From Spirochaetia bacterium (GTDB lineage Bacteria; Spirochaetota; Spirochaetia; SZUA-6; Bin103): a stretch of 64,000 bases of DNA. Below are positions 1-64,000 of the stretch, in pieces. Position 1 is the first letter of the stretch; each line of letters begins with the position of its first letter. Both the position numbers and the translations under genes were made by a program. The notes beneath the pieces were generated by a model. The model was given only the letters and a program-made list of their open reading frames with translations. It was not told where the DNA came from and searched no databases. The stretch lies in the NCBI GenBank assembly GCA_965203055.1, contig OZ241863.1, positions 2,272,001-2,336,000 of the forward strand. The letters are read 5' to 3'.

Positions 1-460
1 CCACGATCCGTACAACCGGAACGCGCTGCTGCCGGCGCTGTCCACGAAGCTGTTCACAGCCGGGACCGAGCGGCGGTTCATCCCGGTGCACCGCCACTTG
101 GCCGAGTTCCTTGGCGCCCGCCACTTGGCGCGGCTCATCGCCGACGGCCTCCCTGCGCGGCGTGTCCTGGCGCTGATAACCGGCGAGGATGGCGGCGTGG
201 TGACGCTGCTTCGCGGACTGGCCGCGTGGCTGGCGGCGCTCTGCAAGGACGCTCGGCGGGACCTCGTCGAGCGCGACCCGATCGGCGTCCTCCTGTACGG
301 CGACGTTCACGACTTCACTATCGATGAGAAGCGCACACTCCTGTCGCGTACGGGCCTGCTAAAGGAACTGAAGTTCACCGGTGAGAAGCGCATGCTCCTG
401 TTGCGATCGAGTAAGGATCTGCTAATGGGACTGCAAGCCGGCCCCGCTACCGACAAACTG
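1..460 (+). pseudogene. Internal fragment of a probable NACHT/STAND-type NTPase gene, entering from the window edge and cut by ISL3
   Basis: Frame +2 is open from base 2. PVHRHLAEFLGARHLA resembles the winged-helix HxxxxEYLAA motif of NACHT proteins. The reading frame runs into the IS end at 461. Confidence 0.5.
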
Positions 461-1792
461 GGGTCTTCAGGATTTCGTGTGGACGAGGTGGTCACGGACG
501 ACACCGGCGGGGTAGAGGTCAAGGCCGCCGAGGTGAAAGTAGATGGCGTTGCGGAACCTCTGCCGGTTGCGAAAGCCGTGCGCTGCGTACTTCAACCGCT
601 GCACCCCCGCGTTGATCGACTCCGCCCGCGCGTTGCTCACCCTCTGCACCACCGCCGTCACGATCCCTTCCAGATGCCGCTTGACCATCCGCGCTACCCG
701 CTTGACCGGCTCCAGCCGACACCGGATCGCCGACTGGTACCACCTCTGCCACGCCTCGCGCGCCCACCCGCGGGTGCGATAGCTCCACAGCGTCATCGCA
801 TGTTCCTTGTAGCTCCAGGCGCGCGCGGTCTGCAGCGCGCTGTCGCGCAAGGCAGCGAACCGCTCCCAACGCTCGGCGTCCATGTGTTCGGGGTTGGTCA
901 GCCACGCATAGCGGCTGCCCTTCAGCCGATCGTCACCGCTGCCGGCCAGCCGGCGGCTCTCGGCTCGCCGCACCTGGTCAACGGCGTCGCCGAGGTGCTT
1001 GGCGACGTGGAACTTGTCGAACGCGATCTTGAGCTGCGCCTCCGGCACGTAGGCGGCGGTCGCGCTGATGTACGGCTCCCACATGTCCTGGCGACCGTCT
1101 CGACCCCAGCCAACTGCTCATCGTCAAACTGCTGGTAGAACTGCTCCAACACCTCCTTGCGGCGGCCATCGGCCACGTGCACGACGTGCCCGTCCAGATC
1201 GTTGATCACCGTCACGTACTCATGGCGCTTCTGAAACGACGTCTCGTCCACCCCGATCCGCGGCGGCAACTGCACCGCACGCCGGCGTAAGCCGCGTTGC
1301 ACCGCGCGCTGCATCACCCCGTCGACTTCGTCCCAGCTGAGCCGCATCTGCTGCGCTACTGCCGCGATCGTGGCGTGCTGCAGCCAGTCGATCACGACCG
1401 CTTCACACAGCGCTGTCAGCCGCGAGCGGCCTTCGCTCCACGGCACCTCGATCTGCTTGACGCCGTGCTGCCGGCACTGAGACCGCGGTACGTCGGCGGC
1501 CAGCACCGTGCGGTACTGGCAGGTGTCCAGATGGCGCCACCGCCGGTGCCGGCTGTCGTAGCGGCGCGCGGCTTGGCCGCAGTGCGGGCAGGTGAGAGGC
1601 CCGTCGTGCTCGACGTGGACCACGATCTCGCCCTCCTGAAGGTTCAGTTCGACGTCGGCCACTCGCCACGGCGCCTCGACGCCCAGAATCCTGCCGTACA
1701 GTTCCTTGTCACGCATGGCGCCAACGTAGCCTTGCTCGCGGCGGCACCGCTACCCGTCAGGCCCCTTTACCCACACGAAACCCCGAAGCCCC
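461..1792 (-). mobile_element. ISL3-family insertion sequence, 1332 bp
   Basis: Imperfect 22-bp terminal inverted repeats: GGGTCTTCAGGATTTCGTGTGG (461-482) and the reverse complement of 1771-1792, GGGGCTTCGGGGTTTCGTGTGG (19/22 match). They enclose an ISL3 transposase. Confidence 0.9.
467..1716 (-). pseudogene. ISL3 transposase, frameshifted
   Basis: The N-terminal half (922-1716) has CPHCG, RWRHLD and IGVDETS. The C-terminal half (467-1084) has DKFHV, SNARAESIN and GFRN. The junction GTCGCCAGGACATG lacks one T relative to the expected VAMDMW. Confidence 0.88.
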
Positions 1793-1911
1793 GAAAAGGA
1801 TACTTGTCACGGACCGGCTGCCCTCCGCGCGCAAACTGCAAGCGAGGCCCCTCCTGCAGGACTGCGCAGCGGACGGACTCCAAACGCCGGTGCTACAGGG
1901 AGGTCTCTACC

Positions 1912-3915
1912 ATGACATATCGATCCCTATGGGCTGCGCGCTTCGCTCCCGTAGCGGCGCTGATGATGTTGGCGGTTACTCCGCTTGCCGTCGCCGGCGG
2001 CGAGGAGGAGCAGAGCGCGGCCGAGGGCGCGGCCGAGATGAGCATGGAGGCCGCCGACTTCGGTGGCCGTGAACAGGAACCGAGCGCCAGGGCGGCCGGC
2101 GTCACCTCGTTTGCCGAGGCGCCCATGCTGGCGGCGCGGGTAGCTGCCGGCGAGCTGCCGGCGCTCGAAGAGCGCCTGCCGGCGGACCCGGCGGTGGTGT
2201 TTCCGGTTCACAGCGTCGGCGTCTACGGCGGCGAGCTGCGCCGCATGGACATCGGCGGGCGCGATCAGATGCTGAACCACGAGCCCCTCACCCGCTGGAG
2301 CCGCAACTTCGTCGACGTACTGCCGAATCTGGTGGACAGTTGGGAGTTCAGCGCCGACGGCACGGTCCTGACCTACCACTACAAGCCGGGGGTCAAGTGG
2401 TCCGACGGCGCGCCTCACACCGTCGACGACTTCCTGTTCTACTGGAATGACATCGTGCTGTCCGACGACATCGGCCGCGCGCCGGAGGCGTTCATGCGCT
2501 TCGGCGGCGAGTTGATGGAGGTAGACAAGATCGACGACTACACGCTGCAGTTCACGTTCGCGGCGCCCAACCCGCTCTTCAACCGCTTCATGAACCGCGG
2601 CTTCTACCACTCGGCGCGGTTCAACGTGCCGGCGCACTACATGAAGCAGTTCCATCCGGCGTACACCGAAGGCGCCTCCGGCAACGACCTGATCGACCGC
2701 ATGAACGAGCCGTTCAAGTTCACCGACATGCCGCAGCTCACGGCCTGGATCTCGGTCGACTACCAACCGGACCAGGTGCTGGTCTCGGAGCGCAACCCCT
2801 ACTACTGGAAGGTCGATCCGCAGGGCCAGCAGCTCCCGTACGTCGACCGGCTGATCACCAACGAGATCCCGCCGGACCAGCCGGAGATCCGCCTCTTGAA
2901 GGTGATCAACGGCGAGGTGGACCTCGGGCTGCGGCCCTGGTTCGGCAACGTCGACGACATCCCCGTGGTGATCGAAAATGCCGAGAAAGCCGGCTACACG
3001 GTGTACCGCTACTCGGTCGGGACGGTCGCTTCCGGCGGTCTGGTCATTCCCAAGTTCGAGCATCCCGATCCCAAGGTGAGCGCGTTGATGTTCGACCGCA
3101 ACTTCCGGCAGGCGCTGTCGCACGCCATCAACCGCGACCGCATTCTGCAGGTAATCTTCAAGGGTTTCGGCAAGCCGCGCCAGTTCTCCCTGCCCGGCAT
3201 CGGCCCGCAGTTTCAGACCCCCGAGGGCGAGGCATTCATCGAGGAGTGGGGGCAGTCGTACATCGAGTACGACCCGGAGCTGGCCAAGCGGTTGCTGGAC
3301 GAAGCGGGAATCACGGACCGCGACGGCGACGGCTGGCGCGAATATCCCGATGGCAGCGAGCTGGACATTCTGGTGGACGCGGCGATTACCACCGCGACGA
3401 CGGCCGAACTGGTGGAGCAGGATTGGGAGGCCGTCGGCCTCAAGATCAGCCTCAACGTAGTGGCCGGCGAGCTGTGGGCGCAGCGCGCGCTGAACGCGGA
3501 AGCGATGATCAGCCTGCGCGGCGGCGGCGCCTCCTCCGGCATGGTGGTGGCCAACGCCCACTGGGTGCCGACCCAATATGCATCCTGGGCGCTCGCGCCG
3601 CAGGTAGGATTGTGGTACGCCACCGGCGGCGAACAGGGCTTCGATCCGCGCGGCACCTTCCTGGAGGAACTGTACGAACTGTACGCCAAGGCGATCAGCA
3701 CGGTGGACGAGGATGAGCGCAATCGGCTGGGGCTGGAAGCCGCCCGGCTGCACGTCACCGAGGGTCCGATTCAGATCAGCATGATCGACAACATCCCGGC
3801 GGCGGCGATTGCCCGCAAGGACGTGCGCAACATCCAGGAATTCGCGCTGGTCGGCTCCTGGCATCTGAACTATCCGGGGATCATCAGCCCGGAGCAGTTC
3901 TATATCGAGCAATAA
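1912..3915 (+). CDS. ABC transporter substrate-binding protein, family 5 (peptide/nickel/oligosaccharide type)
   Basis: GGAGG RBS before ATG 1912, a signal peptide, GELPALEERLP, VKWSDGAPHTVDD, RNPYYWKVD and FRQALSHAINR. Confidence 0.92.
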   Translation: MTYRSLWAARFAPVAALMMLAVTPLAVAGGEEEQSAAEGAAEMSMEAADFGGREQEPSARAAGVTSFAEAPMLAARVAAGELPALEERLPADPAVVFPVHSVGVYGGELRRMDIGGRDQMLNHEPLTRWSRNFVDVLPNLVDSWEFSADGTVLTYHYKPGVKWSDGAPHTVDDFLFYWNDIVLSDDIGRAPEAFMRFGGELMEVDKIDDYTLQFTFAAPNPLFNRFMNRGFYHSARFNVPAHYMKQFHPAYTEGASGNDLIDRMNEPFKFTDMPQLTAWISVDYQPDQVLVSERNPYYWKVDPQGQQLPYVDRLITNEIPPDQPEIRLLKVINGEVDLGLRPWFGNVDDIPVVIENAEKAGYTVYRYSVGTVASGGLVIPKFEHPDPKVSALMFDRNFRQALSHAINRDRILQVIFKGFGKPRQFSLPGIGPQFQTPEGEAFIEEWGQSYIEYDPELAKRLLDEAGITDRDGDGWREYPDGSELDILVDAAITTATTAELVEQDWEAVGLKISLNVVAGELWAQRALNAEAMISLRGGGASSGMVVANAHWVPTQYASWALAPQVGLWYATGGEQGFDPRGTFLEELYELYAKAISTVDEDERNRLGLEAARLHVTEGPIQISMIDNIPAAAIARKDVRNIQEFALVGSWHLNYPGIISPEQFYIEQ

Positions 3916-4007
3916 GCTCGATCAGGGAAACGGCAGCGCCCGCGCGCAACCGCGGGCGGGCTTGAGCGGGTGGCCGCGGTGGCGCCCGCTCAAGCCCTCG
4001 TTTGCTC

Positions 4008-4994
4008 ATGACGCATTACATCATCCGCCGTGCGCTGCACGCCATACCGCTGCTGATGATGGTATCGGTAGTCGGTTTCATCCTCATCAACCTGCCGCCG
4101 GGAGACTATCTGAACACCTACCTCATCCGGCTGCAGAGCGAAGGGACGACCGCGGCGCAGGAAATGATATCCGGCCTGAAGCAGCGCTTCGGCCTCGACC
4201 GCCCGCTGCATCAGCAGTATCTGATGTGGATCAGCAACTTCCTGCAGGGGGACATGGGCGAGTCGTTCCAGCAGCGCCGGCCGGTGCTGGACATCGTGCG
4301 CGACCGCCTGCCGGTGACCCTGCTGCTCACCGTTACCACGCTGATCTTCACCTGGGTGGTGGCGATTCCCATTGGCATCTACTCGGCGACTCACCAGTAC
4401 ACCTGGCAGGACAATCTGTTCACCGTGCTCGGCTTCTTTGGACTGGCGGTACCCAACTTCCTGTTCGCGCTGGTGCTGCTGGTCGGCGGGTTCACTCTGT
4501 TCGGGCGGGCGCCGCTGGGGCTGTTCTCGCCGGAGTTTCAGGACGCCCCATGGAGCCTGGCGCGGCTGATCGACATGTTGAAGCACATCTGGATCCCGGT
4601 GCTGGTGATCGGCACCTCCGGGACGGCGGGACTGATCCGGGTGATGCGTGGGAACCTGCTCGACGTGCTGGAGCAGCAGTACGTGCAGACGGCGCGTTCC
4701 AAGGGACTCACCGAACGGGTGGTGGTGTACAAGCATGCGGCGCGCAACGCGCTGCATCCGCTGGTCATGCAACTCGGCATGCAGCTACCGGAAATCTTCT
4801 CCGGGGCCGCGATCACCAGCGTGGTGCTCAACCTGCCGACCCTCGGCGAGGCCTACCTGATCGCGGTCCAGTCGCAGGACATGTTCCTGGCCGGTTCCTT
4901 TCTGTTGATCATCACCGCCCTGCTGATCATCGGCAACATCGTGGCTGACGTGCTGCTTGCGATTCTCGACCCGCGCGTCAGCTACGACGAATGA
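4008..4994 (+). CDS. ABC transporter permease, DppB/OppB type
   Basis: LPPGD, FGLDRPL, EAA-like YVQTARSKGL loop and C-terminal LDPRV. Confidence 0.93.
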   Translation: MTHYIIRRALHAIPLLMMVSVVGFILINLPPGDYLNTYLIRLQSEGTTAAQEMISGLKQRFGLDRPLHQQYLMWISNFLQGDMGESFQQRRPVLDIVRDRLPVTLLLTVTTLIFTWVVAIPIGIYSATHQYTWQDNLFTVLGFFGLAVPNFLFALVLLVGGFTLFGRAPLGLFSPEFQDAPWSLARLIDMLKHIWIPVLVIGTSGTAGLIRVMRGNLLDVLEQQYVQTARSKGLTERVVVYKHAARNALHPLVMQLGMQLPEIFSGAAITSVVLNLPTLGEAYLIAVQSQDMFLAGSFLLIITALLIIGNIVADVLLAILDPRVSYDE

Positions 4995-6151
4995 CCGGAG
5001 GCATGCCGATGGCGTCCGAAACCTCGAACCAGACCGCGGCGGCCGCCGCCGGCAAGGCTCCGCCGGCGGCGCCGGCCGGGGTCTCGCAGTGGCAGCTCAT
5101 CGCCCGCAAGTTCTTCCGCAACCGCCTGGCGATCGTCGGCATGGTGCTGGTGGGGGTGATGTACTTCATCGCCCTGTTCGCGGAGGTGCTGTCGCCCTAC
5201 TACGTCAACACCATCCACGATCAGTACGTGCAGGCGCCGCCGCAGCTTCCGCGGTTCGTCGACCTCGGCGGGCGCGTCCATCTGCGGCCGTTCGTGTACG
5301 GCCTGGAAAAGAAGCAGGACCTGGCCGCGTTCCGCATCTACTACGAACCCGATCCGGAGCGGATCTATCCGCTGCGGCTGTTCGCGCGCGGCGACCGCTA
5401 CCGGTGGTGGGGCCTGTTCGAAAGCGACCTCCATCTGCTGGGCGTAGACCAGCCGGGCGTGTGGTTTCCGCTGGGAACCGACAACACCGGCAAGGACCTG
5501 CTGTCGCGCATCTTCTACGGCGCCCGCGTGTCGCTGACGGTCGGCCTGCTCGGGGTGCTGTTCAGCATCATGCTGGGGACGCTGCTCGGGATCGTGTCCG
5601 GCTATTTCGGCGGCCTGACAGACAATCTGATCCAACGCTTCATCAAGCTGATGCTGGCGTTTCCGCGCATTCCCCTGTGGATGGCGCTGGCCGCGGCGCT
5701 GCCGCCGCGCTGGCACCCGCTCATGGTGTACTTCGGCATCACCATCGTGCTGTCGCTGGCGAGTTGGGGCGGACTGGCGCGCCAGTTGCGAGCCAAGACC
5801 CTGGCGTTGCGCCGGCAGGAGTTCGTGCTCGCGGCGCGCGCCAGCGGCGTCTCGACGCTGCCCATCATCGTCCGGCATCTGATGCCCGACACGCTGAGCC
5901 ACATCATCGTCATCGGCACGCTGTCGATTCCGTTCATGATTCTCGGCGAGACCGCGCTGAGCTTCCTGGGGCTGGGCATCAGGCCGCCGATGACCAGTTG
6001 GGGCGTGCTGTTGAACCAGGCGCAACGGGTCAACGTCCTGCTGCACGCGCCGTGGCTGGCCATACCCGTGTTCTTCGTGATCATCGCGGTGCTGGCGTTC
6101 AACTTCCTGGGCGACGGGCTGCGCGACGCGGCCGACCCCTACTCCCTGTGA
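4991..6151 (+). CDS. ABC transporter permease, DppC/OppC type
   Basis: LGTDNTGKDLLSRIFYGARVSL, EFVLAARASG and FNFLGDGLRDAADP. Confidence 0.93.
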   Translation: MTGGMPMASETSNQTAAAAAGKAPPAAPAGVSQWQLIARKFFRNRLAIVGMVLVGVMYFIALFAEVLSPYYVNTIHDQYVQAPPQLPRFVDLGGRVHLRPFVYGLEKKQDLAAFRIYYEPDPERIYPLRLFARGDRYRWWGLFESDLHLLGVDQPGVWFPLGTDNTGKDLLSRIFYGARVSLTVGLLGVLFSIMLGTLLGIVSGYFGGLTDNLIQRFIKLMLAFPRIPLWMALAAALPPRWHPLMVYFGITIVLSLASWGGLARQLRAKTLALRRQEFVLAARASGVSTLPIIVRHLMPDTLSHIIVIGTLSIPFMILGETALSFLGLGIRPPMTSWGVLLNQAQRVNVLLHAPWLAIPVFFVIIAVLAFNFLGDGLRDAADPYSL

Positions 6152-6160
6152 GGCGCTGAA

Positions 6161-8266
<2,106 letters not shown>

Positions 8267-8387
8267 TTCGTGCAGGTGGGCCGGCCAAGCGCGCGCGCAC
8301 CCACCCAAACCCGCCAACCCGCCCGACACGGGTGTTGTCAGCGGTCTCGCCTTCGTCCTAACGTAGCCGGAGGAGGAGCACAACACT

Positions 8388-8924
8388 ATGGCAGATGACA
8401 AGCTGCGCAAGATTCCGGTCATGGAGACCGACTCGCCCCAGTTCGCCAAGGTGGCGCGCAAGGTGTCCTGGCCGCAGCGGGACAGCGACCGGCCGTCGCA
8501 GTTCTGGCCGGCGATGAGCGGCTTCAACATCGGCGCCGGATCGGACGTCGACATCTCCTACCTGGAGTCGACCAGGACCGAGCCGTCCAACGGATTCGAC
8601 CGCCACCTGAACACCGAGGAGCTGTTCGTGTGCCTGGAAGGCGAGTACCTGATGCCGATGGCGCCGTGCCGCCGGTCCGATGATCCCGACGATGAACCGC
8701 AGGTCGAGGACCTGATCGCGTTCCGCGTCCGGGCCGGCGACGCCTACGTGCTGAAGCCCAACGTCTGGCACAACGGCGGCTGGCCCACCGGCAGCGCCGG
8801 CAAGATGCGCTACATCATGGTGCTGTCCGGCCACCGCGCCGGCGAGGGCCATCAGGGCCGGGTCGATCACATCATGAAGACGCTGCCCGGCGGCCGGCAG
8901 GTCATCCCGGAGCGGCTCGTCTAG
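8388..8924 (+). CDS. Ureidoglycolate lyase (AllA)-like cupin protein
   Basis: DRHLNTEELF...LIAFRV...LKPNVWH pattern and a GGAGGAG RBS. Confidence 0.65.
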   Translation: MADDKLRKIPVMETDSPQFAKVARKVSWPQRDSDRPSQFWPAMSGFNIGAGSDVDISYLESTRTEPSNGFDRHLNTEELFVCLEGEYLMPMAPCRRSDDPDDEPQVEDLIAFRVRAGDAYVLKPNVWHNGGWPTGSAGKMRYIMVLSGHRAGEGHQGRVDHIMKTLPGGRQVIPERLV

Positions 8925-8935
8925 GGCGGTTCGGC

Positions 8936-9613
8936 ATGGCCACGAATCTCCCCGACACCGGCAACCTCAAGGCCGCGGTGATCGTCGGCGGACACGGCTA
9001 CGACGTGCCCGGCTTCAAGGCGCTGCTCGACGGGCTGGACGGCGTGGACTGGTATCTGCAGGACCTCGACAACTGGGCCGGATCCCCGGTTGCCGACCAG
9101 TACGACCTATTCATCTTCTACCACATGGTGGCCTGGGGCATCGCGAGCCTGCGCCGGGACATGGACGAGCGGATCGGCGCCGCGATCGAACGGATCGGGA
9201 CGACCGGCCAGGGGTGGTTCGTGTGGCATCACGCGCTGCTGTCGTTTCCCGACGACCCGGCCTACGACCGGGTGTGCAACTCCACCGACCGTACCTTGAA
9301 GAAGCCGGGGCGCTTCGAGCCGCTCATCGACATGAACGTCCACGTGGAGCATCCCGAGCATCCGGTCACCCGCGGGGTCTCGGACTTCGCCCTCTCCGGC
9401 GAGGGCTTCGCGCTGCCGCCCTGCGGCGCGGACAGCACCGTCCTGCTGACCCACGACCACGACCGCAACATCCCCACTCTGGCATGGTGCCACGAACTGC
9501 GGCGCTCGCGCGTACTGTGCTGGCAATCGGGCCACGACGCCGGCGAGTGGACCAACCCCGCCTTCCGGCAAATCTTCCAGCAAGGAATCGAGTGGCTCGC
9601 CCGCCGCCGGTAG
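8936..9613 (+). CDS. ThuA-like domain protein (class I GATase fold)
   Basis: GGHGYD, HPVTRGV, and SGHDAGEWTNPAFRQIFQQGIEW. Confidence 0.75.
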   Translation: MATNLPDTGNLKAAVIVGGHGYDVPGFKALLDGLDGVDWYLQDLDNWAGSPVADQYDLFIFYHMVAWGIASLRRDMDERIGAAIERIGTTGQGWFVWHHALLSFPDDPAYDRVCNSTDRTLKKPGRFEPLIDMNVHVEHPEHPVTRGVSDFALSGEGFALPPCGADSTVLLTHDHDRNIPTLAWCHELRRSRVLCWQSGHDAGEWTNPAFRQIFQQGIEWLARRR

Positions 9614-9622
9614 CATCGTTCC

Positions 9623-10642
9623 GTGCAGTATGGGACGCTGGCCGGGGTCGACAAGCCGGTCGCGCGGCTGGTGTGCGGGACCATGGTGGTTACCGATGAG
9701 GAAGCGGCGCGGCCCAAAGGGCCGTGGGGTGACCTCAACCGGGAACGGAGCTTCGCGTTGCTGGATGCGGTCGCGGCGCTGGGGGGCAACGCCTTCGACA
9801 CCGCGCACGTGTACGGCATCGGCGGCGCCGGCGAGACCGGCCTGGGACTGTGGATGGCCGAGCGCGGCAACCGCGAGCGGCTGGTCCTCATCGGCAAGGG
9901 CGGTATCCGGCGTTCGCCGCCGGCGCCCCACAAGGCGATGCCGAGCTTCATCGACGCCGACCTGTTCGAGAGTCTGGCGCGGCTGCAGACCAGCTACGTC
10001 GACCTGTACCTGCTACACTACGACGATCCGACCGCTCCCATCGGCCCGCTGCTGGAGTGCCTCAACGGCCATCTCGCGGCCGGCCGCATCCGCGAGATCG
10101 GCTGCTCCAACATGACCCACCGCAGGTTCGACGAGGCCAACGAGTACGCGGCGCGGCATGGGTTGCGGCCCCTGGCGGCGTCCCAGCCGCAATACTCCCT
10201 GGCCGAGCAGGGCGCGATCTACCTGCCCGGCTCGGTGACCATCTCCGGGCCGCGGCAGCGCGCCGCGCGCGACTGGTATGCCGCCAACCGGATGCCGTTG
10301 ATCCCCTACTCCAGCCTCGGCAGCGGTTTCTTCTCCGGTACGTTGCGGCCCGGCAACTTCGAGCAGGTCAAGGAAGTCATGAACCCCACCGCGCTCCGGG
10401 TGTACGCCTGCCAGCCCAACTTCGAGCGCCTGGCGCGGGTCGCGGCGTTGGCAGAACGGAAGGGGGCGAGCATTGCCCAGGTGGCGCTGGCGTTCCTCCT
10501 TACCGGGCCGCTGAACGTATTTGCCCTTACCGGACCCCGGTCCGGCGCCGAGTTTGCCGACAACGCCGGCGCGCTGGAGCTCGGCCTCAACGCGGAAGAA
10601 CGCGCCTGGCTCGACCTGGAAAGCGCCGAACCGCCCCTCTGA
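9623..10642 (+). CDS. Aldo/keto reductase
   Basis: FDTAHVYG, SLARLQTSYVDLYLLH, IGCSN and QVALAFL. Confidence 0.9.
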   Translation: MQYGTLAGVDKPVARLVCGTMVVTDEEAARPKGPWGDLNRERSFALLDAVAALGGNAFDTAHVYGIGGAGETGLGLWMAERGNRERLVLIGKGGIRRSPPAPHKAMPSFIDADLFESLARLQTSYVDLYLLHYDDPTAPIGPLLECLNGHLAAGRIREIGCSNMTHRRFDEANEYAARHGLRPLAASQPQYSLAEQGAIYLPGSVTISGPRQRAARDWYAANRMPLIPYSSLGSGFFSGTLRPGNFEQVKEVMNPTALRVYACQPNFERLARVAALAERKGASIAQVALAFLLTGPLNVFALTGPRSGAEFADNAGALELGLNAEERAWLDLESAEPPL

Positions 10643-10700
10643 CCGTGCAAGCCGGCCTCTACATTGTACAGCGCAGGCGGCTCGCCTACACTCCACGGCC

Positions 10701-11456
10701 ATGAAGCTGCAGGGAAAGTGCGCGCTGGTGACGGGGGGCGCGTCGGGGATCGGCAAGGCGAGCTGTGAGCTGTTCGCCCGCGAGGGCGCCAAGGTGGCGG
10801 TGGTGGACGTGAACGGGCCGGGCGCGGAGGAGACGGCGCACGCCATCGCCGCACGCGGGGGGACTGCGCTGGCGTTGACCGCCGACGTCACCGACGAAGG
10901 GCAGGTGCAGCGCGCGGTGACGCAGGCGGCCGAGCGGTTCGGGCCGATCGACGTACTGCACAACCACGCCGGGCTGCTGCCTCCCAACGACGCCTCGATC
11001 TTCGACATCGACGCCGCCACCATCGATCAGGCGCTGGCGATCAACGTCAAGGGGATGATCCTGGTGGGCAAGCACGTGAGCCGGGTAATGCGCGATGCCG
11101 GGCGCGGCGCCATAGTCAACACCGCCTCCGACCTCTCCTACATCGCCCTGGGCGGGCTCACCACCTACGTCACCTCGAAGAGCGCGATTCCGGGATTGAC
11201 GCGGGTGATGGCCGCCGATCTGGCCGATCACGGCGTGCGCGTCAACGCGGTGGCGCCCGGCTTCGTCTACAGCGGCATGACGGCCGGGTTGCTGGACCAG
11301 CCGGAGGTGCTGGAACCGATGCGGGAAACCTATCTGATCAAGGAGCTGGGCCAGCCGCTCGACGTCGCCAACTGCGTGCTGTTCCTGGCCTCCGACGAGG
11401 CCCGCTTCGTCACCGGCGCGGTGCTCGTGGTCGACGGCGGCCACACCGTCCGCTAG
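10701..11456 (+). CDS. SDR family oxidoreductase
   Basis: TGGASGIG, catalytic YVTSK, VRVNAVAPG and VDGG. Confidence 0.92.
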   Translation: MKLQGKCALVTGGASGIGKASCELFAREGAKVAVVDVNGPGAEETAHAIAARGGTALALTADVTDEGQVQRAVTQAAERFGPIDVLHNHAGLLPPNDASIFDIDAATIDQALAINVKGMILVGKHVSRVMRDAGRGAIVNTASDLSYIALGGLTTYVTSKSAIPGLTRVMAADLADHGVRVNAVAPGFVYSGMTAGLLDQPEVLEPMRETYLIKELGQPLDVANCVLFLASDEARFVTGAVLVVDGGHTVR

Positions 11457-11469
11457 CAGTGTCCGCCGA

Positions 11470-12294
11470 ATGCGCGCTGACTGGACGCCGGCCGACGAGC
11501 GGCAGGTACGCGCCCGCTACCCGCGCATGGTGGAGTGCCCGCCGCCCGCGCTTCACGCCCGCATCGAGCTGCTCGGCAGGGCCTGCACGGTGACCGACCT
11601 GAGCCATGAGATCGCGGCGACCAACCCCACCTTCAAGGGCCATCAGCGCACCGTGATGTGGCAACACCTGTCGCACGAGGAGGTGCAGCGGTTCGGCTTG
11701 ACCGAGCCGCCCTACTCCTACGAGGTGGTGGCGTTCACCCTGTGCGGCCACACCTCCACCCATTGCGACTCGATCAGCCACGTGGTGCCGGAGCAGGGCG
11801 CCCGGACGATCGACCGGAGCCCCTTGCAGTGGCACTTCGCGCCGGGGCTGTGGCTCGACTTCCGCGCCAAGGAACCGAACTCCTACATCACCCGCGCCGA
11901 CCTGGAAGCGCAGCTCGCCGAGTTGCGCCTGGAGATCAAGCCGAACTCGGTGCTGCTCTACGCCACCGGTTGGAGCGACAAGTGGGCCGGCGATCCCAAC
12001 GACTACATAACCGGCTACCCCGGGCTCGACGCCGAGGCCAGCCAGTTCCTGGCCGACGCCGGCGTGATCGCCTTCGGCGCCGACGCGCCGAGCGTCGATT
12101 CCTACCACGAAGTGGCGGTGCGCCGCGTGCAGCCGGCGCACATGACGTGCCGGGAACGCGGCATCCTCAACCTCGAGAACCTGGCCAACGTGCACTGCAT
12201 TCCCAAGCGCGCCTTCACCTTCATCGGCCTGCCGCTGAAGATCAGGAACGGCGCCGGCTCGCCGCTGCGCGCCGTGGCGGTCACCGAGGATTGA
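11470..12294 (+). CDS. Cyclase-family metal-dependent hydrolase (kynurenine formamidase-like)
   Basis: HTSTHCDSISH (variant of HxGTHxDxPxH), GADAPSVD, LENL and GSPLRAVA. Confidence 0.85.
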   Translation: MRADWTPADERQVRARYPRMVECPPPALHARIELLGRACTVTDLSHEIAATNPTFKGHQRTVMWQHLSHEEVQRFGLTEPPYSYEVVAFTLCGHTSTHCDSISHVVPEQGARTIDRSPLQWHFAPGLWLDFRAKEPNSYITRADLEAQLAELRLEIKPNSVLLYATGWSDKWAGDPNDYITGYPGLDAEASQFLADAGVIAFGADAPSVDSYHEVAVRRVQPAHMTCRERGILNLENLANVHCIPKRAFTFIGLPLKIRNGAGSPLRAVAVTED

Positions 12295-12299
12295 CGGCA

Positions 12300-13361
12300 A
12301 TGCAGGCGCTGGTGCTGACCGCCCCCAACCGGTTCTCGGTGACCGAGGTACCGCGCCCCGTACCGGGCCGCGAGGACGTGCTGGTGCGGGTGGATACGAC
12401 CTGCATCTGCGGTACCGATCCGCACATCATCGCCGGCGACTTCCCCGGCTTCTGGCCCAGGTCCTATCCCTTCGTCCCCGGCCACGAGTGGTCCGGCACC
12501 GTGACCGCGGCCGGGGAGGTGGCGGCCGGTCTCGGCTACCGCGCCGGCGACCGCGTGTGCGCCACCTCGCATTGCGGCTGCGGGTTCTGCCGCATGTGCC
12601 TGACCGGTCGCTACAACCTGTGCCTGAACTACGGCAACGAAGCGGTCGGCCACCGCCAGTACGGGCACTACACCGCGGGCGGCTACGCCGAGTACGTGGC
12701 CGCCAGCGTCAAGAGCGTGCACCGCATCCCCGACCAGCTCCCGCTGGCCTGCGCCGCGGCCATCGATCCGCTGTCGATCGCGCTGTACACCGTCAAGCGC
12801 ACGCGCCTGCAGCCGGGCGCCGACCTGGTCATCCTGGGCACCGGCCCGCAGGGCCTGCTGGCGATTCTGTGCGCCGCCGCGCTCGGCGCCGGGCGCATCA
12901 TCGCCGCCGGCAGCGGCGCGCGCCTGCAGCGGGCGCGGGACCTGGGGGCAGTCGGCATCGACTACCGCACGGCAGACGTGGTGGCCGAAGTGCGCCGGCT
13001 CACCGGCGGACTCGGGGCGCCGCACGTGGTGGAGTGCGCCGGCACTGCGGCCGCGTTCCGCCAAGCCTGCGAGCTGGCGGCCAAGGGCGGCGTGATCTCG
13101 GCGATCGGCCTGCCGGCGGAGGACGCCGCGGTACCGGTGCGGCGCCTGGTGCTGGACGAAGTGGAGATCCGCGGCGGGCGCGCCAACCCCAACACCGCCG
13201 CGGAGGCGCTGGCGCTGGTGGTCAACGGGCGCATCGACCTGGCGCCGTTGTTCACCCACCGCTTCGCGCTGCGCGACTTCGCCGAGGCGCTGCGCACCTT
13301 CACCGGCCGGATCGACGGCGCCATCAAGGTGGCGGTCTGCCCCGCGCTCGGCGGCGCTTGA
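12300..13361 (+). CDS. Zn-dependent alcohol/sugar dehydrogenase (MDR family)
   Basis: CICGTDPH, GHEWSG, structural CxxCxxC..C and GTGPQG. Confidence 0.9.
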   Translation: MQALVLTAPNRFSVTEVPRPVPGREDVLVRVDTTCICGTDPHIIAGDFPGFWPRSYPFVPGHEWSGTVTAAGEVAAGLGYRAGDRVCATSHCGCGFCRMCLTGRYNLCLNYGNEAVGHRQYGHYTAGGYAEYVAASVKSVHRIPDQLPLACAAAIDPLSIALYTVKRTRLQPGADLVILGTGPQGLLAILCAAALGAGRIIAAGSGARLQRARDLGAVGIDYRTADVVAEVRRLTGGLGAPHVVECAGTAAAFRQACELAAKGGVISAIGLPAEDAAVPVRRLVLDEVEIRGGRANPNTAAEALALVVNGRIDLAPLFTHRFALRDFAEALRTFTGRIDGAIKVAVCPALGGA

Positions 13362-13400
13362 CCGCGGCGGCCGGGTTCCGTACTTTCCTGCGCTACTGCC

Positions 13401-14453
13401 ATGGCATTCGAATCACGGGTCTACGCACTGCGGATCGAACCGCACCCCAACGCCGACCGCCTGGAACTGGCCGCCATCGGCGGCTTCCGCTGCGTGGTCG
13501 GCAAGGACAGCTTCGTCGACGGCGACCTGGCCGCCTACATCCCGGAAGGCGCCGTCTGCCCCGAGTGGCTGATCACCGAGCTGGGGCTGGAAGGCAAGCT
13601 GGCCGGCAGCAAGAAGAACCGCGTCAAGGCGGTGCAACTGCGCGGCGCGCTGTCGCAGGGTCTGGTGTACCCGGTCCGCGACGGGATGATTCGCGGGCGC
13701 CCGGTCAGCGCCGGCGACGAGGTGACGGAGCTGCTGGAGCTGGTCAAGTACGAGCCGCCGATCCCCATCTCCATGCAGGGCGAGGTGCAGGCGGCGCACG
13801 GCGCGACCATCCACTATGACATCGAGGACTTCAAGAAGTACCCGCAGGAGTTCCGCGACGGGGAACCGGTGATGGTCACCGAGAAGCTGCACGGCACCTG
13901 GTGCTGCCTGGGCTGGCACCCCGACCACGGCCCGATCGTCACCTCCAAGGGCATGTCGGACAAGGGCTTGGCGCTGCGGCTCAACGACGCCAACGAAGGC
14001 AACCTGTACGTGCGCACCTGGGCCGCGCACCGGGAGGCGTTCGAGGCGGCGCGCGCCCGCGTGGCCGGCGGCGGTGAGCCGTGCTACGTCCTGGGGGAGG
14101 TGTATGGGCGCGGCGTGCAGGACCTGCACTACGGCCAACCCAACCCGTCGTTCGCGGTGTTCGATGCCTACGTGGGCGAACCGGGCATGGGCCGCTACCT
14201 GAGCCCGGATGAACTGGCCGAGTCGCTGAGCGATCTGTTTCCGCTGGTGCCGGCGCTCTACCGGGGGCCGTTCAGCCTGGCAAAGCTGCAGGAGCTGACC
14301 GACGGCGCCACTACCCTGGGCGGCGCGCACGTGCGCGAAGGCGTGGTGGTCAGGCCGGCCGCCGAACGGGTGTCGTCCGAGTTCGGGCGGGTGATTCTGA
14401 AGAGCGTCTCCGGCAAGTATCTGACCCGCAAGGGCGGAACCGAGTTCAACTGA
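13401..14453 (+). CDS. ATP-dependent RNA ligase, DRB0094/Rnl5 family
   Basis: N-terminal OB-like HPNADRLE domain, then motif I TEKLHGT, GEVYG, FAVFD, REGVVVR and ILKSVS..YL. Confidence 0.9.
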   Translation: MAFESRVYALRIEPHPNADRLELAAIGGFRCVVGKDSFVDGDLAAYIPEGAVCPEWLITELGLEGKLAGSKKNRVKAVQLRGALSQGLVYPVRDGMIRGRPVSAGDEVTELLELVKYEPPIPISMQGEVQAAHGATIHYDIEDFKKYPQEFRDGEPVMVTEKLHGTWCCLGWHPDHGPIVTSKGMSDKGLALRLNDANEGNLYVRTWAAHREAFEAARARVAGGGEPCYVLGEVYGRGVQDLHYGQPNPSFAVFDAYVGEPGMGRYLSPDELAESLSDLFPLVPALYRGPFSLAKLQELTDGATTLGGAHVREGVVVRPAAERVSSEFGRVILKSVSGKYLTRKGGTEFN

Positions 14454-14514
14454 CCTCCGTTCGCGGCCGGGAGCCCGGCCCCGGCTTCCCCCGGCGGCTG
14501 GCCGGCGGGCGGCT

Positions 14515-14724
14515 TCAGTGCTCGGCTTCCCGGTCCTGCCAGCCCCGCGCCAGGGTTCGCGTCCGGGCGGCGTCGTCCAGTACGCGGGCGCATGACTCCC
14601 AGTCGACGGGGCTGACTTCGCGGTAGCGCAGCTCGAAGGGGTGCTGCCGCGGCCTCGACGAGAATACGTACCGTGGTCCTGGAATCTGCGCGACAATTCC
14701 AGCCGGAGACCAATCCCGAACCAA
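14515..14724 (-). CDS. Possible small hypothetical protein downstream of hipA
   Basis: 69-codon ORF with a TTG start preceded by GAGGAGG; no recognisable domain. Confidence 0.3.
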   Translation of the reverse strand: MVRDWSPAGIVAQIPGPRYVFSSRPRQHPFELRYREVSPVDWESCARVLDDAARTRTLARGWQDREAEH

Positions 14725-14763
14725 CTTTCCTCCTCGCTCGATGAGTCTGACCTGACTTGACGG

Positions 14764-16065
14764 TCAGACGATAAGATCGGTTCGGTGGGCGGCGGCCAGG
14801 CGGCGGGCGGCGGCGGCCGGCACCCCCGCCAGCGCGGCGAACTCGGGCCAGCGCCGCACGGCGTCCCGGACCTGACGGAGGATGTCGGCGGCGCGGCCCC
14901 GACGCATGGCGGCGTTGCGGGCGCAGGCCGCGAAGTCGCCGGCGGCGAAGCCTTCGCGTTTGCCGTTCAGCGACATCTGGTGCGCGCCGGTCCATCGCCC
15001 GGCGGGATTGTAGCTGTAGGTAAGGTCGAACGCCGGCGCCAGCGACCAGCGTCCCGACCGATCCATCAGGAAGGCGATGTTCTTGACGTGATCATCCTGA
15101 TTGCGCGCCACGACATTGAACGCCATGCGCCGAAACTGCTCTTCCACCGCCGGCTTGCCGAGGCCCAGTCGCTGAATCACGCCGAGCGCCTGCTCGTAGG
15201 AGTTTGCGCCGGGTTGATTGAAGTCGTAGTGGGCCAACGCGCCCAGTGACTGCATGTGAATCTTGTCGCCCGCGGGCGTGCGGTCGAACCGGCGGGTCAT
15301 GAAGTGATTGCGCCCGCCCTCGCGCAGGATGCGGCACTCGGCCATGGTGATGCCCGCGGCCTGCGCCATGATGTGATAGGCGTATTCGATCAGCCCATAG
15401 CCCTGCGGATCATCGAGCTCGCGGTCGCGGTTGCCCGCTACGCCGTCGAACTTCAGGAGCCAGTAGGAAAACCCGTCGCCGGCGGCGATCTGCCCGGAGC
15501 GCACCGCGCCGGTGGCGGGGTTCCAGGCGATGATCGCCTTGGCGCGGGCGCCGCCGGCCGACGTGCCCACGCGCAGGATGCTCTGCAGCGCCTGCTGCCG
15601 CTGCGGGGTCCGGAGCGATCCGGTGAGCGCACCGCGGTGGTCGAGTATCTCGCCGGCCAGCTCGACCAGGGCGGCCACCTCCACCGCGGACTGGCGGTAC
15701 TCCGGCCCGGTGGCGGGGACGAACTCCAGCGCCCCCATGCCGCGCACGCCGACGTAGCAGAGCCGTTCCACCGAGTTGAAGTCGCCGGGGATGCGGCCCT
15801 GCGCGGCCAGCCAAGCGTCGATGACGGCATTTCCGAACCGGTCCGGGAGCGAGTCGGCCAGCAGTCCCGGCAGCCCGTGGAACGTCTCCTGCGCCAGTGC
15901 CGGGAAGGAGTAGATGGCAGTGCCCAGAGGCATGGTGAGCGGGGCAACCTGCCGTCCGCTGCGCAGGAACGACGAGTTGTACTCGAAGTTGGCACTGCCG
16001 CGGCCGTCATCCCAGCTCACCGCGCCGATAGTGGTTCCCCACAGTTTCACTTCGGCCACGGTCAT
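14764..16065 (-). CDS. hipA: HipA-family serine/threonine kinase toxin with N-terminal HipA_N domain
   Basis: LADSLPDRFG, SAGGARAKA, WLLKFD, RRFDR, RNQDDHVKN and LAPAFDL. Confidence 0.9.
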   Translation of the reverse strand: MTVAEVKLWGTTIGAVSWDDGRGSANFEYNSSFLRSGRQVAPLTMPLGTAIYSFPALAQETFHGLPGLLADSLPDRFGNAVIDAWLAAQGRIPGDFNSVERLCYVGVRGMGALEFVPATGPEYRQSAVEVAALVELAGEILDHRGALTGSLRTPQRQQALQSILRVGTSAGGARAKAIIAWNPATGAVRSGQIAAGDGFSYWLLKFDGVAGNRDRELDDPQGYGLIEYAYHIMAQAAGITMAECRILREGGRNHFMTRRFDRTPAGDKIHMQSLGALAHYDFNQPGANSYEQALGVIQRLGLGKPAVEEQFRRMAFNVVARNQDDHVKNIAFLMDRSGRWSLAPAFDLTYSYNPAGRWTGAHQMSLNGKREGFAAGDFAACARNAAMRRGRAADILRQVRDAVRRWPEFAALAGVPAAAARRLAAAHRTDLIV

Positions 16066-16418
16066 GGTTCATCGCCCCAGGTCCACGTGCCGGGCGTCTC
16101 GCGGATGACGGTGGTGGCAGGCGACGAAGCGCGCTGGCGCAGCTTGCCGGCCATTCTGAGCTGCTGAATCGGGCTGGGGGCCGGCTCGGGCACGAGCAGG
16201 TCGAGATAGTCGAGCAGCCGGAGGGCGCGCAGGATCCGAATCAGGCTCGAAGCCTGGCACGACTTGCCCTGCTCCAGGCGCTGCACGGTCGGCGCCGACA
16301 CCCCGGCCTCAACGGCGAGCGCCGCCTGGGTAAGGTTGCGGTTCAACCGCTGGCGGGCAAGGCGGTTGCCAAGCTCCTGCATTGCGGCAGTATCGGAGGT
16401 ATGGTGGGTGATCGTCAT
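16062..16418 (-). CDS. hipB: XRE/HipB-type HTH antitoxin
   Basis: RLNRNLTQAALAVEAGVSAPTVQRLEQG helix-turn-helix; overlaps the hipA start by 4 bp. Confidence 0.8.
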   Translation of the reverse strand: MTITHHTSDTAAMQELGNRLARQRLNRNLTQAALAVEAGVSAPTVQRLEQGKSCQASSLIRILRALRLLDYLDLLVPEPAPSPIQQLRMAGKLRQRASSPATTVIRETPGTWTWGDEP

Positions 16419-16532
16419 TATAAGATCCCTGTTTTGATTTCTTACGCGACATTTCGCCAAGCAATCAATCAAATATAGTGGCTTGCAAGGTAATCTCAAA
16501 CCGTGAAATGGTCAACGTCCGATCGGGCGCGT

Positions 16533-16554
16533 TATACATCTAATTTGATGTATA
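16533..16554. promoter_or_regulatory. Palindromic operator candidate upstream of hipBA
   Basis: TATACATC-taattt-GATGTATA, a perfect 8-bp inverted repeat in an AT-rich intergenic region. Confidence 0.55.
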
Positions 16555-16683
16555 TTGCCTAATTTCAGCCATTGCACATCACCTTCGATTAGTTAATTGG
16601 AGATCGGCGCCGGGCAGGCGAGCTGCCGCCGGCGGCGCCAGGCCCGGCGCCGCCGGCGTCCTGCCCGGCGCCGCGCTTGGCGT

Positions 16684-17841
16684 TTACTCGTCGTCTCCGG
16701 TCAGGATCTCGAGGTACTCGTGGTAGGCGTAGGCGCGGCCGCGGCGGTTGCCGGTGATCTCGCGCAGTACGCCCAGGCTCTCGAGCAGGGCGATCGCCTT
16801 GCGAGTCGGAGGCGGGGTGAGGTCGAGCAGCTCGCACGCCCGGGGAACGGTCACCACCGGGCTGGCCGGAAGGCACTCCAGCAGCCGGATGGCGGCAACG
16901 GTCGGGCGGTCGTGGGCGATGATGCGGCGGCGGTGGCGCTCGACCAGGGCATACAGTTCCCGCGCGGCGCGGACGCCGTCGTCGGCCGCCTCGCGCACGC
17001 ATGCCAGAAAGAATGCGGTCCAGCCCTCCCAGTCGCCGCCGGTGCGCACCGCGTCCAGCCGCGCGTAGTATTCCGCCTGGGCGCGGCGGAACGCCAGGCT
17101 GAGGTAGAGCAGCGGCTGGTCGAGCAACCGCCAATGCTCGATGAGCAGCGCGATCAGCAGCCGGCCAATGCGGCCGTTGCCGTCCAGGAACGGGTGGATC
17201 GTCTCGAACTGCACGTGCGCGAGTCCAGCGCGCACCAACGGCGGCAAACCGCAATCGGCGTGCCACCAGCGCTCCAGCGCCGCCAGCGCGTCCGGCACCT
17301 CTTCCGGCGGCGGAGGTACGAACCGGGCGTTGCCGGGCCGGCTGCCGCCGATCCAGTTCTGCGAGCGGCGCAGCTCGCCCGGCTGCTTGTCCGCGCCGCG
17401 CGCTCCGCTCATGAGGAGGCGGTGCGCGTCGCGCAGCAGGCGGATGCTGAGCGGCAGGCCGTTCGGGTCGGCGAGCTGCTCGCGGGCGTAGGTGAGGGCT
17501 GCCACGTAGTTGACGACCTCCTGCACGTCGTCAGGGCGGTCGGCGCGAGCGGTCCTCTCGTAGGTAACGGCGTCCCGGAGCGTGGCCTGCGTCCCCTCGA
17601 TCCGCGAAGTGACGACCGCCTCCTTCCGCACGAACCCGTAGAGGAACCAGTCGGTGTCCGGCACCATCGCGCCCGCAACCGCCAGGCGGGACAGCGCGTG
17701 CTGCGCGCCGGCGTGGAGCTCCGCCATCGGCCCGTCCAGCGCCAGGGGAGGCTCCCGCGGCGGCAGCGGGCAGGGAACGAACGCGCGAACCTGCTCTCCC
17801 AGGGTGCTGGTGATGCGGTATCGACCGGTTCGGCGCTCCAC
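16684..17841 (-). CDS. Fic-family protein, class II (N-terminal autoinhibitory helix, C-terminal HTH)
   Basis: Fic motif HPFLDGNGRIGR, inhibitory TSRIEG, and GELRRSQNWIG. Confidence 0.92.
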   Translation of the reverse strand: MERRTGRYRITSTLGEQVRAFVPCPLPPREPPLALDGPMAELHAGAQHALSRLAVAGAMVPDTDWFLYGFVRKEAVVTSRIEGTQATLRDAVTYERTARADRPDDVQEVVNYVAALTYAREQLADPNGLPLSIRLLRDAHRLLMSGARGADKQPGELRRSQNWIGGSRPGNARFVPPPPEEVPDALAALERWWHADCGLPPLVRAGLAHVQFETIHPFLDGNGRIGRLLIALLIEHWRLLDQPLLYLSLAFRRAQAEYYARLDAVRTGGDWEGWTAFFLACVREAADDGVRAARELYALVERHRRRIIAHDRPTVAAIRLLECLPASPVVTVPRACELLDLTPPPTRKAIALLESLGVLREITGNRRGRAYAYHEYLEILTGDDE

Positions 17842-17858
17842 GCTGAGTATCTATAAGC

Positions 17859-17899
17859 AACGATCGTTTCTTTATCAAGGAGGATAAGAAACAATCGTT
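17859..17899. promoter_or_regulatory. Imperfect inverted repeat immediately upstream of fic
   Basis: AACGATCGTTTCTTTATC (17859-17876) and GATAAGAAACAATCGTT (17883-17899). Confidence 0.5.
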
Positions 17900-17912
17900 T
17901 CCCAAGCGGTCG

Positions 17913-18695
17913 TCAGCCGCGGCCGATGTAGGGCATCCTGGTGGCCATCACCGTGAGAAAGGGAACGTTGGCATCGAGCGGCAGGCGCGCCATGTAGAGC
18001 ACCGCGTCGGCAACGTGCTGCACGTCCATGGTCGGCTCCACCATGGTGGTGCCGTTGGCCTGCGCCACGCCCTCGGACATTCGCTCCGTCATCGGCGTAG
18101 CGGCGTTGCCGATGTCGATCTGGCCGCAGGTAATGTCGAAGGGGCGGCCGTCGAGGGCGGTCGACCTGGTAAGTCCGGTGATGGCGTGCTTGGTGGCGGT
18201 GTAGGGCGCCGAGTCGGGCCGCGGCACGTGGGCCGAGATGGAACCGTTGTTGATGATCCGCCCGCCTGCCGGCCGCTGCGCCTTCATGACCTTGAACGCC
18301 TCTTGGGTGCAGAGAAAGGAACCGGTCAGGTTGGTGTCCACCACCTGTTGCCAGTCCTGCAGACTGAGTTCCTCCAGCGGCACCTTCGGCGCGCCCATCC
18401 CGGCGTTGTTGAATACCAGGTCCACGCGGCCGAACGCGCCGCGCGCGGCGGCGAACAGCGCCCGGACCGAAGCCTGGTCGGCGACGTCCGTCGGCACGAC
18501 CAGCGTTCGGGCCGGCGGCCGCGGCGGGCCGGAAGCCGCCGCCGCCGTCAGCTCCGCAGTCTCCTCCAGCGCCGGGCGGCGGCGCCCGGCCAGGACTACG
18601 GCGTAGCCGTTGGCATGCAGGGTAACCGCAGCCGCCCGCCCCACGCCGCTGCCGGCGCCGGTCACTACCGCCACTCTCATCACAGCCTCCGCCAC
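17913..18695 (-). CDS. SDR family oxidoreductase
   Basis: [17 protein letters not shown] and GQIDIGNA. Confidence 0.9.
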
Positions 18696-18716
18696 GTTTG
18701 CCGGTCTCCCGGCCCG

Positions 18717-19403
18717 CTACGATGGTTCCTCGACGCGGACGTAGCGCGCGAGTTCCTGGGAGATGGTCACCGCGTCCTGCGCGTTTTGCGCGTCCTCGCG
18801 CTCCACGATCACCTCTTCATCGGTCACGCTGGTCAACTTGATCGCCACGCCGGGCAGCAGCCGATTTTCGTGCAGCAGTTGCATCAGAGCGGAGTTCTCC
18901 TCCGCCTCCTCGGTGATACGCAGAATCCGGGTGGCCTCACCCGCCTCCACGTCCGACAGCCGCCGGGCATCCAACAGCCGCCGCTCGTCGCGGGAGCCGG
19001 GGAACGGATTGCCGTGCGGGCAGGTCGTGGGCCGCCCCAGCCGCTCGAACAGGTGCGCTTCCAGGCGCGGCGACAGCGAGTGCTCCAACCGGTCAGCCTC
19101 TTCGTCGACGTTCACCCAGTCGAATCCCAATTCGTCGACCAGCAGCCGCTCCAGCAGGTAATGCCGCCGGATGATGCGCTCCGCCTGACTGCGCCCGCGC
19201 GGCGTCAACCGCATTCCGTCGTCGGGATCGAGCACCGCCAGGCCGTGTTGCGCCAGCCGCTTCATCCCCTGGGTGACCGCCGGCGGCGACACCCCCATGC
19301 GCTCGGCGATGCGCGCGCCGACAACCGGCCGGCCTTCGCGCAGCAGCAGGTAGAGTTGGACGAGGTATTCGTTTTCGGTAGCGGAGGAGCGCGTCGCAGT
19401 CAC
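18717..19403 (-). CDS. DtxR/MntR-family metal-dependent regulator with FeoA domain
   Basis: ENEYL, GVSPPAVT HTH, RRHYLLERLL, EEADRLEH and CPHGNPFP. The GTG start at 19403 is inferred. Confidence 0.88.
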   Translation of the reverse strand: MTATRSSATENEYLVQLYLLLREGRPVVGARIAERMGVSPPAVTQGMKRLAQHGLAVLDPDDGMRLTPRGRSQAERIIRRHYLLERLLVDELGFDWVNVDEEADRLEHSLSPRLEAHLFERLGRPTTCPHGNPFPGSRDERRLLDARRLSDVEAGEATRILRITEEAEENSALMQLLHENRLLPGVAIKLTSVTDEEVIVEREDAQNAQDAVTISQELARYVRVEEPS

Positions 19404-19506
19404 AGCAGCAGTACCAGTCAACCGGCCCGGATGATAGACCGCCTCCGCCGCCCCGGTCAAGGAACCGGGCGCGCGCGCCCGCCGGTACGGCCGGTTCGTT
19501 CGCTCG

Positions 19507-21867
19507 TCACCCCGCGGCGAGCGGCGGCAGGACGCGCCGGCCACCGCCGGTCAGCCCCATGACCACCGGCAGGATGACCAGCGAACCGACCAGCGTAGAC
19601 AGCACCAGCACCCCCAGCAGCAGCCCCGACACGGCGATAGGCGGGAACGTGGACGCGGCCAACATCAGCAGACCGGCGGCCAGCGACAGCGCGCTGATCA
19701 GAATCGAACGGCCCGACCGCACCAGCGTGAGAGCAATCGCTCCGGCGCTGGGCGCCGCGGGGCCGGCCGCCTGAGGTCCGCCGGCCTCGCGCCGGTAGGC
19801 CAGCAGCAAGTGAATGGCATGATCCACGCCGACGCCGATCGACAGCGCCGACAGCATCATGGTCACCCCGTCGAGCGGTATGTCGGCCAGCGCCATGAGC
19901 GTGAAGTTGGTCATGAGGCCGGCAACCACCGGAATCAGGGTGTAGGCGCCGAACAGCAGCGAGCGGAAGCCGACCGCGGTCACCAGGAAGACCAACACCA
20001 CCGAAACGATGGCCGAGCGCACGTGGTCGAGCAGCAAGTCGTCGGCCACCGACAGAATCGCCATCCCGTTGCTCCAGATCTCCACTTCCAGATCGGCCGG
20101 CACGATGGCATGCACCAGCTCCTCGATCCGGGCCGCGGTCTCCCGGAACTCCTGCTCGTTGACCAGCCGTCCGCCATCCGCCGCTTCCGTGATCCGCACG
20201 TTCACGGTGAGGCTGGAAGCCTCCCGGTCGATGGTGGATTGCAACATCGCGTCGGAGGCGCGGTCCTGCGGGAGCTCGTGCAGCAGCCGCGCGAACACAC
20301 CGATGAGCGCCCGGTTGCGCGGCACCTGATAGCTCCCGCGCACGGCCAGGTTCATCCGGCTGAGCTGGGTCACGAACGAGGCCACGTAAGCGACGTCCGG
20401 ATCATCCCGAAGGGCCTGTTCCAGATCGGCGACGCGCTGCAGTCGTTCGGGATCGAGAAAGTATCTTCGCGCCGCCGCGGGAGCGGTCAGCGTGATGTTG
20501 ACGTCGAGCGCGCCGACCAGCTCGCGTCCGACGAACAGGTTGTCCTGGATGAGCTGCGAGTCGCGGCCGAACATGCGCGTGATGTCGGTGTCATATCTGA
20601 GGCGGCCCAGCGACGCGAAGCAGACCACGGCCAACGCCGCGGCGGCCGCGAGCACCACGAACTTCCAGCGCGTCTCTCCCAATCGAGCCAGCGCGCTCAG
20701 GATCGGCGGCGCCTTGGGCGGCTTGCGGGACCGGCTTGGAGGCGGCAGCAGCGTCAGGCAAGCCGGCAGAAAGAACAGCGCCAGCAGCGCGCAGTGGGCA
20801 ATTCCGACCGCCGTGATCAGGCCAAACTCGCGCACCTGGACGAGCGATCCGGTGAGCAGGCTGCTGAACCCGATGATGGTGGTAACGGCGGCCAGCACGA
20901 TGGTGGCGGTAACCCGGGCCATCGCCCACCTGACGCTGGCTTTCAGCAGTCCCTGGCGGCTGGCGCTGGTATGGTAATCGGTCAGCACGTGCACGCTGTA
21001 GGCGCTGCCGAGGCTGAGAACGAGCGGCGGCGTCATGATGCTGGTTATCGTGAAGGAGAGCCCCAGGAGACGCATCGTGCCGATGGTCCAGACCGTCCCT
21101 ACCAGCACCACGAGGAGCGGCATCGCTACCGTCAGAGCGCCGCGAAAGGTCGCGTAGTAGGCGAGCATGATCACCACCAGCGCGGCAATCAGGAGGCGTG
21201 GAAGATCAGTGGTAAGCCGCTGCTTCAAGCGGTAGTCGAAGGTCGGATTGCCGCCCCAGCGAATGGTGTAGTAGTCAGCGACGGGAGCCGTGATGCGCTC
21301 CAGTTCAGTGAACAGGGCGTGATAATCGTCGCGCCGCGGAACGTTGAATACCGCGCCGATCGTGTTGCCGTCGGGCGCCACGAGCAACTTGCGGCTCGCC
21401 GGATCCTCCAGCAGTCTGCGCTTGAGGAGCGCCGCCTCGCCGGCGGTGCCGGGCGCGCGCCCGCCGGCCGCGATCGGTGTGATCGAAATAACCCCGCGTT
21501 CGGTGGTGCGAAACGTCAGCAGGTTGAAGGGCGTGATGCTGCCGGTAACTTCGTCCAGCGCTTCGATTTGCCGAATGGCGCCGTCCAGCGCCGCGAGCGC
21601 GTCCACCGCAAACGCATCGCCGCTCTCGACGGCCATTATCAGAAAGTCGCGTTCGGTGCGCGATTGGCCGCGCTCCCGGAGCAGGCGCGCGACCTCATCC
21701 GGAAACAGCTCGTCGAGATTGGAGCTGACGTCGACGCCGGCGGCCAATACGCCAAACACCAGGGTCAGAACCAGCACCGCGGCGATTACCTGCCAGGCAC
21801 GGCGCTGAGCGAACCCGACGATGCGGAATGCCAGTCCGGCGAGCGGTACGCGAGATTCCTGTGTCAC
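19507..21867 (-). CDS. MMPL/RND-family lipid transporter
   Basis: Two repeated blocks of transmembrane helices with large extracytoplasmic loops; LGSAYSVH, TTIIGFSSL and GVGVDHAIH. Confidence 0.85.
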   Translation of the reverse strand: MTQESRVPLAGLAFRIVGFAQRRAWQVIAAVLVLTLVFGVLAAGVDVSSNLDELFPDEVARLLRERGQSRTERDFLIMAVESGDAFAVDALAALDGAIRQIEALDEVTGSITPFNLLTFRTTERGVISITPIAAGGRAPGTAGEAALLKRRLLEDPASRKLLVAPDGNTIGAVFNVPRRDDYHALFTELERITAPVADYYTIRWGGNPTFDYRLKQRLTTDLPRLLIAALVVIMLAYYATFRGALTVAMPLLVVLVGTVWTIGTMRLLGLSFTITSIMTPPLVLSLGSAYSVHVLTDYHTSASRQGLLKASVRWAMARVTATIVLAAVTTIIGFSSLLTGSLVQVREFGLITAVGIAHCALLALFFLPACLTLLPPPSRSRKPPKAPPILSALARLGETRWKFVVLAAAAALAVVCFASLGRLRYDTDITRMFGRDSQLIQDNLFVGRELVGALDVNITLTAPAAARRYFLDPERLQRVADLEQALRDDPDVAYVASFVTQLSRMNLAVRGSYQVPRNRALIGVFARLLHELPQDRASDAMLQSTIDREASSLTVNVRITEAADGGRLVNEQEFRETAARIEELVHAIVPADLEVEIWSNGMAILSVADDLLLDHVRSAIVSVVLVFLVTAVGFRSLLFGAYTLIPVVAGLMTNFTLMALADIPLDGVTMMLSALSIGVGVDHAIHLLLAYRREAGGPQAAGPAAPSAGAIALTLVRSGRSILISALSLAAGLLMLAASTFPPIAVSGLLLGVLVLSTLVGSLVILPVVMGLTGGGRRVLPPLAAG

Positions 21868-22090
21868 GAAGTGAGCATGCCAGTGGAGCGGGGCCCCTAG
21901 TATCGTATGTTGCGCCGCCGCCGGTCAATCCCGGCCCCGGCGCCGAAAGCGCGGAAAGCGCGGAGCACGCGCACCGGAGAGCGCGGCGCGGCCGGGCGCG
22001 GCCGGCACCGGCGCGGCAGCCGGCACTGTACAGCGCCGGTATCGTGATCTATAGTGATGGCCGGCTCGCTTTGGCGAGCGCCAATGTCTC

Positions 22091-23377
22091 ATGCGCATCT
22101 GCATGGTCGCCCTCGGCACCCAAGGCGATGTCCGGCCGCTGCTTGCCCTCGCCGCGGGGTTGCGAAGCGCCGGCGAGCACGTGACCGTCGCCACGCACCG
22201 CTACTTCGAGCGGATGGTCGTCGAGCGCGGCCTCGGCTTTGAGCCGATCGAAGGGAATCCGCGCGACATCATAGACAGCCGCCTCGGCCGCGGCTGGGTG
22301 CAGTCGGGCACCAATCCGCTGCGGTTCACCCGCTACCTGCGGGCGCTGGCCGGCTCGCTGGGCCAGGAGCTGATGGGCGACTGCTACCGCGCCTGCCGCG
22401 GCGCGCAAGCGATCATCACCGGGCTGCTCGGCTACTTCGCCGCCGGCCACGTCGCCGAACGGCTCGAAGTGCCGTTGGCGGCGGCGTTTCTGCAGCCGGT
22501 CACCCCCAGCCGCCACCTGCCCTCGGTATTCTTCGCCGACGTACGCGCCCCGGCGCCGGCGCGCCGCTACTACAACTTCGCCAGCCACGTGCTCGTCGAG
22601 CTGATGTTCTGGAGCATGCTGCGGCGGGAAGTGAACCGCGCGCGGGCCGCGGTCCTCGGACTGCCGGAAGTGCCGCGGCTGCGCACCTTTGCGCGCAACC
22701 TGCGCGGCAACCCGGTGCTGTACGGGTTCAGCCCGACGGTGCTTCCCCCGCCGGCGGACTGGCCGCCCGAGGTACGGGTAACCGGTTACTGGTTCCTCGA
22801 TGAGAGCGGCGCCGGCCGGCAGCCGGAGGCCGCCCTCGCCGCCTTCCTGCAGCGCGGCGCGGCGCCGGTCTACGTCGGGTTCGGCAGCATGAGCGGCAGC
22901 CACGAGGAGGCCCTCACCGCCATCGTGCTCACCGCGTTGCGCCGCTGCGGGCTGCGCGGCGTCCTTGCCACCGGCTGGGGCGGCCTCGGCGCCGCCCGGC
23001 TCCCGGACGACATGCTGATGCTGGATTGGGCGCCCCACGACTGGCTGTTCCCGCGCAGCGCGGCGATCATCCATCACGGCGGCGCCGGTACCACGGCCGC
23101 CGGGCTGCGCTGCGGCGTGCCGCAGGTCATCGTGCCGTTCTTCGGCGATCAACACTTCTGGGGGCAGCGGGTGCACGAGCTGGGCGCCGGTCCGGCCCCG
23201 GTGGCGCGGCGCCGGCTCACCGCGGCGCGCCTGACCGCGGCGCTGGCCGAAGCGGCCGGCGATCCCCGGATGCGGGCGCGCGCGGCCGCCGCCGGGGCGC
23301 GCATCCGCGCCGAGGACGGCGTCGGGAACGCGGTGGCGGAGGTGCGCCGCGCGCTGCGGGAACGGGTTCCGGCGTGA
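22091..23377 (+). CDS. GT1 glycosyltransferase, sterol-glucosyltransferase-like
   Basis: GTQGDVRP, LYGFS, VTGYWF, VYVGFGSM, HHGGAGTT and FGDQHFWG. Confidence 0.9.
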   Translation: MRICMVALGTQGDVRPLLALAAGLRSAGEHVTVATHRYFERMVVERGLGFEPIEGNPRDIIDSRLGRGWVQSGTNPLRFTRYLRALAGSLGQELMGDCYRACRGAQAIITGLLGYFAAGHVAERLEVPLAAAFLQPVTPSRHLPSVFFADVRAPAPARRYYNFASHVLVELMFWSMLRREVNRARAAVLGLPEVPRLRTFARNLRGNPVLYGFSPTVLPPPADWPPEVRVTGYWFLDESGAGRQPEAALAAFLQRGAAPVYVGFGSMSGSHEEALTAIVLTALRRCGLRGVLATGWGGLGAARLPDDMLMLDWAPHDWLFPRSAAIIHHGGAGTTAAGLRCGVPQVIVPFFGDQHFWGQRVHELGAGPAPVARRRLTAARLTAALAEAAGDPRMRARAAAAGARIRAEDGVGNAVAEVRRALRERVPA

Positions 23378-24390
23378 GCGGCGCGCGCGGGCAGGCGCCG
23401 GTGGCGCTGGTCACCGGCGCCTCCGGCATGATCGGCGGCGAGCTGGCGGCGCAACTCGCCGCCGGCGGCCGGCGGGTGCGCTGCCTGCTGCGGCCGGCGA
23501 GCGCCGGCGACCGGCTCGCGGCGCTGCCGGTCGAGGTGGTGCGCGCCGATTTCGATGACCCGGCCGCCCTCGCCGCGGCGATGGCCGGAGTCTCCCGCGT
23601 CTACCACCTCGCCGGCTATCTGCACGCCGGGGCGCCGTTCAGCGGCGGCGAGGACTACGCCCCCTATCGCGCCGCCAACGTCGACTTGACGGACCGCCTG
23701 CTGGCCGCCAGCGCGCGCGCCGGCGTCGAGCGGTTCCTGTTCGCCAGCACCACCGGCGTCTACGGGGCGGCGGCCGCCGCGCCGATCGCCGAAGATGACC
23801 CCACCGAGCCATTCTCGGCCTACGGCCGCTCCAAGCTGGAGGCCGAAGGGCTGGTGCGCGCCTGGGCCCGGCGCGGCCTCGACGTCACCATCGTGCGGCC
23901 CAGCGCCACCTACGGAGCAGGCGATCGGCACTTCCTGCCGGCCGCCCTGGCGCTGGCGCGCATGCGGCGGATACCGCTGGTCGACGGCGGGCGCCATCTG
24001 GTCGACTTCGGCCACGTCAGCGACGTCGCGCGCCTCATGCTGCTGGCCGGCGAGTCGCCGGCGGCCCGCGGCAAGACCTACAACGCCGCCTCCGGGCATC
24101 CGCAGCCGCTGCGCGACCTGTTCTCCGAGTACGCTTCCCTGACCGGCAAGCCGGCCCCCGTGATCGTGCCGGTGCCGGCCGGCCTGTGCCGGGCGCTCGG
24201 GCCGCTGCTGCAGGCGGCGGTAGGCGTCTGCGCGCCCGCGCTGCGGCACCTCGTTACCCGTGACGGGCTGGCCTATCTGGCGCGGGACGTAAGCTACGAC
24301 ATGACCCGCGCCGGCGAGGACCTTGGCTTTCGCCCGCGGGTGGACTTTCGCACCGGCCTGGCGCTGACGCTGCCGGCGGCCCGCGCCTGA
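23374..24390 (+). CDS. Extended SDR (NAD-dependent epimerase/3beta-HSD family)
   Basis: TGASGMIG, YHLAG, YGRSK and VRPSATYG; the GTG start overlaps the GT1 stop. Confidence 0.85.
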   Translation: MSGARGQAPVALVTGASGMIGGELAAQLAAGGRRVRCLLRPASAGDRLAALPVEVVRADFDDPAALAAAMAGVSRVYHLAGYLHAGAPFSGGEDYAPYRAANVDLTDRLLAASARAGVERFLFASTTGVYGAAAAAPIAEDDPTEPFSAYGRSKLEAEGLVRAWARRGLDVTIVRPSATYGAGDRHFLPAALALARMRRIPLVDGGRHLVDFGHVSDVARLMLLAGESPAARGKTYNAASGHPQPLRDLFSEYASLTGKPAPVIVPVPAGLCRALGPLLQAAVGVCAPALRHLVTRDGLAYLARDVSYDMTRAGEDLGFRPRVDFRTGLALTLPAARA

Positions 24391-24436
24391 GCAGACCGCC
24401 CGCCAGGCCGGAGCCTGCCTGCCGCGCGCCGCGCTT

Positions 24437-26467
24437 TCAGAACCGGTAGCTGGCGCAGGCCACCTCGATGCCGGGACCGACGGCCAGAAACAGGCCCAGG
24501 GCGCCGGGCTGCGCGGCGCGCGCCGGGATCGCCTCCCAGCCGGCGGCCGCGGCGGAAGTAAACAGATCCTCCGTCCCGCAGGCCACCAGCCGTGCCGGGT
24601 CCAGTTCCAGGGCGGCGGCGAGGCGGGCCAGAAACCGGGGCGAGATCTGCGGCGGCAGGATCACCGCGAAGTCGTCCAGGGTACGCTGCTCCTCGCGCAG
24701 CAGCGCGCCTACGCCGGCGGCCAGCGCATCCAGATAGTAGTCCTGCAGGCGGGGGTCGCTGACGACGCGCAGCCGCGGCGGGCCGGAGGTGTCGGTCTGC
24801 GCGTACGCATGATACCGCTCCAGGTGCTCCGGCCGACTGGCGAAGTAGAAGCTGCGAAATCCCGTCGCGTCCCCGCTGCGCTCCAGCCGCAAAGCCGATC
24901 CGGCGCTGGCCGCGGCCAGCGGGGGCTGCCCCGCCACCGGCGTCTCGCCATACTCCGAGGTGGCCACCACGCCGGTGCCGCCGCGCGACAACAGCAGCCG
25001 CCCGGCCACCTGACAGGCCATGAGCACGCCCGGCGGCCCGTTCATCAGGTCGAACGCCAGCAACTGGCGCGTGCCGGCGTCGGCGCAGGATCCCTTGAGC
25101 CCCATCTCGCGCGCCACCAGCGTGGCCAGCGCCGGTTCGGAAACGAACGCTTCGCGGTACACGCCGGAGTACACCAGCAGTGCCAGATCCGGGGCGGCGC
25201 CGGAGGCCAGCACGCGCGCCGCGGCGCGCGCCGCCAGGGCGACGCTGCCGCCGGTGCCCTCGCCCGCGGGGCGGCAGGTGGCGGCCGCGGCGATGCGAAC
25301 CCGTTCGCCGGCCGGGATGGCGCGGTAATAGTCGCCCGCAGCGCCCGCCCCGACGCGCGGCTCCGGCGCCGGGGCAGGCGCCGCGGGCGCCGGCGGCGGA
25401 GCCCCGCGCCCGTTGGCGCCGGCGGCGAACTCCCCCACTCGATACTGCGCCACGCCGATGGTGATTCCGGACGCCTGGATGCTGAACATCACGCGCTGGC
25501 CGGGCCGCACCGCGGTGCCGTCGATCAGGTCCTTGAGCGCCACCCAGTGCGAGGTGGTGGCCGTGTTGCCGCGGTGCTTGAGGTTGTCCACCATGTTGCC
25601 GGTGTGGCACATCTTGCGCCCGAAGCGGCGGTTCATCAGGCGGGTGGCTTCCTTGATCGAGTTGGAGGAAGTCTGATGCGGGATGTAGTAGAGCGGATCG
25701 TCCACTACCCGGCCGCCGGTCATCAGCGCGTGAAAGTGGGCGACGATGTCGCGCAGCGCCGCCCGCGCCAGCGCCACCGAATCGGTGAACATGATGGCGC
25801 CGTAGGTCTCCGCCGCATGAGCGGTGCACAGGTCGGCGTGCTCCGGCACGGTATACAGGTCGAGGAACTCGAACCCCGTCCCCTGCTCCAGCAGCAGGCA
25901 GACGCCGGCGTCGCCCAGCGTCAGGCACGCCAGGCGCTGGTCATGGCTGCCCTCCAGTTCCCGTTGCGCGGTGGCGGTGAGATGGGTGATGTACTCGCCG
26001 CTCACCACCAGCGCGCGGCGGATGTCGCCGCGGCGGATCAGCTCGTCCACCACCAGGATCGCCGTGAACACCCCGGCGCAGGCGTTGCCGAGGTCGAACG
26101 CCGCGGCGCCGTGCAGCCCGAAGTGCTTGCGCAGCACGGTGGCCGTGGTCGGCTCGATGTTGTAGTTGAGCGGCGCGTCCTGCTTGGAGATGTTGGCCGC
26201 GACGACCAGATCGATGGCCGACGGGTGATGGCGCGACTGCGCCAGACATCGCGCTACCGCGGCCTTGGCCAGGTCGACCGAGAATTCGCCGTCGCCGGCC
26301 ATCCGCCGGGTGGCAATGCCGGTCATTCGCTCCAGCGGCACCCGCGGCCGCCGCCGGCACCCGTTGAGCACCGTCCGGGTAGTCACTTCCCGCTCCGGGA
26401 GATAGACGCCGAGGCTCTCGACGCTGGTGTTGGCGGTCGTCCCCCAGGCAGCCGGCTCCGCGCTCAC
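24437..26467 (-). CDS. Tandem two-domain OleA/FabH-like condensing enzyme (second domain lacks the catalytic Cys)
   Basis: Domain 1 has IEPTTA, FDLGNACAG, LTLGDAG, PHQTS and GNTATTS. A Pro/Ala linker follows. Domain 2 has SEPALA and FDLMNGPPG. GAGGA precedes GTG 26467. Confidence 0.8.
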   Translation of the reverse strand: MSAEPAAWGTTANTSVESLGVYLPEREVTTRTVLNGCRRRPRVPLERMTGIATRRMAGDGEFSVDLAKAAVARCLAQSRHHPSAIDLVVAANISKQDAPLNYNIEPTTATVLRKHFGLHGAAAFDLGNACAGVFTAILVVDELIRRGDIRRALVVSGEYITHLTATAQRELEGSHDQRLACLTLGDAGVCLLLEQGTGFEFLDLYTVPEHADLCTAHAAETYGAIMFTDSVALARAALRDIVAHFHALMTGGRVVDDPLYYIPHQTSSNSIKEATRLMNRRFGRKMCHTGNMVDNLKHRGNTATTSHWVALKDLIDGTAVRPGQRVMFSIQASGITIGVAQYRVGEFAAGANGRGAPPPAPAAPAPAPEPRVGAGAAGDYYRAIPAGERVRIAAAATCRPAGEGTGGSVALAARAAARVLASGAAPDLALLVYSGVYREAFVSEPALATLVAREMGLKGSCADAGTRQLLAFDLMNGPPGVLMACQVAGRLLLSRGGTGVVATSEYGETPVAGQPPLAAASAGSALRLERSGDATGFRSFYFASRPEHLERYHAYAQTDTSGPPRLRVVSDPRLQDYYLDALAAGVGALLREEQRTLDDFAVILPPQISPRFLARLAAALELDPARLVACGTEDLFTSAAAAGWEAIPARAAQPGALGLFLAVGPGIEVACASYRF

Positions 26468-26643
26468 GAATAGGTCCTCTTGTCGTTCACCAATGCTCCA
26501 GTTCGCCGCGGCCACCATACCACAACCGCGCACGTTAGTCGCCGGTCCGCCCGCCCCCGGCTCCGCGCGCTCCCGCCGCCGTTCCCGTTGACCGGGAGCG
26601 GCAACAAGTGTAGCGTGGCGCCCGCCTGGGAACACCGCGCCCG

Positions 26644-28056
26644 ATGTCCGATCACTCAGCCCGAATTCGCGCCCTCCACGACCGGCTCAGAGGCATCGCG
26701 CTGCGCTGGGCCATGGGCAGACCGGTCGACGACGCGGCCGCCCGCGCGGTCCGGCGGGCCGCCATCAGCGCCAATCACCGCCACTACTTCGAACGCATTC
26801 CTATCTACCGCCGGCTTGCCGACCAGGCCGGGATACCGGCGGAGGCGACCTTCGAGCAGATCAGCCGCGAGCTGATGTCCACCGACCACATCTTCAAGTC
26901 CTACCCGCAGGCCCTGCTGGACGGCAACGATTACGGCGCCATGAACGAGTGGCTGCGGCAGGTGTTCGACCGCCCGGTGGAGGTGCCGGTCGCCGGCCTC
27001 GACTCGGTGGACGGGTGGCTGGAGCGGCTGCGCGCGGGCGGGATTCACACGGTGTTCAGTTCCGGCACCAGCGGCCAGATCTCCTTCGTCCCGCGCGACG
27101 GGTATACCTGGTCGCTGCTCACCGGGCTGAGCACCTCCTACGTTCCGCTGTTCCAGATGCGCCAGGGCATTGCGCGCGGGTGGGAGCGGCTGGCGGCGCG
27201 CAGCGCGGCGCGGCTGCTGGCGCCGCAGCGCTTCACGCAGTTCTTTCAACGCCGCGGGCTGCGCAGCTTCGACGGGTTCTTCCTCTCCTTCTCCGGCGGC
27301 ACCCAGGGCACCCAGGTGGTGGGGCAGGTGCTCGCCGGCATGGTCGCCCGCGCCACCTTCCTGTTCGACCTGCAGCTTTCGGCCACCGCGGTGCGGGCGC
27401 TGGTGCGCGGGGCGGCCAGCGACCTCGAGCAGCGCCTGGCCGACGAATTCCTGGAAGCGACGGTGCAGCGCCGGGAGGAAAACTACCGCCGGATGCTGGC
27501 GGCGATGCGCGCCTCGGTCGCCTCCCGCCGGCGCGCGCTGGTGTTCGGCGCGCCGTTCATGATCAAGGAGTTCTGCGACTGGCTGGTCGCCGCCGGCGAG
27601 GAGCTCGCGCTGCGTCCCGGCAGCATGCTGTTCCACGGCGGCGGCTGGAAGAGCTTCGAGGGCGACCGCATCGACGAGTCGGCGCTGCTCGCCCTGGTGG
27701 AGCAGGCCACCGGCGTGACCCCCGGCAACGTCAGCGAAGGCTACTCCATGACCGAGGCGCAGGTGGTGTTTCCGCGCTGCCGGGAGGGACGCTTCCACGT
27801 ACCGCCGATCACCGAGACGGTGATCTTCGACGACGCGCTGGAGCCTCTGGAGGGCGATGACGTGTATGGCGCGCTCGGCTTCCTCGATCCCTTCGCCGCC
27901 TGCTATCCGGGGTTCATCATCACCGGCGACAACGTGCGCCGGCGGACGCAGGAGTGTCCCTGCGGCGTCAGCGGACTCACCATCACCGACGTCGCCCGCG
28001 CCGCGGGCCGCGAGGTGAAGGGATGCGGCGGCATCATGGCCGCCATGCAGGGCTGA
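26644..28056 (+). CDS. LuxE-like acyl-protein synthetase
   Basis: FSSGTSG, GGGWKSF, YSMTE, YPGFIITGD and C-terminal REVKGCG carrying the acyl-acceptor Cys. Confidence 0.82.
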   Translation: MSDHSARIRALHDRLRGIALRWAMGRPVDDAAARAVRRAAISANHRHYFERIPIYRRLADQAGIPAEATFEQISRELMSTDHIFKSYPQALLDGNDYGAMNEWLRQVFDRPVEVPVAGLDSVDGWLERLRAGGIHTVFSSGTSGQISFVPRDGYTWSLLTGLSTSYVPLFQMRQGIARGWERLAARSAARLLAPQRFTQFFQRRGLRSFDGFFLSFSGGTQGTQVVGQVLAGMVARATFLFDLQLSATAVRALVRGAASDLEQRLADEFLEATVQRREENYRRMLAAMRASVASRRRALVFGAPFMIKEFCDWLVAAGEELALRPGSMLFHGGGWKSFEGDRIDESALLALVEQATGVTPGNVSEGYSMTEAQVVFPRCREGRFHVPPITETVIFDDALEPLEGDDVYGALGFLDPFAACYPGFIITGDNVRRRTQECPCGVSGLTITDVARAAGREVKGCGGIMAAMQG

Positions 28057-28058
28057 CG

Positions 28059-29681
28059 TTGACCGCCCCGACCAGTGGCCGCGCGCCGGCCATCAGCGTC
28101 GACTCCGAGGGAGTGATCCGGCTGCCCGCGCTGGTGCGCGGCCGGTTGATCATGCCGCCGGCGGTGCCCCGCCGGGAGATCGAGGCCGCCTTCGCCGGCG
28201 CCGCGAACGGGCCGGCTGCGGAGCCGCCGGCGCTGGTCAAGTTGCCGGAGGCGTGGGTGTTGCGCGAACCGATCCTGGACCGCGCCGCGATGCGCGCCAC
28301 CGGCGGCTACCAGTATCAGGTCCTGCCGGCGGTGAATCCGCGGCAGTTGCCGGAGGACGATCTCGACGCGCTGGCGGAGGAGCTGTACGAGCTCCCGTTC
28401 GCCGAAGTGCTGAGCTATCTCGACGGCCTGCGGCAGGCCTACGCCGGCGACCGCGAGCTGCAGCGGCAGGTCAAGGCGCTGGCGCGGCAGACCTCGGAGG
28501 CGCCCGATCCCTACGTCGACGCCGGCTTCGCGGTGTTCCCGGCGATGCTGGAGCGCGGCGTGGCCGAGGCGATGGTGGACGCCGAGCTGGCGGCCTGGCA
28601 GATTCCGGGGCGCCGCTTCCTGGACGGTTGGGTCGAGGTGCCGGGCACCCTCTACCCGGCGCCGGTGCACCTGATCCATGCCGGGAACCTGCCGCCGATT
28701 GCCGACTACGACCCGGCGCAGGCGGCGCCGCGCATCCGCGCGCTGCCGACGCGCCAGCTTCACGTCACCGCCGGCAACTCGCCGCTGGTGCCGCTGGCCT
28801 CGCTGCTGCGCGCCCTCTGGACCAAGTCCGCGGCCACCGTCAAGCTGCCCTACGGGGCGACTCTGGCCGGCGCCTACCTGGCCCAGTTGGCCGCCCACAC
28901 CTTTCCCGACCACCCGCTCACCCGCCACCTGTCGGTGCTCTACTGGCCGGGCGGCGACCGGCAGTTCGAGGCGCCGCTGTTCCTGCCGGGACGCTACGAC
29001 CGCATCGTGGTGTGGGGCGCTCCCAACGCGGTGCAGTCGGTCACCGAGCGCGCGGCCTTCACCAAGACGGTCACCTTCAACCCGCGCTACGGGGTCAGCC
29101 TGATCGGCCGCGAGGCGTTCGCGCACCTGGAACAGGTGGTGAGCCGCGCGGTGTGCGACACCCTGATCCAGGGTCAGAAGGCGTGCATCGCCTCGCAGAT
29201 CCACTATCTGGAAGGAGATCAGGCGCAGGCGGAACGCTACGCCGCGGCGTTGCGCGACGAGTTGGGGCGCTGGGACGGCTTCGCGCCGGCCGCGCTGAGC
29301 CGGTCGCAGCAGGGGCAACTGCGGCGCATGAAGCGCGGCAGCTTTCTGGGCGCCACCTGGTTCGAGAATCAGGCCGGCGGGCAGTTTCGCTCCGCGGTGG
29401 CGGTGATGCCGAACGAGTTCAACATCATGGAGCATCCGCTGTGCCGGCTGATCGTGGTGCGTCCGGTGCCGGAGCTGGAGCAGGCGCTGCAGTACCTGCA
29501 TCCGGGGGTGGCCACCGCCGGCGTGTTCCCGGAGGCGCGGCGCCGGGCGCTGAGCGTGCGCATCGGGACGCGCGGCGTCAGCAACGTGCCGCCGCTGGGA
29601 CAGGCCGGCTACACCTGGCCGGGGATGCCGCACGACGGCATGCTGGTGCTCAGCGAACTGGTGGACTGGAAGACCGCCTAG
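28059..29681 (+). CDS. LuxC-like acyl-CoA/acyl-protein reductase (ALDH fold)
   Basis: TAGNSP, VKLP, VVWGA, QKACIASQ (catalytic Cys) and PHDG..VLSELV. The start codon is uncertain. Confidence 0.8.
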   Translation: MTAPTSGRAPAISVDSEGVIRLPALVRGRLIMPPAVPRREIEAAFAGAANGPAAEPPALVKLPEAWVLREPILDRAAMRATGGYQYQVLPAVNPRQLPEDDLDALAEELYELPFAEVLSYLDGLRQAYAGDRELQRQVKALARQTSEAPDPYVDAGFAVFPAMLERGVAEAMVDAELAAWQIPGRRFLDGWVEVPGTLYPAPVHLIHAGNLPPIADYDPAQAAPRIRALPTRQLHVTAGNSPLVPLASLLRALWTKSAATVKLPYGATLAGAYLAQLAAHTFPDHPLTRHLSVLYWPGGDRQFEAPLFLPGRYDRIVVWGAPNAVQSVTERAAFTKTVTFNPRYGVSLIGREAFAHLEQVVSRAVCDTLIQGQKACIASQIHYLEGDQAQAERYAAALRDELGRWDGFAPAALSRSQQGQLRRMKRGSFLGATWFENQAGGQFRSAVAVMPNEFNIMEHPLCRLIVVRPVPELEQALQYLHPGVATAGVFPEARRRALSVRIGTRGVSNVPPLGQAGYTWPGMPHDGMLVLSELVDWKTA

Positions 29682-30685
29682 TCGCCGGCCGGCGGGGCCG
29701 CCGCCCAGGAGCGCGCCAGGCGCCGCAGCCCCTCGGCGATCGACACCGGCGGCGCATAGCCGAGATCGCGGCGCGCGGCGCTGATGTCGAACCAGTGCGA
29801 CGAGGAGATCTCCCGCACCAGGAAGCGGGTCAACGGCGGGGCCGCGGCGGGCCGCAGCAGGCGGCCCGCCCCCTCCGCCAGACCGGCCGCGGCCAGCGCC
29901 AGCCAGCGCGGCACGCGGCGCCGCACCGGCGGCGCGCCGGCCAGTCGCAGCAGCCGGCCCACGAACTGCCACAGGTCCACCGGCTCGCCCTGGGAGATGA
30001 AGTAGGCGCGGCCCGCGGGGCGCGCGCCCGGCGCGAGCCGCTCCACCGCCAGCGCGTGCGCTTCCGCGGCGCTGTCGATGTAGGTCACGTCGATGCGAAA
30101 CGGACCGCGCCCGATCCGCACCAGGCGCCCGCGCCGGGCGCGGGCGATCAGCGCCGGCACCAAGTGGCGGTCGCCGGGGCCCCAGATCAGGTGCGGGCGC
30201 AGCGCCGCGGCGGCCAGCGCGCCGTCGTTGGCCGCCAGCACCGCCTGCTCCGCCAGGGCCTTGGTCCGCGCATAGGGCGAGTCGTAGTGGTCGGGATAGG
30301 GTATCGACTCATCGACGCCGCGCAGGTCGCGGCCGGCGAACACCACGCTCGGCGAGCTGGCGAACACCAGCCGCTCCACCCGGTGGGCGCGGCAGCCGGC
30401 GATTACCGCCTCGGTGCCGGCCACGTTTACCTCGTGGAAGCGGCGCGCGGTGCCCGGAGTGCCGGGTACCAGCGCCGCGGCGTGCACTACCGCCCGGCAG
30501 CCGGCGCAGGCCGCGGCGGTGGCGCGCGGGTCCGCCAGGTCGCCGCGCACCTGCTCCACGCCGCAGGCCGCCAGCGCCGGGTAGCTGCCCCGCGCGTAGC
30601 TGCGCACCTGATGGCCGCGGCGCAGCAGCCGCTCCACCACGGCGCGTCCCAGGAAGCCGCCGCCGCCGGTCACCAGCACCTTCAC
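29678..30685 (-). CDS. OleD-like 2-alkyl-3-oxoalkanoate reductase (3beta-HSD family)
   Basis: VLVTGGGGFLG, YPAL..GVEQVRGDLAD, YARTKALAE, LRPHLIWGPGD, YFISQGEP and PLTRFLV follow OleD as I recall it. Confidence 0.75.
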   Translation of the reverse strand: MKVLVTGGGGFLGRAVVERLLRRGHQVRSYARGSYPALAACGVEQVRGDLADPRATAAACAGCRAVVHAAALVPGTPGTARRFHEVNVAGTEAVIAGCRAHRVERLVFASSPSVVFAGRDLRGVDESIPYPDHYDSPYARTKALAEQAVLAANDGALAAAALRPHLIWGPGDRHLVPALIARARRGRLVRIGRGPFRIDVTYIDSAAEAHALAVERLAPGARPAGRAYFISQGEPVDLWQFVGRLLRLAGAPPVRRRVPRWLALAAAGLAEGAGRLLRPAAAPPLTRFLVREISSSHWFDISAARRDLGYAPPVSIAEGLRRLARSWAAAPPAGD

Positions 30686-30693
30686 GGCGCGGC

Positions 30694-31188
30694 CTAGGCG
30701 GGGTCGGAGCGCGCCGGCGCCGGTCCCGCCGGCCCCCCGCTCGTCGGCCCCCCGCGGCCGGCCAACTTGCGCCACGTGGCGTACAGGAACCAGCAGATGA
30801 GGAGGTTGGCCGGCAGCGTGACGAGCAGCGCAGCGGTGCCGAACGGCGTGATGCTCTCGGCGAAGACCAGATAGGTCCAGTCGGCGAACAGCTCGCTGAG
30901 GCGGATGCCGGTCACCAGCAGCAGCCAATGCGCGGCGCGGCGCCAGCGCGGCAGGGCCAGAATCTGCACCGCGGCGAACGCGGCCCAGATGGCGCCGGTG
31001 CGGCGCAGCAGCCCCTGCGGGTCGACGTAGGCGGCGTCGTGCAGGAGGCGGTACCAGATCTGCGGCAGCAGGAACGCCCCCACCGCGACCAGCAGGTCGA
31101 ACGCCACCAGCGCGATCAGGATCACGTCCACCAGCCGCCCGCGCGCGGCGCCGATCCGGGCATTACTCACGTAGGTCGATGACAACAT
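30694..31188 (-). CDS. Small integral membrane protein (about 4 transmembrane helices), probably co-transcribed with the OleD-like gene
   Basis: Hydrophobic helices; ends 8 bp before the next start. Confidence 0.6.
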   Translation of the reverse strand: MLSSTYVSNARIGAARGRLVDVILIALVAFDLLVAVGAFLLPQIWYRLLHDAAYVDPQGLLRRTGAIWAAFAAVQILALPRWRRAAHWLLLVTGIRLSELFADWTYLVFAESITPFGTAALLVTLPANLLICWFLYATWRKLAGRGGPTSGGPAGPAPARSDPA

Positions 31189-31249
31189 GGGCGTGCGCCT
31201 GAGTATAGCGAGAGACGGGCGCGCGCCGCCGGTGTAGAGTGGCGGCGTC

Positions 31250-32266
31250 ATGTTCGCCTGGGTATTGCACGGGCGGCGCGACCTGCGCCGCGAGCGGCGG
31301 CCCGATCCGGCGCCGGCCGCCCACGAAGTGGTACTGCGCGTCGAGCGGGTCGGGATCTGCGGCAGCGACGTCCACTACTACCGCGACGGCCGGGTGGGGG
31401 CGTTCGTGCCGTCCGGCCCGTTCGTGCTCGGCCACGAAGTCGCCGGCGAGGTGGTGGCGGCCGGGAGCGCGGTGGAGCGGCTGCGGGCCGGCGACCGGGT
31501 GGCGGTCGATCCCTCGCAGGCGTGTCTGCGCTGCTCCTGGTGCCGGAGCGGGCGCAGCAACCTGTGCCCGGAGATGCGCTACTTCGGCAGCGCGGCCAGC
31601 GATCCGCCGACCGACGGCGCGCTGTGCGAACTGAAGGCGGTGCCGGCCGCCAACTGCCATCGGCTCGGCGACGGCCTGAGCTACGCCTGCGGCGCGCTGC
31701 TGGAACCGCTGGCGGTGGCGTGCCACGCCGTGCTGCGCGCCGGCAGCCTGGCCGGGCGCCGGGTCGCGGTCAGCGGCGGCGGGACCATCGGCCAGCTCGT
31801 GGCCGCGGTTGCGCGCGCCCTCGGCGCCGGCCACGTGACGCTGGCCGACCCGCGCCCCGCGGCGCGCGCCGCGGCCGCGCAGCGCGCCGACGAGGTACTC
31901 GATCCCGCCGCCGGCGAGGCGCCGGCGGGCGGCCCTGCGCAGGTGACCTTCGAAGCGGCCGGAGCCGCGGACTCGCTGCGCTGGGCGCTGGCGCATACCG
32001 CGCGCGGCGGCACCGTGGTCCAGATCGGGACGCTGCCGCAGCAGGTCACCGCGCCCTTCAATCTGGTCATGGCCAACGAGCTGCGGGTGCTCGGCAGCTT
32101 CCGCTTCGCCGGCGGCTTCCAGGTCGGCGCGGCGCTGCTCGCCGCCGGCCGCATCGAGGTCGAATCGCTGATCAGCGCGGTGCTGCCGCTGGCGCAGGCG
32201 CCGGCGGCCCTGGAACAGGCGGCCGGCGATCCGGCCGCGCTCAAGCTGCAGGTCAGCCGGCAGTGA
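31250..32266 (+). CDS. Zn-dependent polyol/idonate dehydrogenase-like protein
   Basis: GICGSDVHYY, GHEVAG, LEPLAVACHA and LGSFRF. Confidence 0.85.
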   Translation: MFAWVLHGRRDLRRERRPDPAPAAHEVVLRVERVGICGSDVHYYRDGRVGAFVPSGPFVLGHEVAGEVVAAGSAVERLRAGDRVAVDPSQACLRCSWCRSGRSNLCPEMRYFGSAASDPPTDGALCELKAVPAANCHRLGDGLSYACGALLEPLAVACHAVLRAGSLAGRRVAVSGGGTIGQLVAAVARALGAGHVTLADPRPAARAAAAQRADEVLDPAAGEAPAGGPAQVTFEAAGAADSLRWALAHTARGGTVVQIGTLPQQVTAPFNLVMANELRVLGSFRFAGGFQVGAALLAAGRIEVESLISAVLPLAQAPAALEQAAGDPAALKLQVSRQ

Positions 32267-32337
32267 GCCGGCGGCGCGCCGCCTGCTGGCGCGCATTGCA
32301 CGTGGGGCCGGCGGGCGGGTAGATTGCGGCAACGAAT

Positions 32338-33000
32338 ATGCGTGTTGTTCGTACCGCCCTCTCCCTCCTCGTGCTGCTGCTGGCCGGCGCCGGCGCCGCG
32401 GTCGCCGACGGCCCCTACCTGAACGCCACCGCCGGCGTGGCGCTGGTGCCCGGCCTCAACGACGCTCCGTTCAAGTTCCTCGGACAGGCGGCGGCCGCTG
32501 TGACCGAAGACGAAGGCAAGGGTGACTGGGAGTTCGATGCCGGCTTCGTGGCCAGCGGCGCGGTCGGCTACCAGTTCGGCCCGGTGCGCGCCGACGCCGA
32601 GTTTTCCTACCTGACGGCGAACTTCGCCTTCACCGCCAACGACGCGGCGAAGGACGACAACCTCACGGCCCTGCTGCTGCTGGCCAACTTCTGGTACGAC
32701 GTAGAGATCGGCGGCATCGTGGCGCCCTACGCCGGGATCGGGGCCGGGGGCGCGAATCTGCTGGCCAAGCTGACCGCCGACCAGAACACCTGGTTCGACG
32801 GCTCCGGCTGGGGCTTCGCCTTCCAGGCAGGCGCCGGCGTGCTCCTCAAACTGGTGCCCGGAATCTCCTTCGACCTCGGCTACCGGTTCTCCGGCTCCCT
32901 GGCAACGGAGATATTCGACCGGGCCAATGCCGACCTGAGCAGCTTGAATCCCACCCTCATGGCCCATCGCATCCAGCTCGGCGTGCGCTTTCCCTCCTGA
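32338..33000 (+). CDS. Outer-membrane beta-barrel protein (8-stranded OmpA-TM/opacity-like)
   Basis: Signal peptide, GAVGYQFG, RADAEFSY, ANFWYD, PYAGIGAG and FAFQAGAGV. Confidence 0.8.
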   Translation: MRVVRTALSLLVLLLAGAGAAVADGPYLNATAGVALVPGLNDAPFKFLGQAAAAVTEDEGKGDWEFDAGFVASGAVGYQFGPVRADAEFSYLTANFAFTANDAAKDDNLTALLLLANFWYDVEIGGIVAPYAGIGAGGANLLAKLTADQNTWFDGSGWGFAFQAGAGVLLKLVPGISFDLGYRFSGSLATEIFDRANADLSSLNPTLMAHRIQLGVRFPS

Positions 33001-33097
33001 GCCGCGGACCGGCCGCCGGCCCGGAGCAACCGGTTGCTACCCTATCTCAAACTCGGTACATTACGGCTTGATCCCACCCCAGCGAGGCATTATACCT

Positions 33098-33829
33098 ATG
33101 CGTTCAAGCGCCGCTCTCCTTACTATCGCGTTGTTGTCCGTTCCCGCGGTAGCCACCTTCTCCCAAAGCGCCATGATGATGGAAAGCTCCGGCGTCTACG
33201 TGAACGTCGGCGGGGCGCTGACCCTCGTTCCCGGCCTGACCGGGGTACCGTACGAGAAACTTGATTCTGACCTTAACCTTGAGCACATGACGGCGGACGG
33301 AAAGAAGACCAACTGGGACTTCGATCTCGGGTTCGGCGCCGACGGCGCCCTGGGCTACGACTTCGGCAGCTTCCGCGCCGACGTGGAGTTCACCTACCTG
33401 ACCGCGAGGTCCGTCTTCGACGTCGACAAGACCAAGCGGCGAGAGAACTCCGACAAGGCCGACGACACGCTCACCGTGCTGGCGGCGACCGCCAACGCCT
33501 GGTACGACCTGGACACCGGCACTGCCTGGTCGCCCTACATCGGGATCGGCGTCGGCGCCGCCAACGTCCAGGTGAAACTCGCCACCGGCGAGGGGACGGA
33601 GGACCTGCACTTCGATGGCAATGGGTGGGGATTCGCCTACCAAGCCGGGGTCGGCGTCGCCCTCGAGGTTCTGACCGGGTTCTCGCTCGTGGGCGGCTAC
33701 CAGTTCTTCGGCACGTTGCAGACGACGGTGACGGACTCAGACAACAATACCGCGCCTGCCGAGGCTGGCACCGTGAGTCCGATGCTGATGGCGCACGGGG
33801 TGCAACTCGGCATGCGGTTCCTGTTCTAG
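33098..33829 (+). CDS. Outer-membrane beta-barrel protein, paralog of 32338-33000
   Basis: GALGYDFG, RADVEFTY, ANAWYD, PYIGIGVG, FAYQAGVGV and a terminal Phe. Confidence 0.8.
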   Translation: MRSSAALLTIALLSVPAVATFSQSAMMMESSGVYVNVGGALTLVPGLTGVPYEKLDSDLNLEHMTADGKKTNWDFDLGFGADGALGYDFGSFRADVEFTYLTARSVFDVDKTKRRENSDKADDTLTVLAATANAWYDLDTGTAWSPYIGIGVGAANVQVKLATGEGTEDLHFDGNGWGFAYQAGVGVALEVLTGFSLVGGYQFFGTLQTTVTDSDNNTAPAEAGTVSPMLMAHGVQLGMRFLF

Positions 33830-33882
33830 GACGGCGGAGCCGGAGCGCCGGCGGCGGCGCTTCAGCGCAGGCTGTCTGACCG

Positions 33883-34884
33883 TCAGCCGCGGCAGGCCAC
33901 TATCGGCAGGTCCTTCATCGCGTAGAGGCCGGGCGCCGCGGCCACCAGCGCCGGCGCGCTGTTGACGACGATGGCCGCGGTCGCGGTGTCGCCGGGGGTG
34001 CCTCCGGGGATGGTCGCCTCCAGATCGGGGGTGCCGGTAATGGCCACCGAATCGTGGGAACTCGGCGCGCCGACGTAGGCTTGGAACTCCAGCTCCACCA
34101 CCGGGCGCCCGGCGCATGACCCCACCGCGGACTGCTTCAAGCCGGCGACGCGGCCCACCGGCACCGCGGCGTGGGCGCTGCTCACCGCGCGATCCAGCAG
34201 CACCGGTTCGATCGACTCGCTGAAGTCGTCCAACTTCCAGCCGAATCCGGCCGCCAGCAGCGCCGCGGACTGCTCCAGGCCGACGTGGCCGAAGCCGCCG
34301 CCGGCCACCGCCGCGGCGAACTCCCGAGGCGACATGCCTACCCCGATCTTGCGCTGAAACGGCCCCCGCCGGGCGGCCGCGTCCTGCACCCGGGTCACGC
34401 GCACCGCGCGCACCTCGGCGCACACCGCCGACATGAACAGCGGCCAGGTATCCATCAGAAAGCCGGGGTTGACCCCGGTGCCGAGAATCGACACCCGGTG
34501 GCGGCGCGCCAGCTCCTGCAGCCGCGCCGCGGCCTCCGGGTCGCGGCCGCCGGGAAAGGCCAGCTCCTCGCAGGTGGACACCACGTTGGCCCCGGCGGCG
34601 GCGATCGCCGCAAGCTGATCGAACACCGCCGCCACCTGCGAACCGGTAGCATGAAACACCACCGCCGGGCGCAGCTCGCGCAGCGCCGCCGCGGCGTCGC
34701 CGCGCACCGTAACGCCGAGGCGGCCTCCCAGCCCCGCCACCTCGCCCAGATCGCGGCCCACCACCGCCGGGTCGACGTCGATCCCGCCCAGAACCGTGAA
34801 CTCCGGCCGCTGCGCCGCCAGACGCACGATGCTGCGCCCGATGGGACCGCAGCCAAACTGCACCACGCCAATCGTTCCTGCCAT
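33883..34884 (-). CDS. Dihydrodipicolinate-reductase-like / 2,4-diaminopentanoate dehydrogenase family protein
   Basis: GCGPIG, NVVSTCEEL, LGTGVNPGF and PGDTATAAIVVN. Confidence 0.8.
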   Translation of the reverse strand: MAGTIGVVQFGCGPIGRSIVRLAAQRPEFTVLGGIDVDPAVVGRDLGEVAGLGGRLGVTVRGDAAAALRELRPAVVFHATGSQVAAVFDQLAAIAAAGANVVSTCEELAFPGGRDPEAAARLQELARRHRVSILGTGVNPGFLMDTWPLFMSAVCAEVRAVRVTRVQDAAARRGPFQRKIGVGMSPREFAAAVAGGGFGHVGLEQSAALLAAGFGWKLDDFSESIEPVLLDRAVSSAHAAVPVGRVAGLKQSAVGSCAGRPVVELEFQAYVGAPSSHDSVAITGTPDLEATIPGGTPGDTATAAIVVNSAPALVAAAPGLYAMKDLPIVACRG

Positions 34885-34986
34885 GCGGCGCCCAGCATAG
34901 CAGGCTCCGCGCCGGCGTTGCACCGCCCCGGCCCGCGCCGTACCATGGCGGCCACCGATGAGCGCTACCCTTGCGGGAGGCCGGGC

Positions 34987-35757
34987 GTGAGCCGCCGGGC
35001 GCTGGTCATCCAGCACATTGCGGTGGAGACCCTGGGCGCCAACTTCGGCGCGGTGCTGGCCGAAGCGGGCTTCGAGACGATCCCGCTACTGGCGGCGGGC
35101 GCCGATAGTGATAGCGCGGGCCGGTTCGCCGCGCCGGAGCTGGCGGAGCTGGAGCTGATCGTCTCGCTGGGCGGCCCGCAGTCGGCCAATGACCGGACCC
35201 CGGCGCTGCAGCAGGAGATCGAATACCTGCGCGCGGCCGCCGCCGGGCAGCCGCCGGTGCCGGTGGTAGGAGTGTGTCTCGGCGCCCAACTGCTGGCCCG
35301 CGCGCTCGGCGGCCAAGTAGCGCCCACCGGCGGCTACCAGTTCGGGCTGCGCAAGATCGACGTGACCGCGGCGGGCGCCGTCGACCCGGCGTTCCGGGAA
35401 GTCGCCGTGCCGCTGGTGCCGACGCTGCACGGCGAGCGGTTCTCGGTGCCGCCGGGGGCCGCACTGCTGGCGACTGGCACCATGCTGCGGCGCGACGGGA
35501 GCTACGTCCGCATCCCCATGGCGTTCCGCTATGGCCTCAGCTACGGCTTCCAGTTCGAGCCGCAACTGACCTGCGCCGAGTTGCGCGTCTGGAACCGCGA
35601 GCTGGCCGGCGACTACGCGCTCATGGGCGAACGCTTCGACCCGCGCGAGGAGGCCGCCCGCAACCTGCGCGAGTTCACCGCATTCGCACCGTACCACGAA
35701 CGCCAGATGGCCCGCCTGCTCCGCGCCATCCTGCGCCAGGCAAACTACAACCGATGA
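34987..35757 (+). CDS. Class I glutamine amidotransferase-like protein with non-canonical triad
   Basis: IQHIAVETLG, LGGPQSAN, GVCLGAQLLA, and FQFEPQ where FQFHPE is expected. GGGAGG precedes GTG 34987. Confidence 0.75.
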   Translation: MSRRALVIQHIAVETLGANFGAVLAEAGFETIPLLAAGADSDSAGRFAAPELAELELIVSLGGPQSANDRTPALQQEIEYLRAAAAGQPPVPVVGVCLGAQLLARALGGQVAPTGGYQFGLRKIDVTAAGAVDPAFREVAVPLVPTLHGERFSVPPGAALLATGTMLRRDGSYVRIPMAFRYGLSYGFQFEPQLTCAELRVWNRELAGDYALMGERFDPREEAARNLREFTAFAPYHERQMARLLRAILRQANYNR

Positions 35758-35776
35758 CCATGCAGAAACAAAGACG

Positions 35777-38700
35777 ATGAACGGAGCCGATACTGTGGAA
35801 GGAGGAGAACACGTCAGGTTGAGAGGGAATCCCGGACGACACGGAATGACAACTGGCAAGACCCAAACCGTTGGAAGCTTTCTGATGGTCGAGGTCGCCT
35901 TCGGACCCAACGAACGGCAATTCAAGCGGTATGACTTGCTGGAACCTGTCGAGCCCGAAGAGGACATGCTGGACCTTCTCGCTACGGGTCGATGCGGCGG
36001 TCCGATCGATCTCCGGCGCGTATTGACGCTGGCGAAAGTCAAGGGCGACCTCACGAATGTGTTCTATTCGATGGAGGCCAGCAATACTGACTTCTATCCG
36101 CACCAATTCAAACCAGTTCTGAAGTTTATCGAGTCGACTGTAGGGCGGCTACTCATCGCCGACGAGGTTGGTCTGGGCAAGACGATTGAGTCAATCTACA
36201 TCTGGAAAGAGCTGCAGGCACGGGAAGACGCACGACGACTGCTCATTATAGTCCCTGCAATGCTGAGGCAAAAATGGCGAGACGATTTGCAACAGCGCTT
36301 TGGTATCTCAGCTGAAATCATCCGCGCCAAGGAATTGGTTGATAAGGTCGAAAGTTTTTCACAGCGACGACTCATCAATCATACATTTACATTGATCACC
36401 AGCCTTGAAGGATTGCGAACTCCAAGAGACTTTCATGATGAAGACAACACTAGCCCTCGGGCCGTGTTCGGCCGCCTCATGGATCGAAACACAGCGACCG
36501 ATGATCTTGCGTTGTTCGATCTCACAATTATCGATGAAGCGCATTATTTGAGGAATCCACAGACGGCAAGCAATCGTCTGGGTCGATTGGTGCGCGATGC
36601 ATCGCGTAACCTTGTGCTGCTGACTGCCACACCAATCCAGATCAAGACCGGAAATCTCTATCAGCTGCTTCGCCTGGTAGATGAGGAACAGTTTTTCCAG
36701 GATGGCTTGTTCGAAGATATGCTGCAAGCCAATGCACCCATTATTCGTGCGCTCCGATCGATTTGGCGTATCCCTCCGGAAATAGAAAACGCTCGAGAAG
36801 GTATAGCGGATGCGCTCGCTAACCGCTACTTTGCCAATGACCCGATCCTCGGCAGAGCAGCTGAAAAAATATCGGACGCCACTGACGATCCAGCGGCACG
36901 GGTTGAACTTGGAAGACTGCTCGAATCCCGGTCTCTTCTTGGCCAGTACATGACCCGCAGTCGAAAACGGGAGGTCCTCAAGCGGCGAGTCGAGCGCGCC
37001 GCGCAGGTGTTACACGTGTCCTTTAGTTCTCAGGAACGGTCGGTATATAACACAATAACACGGAAGATCCGCGAACGCATGGCCGAAACAGAGGGAATGG
37101 CGACGTTCGCACTGTGCACGCGCCAACGACAGATGGCAAGCTGCCTGGTTGCGGCGCTTGAGCGTTGGCGCGAATGGGATCTGATAGAGGAAGTAATGTC
37201 GGAGGATATAGGATCATCGTTTCGACAAGAAAACACTCATATGGATCAAGAAGACGCTCATATAGATAACGAATTACTGAGCGAAGAGATCCTCGCTGAC
37301 ATAGATATCAGGGATTTGGAGAGGGTTGATTCCAAATACCTACGGCTGCGTGAATTCTTGCGCAACGAGTTGTCGGAGCGTCCGGCAGATAAGATAGTGA
37401 TGTTCTCATTTTTCCGCGGTACACTGGCATATTTGCAGAAGCGGTTGGAGCAAGATGGCTTGCAGACGGCTCTGATCATGGGAGGTATGGGAGACGAAAA
37501 GCAGAACGTACTGCGACGGTTTGCGTCGTCTAGTGGACCATCGATCTTGTTGTCGTCGGAAATCGGCAGTGAAGGAATCGACCTTCAGTTTTGTCGTCTT
37601 GTAGTGAACTACGACTTGCCGTGGAACCCCATGAAAGTCGAGCAGCGTATCGGCCGCTTGGATCGTCTTGGGCAGACGGCGGATAAGATATCGATCGTCA
37701 ACTTGGCGCTGCAGGACACGATAGAAGACAAGATCCTGTTGCGGCTATATGACCGGATTGATCTTTTTAGGGATAGCATCGGAGATCTCGAAGAGATTCT
37801 AGGGGAGATCACAGAGCAACTCATGGTCAAGCTGTTGGCGCCGGACCTTAGCGATGAGCAGAGGGACAGATTGGCGCGGGAAAGTGAGCTTGCCATCGTC
37901 AACAAACGTAAGGAACAGGAGCGGCTTGAGAGTGAAGCGGTCAATCTCATTGGATTCACGGATCATATACTTGATAGCGTCACGGAGACTCACGCGCAGC
38001 GTCGGTGGATCAGCGGGGGCGAGCTTATGGCGTTGGTGGATGACTTCTTTGCACGTCATTATCCCGGCACGCAGATCAGTCGCCTTTCTGGTGACCTAAT
38101 GGCGGCAAGAGTGGACCTTTCTATCGAGGCTCGTGCTGATCTTGCCGCCTTTATCAGTGCCTCGCGGCCGGTGGAACCGACCGGGTTGCACAGGCGAGTA
38201 TCAACTTGCCTTTTTGACCCGCGTCGACCAGGAATCGGCACCCGTATCGAGCGAGTCGACGCGACCCATCCGCTAATTCAATGGATATGTAGTAGGCTGG
38301 AAAGTAGTGCCATATACCGGGTATCGGCGGTCGATCTTTGCCGCCTCAGGACAAGCGTCGGTCCCGGGAAGTACACGTTCGCAGTACATAGATGGGAGTT
38401 TACGGGTTTGCGTGCGCGACGTGTGCTGAGCTTCAGAGCCGCCGATTTGGCACGTAGCCATGTGCTGGATGCGGAATTGTCTGAGGGACTGGTGGTAGCT
38501 GCGTCAAGGTACGGAGCGATGTTGACCAATGTGGAGCATGCCATTGGTGATCTCGACGTGATGGCGGCTGTAGAACGCTGTGAAGAATCGCTCTACAGTG
38601 AGTACGAGCAGTTTGTGCATGATTTCGAAGCCGAGAATGAACTGCGGTGTAATACTCAGGAAATGAGCGCACGGAGATTCTCAGATCGAAGAATCCGTGA

Positions 38701-38881
38701 ACTTGAAGATCGGCTGCGGCGATTTAGAGACAACGATCAGGCGCACCTGATACCGATGACAGAAGGCTTGTTACGGAGAGAGAGAGTACAACTTGAAGCG
38801 AAGCTCCGGAAGGTGAAGGAACGGCGCAATACCGACCCGACGGTGGAGCCGTTGGCCGTCGGCATTATCAGGGTCAGGTAA
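35777..38881 (+). CDS. SNF2/RapA-like helicase (1034 aa)
   Basis: PHQ Q-motif, ADEVGLGKT, DEAH, LTATP, SEGIDLQ and YDLPWNPMKVEQRIGRLDR. Visibly lower GC than the flanks. Confidence 0.9.
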   Translation: MNGADTVEGGEHVRLRGNPGRHGMTTGKTQTVGSFLMVEVAFGPNERQFKRYDLLEPVEPEEDMLDLLATGRCGGPIDLRRVLTLAKVKGDLTNVFYSMEASNTDFYPHQFKPVLKFIESTVGRLLIADEVGLGKTIESIYIWKELQAREDARRLLIIVPAMLRQKWRDDLQQRFGISAEIIRAKELVDKVESFSQRRLINHTFTLITSLEGLRTPRDFHDEDNTSPRAVFGRLMDRNTATDDLALFDLTIIDEAHYLRNPQTASNRLGRLVRDASRNLVLLTATPIQIKTGNLYQLLRLVDEEQFFQDGLFEDMLQANAPIIRALRSIWRIPPEIENAREGIADALANRYFANDPILGRAAEKISDATDDPAARVELGRLLESRSLLGQYMTRSRKREVLKRRVERAAQVLHVSFSSQERSVYNTITRKIRERMAETEGMATFALCTRQRQMASCLVAALERWREWDLIEEVMSEDIGSSFRQENTHMDQEDAHIDNELLSEEILADIDIRDLERVDSKYLRLREFLRNELSERPADKIVMFSFFRGTLAYLQKRLEQDGLQTALIMGGMGDEKQNVLRRFASSSGPSILLSSEIGSEGIDLQFCRLVVNYDLPWNPMKVEQRIGRLDRLGQTADKISIVNLALQDTIEDKILLRLYDRIDLFRDSIGDLEEILGEITEQLMVKLLAPDLSDEQRDRLARESELAIVNKRKEQERLESEAVNLIGFTDHILDSVTETHAQRRWISGGELMALVDDFFARHYPGTQISRLSGDLMAARVDLSIEARADLAAFISASRPVEPTGLHRRVSTCLFDPRRPGIGTRIERVDATHPLIQWICSRLESSAIYRVSAVDLCRLRTSVGPGKYTFAVHRWEFTGLRARRVLSFRAADLARSHVLDAELSEGLVVAASRYGAMLTNVEHAIGDLDVMAAVERCEESLYSEYEQFVHDFEAENELRCNTQEMSARRFSDRRIRELEDRLRRFRDNDQAHLIPMTEGLLRRERVQLEAKLRKVKERRNTDPTVEPLAVGIIRVR

Positions 38882-38882
38882 C

Positions 38883-40178
38883 GTGCGTATGAACCGCCCG
38901 GAACGACGTCGAAGACGTTTTCGTGTAGAGCCGTTGCATGTCAATCTTGGTATTGACTTTGGTACAAGCTACACCAAGGTCTGTTATCGAGATGTCGGTT
39001 CTGATAAGTCCGGTGTCCTTACCTTCGAAGGTGGACCATACTTACCTTCGATTGTGCTCATTGGTGAAAATGGCACGCTAAGCACCCCATTAGCCAATAA
39101 CGGTCGAAGTTCGACGGAAGTAGCATTTCTGAAGATGCGGATAGGTGAATACACTAATTCGCAAGATTCTATGTTCGTACAGGCGTTGTCCAGCTACTAT
39201 CTTGCCGAAATCATTCGTGGTGCAATGGACAGATTCAGGATTCAGGAGTCCGAATTGTCTGATCGACGACAGATTAGATGGTCGGCCAATATTGGAGTTC
39301 CGGTAGACCACTATGACTCACCAAAGTTAGTGATATTCAGAAAGGTATTCGCGATAGCGTGGATGTGGGCGGTATCGAACGGTGTCCCTACTACAGTCCA
39401 AGGTGCGATCGAACAATATCAGATTGGGGAAGGAGAGGTGAACCTGGCAGCCACGGATTGTCATGCAGTACCGGAGATCGTTGCGGCGGTATGGTCGTTC
39501 GTTACATCGCGTGCAGCACGGCCCGGAATATACACCTATTTCGACATCGGTGGAGGTACTCTTGATGGCGTCTGCTTCGGGTACGAGAACAGCAAAGGAG
39601 CTCGCCTTATTCGCTGTTACTCGGGCAAGGTGGCTCCGTTAGGCGTCAGTTTGCTTACGCATGGTCTGCGCCGTCCCGGGGGCGGGAACATTGAGAGAAT
39701 GCTCACTGCAGATTCGCTTCCATCGGCCTACATCCTTAATCATCTTGCGAAATACGAGAACCAAATTAGGACGCTTGTTGCAGAGATCGTCATGACTGCT
39801 AAGTGCAAGATTTGGGGAGGATTCAGGGGGATTTACCTGGAAGATAGTGTGGATCTACTTCCCATCTTTCTTGGAGGTGGAGGATCTCGTTCCGCGTGGT
39901 ACCAATTGGTCATTAAGAGTACCTACGGAAGTCGTCAGCTCGACAGAGCCGGGATCCCTCGCTTCGATCTGAAGGAGGTTCCTAAGCCGCCCGACCTAGA
40001 GATGAACAGCCTTTCTGATGACAATATTTTTTCGCGGTTTACTATTTCCTATGGTCTTTCCGTGCCAGCCGGCGAGACGCCGAATTTCTTCTTACCTGGT
40101 GGCGCTTATCCAATCCCGCCTAGTCAGAAGCCGAACGATATCCCTCCGTTCGAAACACACAAAGATTTGTACGAATAG
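38883..40178 (+). CDS. Hsp70/actin-fold (ASKHA) ATPase without a substrate-binding domain
   Basis: Phosphate-1 LGIDFGTSYTK, connect-1 VPEIVAA, phosphate-2 FDIGGGTLD and adenosine FLGGGGS motifs. Confidence 0.75.
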   Translation: MRMNRPERRRRRFRVEPLHVNLGIDFGTSYTKVCYRDVGSDKSGVLTFEGGPYLPSIVLIGENGTLSTPLANNGRSSTEVAFLKMRIGEYTNSQDSMFVQALSSYYLAEIIRGAMDRFRIQESELSDRRQIRWSANIGVPVDHYDSPKLVIFRKVFAIAWMWAVSNGVPTTVQGAIEQYQIGEGEVNLAATDCHAVPEIVAAVWSFVTSRAARPGIYTYFDIGGGTLDGVCFGYENSKGARLIRCYSGKVAPLGVSLLTHGLRRPGGGNIERMLTADSLPSAYILNHLAKYENQIRTLVAEIVMTAKCKIWGGFRGIYLEDSVDLLPIFLGGGGSRSAWYQLVIKSTYGSRQLDRAGIPRFDLKEVPKPPDLEMNSLSDDNIFSRFTISYGLSVPAGETPNFFLPGGAYPIPPSQKPNDIPPFETHKDLYE

Positions 40179-40567
40179 CTGCGGCGATGTATCGCTACAT
40201 GCGCGGAGACAAGCAAGCGCATCGTCCGGCTACTGTCCGAGCGTTGAGTTGCATTTTGGTTACGGCCCCGTGTCCTGCCACCGTGGACCCAAAGGGGAAC
40301 GCATCGAGTCCAAAGCGCACGGCGCAGATGATCGACAGGACGGGCGGCGTTTGGCCAAGACCAAACGGTGCGGCTTGTTTACGGCGACCTGCACCGGGAA
40401 TGGTGGATCGGGGACATGCGTCTGCCGTACCTACGCTCGGCTCCTCATGCGCTGATCGTACCTACAGTCGAGCCGTGGCTGCCTACGGACCACTCAAGGA
40501 TGGAATCATCCTGTACGGGCTCGCGAGGGTATTGACCAGCGCCGCGCGCTAGGCGACGGTTGGGGTC

Positions 40568-42217
40568 ATGGAACGCGTCGCGCCCCGTTCGCCCGTCCTG
40601 CTCAGCGCCGAGCAGGTCCGCCAGTTCATCGCCGACGGCTATCTCGTGCTGCAGCCGTCGTTGCCGGCCAACCTGCACCGCGCCATCTGCCGGCGGCTTG
40701 CGGCGGCGATTCCGGCGGACGACAATCCCGGCAACAACATCCTGCCGCTGGTGCCGGAGATGCGCCACGTGCTGGAGGCGCCGGAAGTGCGCGGCGCCCT
40801 GCTCAGCCTGCTCGGTCCCGGCTACTTCGAGCATCCGCACCGCTATTGCCACATCGAAGCGCCGCAGTCCTCCGACGGCCTCGACTACCCCGCCAAGCTG
40901 GCCGCCAACAGCCACCAGGACGCCTACACGCCGCTCGACCGCCCGCGCCACCACCTGCTCCGCTACCTGCGGCTCATGTACTACCCGCAGGACACGCCGC
41001 AGGAGCTGGGCCCGACTCACGTCATTCCCGGCACTCAATTCAACGCCGGGCTGAACGACGCCGAGCGCGCGCGGCCGCTGCCGGTGCGCGGCGGCGCCGG
41101 CACGGTGAGTCTGACCCACTTCGACGTGGGACATGCCGCCGGGGTCAACTTCGGCGCGCAACGGCGCTTCATGGTGAAGTTCATCTTCATGCGCGCCGCG
41201 GCGCCGCAGGCCAACGGCTGGGCGGGGCCGGAGTGGGCCTGGACCCGCCCGGAGCAGAGCGCCGCGCCGGAGCGGCTGGAGCTCGCCTGGGCGCACCTCT
41301 GGGACTGGCTGCGCGGCGCGGAGCGGTACGCCAGCCTGAAGTCCGGAGCGCTGACCAACGGCGCGCAGGCCGATGTTGCCGGCCTGAGCGTGGCCGAGCT
41401 GAGCGCGCGTCTGGCCGCCGAGGCCGACAGTGCCTCGCGGATAGCGGCCGCGCATGCCCTGGCCGCCCGCGGCGCCGCGGCCGAGACGGCGGTACCGGCC
41501 CTGACCGCGGCCCTCAACCGCGATCCCGACCCGGTGCGCGTCGCCGCGACCTACGCTCTCGGAGCGATCGGCGCGCCGGCGGTGGAGCCGCTGGCCGCCC
41601 TGCTGCGCGGCTCCGGCGCCGCCCTGCCCCACCTGCTGCGCGGGTTCGGCCGCCGCAACTCCGGCGCGCTGCTCATGGACGACGCCGGATACGCGCTGGC
41701 GGCGGTCGGCGCGCCGGCGCTTCCGGCCCTGGTCGAGTTGCTGCGGGACGACAGCGAGTGGGCGCGCGTCAACGCCGCCTTCGCCCTCGGCGAGATGGAC
41801 GCCGCCGCCCGGGACGCGGTGCCCGCGCTGGTGGACGCGCTGGAGGATGAATCGCAGTACGTAGTGCGCGCCGCCGCGGACGCGCTGGGGGCGGTGGGCG
41901 CTGCCGAGGCCGCGGCTTCCCTCGGCGCCCTGCTGCACGCCGAACGTCCCGGCTGGGACGCGGTCCAGCAGCGCGGCTGGTGCATCCGCGACCAGGTGCG
42001 GGTCAACGCGGCCACCGCGCTCGCGCGCCTCGGACCGGGCGCCGCCGCCGCCGAGGCCGACCTGATCGCCGCGCTCGACGACCCCTGCGGCCAGGTTACG
42101 ACCTTCGTGCTGACCGCGCTGCGCCGCCTCGGCACGCCCGCGGCCATGGACGCCGCCCTCGCCATGCTCAACGCCCAACGCTGGGACCCCTCCCTCAATG
42201 CCCCCCACCGCTTCTGA
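40568..42217 (+). CDS. PhyH-like Fe(II)/2-oxoglutarate dioxygenase fused to HEAT/PBS repeats
   Basis: QVRQFIADGYL, HQD, YYPQD..GPT..IPGT and distal His (GHAAG), followed by repeated AVPAL..AL..D..VR..AA.ALG units. Confidence 0.82.
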   Translation: MERVAPRSPVLLSAEQVRQFIADGYLVLQPSLPANLHRAICRRLAAAIPADDNPGNNILPLVPEMRHVLEAPEVRGALLSLLGPGYFEHPHRYCHIEAPQSSDGLDYPAKLAANSHQDAYTPLDRPRHHLLRYLRLMYYPQDTPQELGPTHVIPGTQFNAGLNDAERARPLPVRGGAGTVSLTHFDVGHAAGVNFGAQRRFMVKFIFMRAAAPQANGWAGPEWAWTRPEQSAAPERLELAWAHLWDWLRGAERYASLKSGALTNGAQADVAGLSVAELSARLAAEADSASRIAAAHALAARGAAAETAVPALTAALNRDPDPVRVAATYALGAIGAPAVEPLAALLRGSGAALPHLLRGFGRRNSGALLMDDAGYALAAVGAPALPALVELLRDDSEWARVNAAFALGEMDAAARDAVPALVDALEDESQYVVRAAADALGAVGAAEAAASLGALLHAERPGWDAVQQRGWCIRDQVRVNAATALARLGPGAAAAEADLIAALDDPCGQVTTFVLTALRRLGTPAAMDAALAMLNAQRWDPSLNAPHRF

Positions 42218-42266
42218 CCGGAGCCGGGCCCCTTACGCCGCAGTTATGGTTTTTTGGCGTCGGCAG

Positions 42267-42295
42267 TTGACGAAAATTGCATGGAAGTGTATCCT
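42267..42295 (+). promoter_or_regulatory. Sigma70-type promoter candidate
   Basis: TTGACG-17 nt-TATCCT in an AT-rich patch. Confidence 0.45.
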
Positions 42296-42405
42296 CTCCT
42301 TCATTACTACCCATCAAGTTCGCCCCTCGATATTTGCAAGGGGTTCAGGCGGCTTGATCAATACCACCCCAGGGACGCCCTTGTGGCGTCCCTGCATTTT
42401 GCACC

Positions 42406-42475
42406 ATGGACCTGCCCACTTCCGAGCACCGTGTCCGCGTACGAGTATTCGTCGACTTCTGGAACTTCCAAGCAA
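42406..42475 (+). pseudogene. N-terminal remnant of a NYN-domain gene
   Basis: RVRVFVDFWNFQ matches the first strand of NYN/LabA nucleases (hFhDxxN); the rest of the domain is absent. Confidence 0.4.
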
Positions 42476-42525
42476 TGCTGTCTTCCAATTTGCTGCTATG
42501 TGCGGTATCATCGGCGGAGGTGCAA

Positions 42526-42792
42526 ATGAAAATAAAACCATGGAAACAAGCGACTGAGGATGCAATTGTCCGTATCTGTCGTAGAACAGGTACGAAGATA
42601 TTCGACTTCAGTAGCCTTGTCAGGCAAGAGCTACCCCAGATTGTCAAGGAGACCCAGACAAAAGGAAAGACACCGGAAAAGTCGCTATCGAAGTATCTGC
42701 AGGACTTGAAAGGAAGGAAAATAGAGTTTGTCGATCATCAAGGCACGTACAAGTTGATAGACGATGATCTCGTGGCGAGATGTTCCAGATGA
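42526..42792 (+). CDS. Small winged-helix protein resembling domains attached to restriction/HNH nucleases
   Basis: GGAGG RBS; KGKTPEKSLSKYLQDL..IEFVD..GTYKL pattern. Confidence 0.45.
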   Translation: MKIKPWKQATEDAIVRICRRTGTKIFDFSSLVRQELPQIVKETQTKGKTPEKSLSKYLQDLKGRKIEFVDHQGTYKLIDDDLVARCSR

Positions 42793-42949
42793 GCCTCAGG
42801 TGATGGGCCGGGCCGCTGGTGTGGATTCTTTATGATGAGGCGCTACTTCCCGCAGCCGATTATGGCGTGCCGCATACGCGGGGTAGACGGGCGGCGGGGC
42901 AGCGTGTAAGGTGATCTAACCAACCGGACCACCTCACCTCAGGTAGCGG

Positions 42950-43080
42950 CCGGAACGGCCGGCGGTAGCTTTCGACATTGAGTTCGAAGATGGTCGCGCG
43001 ATGCACCAGCCGATCGACCGCCGACCGGGTCATGGTGGGTCGGGGAAGATGGTGTCCCACTTGCCGAACGGCGCGCCCGC
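42950..43080 (-). pseudogene. IS21-family istB C-terminal remnant (copy 1)
   Basis: AVDRLVHRATIFELNVESYRR. Confidence 0.75.
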
Positions 43081-43108
43081 CGTGGGGGGACGCCCGGCGC
43101 GGCGGGGA

Positions 43109-43420
43109 CTATTGGCGGGGCGCGGTCTGCTCCGTGCCGTTGGCGTCGCGTTTGAGGGTGCGGTAGGTGGACTCGTCGATGCCGGTGGCGGAGTGGATTA
43201 CCGGCCACCCGATCCCGGCGCGCAGGAGCCCGTCGATGGTCTCCAGCCGGCCCTCCTGACGGCCTTCCAACCGGCCTTTCAACTCGCCCGCCTGTTGGCC
43301 TTCCTGCCGGCCCTTCAACTCACCTTCCTGGCGCCCTTTCAACTCGCCTTCCTGTTGGCCTTGCAACCGGCCTTCTTGGCGGAGCTCAGCTTCCCAGCGA
43401 TCGATCTTCTCTAACAGCAT
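43109..43420 (-). CDS. Predicted intragenic small Rpn protein (RpnS-type antitoxin, 103 aa)
   Basis: GAGGAGG-CAAGCGCA-ATG, in frame inside rpn at MLLEKIDRW. Confidence 0.6.
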   Translation of the reverse strand: MLLEKIDRWEAELRQEGRLQGQQEGELKGRQEGELKGRQEGQQAGELKGRLEGRQEGRLETIDGLLRAGIGWPVIHSATGIDESTYRTLKRDANGTEQTAPRQ

Positions 43421-44143
43421 TGCGCTTGCCTCCTCGTAGTCGCGAATCGACGGCAACTCCATGTCCCACTTCTGGCCCAGGGCGTCCAGCCACAGGTCGA
43501 AACTCTTCGTCAGTTCCGGCTCGTCCTCGGCGGCGAGCCACTGCCCCAACTCCCGCACCCGCTCCGCCAGCTCCCCAGCGCGCAGGCTGCGCTCCACTTC
43601 CGCCATCCAGGTTATCAGGTTCGGGCGCGGCAGGTCTTCCGCTGCCATCGCTACCAGATCAACCACGTCATAGCTCAGCGCGAGCTGCGCCGGGCCGTCG
43701 TGTTCCAGACTCGTCGGCACCAACTCCGCCAGCGACTGCGGCGCGTCCCACCGGGTGGCGCCGTTGTACAGCACGACGTGCAGCACCTGGTCGACGGTGT
43801 CGCCCTTGCGCCATCGGTGGTCGCGGTACTTCCGCTGGTACATCAGGCTGCTGTAGTTCAGGAACCGCATCGGCATCGAGTGGTCCACCGACGACTGATG
43901 CTCGATCAGCACCTGGATGGTCTGCGCGCTGCCGTCGGCGGCGCGGCGGTCGATCGACCAGACGACGTCGCTGAGCCGCCGGCGCAGGTAGTCGGTGACG
44001 TACTCGGCCGGACCTTCGCGCAGCGAGTCGAAGATGAGCGAGTCAGCCCAACCGGGAGGGCGCAGGCGGGCGATGAAGCCGAGGATCAGGTCCTTGACGG
44101 TGCGCCGGTGGTCGAGCAGGCGCTTGTACGATTCGTCGTTCAT
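43109..44143 (-). CDS. Rpn/YhgA-like PD-(D/E)xK nuclease (long form), intact
   Basis: DESYKRLLDH, SDVVW, LIEHQS, MPMRF and VVLYNGATRW, plus C-terminal (E/Q/K)Gxx four-residue repeats. Confidence 0.85.
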   Translation of the reverse strand: MNDESYKRLLDHRRTVKDLILGFIARLRPPGWADSLIFDSLREGPAEYVTDYLRRRLSDVVWSIDRRAADGSAQTIQVLIEHQSSVDHSMPMRFLNYSSLMYQRKYRDHRWRKGDTVDQVLHVVLYNGATRWDAPQSLAELVPTSLEHDGPAQLALSYDVVDLVAMAAEDLPRPNLITWMAEVERSLRAGELAERVRELGQWLAAEDEPELTKSFDLWLDALGQKWDMELPSIRDYEEASAMLLEKIDRWEAELRQEGRLQGQQEGELKGRQEGELKGRQEGQQAGELKGRLEGRQEGRLETIDGLLRAGIGWPVIHSATGIDESTYRTLKRDANGTEQTAPRQ

Positions 44144-44309
44144 GGAGTCTCCGTCGATGGCGGCGCCGTGCCGGCCGCGGCCGGGGAGCCGGGTAGTGCA
44201 GCGGCGGTGCCATTCTCTGACCCTACAACGGCGCCGCGTCGGCCGCGCTTGCATTTGGCGGCGCGGCGCGTTCGCCGTGGTGGACGCGCCTCCGGCCCGG
44301 CGGCACGGA

Positions 44310-44510
44310 CTACTGGCGGGGCGCGGTCTGCTCCGTGCCGTGGGCGGCGTGGCGTTTGAGGGTGCGGCAGGTGGGCTCGTCGATGCCGGTGGCGGAGTGG
44401 ATCACCGGCCACTCGATCCCGGCCCGCAGGAGCCCGTCGATGGTCTCCAGCCGGCCGTCCTTGCCGGCCCTTCGACTCGCTCTTCCAGCCGGCCTTCAAC
44501 GCCTTCGCGG
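44310..44510 (-). pseudogene. Decayed rpn 3' fragment (third copy)
   Basis: Matches about 43109-43260 with substitutions and indels. Confidence 0.75.
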
Positions 44511-44580
44511 CCCCTCCGATCCTCCTCTGTCGGAGACAGCCGCCCTGCTCGCGCATTCTCACCTTGATTGTCGCTGAACA
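44511..44580 (-). mobile_element. IS21-family terminal remnant (probably the end upstream of istA)
   Basis: The minus strand reads TGTTCAGCGACAATCAAGGTGAGAA, followed by a GAGGAGG RBS-like sequence. It matches the end at 45558. Confidence 0.65.
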
Positions 44581-44785
44581 AGCGTGCGTAGCTTCCTGGA
44601 CAGCAACGTGCTGGCCTACCGACGATGTCGGCGACAGAGCGAGGCAGGCGAAGGCGTTGGCGCTGTACCAGACCTGCCGGGAGCAGCGGCAGCGGCGTGA
44701 TCTCGATGCAGGTCCTGCAGGAGTATTTCGTGACCGCGACTCGCAAGCTCGGTGTGGCCACCGTAGTGGCGAGGCGCAAGTGGAG
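44581..44785 (+). pseudogene. Decayed duplicate of the vapC 5' half
   Basis: Near-identical to about 45205-45410, with indels. Confidence 0.8.
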
Positions 44786-44837
44786 CTGAGGCGCTTAAGG
44801 AACTTGCGGATCCCGACGAATCAATAGCTGGCGCGTT

Positions 44838-44939
44838 GGCGAGCCCGGCGGTCAGGTGTGGTGGTGGCCGGGGCCGGCCAGGCGGGCGGGCGGAGCGCTG
44901 GTCGATTCCGGCGCAGGCGGCTTGTACTAGGCCGCTACC
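44838..44939. repeat. Decayed duplicate of the ureG 3' end
   Basis: Matches about 46788-46893 (GGTCAGGTGTGGTGGTGGCCGGGGCCGGCC...GATTCCGGCGCAGGCGGCTTG). Confidence 0.8.
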
Positions 44940-44987
44940 CGTTCGCCGCGGGTGGACGCGGGATACGTGTGCACATATACTGTGCGC

Positions 44988-45215
44988 ATGAATCTTACGC
45001 TTTCACTGGACGACAAGGTGGTGGCCGAGGCTCGAAAGTCGGCCGCGGCACTCGGGTTGAGTCTCAATCAGGCGGTGCGGGATTACTTGACAAGCCTCGC
45101 GGGCCGAAGCTCCGCCGACGATGAAATCGCCGAAGTCCGACGCCTCTCCGAGCTGGCGTGCGGCGACCGCGCCGGCTGGCGCTTCGACCGCGACGAGCTG
45201 CATCAGCGTGCGTAG
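44988..45215 (+). CDS. RHH-type antitoxin (VapB/DUF6364-like)
   Basis: MNLTLSLDDKVV..AR..A...GLSLNQAVRDYL and terminal FDRDELH; overlaps the PIN gene start. Confidence 0.8.
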   Translation: MNLTLSLDDKVVAEARKSAAALGLSLNQAVRDYLTSLAGRSSADDEIAEVRRLSELACGDRAGWRFDRDELHQRA

Positions 45216-45579
45216 CTTCCTGGACAGCAACGTGCTGGCCTACACCGACGATGCCGGCGACAGAGCGAAGCAAGCGAAGGCGTTGGAGCTGTACCAGACC
45301 TGCCGCAGCAGCGGCAGCGGCGTGATCTCGATGCAGGTCCTGCAAGAGTATTTCGTGACCGCGACTCGCAAGCTCGGTGTGGCCACCGCAGTGGCGAGGC
45401 GCAAAGTGGAGCTGTTCGCGAAGATGGATGTCGTGATTCCGCAGACCGAAGACATCCTGGCGGCCATCGATCTGGTGCGCCTGCACTCGGTGTCGTTCTG
45501 GGACGCACTGATTGTGCGCGCCGCGCAGGTGTCACGATGTTCGGTACTCTACTCGGATGTAGCGCGACAATCAGGATGA
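45208..45579 (+). pseudogene. vapC: PIN-domain VapC toxin, C-terminally truncated by the IS21 end at 45558
   Basis: FLDSNVLAY, QVLQEYF and SFWDALIV. The expected LYSED is broken as TAC TCG GA|TGT. Confidence 0.8.
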
Positions 45580-45895
45580 GAACCAAGCGACAATCAAGGT
45601 GAGAAAATCGGGGTCGCAACGACCGGGACGATGCCACAAGCGGGCGTGGTGAGCACGAGAAGCGGCGGCGCGGGAGCCGCCGTCGGGGTCGCGATAGAAC
45701 GGTGAGATCGGCGCCGGTCGGGAGGGCGTGATGGCGCTTGCGAACGGCTGGCGGGCGGCGGGAGGGTAGCGGCCGGAGCAACGGCTTTCGACGTTGAGTT
45801 CGAAGATGGTCGCGCGATGCACCAGCCGATCGACCGCCGCCAGGGTCATGGTGGGGTCAGGGAAGATGATGTCCCACTTGCCGAACGGCGCGCCC
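45558..45895 (-). mobile_element. IS21-family end plus istB C-terminal remnant (copy 2)
   Basis: Terminal TGT, two sub-terminal repeats (GCGACAATCAGGATGAGAA at 45564-45582 and GCGACAATCAAGGTGAGAA at 45587-45605), and PFGKWDIIFPDPTMTLAAVDRLVHRA. Confidence 0.75.
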
Positions 45896-45926
45896 GCCGT
45901 GGGGGGGACGCCCGGCGCGGCGGGGA

Positions 45927-46790
45927 CTATTGGCGGGGCGCGGTCTGCTCCGTGCCGTTGGCGTCGCGTTTGAGGGTGCGGTAGGTGGACTCGTCGATGC
46001 CGGTGGCGGAGTGGATTACCGGCCACCCGATCCCGGCCCGCAGGAGCCCGTCGATGGTCTCCAGCCGGCCTTCCTGCCGGCCCTTCAACTCACCTTCCTG
46101 GCGCCCTTTCAACTCGCCTTCCTGTTGGCCTTGCAACCGGCCTTCTTGGCGGAGCTCAGCTTCCCAGCGATCGATCTTCTCTAACAGCATTGCGCTTGCC
46201 TCCTCGTAGTCGCGAACCGACGGCAACTCCATGTTCCACTTCTGGCCCAGGGCTCCCAGCCACAGGTCGAAACTCTTCGTCAGTTCCGGCTCGTCCTCGG
46301 CGGCGAGCCACTGTCCCAACTCCCGCACCCGCTCCGCCAGCTCCCCGGCGCGCCGGCTGCGCTCCACTTCCGCCACCCACGTTATCAGGTTTCGGGCGCG
46401 GCAAGTCTTCCGCTGCCAGCGCTACCAGATCAACCACGTCATAGCTCAGCGCGAGATGCGCAGGGCCGTCGTGTTCCGCACTCGCCGGCACCAGCCCCGC
46501 CAGCGACTGCGGCGCGTCCCAGCGGGTGGCGCCGTTGTACAGCACCACGTGCAGCACCTGGTCGACGGTGTCGCCCTTGCGCCACCGGCGGTCGCGGTAC
46601 TTCCGCTGATACATCAGGCTGCCGTAGTTCAGGAACCGTAGCGGCATCGAGCGGTCCACCGAGGACTGATGCTCGATCAGCACCTGGATGGTCCGCACGT
46701 TGCCGTCGGCGGCGCGGCGGTCGATCGACCAGACGACATCGCTGAGCCGCCGGGGCAGGCCGGCGGACGGCGCTTGATGAGCGAGTCGGC
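45927..46790 (-). pseudogene. Second rpn copy: 5' truncated and frameshifted, with the internal small ORF (45927-46190, 87 aa) intact
   Basis: Near-identical to 43109-43988, with an extra T near 46391 and a repeat tract 48 bp shorter. The same internal GAGGAGG-ATG is present. Confidence 0.82.
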
Positions 46791-46802
46791 GAGCCCCGGT
46801 GG

Positions 46803-47528
46803 TCAGGTGTGGTGGTGGCCGGGGCCGGCCCAGGCGGGGCGGGCGGAGCGCCGGTCGATTCCGGCGCAGGCGGCTTGCACCCAGGCCGCTACCTGGTCGA
46901 CGCCGGCGCCCGCCTTCAGGTTGGTCATGAGGAACGGCAGGAGGCCGCGCGCGGCGCGGACGTCGGCGGCCATGCGCTCCAGGTCCACCTCGACGTAGGG
47001 CGCCAGGTCCACCTTGTTGACCACCAGCAGGTCGCTGCGGGTGATTCCCAGGCCGCCCTTGCGGGGTATGTCGCCGCCCTGCGCCACGTCAATGACGTAG
47101 ATCTGGTAGTCCACCAGGTCGGGGCTGAAGCTGGCCGCCAAGTTGTCGCCGCCGCTCTCGATGAACGCCATGCCGGCGTCGTCGAACCGCTCCAGGAGCA
47201 GTTCCAGGGCGTCGACGTTCAGGGAAATGTCGTCGCGCACCGCGGCGTGCGGGCAGCCGCCGGTCTCCACGCCCACGATGCGCCCCGCGGCCAGCGCGCC
47301 GGCGCGAATCAGGAAATCGGCGTCCTCGCGGGAGTAGATGTCGTTGGTGACGGCGACGATGGAGTGCGCGCCGGCCAGCGCCTGGCAGAGGCGCAGCAGC
47401 AGGTGGCTCTTGCCGGCGCCGACCGGGCCGCCGATGCCGAAGCGCACCGCCCCGGCGCGGCGGCCGTGGGGGAGATGGTGGCCGCGGGGATCGTGCATGA
47501 GGTCGTTCGTTGCCGTTGCCATGGTCAT
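46803..47528 (-). CDS. ureG: Urease accessory GTPase UreG
   Basis: GGPVGAGKS, TNDIY, ETGGCPH, ESGGDNL and NKVD. Confidence 0.95.
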   Translation of the reverse strand: MTMATATNDLMHDPRGHHLPHGRRAGAVRFGIGGPVGAGKSHLLLRLCQALAGAHSIVAVTNDIYSREDADFLIRAGALAAGRIVGVETGGCPHAAVRDDISLNVDALELLLERFDDAGMAFIESGGDNLAASFSPDLVDYQIYVIDVAQGGDIPRKGGLGITRSDLLVVNKVDLAPYVEVDLERMAADVRAARGLLPFLMTNLKAGAGVDQVAAWVQAACAGIDRRSARPAWAGPGHHHT

Positions 47529-47539
47529 GGTCAAGCTCC

Positions 47540-48267
47540 TCAACTGCGGAAGTAGCGCGCTTCGAGCTGGCCGTGGCCGAGCACGGCCAGGTCCCAGCCG
47601 GGGGTGACGGCGGCCAGCGGGCCGCGCGCGCGCGCGGCGCCGCGCGCCAGCTCGGCGATCTCGTCCAGCAGGCCGCCGGCCACCGCCAGCGCCTCGCTCT
47701 GACCGATCGGCACGGTGCGCAGCGCCACCTGGGTCCACTGGCGCGCGGCGTTGAGCAGGTAGGCCTGCGCCAGCGCGCCGGCGTCGATCTTCAGCTCCGC
47801 GCCCAGGAATCCCCACACCACCGGCTGCTGCAGCCGCGGCGCGCCGCCGCGCGCGGCCTGCCGCGCCGCGGCGTAGCGCGGGCTTGAGCGCAGGCCGGCG
47901 AACGCCGCGCCGGCCGCGGTCAACAGCGAACGCCCCAGTTGGCCGCCGGCCGCGCGCGCCTCGCCCGACGGCAGGAAGCTGGCCACCTCGTCGCTGAGCC
48001 GCGCCAGCCGGCGCGCCACGTGCTCCGCCGCGCCCTCCCCCGCCGCCTGCGCGGCCCGCACCACCGCGCGGCCCTCCAGCGGCGCCACGCCGTAACGCAG
48101 CGCGTCGCCGATCCAGGCGCTCAGGCTGGCGGCGCCGGTCACCCAGCCGTGCCGGATCGCCCACTCCAACCCCCAGGAGTGGGCGAACGCGCCGGTCGGA
48201 AACGCGCTGTCCGCCAGCAGCAGCAGACGGCTCAGCTCCCGCTCCTCCCGCAACGGCCGCGCCCTAC

Positions 48268-48271
<4 letters not shown>
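47540..48271 (-). CDS. ureF: Urease accessory protein UreF
   Basis: [23 protein letters not shown] and terminal RYFRS. Confidence 0.9.
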
Positions 48272-49999
<1,728 letters not shown>

Positions 50000-50007
<8 letters not shown>

Positions 50008-50392
50008 CGCCGAACCCCCGCTCGCGGACCGCGCGCAAGGCCGCGGCCCGCACCGCTTCGTCATCCAGGGCGCCTTCCACCAGACCGTTGAGGCCGTGGC
50101 ACACGCGCTCGCCGCCGAACGCCACCAGCGTCACCGTGTGGCGCTGGCCCGGTTCGAAGCGCACCGCGGTGCCGGCCGGAATCGCGAGCTTCATGCCGTA
50201 GGCGCGGGCGCGCTCGAACTCCAGCGCGCGGTTGACCTCGAAGAAGTGGAAGTGGCTGCCCACCTGGATCGGGCGGTCGCCGGTGTTGGCGACCTGCAGC
50301 CGCGCCGCCGGCCGCTGCGGCAGGCTGCGCCAGCCGGCGCGCGCGGTCCAGAGCTGGCCGGGAGCCCAGTCGTCGCCGGTGTCGTAGTTCAT
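50000..50392 (-). CDS. ureB: Urease subunit beta
   Basis: [19 protein letters not shown] and [10 protein letters not shown]. Confidence 0.95.
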
Positions 50393-50399
50393 CGTTGCC

Positions 50400-50699
50400 T
50401 CACTGAATCGGATGATGCAGGGTCACCAGCTTGGTCCCATCCGGGAAGGTGGCTTCGACCTGCACGCTGGGAAGCATTGCCGGAATCCCGCTCATCACCT
50501 GGTCGGCGGAGAGAATGCCGGGCCCCAGCTCGACGATGTCCGCCAGCGACCGGCCCTCGCGCGCCCACTCCATGATCTGCGCGGCGATCAGCGCGGTGGC
50601 CTCCGGGTAGTTGAGCTTGACGCCGCGCGCCAGGCGGTCGCGCGCCACCATCGCGGCCACCGCCAGCAGCAGCTTCTCCCGTTCGTGGGGGGTAAACAT
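50400..50699 (-). CDS. ureA: Urease subunit gamma
   Basis: [10 protein letters not shown] and [13 protein letters not shown]. Confidence 0.95.
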
Positions 50700-50728
50700 C
50701 TTCTAGGCGCGCTCCGTCATGGCGCCCA

Positions 50729-51427
50729 TCATAGCGCAAGGTGGCGCTCCACCACCGCGCGGTTGGCCGGCCCCGCGCTCCCCTCGTGCACGATGGTGCC
50801 CTGGTCCATGATGTACACCCGGTCGGCGAGCCGCAGGGCGAAGTCGAGCGACTGCTCCACGAGCAGGATCGACAGCTCGCCCTGCGCCCGGATCTCGCGC
50901 ACCGCCTGTTCGATCTCACTGACGATCGACGGCTGAATCCCCTCGGTCGGCTCGTCGAGCAGCAGCAGGCGCGGTTGGGTGAGCAGCACCCGGGCCACCG
51001 CCAACTGCTGCTGCTGGCCGCCGCTCAGGTCGCCGCCGCGGCGCGGCAGCATGTCGGTCAACTCCGGGAACAGCTCCAGCACCCAGGCCGGCGCCCGGCT
51101 GCGCGCGCCGCCGCGCGCCTCCAGCCCCAGAAACAGGTTTTCGGCCACCGTCAGAAAGGGGAAGATCTCGCGCCCCTGGGGAACGTAGCCGATCCCGGCG
51201 CGGGAGCGGCGGTCGGCGCGCCATCCGGTGACCTCGCCGCCGTTGAAGGCGATGCTGCCCGCGCGCGCCTCCAGGATGCCCACCAGCGTCTTCATGAGCG
51301 TCGACTTGCCGACCCCGTTGCGGCCCATCACCGCCACCACCTCGCCGGCCGCCACCTGCAGATCGAGGTCGCGCACCACGATGGAACTGCCGTAGCCGGC
51401 CTGCAGGCCGCGCGTTTCAAGCAGCAT
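50729..51427 (-). CDS. urtE: Urea ABC transporter ATPase UrtE
   Basis: GRNGVGKS, VPQGREIF, LSGGQQQQL and DEPTEGIQP. Confidence 0.9.
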   Translation of the reverse strand: MLLETRGLQAGYGSSIVVRDLDLQVAAGEVVAVMGRNGVGKSTLMKTLVGILEARAGSIAFNGGEVTGWRADRRSRAGIGYVPQGREIFPFLTVAENLFLGLEARGGARSRAPAWVLELFPELTDMLPRRGGDLSGGQQQQLAVARVLLTQPRLLLLDEPTEGIQPSIVSEIEQAVREIRAQGELSILLVEQSLDFALRLADRVYIMDQGTIVHEGSAGPANRAVVERHLAL

Positions 51428-52181
51428 CGCCGCCGCCCGCCCCGCGCCCGAGATAGACGTCGATCACGGTGGGGTCCCGCTTGACGGTGGCGAAGTCGCC
51501 CTCGCAGATCACCTGGCCGGCGTGCAGCACGGTCACCAGGCTGGAGAAGCGGCCCACGAACTGCATGTCGTGCTCCACCACCACCACCGAGCGCTGCGCG
51601 GCGATAGCCTCCAGAATCGTTCCGGTGCGCTCCCGCTCGGCCGCGGTCATGCCGGCCACCGGCTCATCCACCAGCAGCAGCTCCGGGTCGCGGACGATCG
51701 CCATGCCCAGCTCCAGCCACTGCTTCTCGCCGTGCGCCAGGGCGCCGGCCACGGTGCGGCGCCGGTCTTTCAGCCCCACCAGCTCCAGCACTTCGGCGCT
51801 GCGCCGGCGCGCGGCGCGGCCCGCCTCCCGGAAGGTGGCGGCGAGGAACCCGCGCGGCACTTCGGCGGCGAGATCCATGTTCTGGTCGACGGTGAGACTG
51901 TCGAACACCGACGGCGCCTGAAACTTGCGGCTGATGCCGAGCCGCGCGATGGCGTGCTCATCGTGGGCCAGGAGGTCGATCCGGTTGGCGAACTGCACCC
52001 GCCCCGACACCGGCTTGACCTTGCCGCAGATCACGTCCAGCAGGGTGGTCTTGCCGGCGCCGTTGGGACCGATCAGGAAGCGCAGCTCCCCCGTGCGGAC
52101 GATCAGGTTGACGTGTTGCAGGGCCTTGAAGCCGTCGAAGTCCACGGTTACCGATTCCACGTACAGGATGTCGTTCAACAT
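51417..52181 (-). CDS. urtD: Urea ABC transporter ATPase UrtD
   Basis: FDGFKAL, GPNGAGKT, HGEKQWLE and DEPVAGM. Confidence 0.9.
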   Translation of the reverse strand: MLNDILYVESVTVDFDGFKALQHVNLIVRTGELRFLIGPNGAGKTTLLDVICGKVKPVSGRVQFANRIDLLAHDEHAIARLGISRKFQAPSVFDSLTVDQNMDLAAEVPRGFLAATFREAGRAARRRSAEVLELVGLKDRRRTVAGALAHGEKQWLELGMAIVRDPELLLVDEPVAGMTAAERERTGTILEAIAAQRSVVVVEHDMQFVGRFSSLVTVLHAGQVICEGDFATVKRDPTVIDVYLGRGAGGGDAA

Positions 52182-53314
52182 TTGCGCGCTCCCTCCCCGG
52201 CGGCGCCGCGCCGGCCCGCGGCAGGCGGCGCCGGCTGCGGCCCCGGTCCCGCGCGCCGCGCCCGCAGCGAACGCAGCGCCGGCGCCTGCCGGAGCTGCCC
52301 CAGGATGCCGGCCAGCCCGCGCGGGAACAGCAGCACCACCCCGATGAACAGCGCGCCGAACAGGTAGAGCCACACTTCGGGCAGCGATTCGCTGAACGCG
52401 GTCTTGGCCCAGTTGACCGCCACCGCGCCGGCCGCGGCGCCGGCGATGGTGCCGCGCCCCCCGACCGCCACCCAGATTGCCATTTCCACCGACGGCAGGA
52501 TGCCCATCGAGGAGGGGCTGATGATCCCCACCTGGGGCACGAACAGCGCGCCGGCGAAGCCGGCAATCGCGGCCGACAGGGCGAAGATCACCAACTTGTA
52601 GCGCACCGGATCGTAGCCTAGAAAGCGCAGCCGGTTCTCCCCGTCGCGAATCGCCAGCAGCACGGTGCCGGTCTTGGTACGCACCAGCCAGCGCGCCAGC
52701 GCGATCACCCCGAGCAGCGTGGCCGCGGTGATCAGATACAGCGCCAGCCGTACCCCGGAACCATACAGCGAGACGCCGGCGACGGAGTGAAAGTTGGTCA
52801 TGCCGTTGGTGCCGCCGGTGAACGGCTGCTGGCCGATGAACAGGATCATCATCGCCAGCGCCAGCGCCTGGGTGAGAATCGAGAAGTACACCCCGCGAAT
52901 GCCGGCGCGAAAGGTGGGATAGCCGACGATGACCGCGAACAGCGCCGGGATCAGCACCGCCATCGGCAGCGCCACCGCGAAGTGGCGAAACGGCTCCCAG
53001 AACCAGGGGAGCTGCTCCAGGCCGCTCCACACCATGAAGTCGGGCAGCGCTTCCGACTGCAGCTTCATGTGCATCGCCATGCTGTAGGCGCCCAGGCTGA
53101 AGAACACGCCGTGCCCGAGGCTCAACACGCCGGCGTAGCCCCACAACAGGTCGAGCCCCACCGCGGCGACCGCGAACGCCAGGTACTTCCCGACCAGCGC
53201 GAGGCGGAAGTCGGACAGCAGCAGCGGCAGGAGCAACAGGAGCGCCGCCGCCAGCAGGTAGCCGGCGCCCGCCGCGCGCCCCTGCGCCAGCCGCGCCAGC
53301 CGCGCCGGGATCAT
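52175..53314 (-). CDS. urtC: Urea ABC transporter permease UrtC
   Basis: WGYAGVLSLGHG, LPDFM, GVYFSILTQA and AVGGRGT. Confidence 0.9.
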   Translation of the reverse strand: MIPARLARLAQGRAAGAGYLLAAALLLLLPLLLSDFRLALVGKYLAFAVAAVGLDLLWGYAGVLSLGHGVFFSLGAYSMAMHMKLQSEALPDFMVWSGLEQLPWFWEPFRHFAVALPMAVLIPALFAVIVGYPTFRAGIRGVYFSILTQALALAMMILFIGQQPFTGGTNGMTNFHSVAGVSLYGSGVRLALYLITAATLLGVIALARWLVRTKTGTVLLAIRDGENRLRFLGYDPVRYKLVIFALSAAIAGFAGALFVPQVGIISPSSMGILPSVEMAIWVAVGGRGTIAGAAAGAVAVNWAKTAFSESLPEVWLYLFGALFIGVVLLFPRGLAGILGQLRQAPALRSLRARRAGPGPQPAPPAAGRRGAAGEGARKC

Positions 53315-54219
53315 CGCTGCCCCTCCAGGGCGCGGGTGCGCAGCGCCAGCAGCCCGGCGGGCCGGTACTGCAGGAACACCACGATCAGGGCGAAGATGAT
53401 CACCTTGCCCATCGACGAGGTGGTGATGAATTCGAACAGCGGGCTGGCCGCGCCGATCAACACGGCGCCGGCCACCGAGCCGGCAATCGAGCCGACGCCG
53501 CCGAGCACCACCACCATGAAGGAGTCGATGATCCAGTTCTGGCCGGTCGCCGGACCGACCGAGCCGAGCAGACTCACCACGCAGCCGGCGATGCCCGCCA
53601 GCCCGCTTCCCAGGGCGAAGGTGCGCGCGTCCACCGCCGCGGTGTTGATGCCCAGGGCCGCGGCCATCGGGCGGTTCTGCATCACGGCGCGCATGCTGCA
53701 GCCGGCGCGGGTCCGGTTCAGGAACAGGTAGGTGCCCAGCACGCACGTCAGCGCCGCGCCGATGATGAACAGCCGGTTGGCCGGGAGCTGCACGCCGTCG
53801 GCCAGCGCCAGACCGCCCTGCAGCCAGTCCGGGGTGCGCACCTCCACGTTGGCGGCGCCGAACACGTTGCGGGCGAGTTGCTGCAGGATGAGACTCAGGC
53901 CCCAGGTCGCCAGGATGCTCTCGAACGGGCGCCCGTAGAGGAAGCGGATCAGCGAGCGCTCGGTAAGGAAGCCGAGCCCCGCGGTGACCAGGAACGCCAG
54001 CGCCAGCGCCACCGGGTACCAGGCCCCGCCCAGCGGATCGTGGAGCCAGCGGTCCACCACGTAGGTGACGTAGGCGCCGACCATCACGAACTCGCCGTGC
54101 GCGAAGTTGATCACGCCCATGATTCCGAAGGTGATGCTCAGCCCCAGCGCCACCATCAGCAGCACGCTGCTGATGCTGAGGCTGTTGAAGAGCTGCATCG
54201 CGGTAGTGGTCAGGGTCAC
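53311..54219 (-). CDS. urtB: Urea ABC transporter permease UrtB
   Basis: TFGIMGVINFAHGE, LYGRP and DSFMVVVLGGVG. Confidence 0.9.
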   Translation of the reverse strand: MTLTTTAMQLFNSLSISSVLLMVALGLSITFGIMGVINFAHGEFVMVGAYVTYVVDRWLHDPLGGAWYPVALALAFLVTAGLGFLTERSLIRFLYGRPFESILATWGLSLILQQLARNVFGAANVEVRTPDWLQGGLALADGVQLPANRLFIIGAALTCVLGTYLFLNRTRAGCSMRAVMQNRPMAAALGINTAAVDARTFALGSGLAGIAGCVVSLLGSVGPATGQNWIIDSFMVVVLGGVGSIAGSVAGAVLIGAASPLFEFITTSSMGKVIIFALIVVFLQYRPAGLLALRTRALEGQR

Positions 54220-54313
54220 CGTGCCTTCCTTGCCGTGCCGGCGGCGCCGGCCGCCGGGGCACCCGGAGAGGCGCTCCCGGCAGCCCGGCGCCGCCGCAAC
54301 TATTCTAGCGCTG

Positions 54314-55540
54314 TCAGCCGCGCGGCCCCAGCACTCCGGGCTCGATCACGTCTTCGTCAGGCGAAATCAGCTCCGGATAGGGATCGGGCCGCACCGGCTC
54401 GCCGGTGGACCACAGAATGTCGAACTGGCCCTCGGCGTCCACCTTTCCGATCTGGACGATCTTCCAGGTGTGGTTGTTGACCGGGTCGATCTTGACCATC
54501 CCCTCGGGGGCCTCGTACTCGACGCCGCGCAGCGCCAGGCGCACCTCCGCGGTGTCGGCGGTGCCCGCCTTCTTGACCGCTTCCGCCCACAGGTAGACCC
54601 CGAAGTAGCCCGCCTCGATCGGATCGTCGGTCACCCGCTCGGCGCCGTAGGCCGCCTTGTACCGCTCCACGAAACCGGCGTTCATCGGGCTGTCCATGCT
54701 CTGGAAGTAGTTCCAGGCCGCCAGGTGCCCTTCGATGAACTCGGCGCCGATGCCCTTGATCTCCTCTTCGGCAACGCTCACCGACATCACCGGAATGTCG
54801 TCCGGGCCGATGCCCGCGGCCTTGAGCTGCTTGAAGAAGGCCACGTTGCTGTCGCCGTTCAGGGTGTTGAAGATCACGTCCGGGGCCGCGGCGCGAATCT
54901 TGTTGATCACCGTGGCGTACTCGGTATGGCCGAGCGGCGTGTACTCCTCCGCCACCGTGGTGCCGCCCTCCGCCTCGAGTTGGATCTTGATGATCTTGTT
55001 GGCGGTGCGCGGAAACACGTAGTCGGAGCCCAGCAGGAAGAATTTGGTGCCCTTCTCCTGCAGCAGCCACGACACCGCGGGCATGATCTGCTGATTGGGC
55101 GCCGCGCCGGTGTAGATGATGTTCTTGGAAGCCTCCAGCCCTTCGTACTGCACCGGATAGAACAGCAGATGGTCAAGACCCTCGAACACCGGCAGCACCG
55201 CCTTGCGGCTGGCCGAGGTCCAGCAGCCGAACACCACCTGGACCTGATCGCGTTCGATCAGCTTGCGCGCCTTCTCGGCGAACGTGGGCCAGTCGGAGGC
55301 GCCGTCTTCGATGATCGGCACGATCTGCTTGCCGAGCAGCCCGCCGGCGGCGTTGATCTCGTTGATCGCCATGATGGTGGCGTCCTTTACCGCTACCTCG
55401 CTGATCGACATGGTGCCGCTCAGCGAATGCAGGACGCCGACTTTGATGACGTCGCCCGCTTCGTCCTCACCGCCGGCGAATGCGATGCAGGGCAGAAGCA
55501 GGGCGACACAAACCAGGAGCGGAGCTCGCAGGTTACGCAT
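54314..55540 (-). CDS. urtA: Urea ABC transporter substrate-binding protein UrtA
   Basis: [29 protein letters not shown] and [16 protein letters not shown]. Confidence 0.93.
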
Positions 55541-55601
55541 AATAGGTGTTCCTCCCAAGGGGTAGTAAGGTGTCAGGGTGAGGTCCCTTGCCTATCCTTG
55601 A

Positions 55602-55618
55602 AGCAAGCTCCGTGCCAA
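55602..55618 (-). promoter_or_regulatory. Sigma54 (-24/-12) promoter of the urt-ure operon
   Basis: The minus strand reads TTGGCACGGAGCTTGCT, matching YTGGCACGRNNNTTGCW, about 60 bp upstream of urtA. Confidence 0.85.
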
Positions 55619-55711
55619 CCGCGCAGGTGCTCCCCGTGCGGCGCAGTCAGCGTGCGGGCGGCGCAATGGGGTACATTTTCGTATGACGGCGCGTCGATTG
55701 CTACCTGAATG

Positions 55712-56707
55712 TCAGATCCTGTCGGCGATGATACCGGACGGTCGCCAGTACCGCTCCTGCAGCGCGCCCTGGGCGGCTCCGGGCGAACAGGAACGCAGCA
55801 CACCCCGCAGCGCCTCCAGGTCGCCGAACAGCGCCCGTACCTGAGACTGGTAGCAGCCGATGGCGCTGACCTTGGCCGCGAATACCGCCGCGGTGTCGAT
55901 CAGCTCCGGGGTCATGGTGAGCCACGCGCGGCGCCGCGCGCCGGCGCGCGCGCGGGCGAACCGGGCGGCGAGCAGCGCGAACAGCAGGAGCCGGGCGGCG
56001 CCGGCGGCGCGCAGGTGACGGCCGAGCTGGGGGGCCGCCAGCAGCGCGGCCTGGGCGGCGCGGGCGCGGGCCAGCGCTGACCGCGCCGGCGCGGGCCGTG
56101 CCGGCGGCGTGGCCGGAGCGCGGATCCCGACCTGTTCGAACCGCTGCGCCAACAGATGGGGGATGCACACGTAGGGCGTATCCTCGTAGAATAGCATACC
56201 GCACGGCTGGCCGGACTCGATCCGCCGCCGCTCAAGGCCGACTGCGGACACCAACTGATGGTCCACGTGGTTACCGATTCCGAGGGGAAAGTAGAGTGTC
56301 GCGGCCGGATGCCGGCGGCTCACCTGCGCCATGGAGGCGGCTACCCGGGCCTGCAGCGGCGCTTCGCGCCGCGCCCGCGGCCGGGTGATGGCGGCCAGCG
56401 ACGCATACCGGCGGTGGCGCTGGATGGCGTCCGGGTAGTCGAGCCAGCAGTGGTCGGCGCCGAGCGCGGCGAGCGCGCGGCGATCTTCCCCGCGGCGCGC
56501 GGCAACGTCCCGGAACGGGTCCCAGGCCTGGGAGCGGGCAGGCGGCGGCGGCGCCTGCCGCGCGGCGCCGGCAAAGATGGTCACCACCAGCACCCGGTGA
56601 CCGGCGCCGGTCTGGCGGGCAATGCGCCCGGCGCAGGACAGGACCACGTCGTCCAGGTGCGGCGAGAAGTAGACGTGCCGGTAGTCGCCGGCCCCGGGCT
56701 GCCCCAC
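55712..56707 (-). CDS. PIG-L/LmbE-family deacetylase
   Basis: SPHLDD, RRGED, GNHVDH, FYEDTPY and YQSQ. The start is inferred. Confidence 0.85.
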   Translation of the reverse strand: MGQPGAGDYRHVYFSPHLDDVVLSCAGRIARQTGAGHRVLVVTIFAGAARQAPPPPARSQAWDPFRDVAARRGEDRRALAALGADHCWLDYPDAIQRHRRYASLAAITRPRARREAPLQARVAASMAQVSRRHPAATLYFPLGIGNHVDHQLVSAVGLERRRIESGQPCGMLFYEDTPYVCIPHLLAQRFEQVGIRAPATPPARPAPARSALARARAAQAALLAAPQLGRHLRAAGAARLLLFALLAARFARARAGARRRAWLTMTPELIDTAAVFAAKVSAIGCYQSQVRALFGDLEALRGVLRSCSPGAAQGALQERYWRPSGIIADRI

Positions 56708-56816
56708 CCCGCCAGTGTGAACGCGGGGGGCGCGCCGCGGCAACCGGGGCCCAGGCCGCCGCGCGCCGCCGCCGGGCTCTCGGCAGCACGCCGCAGTACA
56801 GGATAGGCTGGACGCC

Positions 56817-58082
56817 GTGACGGTCTGTATCGTGACCCTGGGCACGCTGGGAGACGTGCTGCCCTTGTGCGCGTTGGGCGCCGGGTTGACGCGCGCAGGT
56901 CATCAGGTGCGCGTCGCTACCCATGACCACTACCGCGCCTACGTGCTGGGGTACGGACTGGAACACTCGGCCATGCCGCTCGATCCGGTGGCCCTGTTCA
57001 GCGGCGACCGCGGCAACTTCTGGCTGGCGTCGCGCAACAACCCGGTGCGCTTCATGGCGGGGCTGGTGCGGGCGGCGCGGCCGGCCATCCCGCGGCTGGT
57101 AGACGCGGCCCGCGCGGCCTGCCGGAACGCCGACGCGATGCTGTTTACCCCGCTGGGAATGATAGCTCATCACGTTGGCGAGAAGCTCGGCATTCCGGCA
57201 TTCCTCGCGTCGCTGCAGCCGATCATGCCGACCAACCGGTTCCCCAGCGTGCTGGCGCCGGCGCAGGTGCGCCTGGGCGGCGGCTACAACCGGATGAGCC
57301 ACCTGGCTACCGAGCAGGCGTTCTGGCAGCCGTGGCGGCGCGCCTTCAACCGCACGCGCCGCGAGGTGCTCGACCTGCCGCCGCTGCCCTGGAGCGGCAT
57401 CGGCCCGGAACTGCGCCGCCGGCGCACGCCGCACCTGTATGGCTTCAGCTCCGCGGTGGTGCCGCGGCCGCCCGATTGGCCGGCCTGGGCCCACGTGACC
57501 GGCTACTGGTTTCCCGCCACGCGCCGCCTGTGGCCGGTGCCGGCCGAGCTGGAGGAGTTTCTGGCCGCCGGGCCGGCGCCGGTATGCGTCGGGTTCAGCA
57601 GCCTCAAGGTAGCGGATCCGCGCGCGCTGACGGCGACCGTGGTCGCCGCGCTGCGCCGCGCCGGCCGGCGCGGCGTGCTGCTGCAGGGTTGGGGCGCGCT
57701 GCAGCCGGGCCGCCACGGCAAGGACATGCTGGTGCTCGATTCGGCGCCCCACGAGTACCTGTTCGAACGGGTGGCGGCGGTGGTGCACCCCGGCGGCGCG
57801 GGCACCAGCGCCGCGTCCCTGCGCGCCGGCGTGCCTTCGGTGGTGGTGCCGGGTTTCGCCGACCAGTTCTTCTGGGCGCGGCGGCTGACCGAGCTGGGGG
57901 TGGCGCCGCCGCCGCTCAGGTGGCGGACGCTGAGCCCCGACCGGCTCGGCTCGGCGATTGCGCTGGCCGCGGGCAACGCCGCCATGCGCCGCGCGGCCCG
58001 CGCCGCCCGCGCCCGGATTCGCGCCGAGGATGGAGTGAACCGCGCCGTCACTGCCATCGAACGGTACCTGGCAGCGGCCTGA
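56817..58082 (+). CDS. GT1 glycosyltransferase, paralog of 22091-23377
   Basis: GTLGDVLP, LYGFS, VTGYWF, HPGGAGT and ADQFFW. Confidence 0.88.
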   Translation: MTVCIVTLGTLGDVLPLCALGAGLTRAGHQVRVATHDHYRAYVLGYGLEHSAMPLDPVALFSGDRGNFWLASRNNPVRFMAGLVRAARPAIPRLVDAARAACRNADAMLFTPLGMIAHHVGEKLGIPAFLASLQPIMPTNRFPSVLAPAQVRLGGGYNRMSHLATEQAFWQPWRRAFNRTRREVLDLPPLPWSGIGPELRRRRTPHLYGFSSAVVPRPPDWPAWAHVTGYWFPATRRLWPVPAELEEFLAAGPAPVCVGFSSLKVADPRALTATVVAALRRAGRRGVLLQGWGALQPGRHGKDMLVLDSAPHEYLFERVAAVVHPGGAGTSAASLRAGVPSVVVPGFADQFFWARRLTELGVAPPPLRWRTLSPDRLGSAIALAAGNAAMRRAARAARARIRAEDGVNRAVTAIERYLAAA

Positions 58083-58114
58083 CCCTGGGTGCGGCGCGTC
58101 CTGACCGGCCTCCT

Positions 58115-58882
58115 TCAGGCGCGCCGGTCGCTCCGATCTCCCTGCAGATCCAAGGTCACCAGCTTGAGGTGCCATGGTTCGCCGGTGATCCGCGTCCACA
58201 GCGAGAACCGGCGCTTGTCGGCCACCCGGCACCCGTACAAGGTCCGGATCCGCCCGGATATGAAGTCTTGCTCACCCGGCTCGGCGATCTGACCGTGCAG
58301 GCCGCGCACGCCGCGGGCGCGCAGATCGCGGATCAGCGCGTCGCCGAGGCGTACCATGCACCCGTAGAAGGCCAGCTTCCGGGTGCGCAAGGCGGGGTCC
58401 ACGCCGAGATGGACGTGGGCCGGGAACTGCCGCAGATCCGCTCCCGGGAGCTCGCGCCAGGCCCGCGCCGCGGCCCACCACAGGGTGCGGTAGGTATTCA
58501 GCCGGCGGTAGCGGGCGGTGACCAGCCGCAGCAGCAGGCGCGCGAGCAGTCGCGGTCCGTAGCGGAACAGCAGCACCCGCTGATAGCGGCGCGTGTCCTT
58601 GCAGCCCATGATGTAGCCCACCACCCGCCCCCCGCTCTCGGCGACGAAGCAGGATTCCGGTTCATAGCTCAGGTAGTAGTCCATGAACAGCGCCAGCACG
58701 ATCCGTTCATCTTCGAAGAACGCGGCGAGCGGCTGCCCGCGCAGCGCCGTAGCGCAGATGATGCGGCTGATGGCGGCGCGGTCGCGGCGCCGAAAGGGGC
58801 GGATGCGCAGCCGCTGCCCGGCGGGGGCGGCGGAGGCGCGCCGGTCCTGCTGCCAGACGCGCTCGGGGGAACGGCGGCTCAT
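58115..58882 (-). CDS. GNAT-family acyltransferase
   Basis: IRPFRRRDRAAI..I, YEPESCFVAE..GRVVGY and PAHVHLGVDP. Confidence 0.7.
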   Translation of the reverse strand: MSRRSPERVWQQDRRASAAPAGQRLRIRPFRRRDRAAISRIICATALRGQPLAAFFEDERIVLALFMDYYLSYEPESCFVAESGGRVVGYIMGCKDTRRYQRVLLFRYGPRLLARLLLRLVTARYRRLNTYRTLWWAAARAWRELPGADLRQFPAHVHLGVDPALRTRKLAFYGCMVRLGDALIRDLRARGVRGLHGQIAEPGEQDFISGRIRTLYGCRVADKRRFSLWTRITGEPWHLKLVTLDLQGDRSDRRA

Positions 58883-58967
58883 GGCGCCCCCTACCATACC
58901 ATTGCATCCTGCGGCGGGCCGGCGCCGGCCGCCGCCCCGCCGGCGGTGACGCGCCGGTGACGCGCCG

Positions 58968-61376
58968 ATGACGGCGGCGCCGGCCCGGGGCCCGGCGGCA
59001 GCGGAATTGCTGTTCCGGCGCTACGCCCGGTTCGTGGCGCGCCGCGGAGTGGCGGTGGCGGCGGCGCTGGCAGTGGTGACCTGCGCCAGCATCTGGCTGC
59101 TGCCCAAACTCCGGGTCGACGCCGACATCGCGGCGCTGCTGCCGCGCGACTCGCAGACCCGGCGCCTGATCGACAAGTACGCCGCGCCCGCGGCCAGCGA
59201 ACTGTTGCTGATCGGGGTCAGCCATCCCGAGCTGTTGGCGCCGGCGCGGCTGGCGCAGGTGGCCGAGATCGATCGCCTGGTGCGCGCTCAGCCGGAGGTG
59301 CTGGACGCTCTGACGCCGTTCAACCTGCGTACCTTCCAGCGCCGGCGGGGGCGGCTGCTGCTGGCGCCGCTGGCGCCGGGCGGGACGGCGCCGGCCGGCG
59401 CCGAGGAGTTGGCCCGCTGGCGCGCCCGGCTCGACGCCGCGCCGCCGGACCGGCAGGCGCTGTTCAACCCGCAGGAGCCGGCGTTCAACCTGATCTACTC
59501 GGTGGCGACGCAGGATGACTACGGCGCGTTCCTGCGGCGGGTACGCGCCATCCTGGCGGCCGGCGGCGGGGAGCTGTCCACCGTCCTGGGCGGTTGGCTG
59601 CCGCTGTACGAGGAAAGCCGAACTGCCATTACCGGCGAGCTGCCGCTGCTGGCCGGAGCCGCGGCGCTGATCACCCTGCTGGTGTTTCTGCTGAGCTTCG
59701 CCGCCCTGCGCGCCGTGGTGCTGCCGCTGCTGGCGATCGCCGCGGGGCTGCTGTGGACGTTTGGCCTGATGGCGCTCACCGGGGTCCCGGTGAGCATGGC
59801 CAGTCTGATGCTGCCGCCGCTGATCTTCGCGCTTGGCAGCTCCTACAGCATCCACTTCCTGCACCGCTACTTCAGCGCGCCGCCGGCGGCCGACCCCGGG
59901 GGACGCATCGGCGCGGCGCCGCCGGAGCGGGTCGAAGCGGTGGCGCGGGTGAGCGGCGCCGCGGCGCAAACCATCGTGCTGGCCGCCCTCACCACCGCCG
60001 CGGGCTCCGCCAGCCTGCTGTTCAGCGGCATGGCGCGGCTGCGCGAGTTCGGCCTGTTCGCGGCCGTGGGCATCGTGAACTGCGCCGCGGCCGCCCTGCT
60101 GCTCTACCCGGCGGTGCTGGCGCGCCTGCCGCTGCCGGAAGCGCGCCGGCGCCGGCGGCTGACCCGCGGCGCGCTGGCGCGCTTCGTGACCCGCCTGACC
60201 GCGCTGGTGCCGCGCCGGCGGTGGTGGGTGTACGGGTTCCTGGCGCTGATGGCGGCGGCGCTGGCGGCGACCGCGGCCGGTCTGCGCTATCAGACCGACG
60301 TCGCCGCGTTCTTCCGCGGCAGCGTGGCCGCGGTGGAGGACAACCGCCTGCTGATGCGCCGCTTCGGCAGCTACGTGGACCTGAACCTGACCGTCACCGC
60401 GCCGGCGGGGTTGCCGGACCGCGAGCTGCTCGGCCAGCTCGCGCGCTTCGAGGAAGCGGCGCGGGGCCATCCCCACGTCAGCCACGTCACCGCGGTCACG
60501 GCCTATCTGAGGTCCCTCAATCATGCGCTCACCGGGAACCTCGACTATCCGCGCAACCCGGCGGTAGTGCACCTGTTTCAGCGCCTGCTGCGGCTCGGCG
60601 CGGCCACCGGCAGCGGCCTGGGGGGGCTGATCGACACCGCCCGCGGCCACCTCACCACGCGCATCTGGATCCGCGACGACGCCACCCGGTGGCTGCTCTC
60701 CGAGCGCGACATGCGCGAGCTGGCGCAGTACCTGCGCCGGCAGGCCGCGGCGGCATTCCCGCCCGAACGGGAACCGGAGTTGTGGGGGTGGAGTCTGGTC
60801 ACCCTGCGGGTAGCGGAGATCCTCACCCGCGAGCAGCTCCTGTCCACCGCTACCGCCGCCCTGCTGGTGCTGCTCATCACCAGCGCCGCCTTCCGCTCGC
60901 TGCGCTACGGATTGCTCGCCCTGCTGCCCCTGGGAACCGCGGTCATGCTCACCTTCATCCTGATGGCGCTGTTCGGAATACCGCTGGACGTGCTCACGGT
61001 GAGCTTTGCCGGGGTCGCGGTCGGGGTGGGGGTCGATGACTCGATTCACTTCCTGCTGCACTACCGGCGGACCCGCCGCGCCGCGCCCGCGGCCGCGCCG
61101 GAGGCCGCGGTGGCGGCCACCATGCAGCACACCGGGCGCGCGATTCTGATCACCACCGCCGCCATCGTCGCCGGCCTGCTGGCGCTGGCGGTCTCCCGCT
61201 TCCTGCCGGTGGTGTACCTCGGAGCGCTGATCTCGATGACGCTGATCGGAGCCACCTTCGGCACCCTGGTGCTGCTGCCCGCGCTGCTCGCCACCCGGCG
61301 GGATGCGGTCTCCGTCCGCCGCCGCGCCCGGCTCGTCGCGCGCCCGCGCCGGCCCCCGGACGAGGAACCGGCATGA
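58968..61376 (+). CDS. MMPL/RND-family lipid transporter, paralog of 19507-21867
   Basis: TPFNLRTF, LGSSYSIH and GVGVDDSIH; two blocks of transmembrane helices. Confidence 0.85.
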   Translation: MTAAPARGPAAAELLFRRYARFVARRGVAVAAALAVVTCASIWLLPKLRVDADIAALLPRDSQTRRLIDKYAAPAASELLLIGVSHPELLAPARLAQVAEIDRLVRAQPEVLDALTPFNLRTFQRRRGRLLLAPLAPGGTAPAGAEELARWRARLDAAPPDRQALFNPQEPAFNLIYSVATQDDYGAFLRRVRAILAAGGGELSTVLGGWLPLYEESRTAITGELPLLAGAAALITLLVFLLSFAALRAVVLPLLAIAAGLLWTFGLMALTGVPVSMASLMLPPLIFALGSSYSIHFLHRYFSAPPAADPGGRIGAAPPERVEAVARVSGAAAQTIVLAALTTAAGSASLLFSGMARLREFGLFAAVGIVNCAAAALLLYPAVLARLPLPEARRRRRLTRGALARFVTRLTALVPRRRWWVYGFLALMAAALAATAAGLRYQTDVAAFFRGSVAAVEDNRLLMRRFGSYVDLNLTVTAPAGLPDRELLGQLARFEEAARGHPHVSHVTAVTAYLRSLNHALTGNLDYPRNPAVVHLFQRLLRLGAATGSGLGGLIDTARGHLTTRIWIRDDATRWLLSERDMRELAQYLRRQAAAAFPPEREPELWGWSLVTLRVAEILTREQLLSTATAALLVLLITSAAFRSLRYGLLALLPLGTAVMLTFILMALFGIPLDVLTVSFAGVAVGVGVDDSIHFLLHYRRTRRAAPAAAPEAAVAATMQHTGRAILITTAAIVAGLLALAVSRFLPVVYLGALISMTLIGATFGTLVLLPALLATRRDAVSVRRRARLVARPRRPPDEEPA

Positions 61377-62044
61377 AGCTCAGCGTGGTCGTGCCGGCCC
61401 ACAACGAGGAGCGGGTGATCGGGCGCGCGCTCGGCGCCATCCGCCGGCAGGGCGCGGCGGTGCACGAGGTAATCGTGGTGTGCAACGGCTGCCGCGACCG
61501 GACCGCGGCCTGCGCGCGCCGCGCCGGCGCCGAGGTGCTGGTGACGGAACGGCGCGGCGTCAGCCTGGCGCGCAATCTGGGCGCGCGCCGCGCGGCCGGC
61601 GACCTGCTGCTGTTCGTGGATGCCGACGTGCGGTTGGCGCCGGGAGTGGCGGCGGCGATCGGCGGTTGGGCGCGCCGCCGGCGGCGGGTGGTCGGCACCG
61701 TGCGGGTGGTGCCCGACCGCCGCCGCTACCTGCTGCACTACGCCCTGGCGGCGGTGCTGATTCGTGCCCTGCGGCTCTCGTCCAACGGCCTCATCTTCTG
61801 TTCGGCGGCGTTGTTCCGCAGCGCCGGCGGGTTCCCCGAGGGGGTGCAGGTCGGCGAGGACAACCTGTTCATGCGCCGCGCGCGCCGCCTGCCGGGCGCC
61901 CGCTACCGGTTCGTCGGGAATCCGCCCGCAATTTCCGACACGCGCCGCCTGCGGCGCTGGGGCAGTCTCCGCCTGCTGTTCACCTGGCTGCGGTCGGCGC
62001 TGGCGCGGGACAAGAAGGCGGTAGACTACGCCGCGGTACGGTAA
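61373..62044 (+). CDS. GT2 glycosyltransferase
   Basis: SVVVPAHNEE, ARNLGA, LFVDAD and GGF...GED. Confidence 0.88.
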   Translation: MKLSVVVPAHNEERVIGRALGAIRRQGAAVHEVIVVCNGCRDRTAACARRAGAEVLVTERRGVSLARNLGARRAAGDLLLFVDADVRLAPGVAAAIGGWARRRRRVVGTVRVVPDRRRYLLHYALAAVLIRALRLSSNGLIFCSAALFRSAGGFPEGVQVGEDNLFMRRARRLPGARYRFVGNPPAISDTRRLRRWGSLRLLFTWLRSALARDKKAVDYAAVR

Positions 62045-62078
62045 CGAACCCCGGCCGGCGGCGGCCCGCCGCGGCGAG

Positions 62079-62828
62079 GTGCGGCTGGCCGCGCGCGGCC
62101 GGCGCTGGCGCGCCCGCTACCGCGCGCCGCTGTTCCTCAACGTGGTGCCGGTTGCCGGCGGCGCGCTGCTGGCGCTGCCGGTGGATCAGGGCGGCGGCCT
62201 GCGCAATGGCGAACGCCACCTGCAGCAGGTGCTGCTCGATTCCGGCGCCGAGCTGACCTGGGCCCCGCCGGCCAGCACCCTGTGCCTGCCGGGAGCGGGC
62301 GGGGCCGGCGCCCACCAGCAACTGGTGGCGGAGGTGCGCGGCGCCAGCTACCTGCGCCTCGCCGGCCGCCCGCTGATTCCCTTTGCCGGCGCCGCGGTGG
62401 AGCAGACCACCGTGGTGCGGATCGCTGCCGGCAGCGCGTGTCTGCTGGTCGAGAGCGGCTGCCCCGGGCGCACCCGGATGGGTGAGACCTGGGCATTCGC
62501 GCGCCTCGGCTACCACCTGACGGTGCTGCGCGGGCGCACCGTGGTGTACCGCGAACGCTGGCAGCTCCGGCCGCCGGCGGTGCCCCACGCGGCCAGCGGC
62601 TTCGGCGGCCACCTGGGTTGGGCAACCTGCCTGGCCTGCGGAGCACCGGCGGTGGCGGAACTGGAGCGGCTGCGCGGTTGGCTCGCCGCCGGCGGCGCCG
62701 CGGTGAGCCACGGCGCGATTAGCGACGACCTGGCGGTAGCGCGCGTCCTCGATCCGCACGGCGCCCTCGTCACCGGCATCGCCGACCGGGTGACGCGGGC
62801 CGCGGCCGCCGCGGCGGCGGGCGCTTGA
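62079..62828 (+). CDS. ureD: Urease accessory protein UreD (divergent)
   Basis: GGGLRNGE, PLIPFAGA..EQ.T.V and E...PGR..MGE.W.F follow the UreD pattern. Confidence 0.65.
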   Translation: MRLAARGRRWRARYRAPLFLNVVPVAGGALLALPVDQGGGLRNGERHLQQVLLDSGAELTWAPPASTLCLPGAGGAGAHQQLVAEVRGASYLRLAGRPLIPFAGAAVEQTTVVRIAAGSACLLVESGCPGRTRMGETWAFARLGYHLTVLRGRTVVYRERWQLRPPAVPHAASGFGGHLGWATCLACGAPAVAELERLRGWLAAGGAAVSHGAISDDLAVARVLDPHGALVTGIADRVTRAAAAAAAGA

Positions 62829-63583
62829 CGCGCGGCGGCGGGCGCGGCTTAGTTGTTGCCGCGGTGCCATTGCGGGTCACGATTCTTGCCGCACTTCAGG
62901 AGGAAGTGGACGCCTTTCGCGGCGCCCACCAACTGCGGCCGTTCGCCGGCCCGGCGCCGTTCGCCGGCTACCGGTTCCGGTTGGGGGAGTGCGGCGTCAC
63001 CCTGCTGCGGACCGGCGTCGGCAAGGCGTGCGCGGCGATGGCCGCGCAGTACGCCGTCGACCGGGAGCGGCCGGACTATCTGATCGCCGCCGGCATCGCC
63101 GGCAGCATCCGGCCCGGGCTGGCGCTCGGCGACGTGGTGGTGAGCCGCGACTGCGTGCAGCATGACCTGGACGTCACCGCCCTGGGCATTCCGCTGGGGC
63201 AGATCCCCTTTACCGGCTACCGCTTTCTGGCCGCCGACCCGAAGCTGCTGGCGCTGGCGCTGGCCGTGCCGCTGGCCGGCCGGCGCGTGGTGGCGGGCCG
63301 CATCCTCACCGGAGACCAGTTCATCAGCGCCAACGACGCTTCCCGGCAGCGCCGGCTACGCTCCCTGCAGGGTGACGTGGTGGAGATGGAAGGCGCCGCG
63401 ATTGCGCTGGTGGCGGCGGTCAACCGGATCCCCTTCGTGATCATCCGTTCGGTATCCGACCGCGCCGATGCCGCCGCTCCGGCCGACTTCAGCGCCGGCC
63501 TGCGCCGGGCGGCGGCCAACTCGCGCGCGGTCTGCGCCGGCCTCCTCGCCGGCCTGAACGACCACCCCCCGGCCGGCAACTGA
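62825..63583 (+). CDS. mtnN: 5'-methylthioadenosine/S-adenosylhomocysteine nucleosidase
   Basis: GVGKACAA, GIAGS, QHDLD, TGDQFI, VEMEGAA and RSVSDRA. The start may instead be near 62870. Confidence 0.9.
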   Translation: MTRGGGRGLVVAAVPLRVTILAALQEEVDAFRGAHQLRPFAGPAPFAGYRFRLGECGVTLLRTGVGKACAAMAAQYAVDRERPDYLIAAGIAGSIRPGLALGDVVVSRDCVQHDLDVTALGIPLGQIPFTGYRFLAADPKLLALALAVPLAGRRVVAGRILTGDQFISANDASRQRRLRSLQGDVVEMEGAAIALVAAVNRIPFVIIRSVSDRADAAAPADFSAGLRRAAANSRAVCAGLLAGLNDHPPAGN

Positions 63584-63662
63584 CGCCCCGGTACATGGTC
63601 CGATTCTCCCCGGCGGCCGTTACGGGGTATATTCGAGCAGCGCAGGTGCCGGCGCCGCACCT

Positions 63663-63748
63663 GCCGGAGTGGTGGAATTGGTAGACACTGGGGACTTAAA
63701 ATCCCTTGGTCCTGACCGACCGTGCCGGTTCGAGTCCGGCCTCCGGCA
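63663..63748 (+). tRNA. tRNA-Leu (anticodon TAA), long variable arm, CCA not encoded
   Basis: Acceptor stem GCCGGAG/CTCCGGC, D-loop GGAATTGGTAGAC, anticodon arm GGGGA-CTTAAAA-TCCCT, and T-arm GGTTCGAGTCC. Confidence 0.93.
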
Positions 63749-64000
63749 ACGCGCCCGCCGCGGCCCGGAGCTGGCCGTCGACCGCGGCGCGAAAGCCGGC
63801 GTCGGCGGCGAGCAGCTCCAGGCCGAAGCCGCTGGCGGTCAACCCTCGGCCGCCGCCGAACGACCGCTGCGAGCACACCACCCGCGCCGCGGCCGCGGCG
63901 AAGGGGCCGCCGTCCGCAGCTACCACCACCTCCACTTCCTCGTCCAGATCGAGCAGGCCCAGGTCGTCGCTGGCGAGGAACGCGCGGCGCGCGGAAAGTT
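63696..64000 (-). CDS. 3' end of a hypothetical gene entering from the window edge (weakly PilZ-like)
   Basis: Open frame LSARRAFL...EVEVVV...ARVV...GFGLEL, with its stop inside the antisense of the tRNA. Confidence 0.3.
   Translation of the reverse strand, partial: LSARRAFLASDDLGLLDLDEEVEVVVAADGGPFAAAAARVVCSQRSFGGGRGLTASGFGLELLAADAGFRAAVDGQLRAAAGALPEAGLEPARSVRTKGF

Follow-up and report, generated by a model that had tools for sequence, protein, structure and literature searches.

The window, by which we mean the whole 64,000-nucleotide stretch analysed here, carries the following genes:

19507..21867, minus strand: MMPL/HAE3-type RND transporter with a sterol-sensing-like domain (PF03176, PF12349, TIGR00921)
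22091..23377, plus strand: GT1-family glycosyltransferase, sterol 3-beta-glucosyltransferase-like (PF06722, PF03033, PF00201)
23374..24390, plus strand: extended SDR of the HpnA/OleD/3-beta-HSD kind, SDR1 (PF01370, TIGR03466)
24437..26467, minus strand (alternative start 26518): didomain KAS III-like condensing enzyme of 676 aa, KS2 (PF08545/PF08541)
26644..28056, plus strand: LuxE-family acyl-protein synthetase (PF04443)
28059..29681, plus strand (alternative start ATG 28023): LuxC-family acyl-protein/acyl-CoA reductase (PF05893)
29678..30685, minus strand: OleD-like extended SDR (NF042422, PF01073)
30694..31188, minus strand (alternative start 31251): small membrane protein of a family without a name (no Pfam/NCBIfam match)
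31250..32266, plus strand: Zn-dependent alcohol dehydrogenase (Zn-ADH), a possible but uncertain cluster member (PF08240, PF00107)

The eight genes of the preliminary description, from the MMPL transporter to the small membrane protein, are all real at these coordinates (open reading frames, GC3 frame check, Pfam, NCBIfam), and the layout in short divergent and convergent units was read correctly. The GTG start of SDR1 at 23374 overlaps the GT1 stop codon (TGA, 23375-23377), LuxC starts 2 nt past the LuxE stop, and the OleD-like stop overlaps that of LuxC by 4 nt. Because the small membrane protein gene ends 8 nt ahead of the OleD-like start, these two probably form one operon. Language-model look-alikes of the small protein are unnamed proteins of 134-143 aa, and copies with 64-82% identity occur at loci L009-L011, L013, L014, L089 and L170.

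KS2 is a single chain of two KAS III halves that align to each other with a probability of 98.9% (hhalign, E 2e-17), with PF08545/PF08541 matched in the N-half only. The N-half retains Glu-Pro, Cys, His and Asn, the Glu-Pro lying 25 residues ahead of the Cys, while in the C-half only Glu-Pro is left and the triad positions no longer hold Cys, His or Asn; this pattern is conserved in 82 of 82 relatives. The protein had been described as a tandem OleA-like thiolase. It is not two OleA copies, since only the first half has Cys-His-Asn and the second is a degenerate KAS III, nor is it by sequence a member of the OleA family: against solved structures KS2 scores 55 bits with FabH and 27 bits with OleA, which counts against an OleA-like reading. 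By Foldseek, FabH and OleA cannot be told apart as matches to the predicted structure (pLDDT 83.6, pTM 0.90), each giving a TM to target of 0.79-0.88. The suggestion of OleA-like head-to-head chemistry fares better, as KS2 carries the Glu/Cys/His/Asn residues that mark non-decarboxylative Claisen ketosynthases (OleA E117/C143/H285/N315, NocG E100/C125/H275/N304, PpyS E105/C129/H281/N310; PMC9486936 Table 1). OleA homologues have a Pro directly after Glu117 (PMC7064751), and the KS2 N-half Glu aligns to the Phe of an F-P-S stretch in E. coli-type FabH. KS2 shares the tetrad, with equal spacing, with NocG, PpyS, CorB and MxnB (PMC9486936 Table 1), but these are single-domain proteins of ~330-360 aa, some acting on carrier-bound or beta-ketoacyl substrates, whereas KS2 has an extra degenerate second domain.

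A division of labour between two such halves is described for LstAB and NltAB, the heterodimeric KAS III enzymes of the lipstatin and nocardiolactone pathways. There, one partner has Cys-His-Asn and the other, without the triad, gives an essential Glu (LstB E60, NltB E57); together they make a 2-alkyl-3-oxo acid that the OleD-type SDR LstD/NltD then reduces (PMC12141560; bioRxiv 10.1101/856955). By residue pattern the halves of KS2 seem to split the labour likewise, next to an OleD-like neighbour, and on this evidence KS2 is best described as an LstAB/NltAB arrangement fused into one protein. It differs in the fusion itself and in its company, which is LuxE/LuxC instead of a beta-lactone synthetase. 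More than 585 genome loci contain KS2 relatives, and a search for short stand-alone relatives gave only 5 short proteins, most of them resembling pieces.

The putative 2-alkyl-3-oxoalkanoate reductase, the OleD-like SDR, scores 393 bits on NF042422 (cut-off 580), 330.5 on NF042423 and 131.5 on the next family, with 166.7 bits on PF01073. Together with the condensation residues of KS2, it is a point of likeness to the OleABCD system, and an Acidimicrobiia locus (L061) adds a third: there a haloalkane-dehalogenase-like hydrolase, an OleC-like gene (NF045786, 589.8 bits) and an OleD-like gene (438 bits; 51% identity to the window's) are followed by a KS2 relative, which occupies the place of oleA in this oleB/oleC/oleD-like cluster. 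The window differs from OleABCD in that its condensing enzyme is a didomain monomer outside the OleA family and not a homodimer, and that oleB and oleC are missing from the genome. The earlier claim that oleBC and luxAB are lacking holds across the 4.56-Mb, 95.9%-complete genome: the best genome-wide match to the OleC model reaches 67 bits (cut-off 900), an OleB-like protein query found no match, and no luxAB-like pair occurs, the one luciferase-like monooxygenase lying ~2 Mb away. The expected product here would retain its oxygen functions and not be an olefin.

LuxE and LuxC pass the Pfam cut-offs (PF04443, 62.2 bits, cut-off 24.9; PF05893, 131.5 bits, cut-off 21) and match chains E (LuxE, 45.5 bits) and A (55.8 bits) of the bioluminescence reductase structure 7xc6. 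They also share with it the LuxE-then-LuxC adjacency, an invariant LuxC Cys (part of a Q-K-A-C motif in all 16 relatives aligned) and a C-terminal LuxE Cys, here 9 residues from the terminus. In contrast to the luminous pair, they fall far under the equivalog cut-offs (52.6 of 550 bits on NF052244; 80 of 750 on NF052251), LuxC has a longer N-terminus and the genome is without luxAB; this LuxC-family gene is the only one in the genome. The two belong to a broad non-luminous family with ~50% identity across several phyla and are neighbours in 64 of 80 LuxC loci, the contig ending just upstream of LuxC in 14 of the other 16. Since LuxE adenylates carboxylates, and OleC and NltC make beta-lactones by adenylation from the same substrate class (bioRxiv 10.1101/856955), LuxE might replace OleC as a beta-lactone former, the 3-hydroxyl attacking the acyl-AMP to give a dialkyl beta-lactone that is then opened or reduced. 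This is highly improbable: LuxE keeps its C-terminal Cys and LuxC stands alongside in nearly every locus, features that fit thioester hand-over and reduction and not lactonisation.

We favour a lipid-glycoside pathway that starts with a head-to-head condensation and proceeds through reduction of the 3-keto group and then, by LuxE/LuxC, of the carboxyl to a final glycosylation, a tentative reading to which we give a probability of about 0.45. The four-gene core is also present in another lineage, unrelated to this one: on metagenome contigs L102-L104 and L129, OleD-like, LuxE, LuxC and KS2 genes stand together in a different order, with identities to the window of 45-46%, 50-54%, 49-50% and 37-38%, respectively, and 409 bits on the OleD model for the OleD-like protein. 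At L092, a LuxE/LuxC locus without KS2, the adjoining extended SDR is HpnA-like and not OleD-like. Several observations count against the favoured reading. OleD-like, LuxE and LuxC proteins are all under the NCBI equivalog cut-offs; 74 of the 80 kept KS2 genome loci have no LuxE or LuxC nearby; and KS2 is absent from 75 of 80 LuxE/LuxC loci. In the tree, the two groups of KS2 linked to LuxE/LuxC do not come out as sisters; a single origin is neither demonstrated nor rejected (AU p = 0.159). Many KS2 relatives adjoin or are fused to PKS/NRPS genes, so that substrates of the family are varied and maybe carrier-bound.

The wide occurrence of LuxE/LuxC without KS2, often near classical SDRs and acyl-CoA-dehydrogenase-like genes, suggests a generic acid-to-aldehyde/alcohol module. 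The pair could then turn ordinary fatty acids into aldehydes or alcohols while KS2 and the OleD-like SDR make a separate branched hydroxy acid, the two products being joined (as ester or acetal) or each glycosylated independently. We consider this distinctly improbable. Pfam and NCBIfam searches found no acyltransferase or wax-synthase gene in the cluster, and the LuxE subset nearest to the window's (50-54%) includes the KS2-linked copies, although the LuxE proteins of L105 and L128, whose short contigs hold no KS2, are just as similar (51-52%).

Within its order the cluster was found in just one genus, and because synteny there takes in unrelated genes on the flanks (those for DtxR, porins and a classical SDR), the spirochaete loci count as a single observation. 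The genes might therefore be neighbours through one-genus synteny alone, with at least GT1, SDR1, MMPL and Zn-ADH employed elsewhere, for example in glycosylation and transport of host-derived sterols. GT1 (PF06722 75.6, PF03033 41.7, PF00201 39.2 bits) has as best solved relative the yeast sterol 3-beta-glucosyltransferase 5xvm/5gl5 (230 bits, E 5e-67; next best 124), the transporter has a sterol-sensing-like domain (PF12349, 28.7 bits; PF03176 MMPL, 94.3; TIGR00921 HAE3, 193, under its cut-off of 351.9), and the SDRs are members of the 3-beta-HSD family. The position of MMPL is also variable: an 82% orthologue adjoins the cluster only in G410/L013, G403/L170 has a 41-43% MMPL in the same position, and L010, L011, L012 and L014 have none there. 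Genome G406 (locus L169) retains KS2 without the other cluster genes, which counts against the favoured reading; yet GT1 through Zn-ADH are missing together there. We regard the absence of any single pathway as quite unlikely, given also that the four-gene core occurs in a different order outside the genus, that the GT1 and SDR1 frames overlap, and that the OleD-like protein matches the OleD model (393 bits) better than that of the sterol enzyme SdmB (94.7). Searching the genome turned up neither a squalene nor an oxidosqualene cyclase, so any sterol would have to come from outside.

For the lipid-glycoside pathway, GT1 is the proposed glycosyltransferase of a lipid alcohol; its closeness to a transferase acting on a lipid hydroxyl favours this role, and copies with 65-88% identity are found at the corresponding place in L009-L014 and L170. 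SDR1 (PF01370 154, TIGR03466 HpnA 135.9, NF042422 118 and GalE just 70.9 bits) is proposed as an aldehyde or ketone reductase. Zn-ADH (PF08240 96.1, PF00107 55.9 bits; NF007375 245, under its cut-off) adjoins the cluster in every spirochaete locus extending that far and is a possible, uncertain member for the aldehyde/alcohol step. MMPL is a proposed exporter and accessory member: it had been counted as part of the cluster and is present in the window, but it is not constant, and outside the window's own subclade it does not adjoin the cluster. MMPL and GT1 alike, placed in the pathway by the preliminary description, are lineage-specific additions; the metagenome version of the module lacks both, as well as SDR1.

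Alternatively, the 2-alkyl-3-oxo acid made by KS2 could lose CO2 to a long-chain ketone, to be reduced by one of the SDRs to a mid-chain secondary alcohol that GT1 would glycosylate, with LuxE/LuxC in a side role such as recycling or supplying chains. Beta-keto acids of OleA and NltAB do decay to ketones (bioRxiv 10.1101/856955), and the nearest solved relative of GT1 acts on a secondary hydroxyl, the sterol 3-beta-OH. The product would be of the type of the sponge simplexides and clathrosides, and sponge-metagenome-labelled runs X3-X6 contain 0.63-0.69 of the stretch's sampled words. Simplexide-type aglycones are mid-chain secondary alcohols. Nevertheless we find this route unlikely: it leaves no job for LuxE, LuxC and one reductase, although LuxE, LuxC and OleD-like genes recur with KS2 in another lineage without GT1, and simplexides bear a disaccharide whereas the cluster has a single glycosyltransferase.

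The logic of the lipid-glycoside pathway is that of the mycolate route of Corynebacteriales (Pks13, CmrA, MmpL3), in which condensation of two fatty chains yields a 2-alkyl-3-oxo acyl product that, once reduced to the 3-hydroxy form, is loaded onto a sugar for export through an MMPL transporter. The mycolate condensing enzyme, however, is a type I PKS and its reductase a classical SDR, both unrelated to the window's, and the acid forms an ester with trehalose, with no reduction of the carboxyl and no O-glycosylation.

From gene content, conserved residues, recurrence of the four-gene core and absence of oleB/oleC/luxAB, we infer the following chemistry for an enzyme combination of which we found no description in print. 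The N-half Cys of KS2 would hold one acyl chain, as in an intramolecular LstAB/NltAB-like pair, and the Glu of the triad-less C-half would deprotonate it for non-decarboxylative Claisen condensation with a second acyl thioester. The resulting 2-alkyl-3-oxo acid would be reduced by the OleD-like SDR to a 2-alkyl-3-hydroxy acid. In place of the absent OleC/OleB, LuxE would adenylate the carboxylate and LuxC reduce the resulting acyl-enzyme to an aldehyde, which SDR1 and/or Zn-ADH may convert to a 2-alkyl-1,3-diol. Overall, we suggest that GT1 would glycosylate this diol and that, in the window's subclade only, the adjacent MMPL transporter might deliver the product to the cell envelope.

All eight genes named in the preliminary description of this DNA are present in the window. 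Since G+C is ~70% across the window, reading frames were picked by third-position G+C together with family matches, which gives the arrangement below.

Genes of the cluster and the adjoining alcohol dehydrogenase gene (window coordinates, strand, product by family match)
19507-21867, minus strand, MMPL/HAE3 RND transporter
22091-23377, plus strand, GT1
23374-24390, plus strand, extended SDR (SDR1)
24437-26467, minus strand, two-domain KAS III protein (KS2)
26644-28056, plus strand, LuxE-like protein
28059-29681 or 28023-29681 (two candidate starts), plus strand, LuxC-like protein
29678-30685, minus strand, OleD-like SDR
30694-31188 or 30694-31251 (two candidate starts), minus strand, small membrane protein
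31250-32266, plus strand, Zn-dependent alcohol dehydrogenase (Zn-ADH), divergent and next after the small membrane protein gene

The start of SDR1 (GTG at 23374) overlaps the GT1 stop, the TTG candidate start of LuxC at 28059 lies 2 nt past the LuxE stop, and the OleD-like gene starts 8 nt beyond the end of the small membrane protein gene. A promoter and terminator scan of the MMPL-GT1 gap found consensus-like hexamers only, on both strands, which are no evidence of function, and no RNA run was among the listed runs containing window sequence. The cluster is flanked by a DtxR-type repressor and a classical SDR on one side and by two porin-like genes on the other. The classical SDR (17913-18695) was considered as a cluster member and rejected: a tblastn comparison with the classical SDR of metagenome contigs L102-L104 gave nothing significant, and its apparent link to them was a product of single-linkage clustering. 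Further upstream lie genes for a Fic-domain protein (16684-17841, minus strand), a HipA-like kinase (14764-16065, minus strand) and an RNA-ligase-like protein (13362-14453). Elsewhere in the window, a low-G+C island (36001-40000, 0.52 versus ~0.70) holds a SNF2-family helicase gene (1034 aa, 35777-38881) and is probably foreign DNA.

The genome containing the window is one contig of 4.56 Mb, 95.9% complete, and the lack of oleBC and luxAB first noticed around the cluster extends to all of it. The best match to the OleC model scores 67 bits against a cut-off of 900, a search with the OleB-like protein of an Acidimicrobiia locus (L061) returned nothing, and the single luciferase-like monooxygenase gene lies ~2 Mb from the cluster, with no luxAB pair. 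OleA is encoded with oleB, oleC and oleD; here only the OleD-like gene is present. By the same OleC model, the OleC-type beta-lactone synthetase that marks LstAB/NltAB systems is absent from the whole genome. The only LuxC-family gene of the genome is the one in the cluster.

KS2 had been taken for a tandem OleA-like thiolase. This view has to be given up: KS2 is not two OleA copies, and its C-half, which matches the N-half in a profile comparison at a probability of 98.9% (E 2e-17), is by its sequence a diverged KAS III domain with the triad gone. Unlike OleA, a homodimer of ~340-aa subunits, KS2 joins its two KAS III halves in one chain of 676 aa. A FabH-type domain is recognised by Pfam and NCBIfam in the N-half only, with every model below cut-off, the best NCBIfam models being FabH-type. 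Among solved structures, FabH matches reach 55 bits over ~325 residues versus 22-27 bits over 145 residues for OleA; among KAS III proteins the sequence is not nearest to OleA, and these matches place KS2 outside the OleA family.

The residue pattern is more specific. All 82 relatives that were aligned keep Glu-Pro, Cys, His and Asn in the N-half; all 82 likewise keep the C-half Glu-Pro, and none has Cys, His or Asn at the C-half triad positions. The N-half Glu lies 25 residues before the Cys, at the alignment position that E. coli-type FabH fills with the Phe of its F-P-S stretch, and the N-half carries the OleA combination of Cys-His-Asn with a Glu-Pro ~25 residues before the Cys. According to published work, the Glu supplied by the other OleA subunit is the base for non-decarboxylative Claisen condensation, Glu117 being followed by Pro in all but two of the aligned OleA homologues (PMC7064751); NocG, PpyS and OleA have a Glu/Cys/His/Asn tetrad in common, the Glu standing 24-26 residues from the Cys (PMC9486936); LstA carries the triad while E60 of LstB is essential (PMC12141560); and NltB has no triad, its E57 is essential, and the NltAB product is a 2-alkyl-3-oxo acid (bioRxiv 10.1101/856955). 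KS2 shows the Lst/Nlt residue pattern, a triad-bearing partner and a triad-less partner that keeps its Glu, as a fusion. Judged by its conserved residues, which follow this OleA/NocG/PpyS/Lst/Nlt signature, KS2 resembles a pair of the LstAB/NltAB type joined in a single chain; its likeness to OleA, LstB and NltB is one of conserved-residue pattern. We infer that a KS2 Glu would work across a dimer-like interface.

The AlphaFold model of KS2 has good overall confidence (pLDDT 83.6, pTM 0.90), with a disordered linker at residues 352-376. Foldseek finds FabH and OleA equally good matches to this model (TM to target 0.79-0.88), so the fold does not settle the chemistry. A search for short stand-alone relatives of the C-half, comparable to LstB/NltB, gave only five short proteins, most of which look like pieces; genuine ones may exist, since the search relied on shared words.

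The OleD-like SDR has the extended SDR/3-beta-HSD fold (PF01073, 166.7 bits) and scores 393 bits on the OleD model NF042422, below the curated cut-off of 580 but ahead of any family beyond the two OleD models by >260 bits. The OleD-like proteins of L061 (438 bits) and L103 (409 bits) also fall under this cut-off. The OleD-like gene adjoins KS2 in L061 and shares a cluster with it in the window, L102/L103 and the spirochaete loci. LuxE and LuxC pass the Pfam gathering scores (PF04443, 62.2 versus 24.9; PF05893, 131.5 versus 21), do not reach the NCBIfam equivalog cut-offs (52.6/550 and 80/750), and match chains E and A, respectively, of one solved complex, 7xc6. In the LuxC family the Cys of a Q-K-A-C motif is invariant (16/16 aligned relatives), and LuxE carries a Cys at 9 residues from the C-terminal end; these two may correspond to the acylated cysteines of the Photobacterium proteins.

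LuxC-like relatives of ~530-575 aa, ~50% identical, occur across MAGs labelled Pseudomonadota, Acidobacteriota, Chloroflexota and Thermodesulfobacteriota. We gathered 80 metagenome loci with a LuxC profile: LuxE adjoins LuxC in 64, and in 14 of the remaining 16 the contig ends just upstream. The other neighbours vary and include classical SDRs and acyl-CoA-dehydrogenase-like genes; in one locus lacking KS2 (L092), the adjacent extended SDR is HpnA-like (305 bits, versus 88 bits on the OleD model). KS2 is found in five of the 80 loci. One (L089) is the spirochaete locus again, its KS2 being identical to that of L011; L102, L103 and L104 represent one population and L129 a related one. These four carry the OleD-like SDR (45-46% identity, 409 bits on the OleD model), LuxE (50-54%), LuxC (49-50%) and KS2 (37-38%) in an order that differs from the window's. 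The core of four genes is thus not confined to spirochaetes but recurs in at least one distant lineage. A B12-binding radical-SAM (DUF4070) gene flanks the module in L102-L104 and L129; a fatty-acid desaturase gene lies beside it in L102-L104, with PAP2 phosphatase and PPTase genes in L103, and a type III PKS-like gene lies near it in L129. The flanking genes could modify the chains. The two LuxE/LuxC-linked KS2 groups are not sisters in a quick tree, and constraining them to one clade is not rejected by an AU test (p = 0.159).

Within the order, LuxC was found in 8/10 further genomes from the genus of the window (completeness of the two lacking it, 81% and 90%), in 0/13 sister-genus genomes and in 0/37 genomes of the order's other families. 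KS2 at ≥62% identity occurs in nine of the ten genus genomes; from the tenth, G402, we recovered only a paralogue (41% identity) with different neighbours. In G406, KS2 is kept at 62% identity (L169, G406:C4:2391000-2410900) between DtxR and a methyltransferase plus isoleucyl-tRNA synthetase, and this region has no GT1, SDR1, LuxE, LuxC, OleD-like, membrane protein or Zn-ADH gene. In the closest relative (G410, locus L013, G410:C1:1344158-1346263), the KS2 sequence is spread over two overlapping frames (residues 12-430 and 409-693) through either a frameshift or an assembly error. In G403, a 517-aa ORF with a weak HNH-endonuclease match (L170:17090-18643) lies between the membrane protein and Zn-ADH genes.

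KS2 relatives were collected by a scan of one genome per species, which gave >585 loci, of which 80 were examined. Six are spirochaete MAG loci with 66-86% identity and the same cluster; because unrelated flanking genes are also common to the spirochaete loci, we count these as one linkage observation. The other 74 (34-49% identity) have no LuxE/LuxC nearby. Many of the 74 (L015-L088; for example L015:969-14151, L017:1-12004, L050:1-12001) adjoin or share a frame with PKS/NRPS modules. Bacteroidota loci combine a PKS (KS-AT-DH-KR-ACP) with FAAL, luciferase-like monooxygenase, P450 and PPTase genes, and C-A-T-KS2 fusions occur in Mycobacterium and Acidobacteriota. KS2 is found with LolA-like and MMPL/sterol-sensing RND transporter genes in a Betaproteobacteria MAG (L073:9926-16755) and a Nitrospiraceae MAG (L087:6796-13230), a pairing that suggests an exported envelope lipid. 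The Acidimicrobiia locus (L061:6411-11869) encodes, in order, a haloalkane-dehalogenase-like (OleB-like) hydrolase, an OleC-like ligase (589.8 bits on the olefin beta-lactone synthetase model), the OleD-like SDR and KS2. It is an ole-type cluster with KS2 in the place of oleA, though a separate oleA may lie further along, since the contig ends inside KS2. In a phylum sample of 400 genomes, no full-length KS2 was found outside the window's genus; the other genomes gave only single-domain matches (25-40% identity, one other family). In the literature searched, no function is described for the didomain KAS III family.

GT1 matches PF03033, PF06722 and PF00201, with the GT28-type N-terminal and UDP-sugar-binding C-terminal domains of a GT-B enzyme. 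Its best solved structure is yeast sterol 3-beta-glucosyltransferase (5xvm/5gl5, 230 bits, residues 5-421; next best 124 bits). We predict a sterol-glucosyltransferase-like enzyme and propose that it glycosylates the lipid product. Sterol synthesis by the organism itself was considered and rejected, as the genome has no squalene/oxidosqualene cyclase domain. The small membrane protein has unnamed look-alikes only.

MMPL/HAE3 RND transporters have MMPL domains, ~790 aa and ~12 transmembrane segments. The cluster's candidate transporter matches PF03176 in two stretches (94.3 versus 20.5) and scores 193 on TIGR00921 (cut-off 351.9). Its place in the cluster, as originally drawn, is not constant: an 82% orthologue adjoins GT1 only in G410/L013, a 41-43% MMPL protein occupies the same position in G403/L170, and none is there in L010, L011, L012 or L014. 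A second MMPL paralogue, 36% identical to that of the cluster, lies ~30 kb downstream (58950-61376, plus strand), and at a similar distance in G401, G405, G408 and G410.

These data suggest that the cluster is a variant of the head-to-head (Ole/Lst/Nlt) lipid pathways. KS2 would quite probably join two acyl thioesters head to head into a 2-alkyl-3-oxo acid, and reduction to the 3-hydroxy acid by the OleD-like SDR seems nearly as probable. With about even chances, LuxE would then adenylate the carboxylate and LuxC reduce it to the aldehyde. SDR1 or Zn-ADH could yield a 2-alkyl-1,3-diol, to be glycosylated by GT1 and, where MMPL is present, exported by it. We put the probability that a 2-alkyl-1,3-diol glycoside is the exact product at roughly 0.35. 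The main rival starts from the same 2-alkyl-3-oxo acid, which would decarboxylate to a ketone and end as a glycoside of a secondary alcohol, a type that has been isolated from sponges; this route leaves LuxE and LuxC unexplained, and we regard it as improbable.

Neither this gene combination nor a fused KAS III didomain turned up in the papers searched, although subscription journals were thinly covered and a description may exist elsewhere. Literature searches likewise gave nothing on Spirochaeta aurantia glycolipids and nothing relevant joining simplexides to gene clusters. The known outlets of head-to-head fatty-acid condensation are olefins (OleABCD) and beta-lactones (lipstatin, nocardiolactone). 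The cluster suggests a third, with LuxE/LuxC reducing the carboxyl group and a sugar attached to the product. A second implication is a large family of KAS III proteins with two fused domains, for which we predict that the half without the catalytic triad supplies the catalytic Glu.

A search of the genome (single contig, 95.9% complete) for an LpxC domain found none, and the organism may therefore lack lipid A. Near-identical DNA occurs in runs labelled sponge metagenome; given both observations, the product could be an envelope glycolipid of a sponge symbiont. In its widest form, which we consider unlikely to hold, the proposal is that an uncultured, apparently lipid-A-less spirochaete genus with DNA in runs labelled sponge metagenome makes glycerol-free glycolipids, whose two-tailed aglycone comes from an undescribed head-to-head branch combining a fused LstAB-like enzyme with an OleD-like reductase and LuxE/LuxC in place of OleC/OleB. 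If true, this would trace the 'atypical' very-long-chain-alcohol glycosides of sponges (simplexide and clathroside type) to bacterial genes, and would give the didomain KAS III family, with its >585 genome loci in many phyla, a first function.

Follow-up and report, generated by a model that had tools for sequence, protein, structure and literature searches.

The window (the whole 64,000-nt stretch of Spirochaetia bacterium DNA that was analysed) contains a low-GC foreign insertion at positions 35742-40525 (4784 nt, or 4.78 kb; GC 0.53), which is also the lowest-GC 4.8-kb stretch of the whole window. The gene content of this island is two genes only, encoding a 1034-aa SNF2 protein (P0001) and a 431-aa ASKHA ATPase (P0002). 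This copy of the pair sits between ordinary host genes, a GATase-domain gene and a HEAT-repeat gene, and not in a defence island. The features of the locus are as follows:

34171..35757, + strand: left flank, host GATase-domain gene with its 3' end altered by the insertion (Pfam GATase, empty-site alignment)
35742..40525, no strand: inserted island (empty-site flanks, X4/X5 contigs, composition)
35777..38881, + strand: P0001, 1034-aa RapA/DrmD-like SNF2 ATPase (Pfam, PADLOC, NCBIfam, intact motifs)
35777..36091, + strand: P0001 N-terminal non-motor domain, approximately residues 1-105 (kept in motor-less partners; no Pfam match)
36074..37846, + strand: SNF2 motor core, approximately residues 100-690 (Pfam domains, ATPase motifs)
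37844..38878, + strand: P0001 C-terminal domain, residues 690-1034 (AF2 model, Foldseek, kept in motor-less partners)
38883..40178, + strand: P0002, 431-aa Hsp70-NBD-like ASKHA ATPase of an unnamed family, no substrate-binding domain (model, fold matches, invariant motifs)
40179..40525, no strand: non-coding island tail, GC 0.61 (no Rfam match; ORF without Pfam match)
40568..42217, + strand: right flank, host HEAT-repeat gene (Pfam HEAT_2, 1.5e-25; contiguous with the GATase gene in relatives)

The abrupt shift in base composition after the GATase gene, first noticed in the initial annotation, was borne out by GC (0.50-0.56 within the island versus 0.70-0.78 outside) and by GC3 (0.575 for the SNF2 gene and 0.507 for the ASKHA gene versus 0.84-0.93 for four neighbouring host genes). 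Empty sites with contiguous flanks were found in three genomes of the same genus (G010, G003, and G004), and contigs from two public runs (X4 and X5) link position 35741 to 40526 through 28 other letters. Alignment with the empty sites showed that the island took the place of the final codons of the GATase-domain gene upstream. The pair was absent from the 23 other genomes of the family. The horizontal acquisition that had been proposed is thus established, and the pair reached the host genome as a 4.8-kb insertion. The accompanying suggestion of a remnant of a larger system was not supported, since only two genes were inserted and most homologous loci are without DISARM parts.

Target-site duplications were sought, yielding only a 7-nt repeat (CATCCTG, at 35727 and 40507) that is not interpretable. 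No integrase was found in the island, no Rfam match (E ≤ 0.1) was obtained in or around it, and a 121-aa ORF at 40187-40552 had no Pfam match. Promoter- and terminator-like sites were no more frequent in the island tail than in shuffled sequence. As stated in the initial annotation, no methyltransferase is encoded in the island or its flanks and no nuclease gene adjoins the pair, the neighbours being the GATase-domain and HEAT-repeat genes.

P0001 matched the Pfam domains SNF2-rel_dom (PF00176; 7.5e-27, 94.6 bits) and Helicase_C (PF00271; 3.4e-19, 69.6 bits) and carries the motifs GLGKT at residue 132, DEAH at 253, TATP at 283, and QRIGRLDRLGQ at 623. With an N-lobe, a Helicase_C lobe, and motifs I, II, III, and VI, all intact and invariant in 32 homologs, the protein is an SNF2 family ATPase of 1034 aa, as had been read from the sequence. 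The pair has no detectable effector, whether a nuclease, a toxin, a methylase, or one of another kind.

The AF2 model of the P0001 C-terminal domain (pLDDT 84.0) shows a long helix together with an alpha/beta subdomain and a helical hairpin. When this model was searched with Foldseek, a step proposed at the outset, the sole matches with E ≤ 0.001 were four E. coli RapA chains (8spg, 8so8, 6bog, and 8t0l; E 1.4e-6 to 1.7e-5, 309-330 aligned columns). The domain therefore has a RapA-type fold, with low TM-scores (0.24-0.27) that indicate a different domain arrangement. A wide VIA-align search with the same model returned helical hairpins only (Z ≤ 9.2), the alpha/beta subdomain being barely tested by it, and a profile of the C-terminus retrieved nothing from the PDB below E 0.08. 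Across the whole protein, P0001 resembles E. coli RapA in its motor core and in this C-terminal fold. However, its match to the NCBIfam RapA model (NF003426; 165.1 bits, motor region only) falls below the cutoff of 576, the Pfam RapA Tudor and RapA_C domains had no match in it, and it is mobile, patchily distributed, and paired with an ATPase.

The SNF2 stop codon (TAA) ends at 38881 and, after one base, a GTG at 38883 opens the 431-aa ORF that runs to 40178, so that the ORF coordinates agree with the 1-bp spacing originally described; an in-frame ATG two codons after the GTG is an alternative start. P0002 had no match (E ≤ 0.1) in Pfam, PADLOC, or NCBIfam, including none to PF00012, and its sequence retrieved nothing meaningful from the PDB (best E 0.24). 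The AF2 model of P0002 (pLDDT 83.2, pTM 0.82) gave as its best structural matches the nucleotide-binding domains (NBDs) of Hsp110/Hsp70 proteins (DnaK, Sse1, Ssz1, and BiP; Z 25.0-25.9, rmsd 3.1-3.9 Å over 290-313 residues), and Foldseek matched it to DnaK with an E of 3e-12. Also among the fold matches were ParM, Alp, and MreB (Z 16-22) and Arp4, Arp7/9, and Arp8 (Z 16-19).

Three glycine-rich motifs (phosphate-1, phosphate-2, and adenosine), which P0002 has in common with Hsp70/Hsp110, were invariant in 30 P0002 homologs, the invariant residues being D25, G27, T28, T31, K32, K84, E198, D221, G223, G225, D228, and G331-G334. The two RNase-H-like lobes of the model, the fold matches, and these motifs place P0002 in the ASKHA superfamily; the earlier assignment by eye thus stands on fold and motif invariance, whereas no profile library supports it. 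When aligned to the host DnaK NBD with hhalign, only the phosphate-1 region was matched (probability 31%). Unlike Hsp70/Hsp110, P0002 ends with the NBD (fold matches span model residues 15-412 and involve NBDs only) and has neither a C-terminal substrate-binding domain nor a lid, confirming that a peptide-binding domain is missing. No J-domain or GrpE partner was found among the window neighbours scanned. The P0002 family comprises 431 clusters at 50% identity (E ≤ 1e-30).

Linkage of the two genes was determined, as had been suggested, from the neighbourhoods of homologs, at 69 loci that the ASKHA alignment retrieved from reference genomes; related loci in this set are not independent (L002, L006, and L007 are close relatives). 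An SNF2 homolog adjoins the ASKHA gene on the same strand in 58 of the 69, with the SNF2 gene first in 42 and the ASKHA gene first in 16, and the intergenic gap in 54 ORF pairs was mostly -7 to +50 nt. The 11 unpaired loci comprise four contig ends, two decayed loci, one solo gene, and four cyanobacterial loci (L043, L047, L048, and L056) with an intact short partner (470-741 aa). These short partners consist of the N- and C-terminal domains only, with the N-terminal domain at HMM positions 3-89 and none of the five SNF2 ATPase motifs. In the reverse direction, the ASKHA gene follows the SNF2 gene in all six metagenome loci of the clade with downstream DNA. Divergence of the two proteins was closely correlated (Pearson r 0.96; 496 pairs from 32 loci), a value reached by 0 of 999 permutations, and no further gene family is conserved throughout the 69 loci. 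These results demonstrate the two-component character that had been proposed, and the SNF2 and ASKHA genes are an obligate evolutionary pair.

Cyanobacterial ASKHA members carry long coiled-coil N-termini, for which only sub-threshold coiled-coil Pfam matches were obtained. Two proteins considered as SNF2-ASKHA fusions were rejected: in P0174 (1454 aa), BLASTP found no SNF2 part and the N-terminus is a repetitive coiled coil, and P0167 has the same kind of N-terminus.

The pair is spread across many bacterial phyla and, counting the genome of the window itself, is carried by 5 of 401 genomes of the phylum and 1 of 24 of the family. Most copies are chromosomal and two small plasmids carry it. 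No match was found in 50,697 phage records or, by a pattern-based scan, in IMG/VR contigs. That the two genes form a conserved mobile pair is highly probable.

By PADLOC, one of the checks originally proposed, P0001 matched the 'DrmD' model PDLC02623 (912.6 bits over positions 10-1019) and P0002 matched nothing. The NCBIfam DrmD model (NF038317) was matched over positions 8-994 of 1021 at 409.4 bits, short of its cutoff of 610. Of the two analogies first drawn, similarity to DrmD runs along the whole length, and the one to ZorD is weak (58 bits, motor region only). For each of 10 diverse pair-linked SNF2 proteins, drawn from different phyla, PDLC02623 alone was matched at E ≤ 1e-90, so that within this sample the model is a marker of the ASKHA-linked clade and not of DISARM. 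This presents an annotation problem, in that a PADLOC DrmD model labels the ASKHA-linked SNF2 clade as DISARM. The DISARM system at L053 has a DrmD of its own, scoring 1026 bits with PDLC02621 and 140 with PDLC02623, as compared to 188 and 912 for P0001.

Class 1 DISARM DrmD and P0001 have a common whole-length architecture and are both found in defence islands, but they belong to separate clades and differ in partners, DrmD occurring with DrmMI, DrmA, DrmB, and DrmC. In the window, none of DrmA, DrmB (DUF1998), DrmC (PLD), or DrmMI adjoins the pair, and the gene next to P0001 encodes the ASKHA ATPase, not the DrmMI adenine methyltransferase; the locus is accordingly not a class 1 DISARM. Within the host genome, the best match to a DrmA model lies approximately 280 kb from the island, and DUF1998/MZB matches are all more than 250 kb away. 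The pair is distinct from DISARM.

The flanks of 30 sampled loci were scanned for defence genes. At least one PADLOC match (E ≤ 1e-25) occurred within 5 kb in 19, a raw count that is not set against background density and in which several matches are partial or generic (IscS-like DndA/SspA, HEAT-ARM); the flank ORFs scanned in the other 11 had no PADLOC match. Flanking systems included CBASS (L022 and L041), DrmA/B/C (L041), SspH/SspA (L046), and type III, type IV, and type IIG restriction genes (L058, L062, and L069). A full DISARM plus DRT surround the pair in L053, and type I-D cas1/cas2 lie beside it on one plasmid. PDC-S68, an SF1 RecD-like helicase of approximately 1,220 aa and a PADLOC candidate of its own, adjoins the pair in 11 loci (10 on the same strand and one where a copy of half length lies on the other strand). 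Neither the window nor the host genome contains it, and no paper mentioning it was found in the literature.

The initial annotation had not been able to match the pair to a named system, and this still holds following the PADLOC, NCBIfam, and literature searches, in which no paper on an SNF2/DrmD protein paired with an Hsp70/ASKHA protein in phage defence was found. RapA-like SNF2 proteins form one subunit of the anti-phage systems ARMADA and BREX (BrxHII), and ARMADA, as given in the portions of text available, is composed of ArmA (SNF2), ArmB (methyltransferase), ArmC (YprA helicase-nuclease), and ArmD (UvrD) (PMC13463889; bioRxiv 10.1101/2025.09.15.676423). Unlike ARMADA, the island lacks a methyltransferase as well as YprA/DUF1998 and UvrD helicases, and so has neither the YprA-like helicase nor the PglX-like methyltransferase that accompany the SNF2 protein in the available description of that system. 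By term search of the two papers, Hsp70 is not mentioned in either and ASKHA is not mentioned in the latter. In the accessible part of the CoCoNuT paper, SNF2 and Hsp70-type domains are both mentioned, in separate contexts.

Taken as a whole, the region is best explained as a self-contained, horizontally mobile two-gene module that is probably an undescribed defence module (probability of roughly 0.55). An anti-phage role, to which the genomic neighbourhood points, is somewhat favoured. As proposed, P0001 would be a RapA/DrmD-like SNF2 translocase on dsDNA, working together with P0002 as an Hsp70-NBD-like ASKHA ATPase, and the two may form a complex in which P0001 is bound through its non-motor N- and C-terminal domains. 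By analogy, the ASKHA subunit could act as a nucleotide-gated sensor or switch. Once the complex encounters foreign DNA, or the machinery that replicates or transcribes it, the SNF2 motor might translocate and strip or stall the invader complexes, in the way RapA acts on RNA polymerase. The cell would gain protection against phages or plasmids with no nuclease built into the system. A third component, the PDC-S68 SF1 helicase, may have been added in some lineages, and the motor appears to have been lost in others. Confidence in this specific mechanism is low.

A stricter form of this reading is a stand-alone anti-phage or anti-plasmid system, in which P0002 docks on the non-motor domains of P0001 and gates it, invader complexes are removed with the DNA left uncut, and the design is a bacterial counterpart of that of remodellers. 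In this form, the motor-less cyanobacterial variants would make the ASKHA-scaffold unit the ancestral functional core. It is offered tentatively, at clearly less than even odds. In the eukaryotic INO80, SWR1, and SWI/SNF-RSC complexes, an SNF2 motor likewise occurs with an actin-fold subunit, which is bound to a non-motor part. The resemblance of an SNF2 protein with an actin-fold ATPase-like partner is an analogy only, common descent being unsupported, and the fold of P0002 is closer to that of the Hsp70 NBD than to that of actin.

A non-defence function on mobile DNA is rather unlikely. Here, the pair would join a chaperone-like ATPase to a motor that, like RapA, recycles stalled RNA polymerase or other nucleoprotein complexes, and would confer a stress or fitness benefit in place of immunity. 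This would fit a C-terminal domain that matches RapA only, an Hsp70-NBD-like P0002 fold, the lack of a nuclease, and the placement of the window copy among housekeeping genes. The extremely patchy distribution with presence/absence polymorphism and the frequency of defence genes as neighbours argue against it, as do the missed RapA cutoff (165 versus 576 bits) and the absence of RapA-specific Pfam domains.

Also improbable is an accessory module, inactive alone, that boosts or regulates neighbouring DISARM, PDC-S68, or restriction systems in trans, in the manner of BrxHII, DrmD, and ArmA. Consistent with such a role, the SNF2 protein is a full-length DrmD paralog, the pair itself encodes no effector domain, it lies beside DrmA/B/C in L041 and inside DISARM in L053, and it adjoins PDC-S68 in the 11 loci described above. 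However, only two genes were inserted in the window, the nearest DrmA-model match is distant, PDC-S68 is missing from the host genome, and the 69 loci have no third conserved family in common.

Plasmid or island maintenance, with the ASKHA protein as a ParM/Alp-like segregation filament former and the SNF2 protein as its DNA-handling partner, is very improbable: the ParM, Alp, and MreB fold matches, the two small plasmids, and the long coiled-coil N-termini of cyanobacterial members are outweighed by clearly higher matches to Hsp70/Hsp110 NBDs (Z 25-26), by mostly chromosomal copies, by the ParA already present on pCHL69-1, and by the lack of any centromere-like repeats seen. An orphan remnant of class 1 DISARM (a leftover DrmD plus a passenger gene) is just as hard to credit, as the PADLOC name 'DrmD' (912 bits) is countered by the missed NCBIfam equivalog cutoff (409 versus 610), the lack of adjoining DrmA, DrmB, DrmC, or DrmMI, empty sites in which only the pair was inserted, the other-clade DrmD (PDLC02621) of the complete DISARM beside the pair in L053, and the exclusive PDLC02623 matches of all 10 pair-linked SNF2 proteins tested.

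SNF2 motors recur in DISARM, BREX, Dpd, Zorya, and ARMADA, where their role is poorly understood. The pair is a minimal SNF2 system in which one partner comes from an unnamed family and no nuclease or methylase would confound experiments. If it defends, it would provide a simple model for the contribution of an SNF2 motor to immunity, and the known immune components would come to include an Hsp70-like ATPase.

A sister SNF2 clade was also observed, with a partner of approximately 1,000-1,100 aa; of five members scanned, four had no PADLOC match (E ≤ 1e-60) and one had a partial match to TmtA.

The composition shift that the initial annotation had noticed after the GATase gene was confirmed by a GC of 0.53 in the island (35742-40525) and 0.70 in the rest of the window, and by GC3 values of 0.575 and 0.507 for the two island genes against 0.84-0.93 for the surrounding ADH, OMP, GATase and HEAT genes. 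ORF coordinates bore out the arrangement of a 1034-aa SNF2 ATPase (P0001) followed by a 431-aa ASKHA protein (P0002), which starts one base past the P0001 gene stop:

35777-38881, + strand, ORF, P0001 gene (SNF2, 1034 aa)
38883-40178, + strand, ORF, P0002 gene (ASKHA, 431 aa)

The island tail after the P0002 gene (347 nt) had no Rfam match, and the single ORF there had no Pfam match.

The island is an insertion. When 30 relatives were searched at the DNA level, three genomes of the same genus (G010, G003 and G004) had an empty site, with the two flanks contiguous. Alignment with the empty sites placed the left break within the final codons of the GATase-domain gene and the right break ~40 nt upstream of the HEAT-repeat gene. 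Two public sequencing runs (X4 and X5, from two studies) contain contigs with the island as well as contigs that pass from 35741 to 40526 across 28 other letters; these joints, with short sides of 30 and 27 letters, are counted only as corroboration of the empty site. At the protein level, P0002 homologs were found in 0/23 other genomes of the host family and in 5/401 sampled genomes of the phylum (window's own included). Given the empty sites and this patchy distribution, the earlier proposal of horizontal acquisition is upheld. No integrase was found in the island, and its borders share just a 7-nt repeat.

Directly beyond the HEAT gene is a second low-GC patch (42100-43000, GC 0.53-0.56), adjoined by a YhgA-like transposase (PF04754) and a PIN-domain ORF, with listed positions of 43109-44254 (-) and 45121-45579 (+). 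A portion of the patch (~42473-42800) is repeated at 1893464-1893650 of the window's own genome (G000) with 89-90% identity, and a ~40-nt element (42961-43001) is found again at several sites, both in the window's genome and in relatives.

One genome per species was scanned with the ASKHA alignment, yielding 69 loci from Alpha- and Gammaproteobacteria, Cyanobacteria, Spirochaetes, Acidobacteria, Verrucomicrobia, Synergistetes, and others. An adjacent P0001 homolog on the same strand was present in 58, with SNF2 first in 42 and ASKHA first in 16, every one of the latter cyanobacterial. The spacing in 54 ORF pairs was mostly a few-base overlap or ≤ 50 nt. Clustering of all flank ORFs gave no third gene family common to more than a handful of loci, and the remaining large clusters were antisense shadows of the SNF2 and ASKHA genes. 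Pairwise distances of the two proteins across 32 loci correlated at r 0.96 (reached by 0/999 label permutations); because shared ancestry of the loci inflates this figure, it supports co-inheritance and is not proof of interaction. These neighbourhoods agree with the two-component organization suggested initially.

For the reverse test, metagenome contigs were scanned with generic SNF2 motifs, and an ASKHA gene lay downstream in 6/6 strongly scoring clade SNF2 genes with downstream DNA (L093, L095, L096, L098, L099 and L107). Four more distant metagenome SNF2 genes were followed by a divergent ASKHA of ~600 aa, and 11 of a sister group by a partner of ~1,000-1,100 aa instead. The data show the two genes to be an obligate, mobile unit with ATPase motifs kept in both members. 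The sister-clade SNF2 genes (L113, L114, L119, L121, L125, L127-L130, L133 and L140) scored ~530-570 bits on the pair-clade HMM and 376-389 bits on PADLOC model PDLC02623 (four scanned). Their downstream proteins form a shared family, which may be another unnamed SNF2 partner; at E ≤ 1e-60, four of five scanned had no PADLOC match and one had a partial TmtA match.

A full SNF2 gene was lacking from 11/69 loci, of which four are truncated by contig ends (L019, L042, L057 and L066), two hold decayed fragments (L021 and L050), and one is a true solo ASKHA (L025). The other four, all cyanobacterial, have an intact shorter gene directly upstream of ASKHA (L043, 741 aa; L047, 489 aa; L048, 470 aa; L056, 515 aa). 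Only the N-terminal domain, a piece of lobe 1 and the C-terminal domain of these genes matched the SNF2 profile, with 0/5 ATPase motifs and the conserved C-terminal ELID..HPL..WI motif kept. Because motor-less genes keep the N- and C-terminal domains, the non-motor scaffold is the part that stays linked to ASKHA, and mainly for this reason it is proposed that the ASKHA protein docks on that scaffold.

Flank ORFs (222 within ≤ 5 kb, ≥ 130 aa) from 30 diverse loci were scanned with PADLOC at E ≤ 1e-25. At least one match was found in the flanks of 19/30 loci and none in those of the other 11 (L010, L011, L013, L016, L017, L029, L032, L045, L049, L052 and L065); as a raw count, the defence-gene context is suggestive and not a statistic. 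The clear cases are given below, and the remaining matches were partial or generic.

PADLOC matches in flanks of the pair
L022 and L041: CBASS
L041: DrmC/B/A
L053: DISARM and DRT
L046: SspH/SspA
L058: type III restriction enzyme
L062: type II methylase, Orf5/HEC-06 and type IV enzyme
L069: second SNF2 and type IIG enzyme
L008: HmaB
L002: type III methylase and giant helicase

A ~1,250-aa protein with an SF1 RecD-like domain, matching PADLOC candidate system PDC-S68 end to end, adjoins the pair on the same strand, downstream in L002, L006-L009, L012, L015 and L017 and upstream in L058 and L064; L010 has a half-length copy on the opposite strand. PADLOC confirmation was obtained for seven of these loci; the other four were assigned from clustering only. 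An accessory role of the pair for such neighbouring systems was made less probable by the evidence; no PDC-S68 was found in the window's genome. A Rhizobium etli locus (L002, 11416-17868) has, downstream of the pair, one 2150-aa ORF whose first half matches PDC-S68 and whose second half matches the HKD+Snf2-type (C3a139) model; its counterpart in L006 and L007 is two ORFs.

P0001 contains Pfam SNF2 N-lobe and Helicase_C domains with a complete set of motor motifs. Its C-terminal third (residues 690-1034), modelled with 32 homologs (pLDDT 84), is predicted to comprise a long helix, an alpha/beta subdomain and a helical hairpin. With the whole 690-1034 model as query, only four E. coli RapA chains were matched by Foldseek at E ≤ 0.001 (E 1.4e-6 to 1.7e-5), and no nuclease fold was among the structural matches. 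P0001 scored 165 bits on the NCBIfam RapA model (cutoff 576), and a RapA-like function outside defence also lost probability on the evidence.

The pair is not DISARM. P0001 matched PADLOC PDLC02623, named DrmD, end to end (912 bits), and aligned over its whole length to the NCBIfam DrmD equivalog, yet at 409 bits it falls under the cutoff of 610. DrmA, DrmB, DrmC and DrmMI were all absent near the island, and all DUF1998 and DrmA-model matches in the window's genome lie > 250 kb away. Ten SNF2 proteins of the pair, sampled across phyla, had PDLC02623 as their sole PADLOC match at E ≤ 1e-90 (533-1030 bits), and therefore, within this sample, the 'DrmD' model marks the ASKHA-linked clade. In L053, the pair and a UG19 reverse transcriptase lie inside a complete class 1 DISARM of the opposite strand, which includes DrmB, DrmA, DrmMI and its own DrmD (1026 bits on PDLC02621, just 140 on PDLC02623). 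Origin of the pair as a DISARM remnant is thereby rendered less likely. The DISARM genes of L053 (Acidobacteria MAG, 875-20327) are all on the minus strand and are split between DrmA and DrmMI by the plus-strand pair and the UG19 reverse transcriptase, one defence system nested in another. A 1151-aa ORF located ~280 kb away from the island in the window's genome (L074, G000:C1:2588169-2591438) matches positions 11-1037 of 1043 of DrmA model PDLC02572 (523 bits); four DUF1998/MZB ORFs and > 10 SNF2-like ORFs make up a rich helicase complement.

The pair is also present on two small plasmids of cyanobacteria, with its products annotated 'hypothetical protein' and 'SNF2-related'; on one plasmid it is beside type I-D cas1/cas2 and transposases, and on the other among toxin-antitoxin genes, XerD and ParA. 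Plasmid maintenance by the pair was likewise disfavoured by the evidence. No phage records or viral contigs were matched.

A literature search found no paper on the pair or on linkage of its parts, consistent with the earlier statement that it could not be matched to a named system. In passages of the CoCoNuT paper (PMC11090510), the ARMADA II paper (PMC13463889), the YprA/ARMADA preprint (10.1101/2025.09.15.676423) and a domain-centric discovery paper (PMC13069673), SNF2 is not linked with an Hsp70-like or ASKHA partner; their supplements could list such candidate operons.

P0002 had no match in Pfam, PADLOC, NCBIfam or among PDB sequences. A word-indexed search at E ≤ 1e-3 returned 270 proteins, very few of them named, and an exhaustive search of 50%-identity clusters returned 431 at E ≤ 1e-30, 1834 at 1e-10 and 2546 at 1e-3, which indicates a real protein family. 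Three glycine-rich motifs (D25 G27 T28 T31 K32; D221 G223 G225 D228; G331-334) are invariant over 30 aligned members, as are K84 and E198, which we take to correspond to Hsp70 catalytic residues. The AF2 model has an ASKHA fold (pLDDT 83.2, pTM 0.82), with Hsp110/Hsp70 NBDs as top structural matches (Z 25.0-25.9, rmsd 3.1-3.9 Å, 290-313 residues), followed by MreB (Z 21.7), PilM and FtsA (~20), and actin and Arps (~18); Foldseek matched DnaK at E 3e-12. At the profile level the link to Hsp70 is weak, with an hhalign probability of 31% against the host DnaK NBD, confined to the phosphate-1 region. Unnamed clusters lead in the ESM Atlas, where an 'Hsp70 family' cluster is first met at rank 23. 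A substrate-binding domain is absent from P0002, and the description of ASKHA motifs without a peptide-binding domain holds.

No nuclease fold was detected in the pair. We infer that the two proteins would form a complex via the SNF2 N- and C-terminal domains, with the ASKHA subunit as a nucleotide-gated sensor or switch and the SNF2 motor removing nucleoprotein complexes of the invader or stalling them, in the way that RapA acts on RNA polymerase. Where a helicase such as PDC-S68 is present, the SNF2-ASKHA unit may instead hand over to it.

Cyanobacterial ASKHA proteins (P0174, 1454 aa; P0167, 1115 aa; L023-L040 ORFs; also plasmid NZ_CP046159.1, 14040-16274) have N-terminal extensions of 300-1000 aa, consisting of a hydrophobic segment and then many near-identical ~45-residue coiled-coil repeats; PGAP annotates one such protein at 744 aa. 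Two more distant relatives (P0232, 718 aa; P0259, 629 aa) have a C-terminal extension with a zinc-ribbon-like motif (CxCGG...DCExCGGWG) and a conserved terminal domain (NNR..GGG.WVYC ... HYP.GR..RSGEQ).
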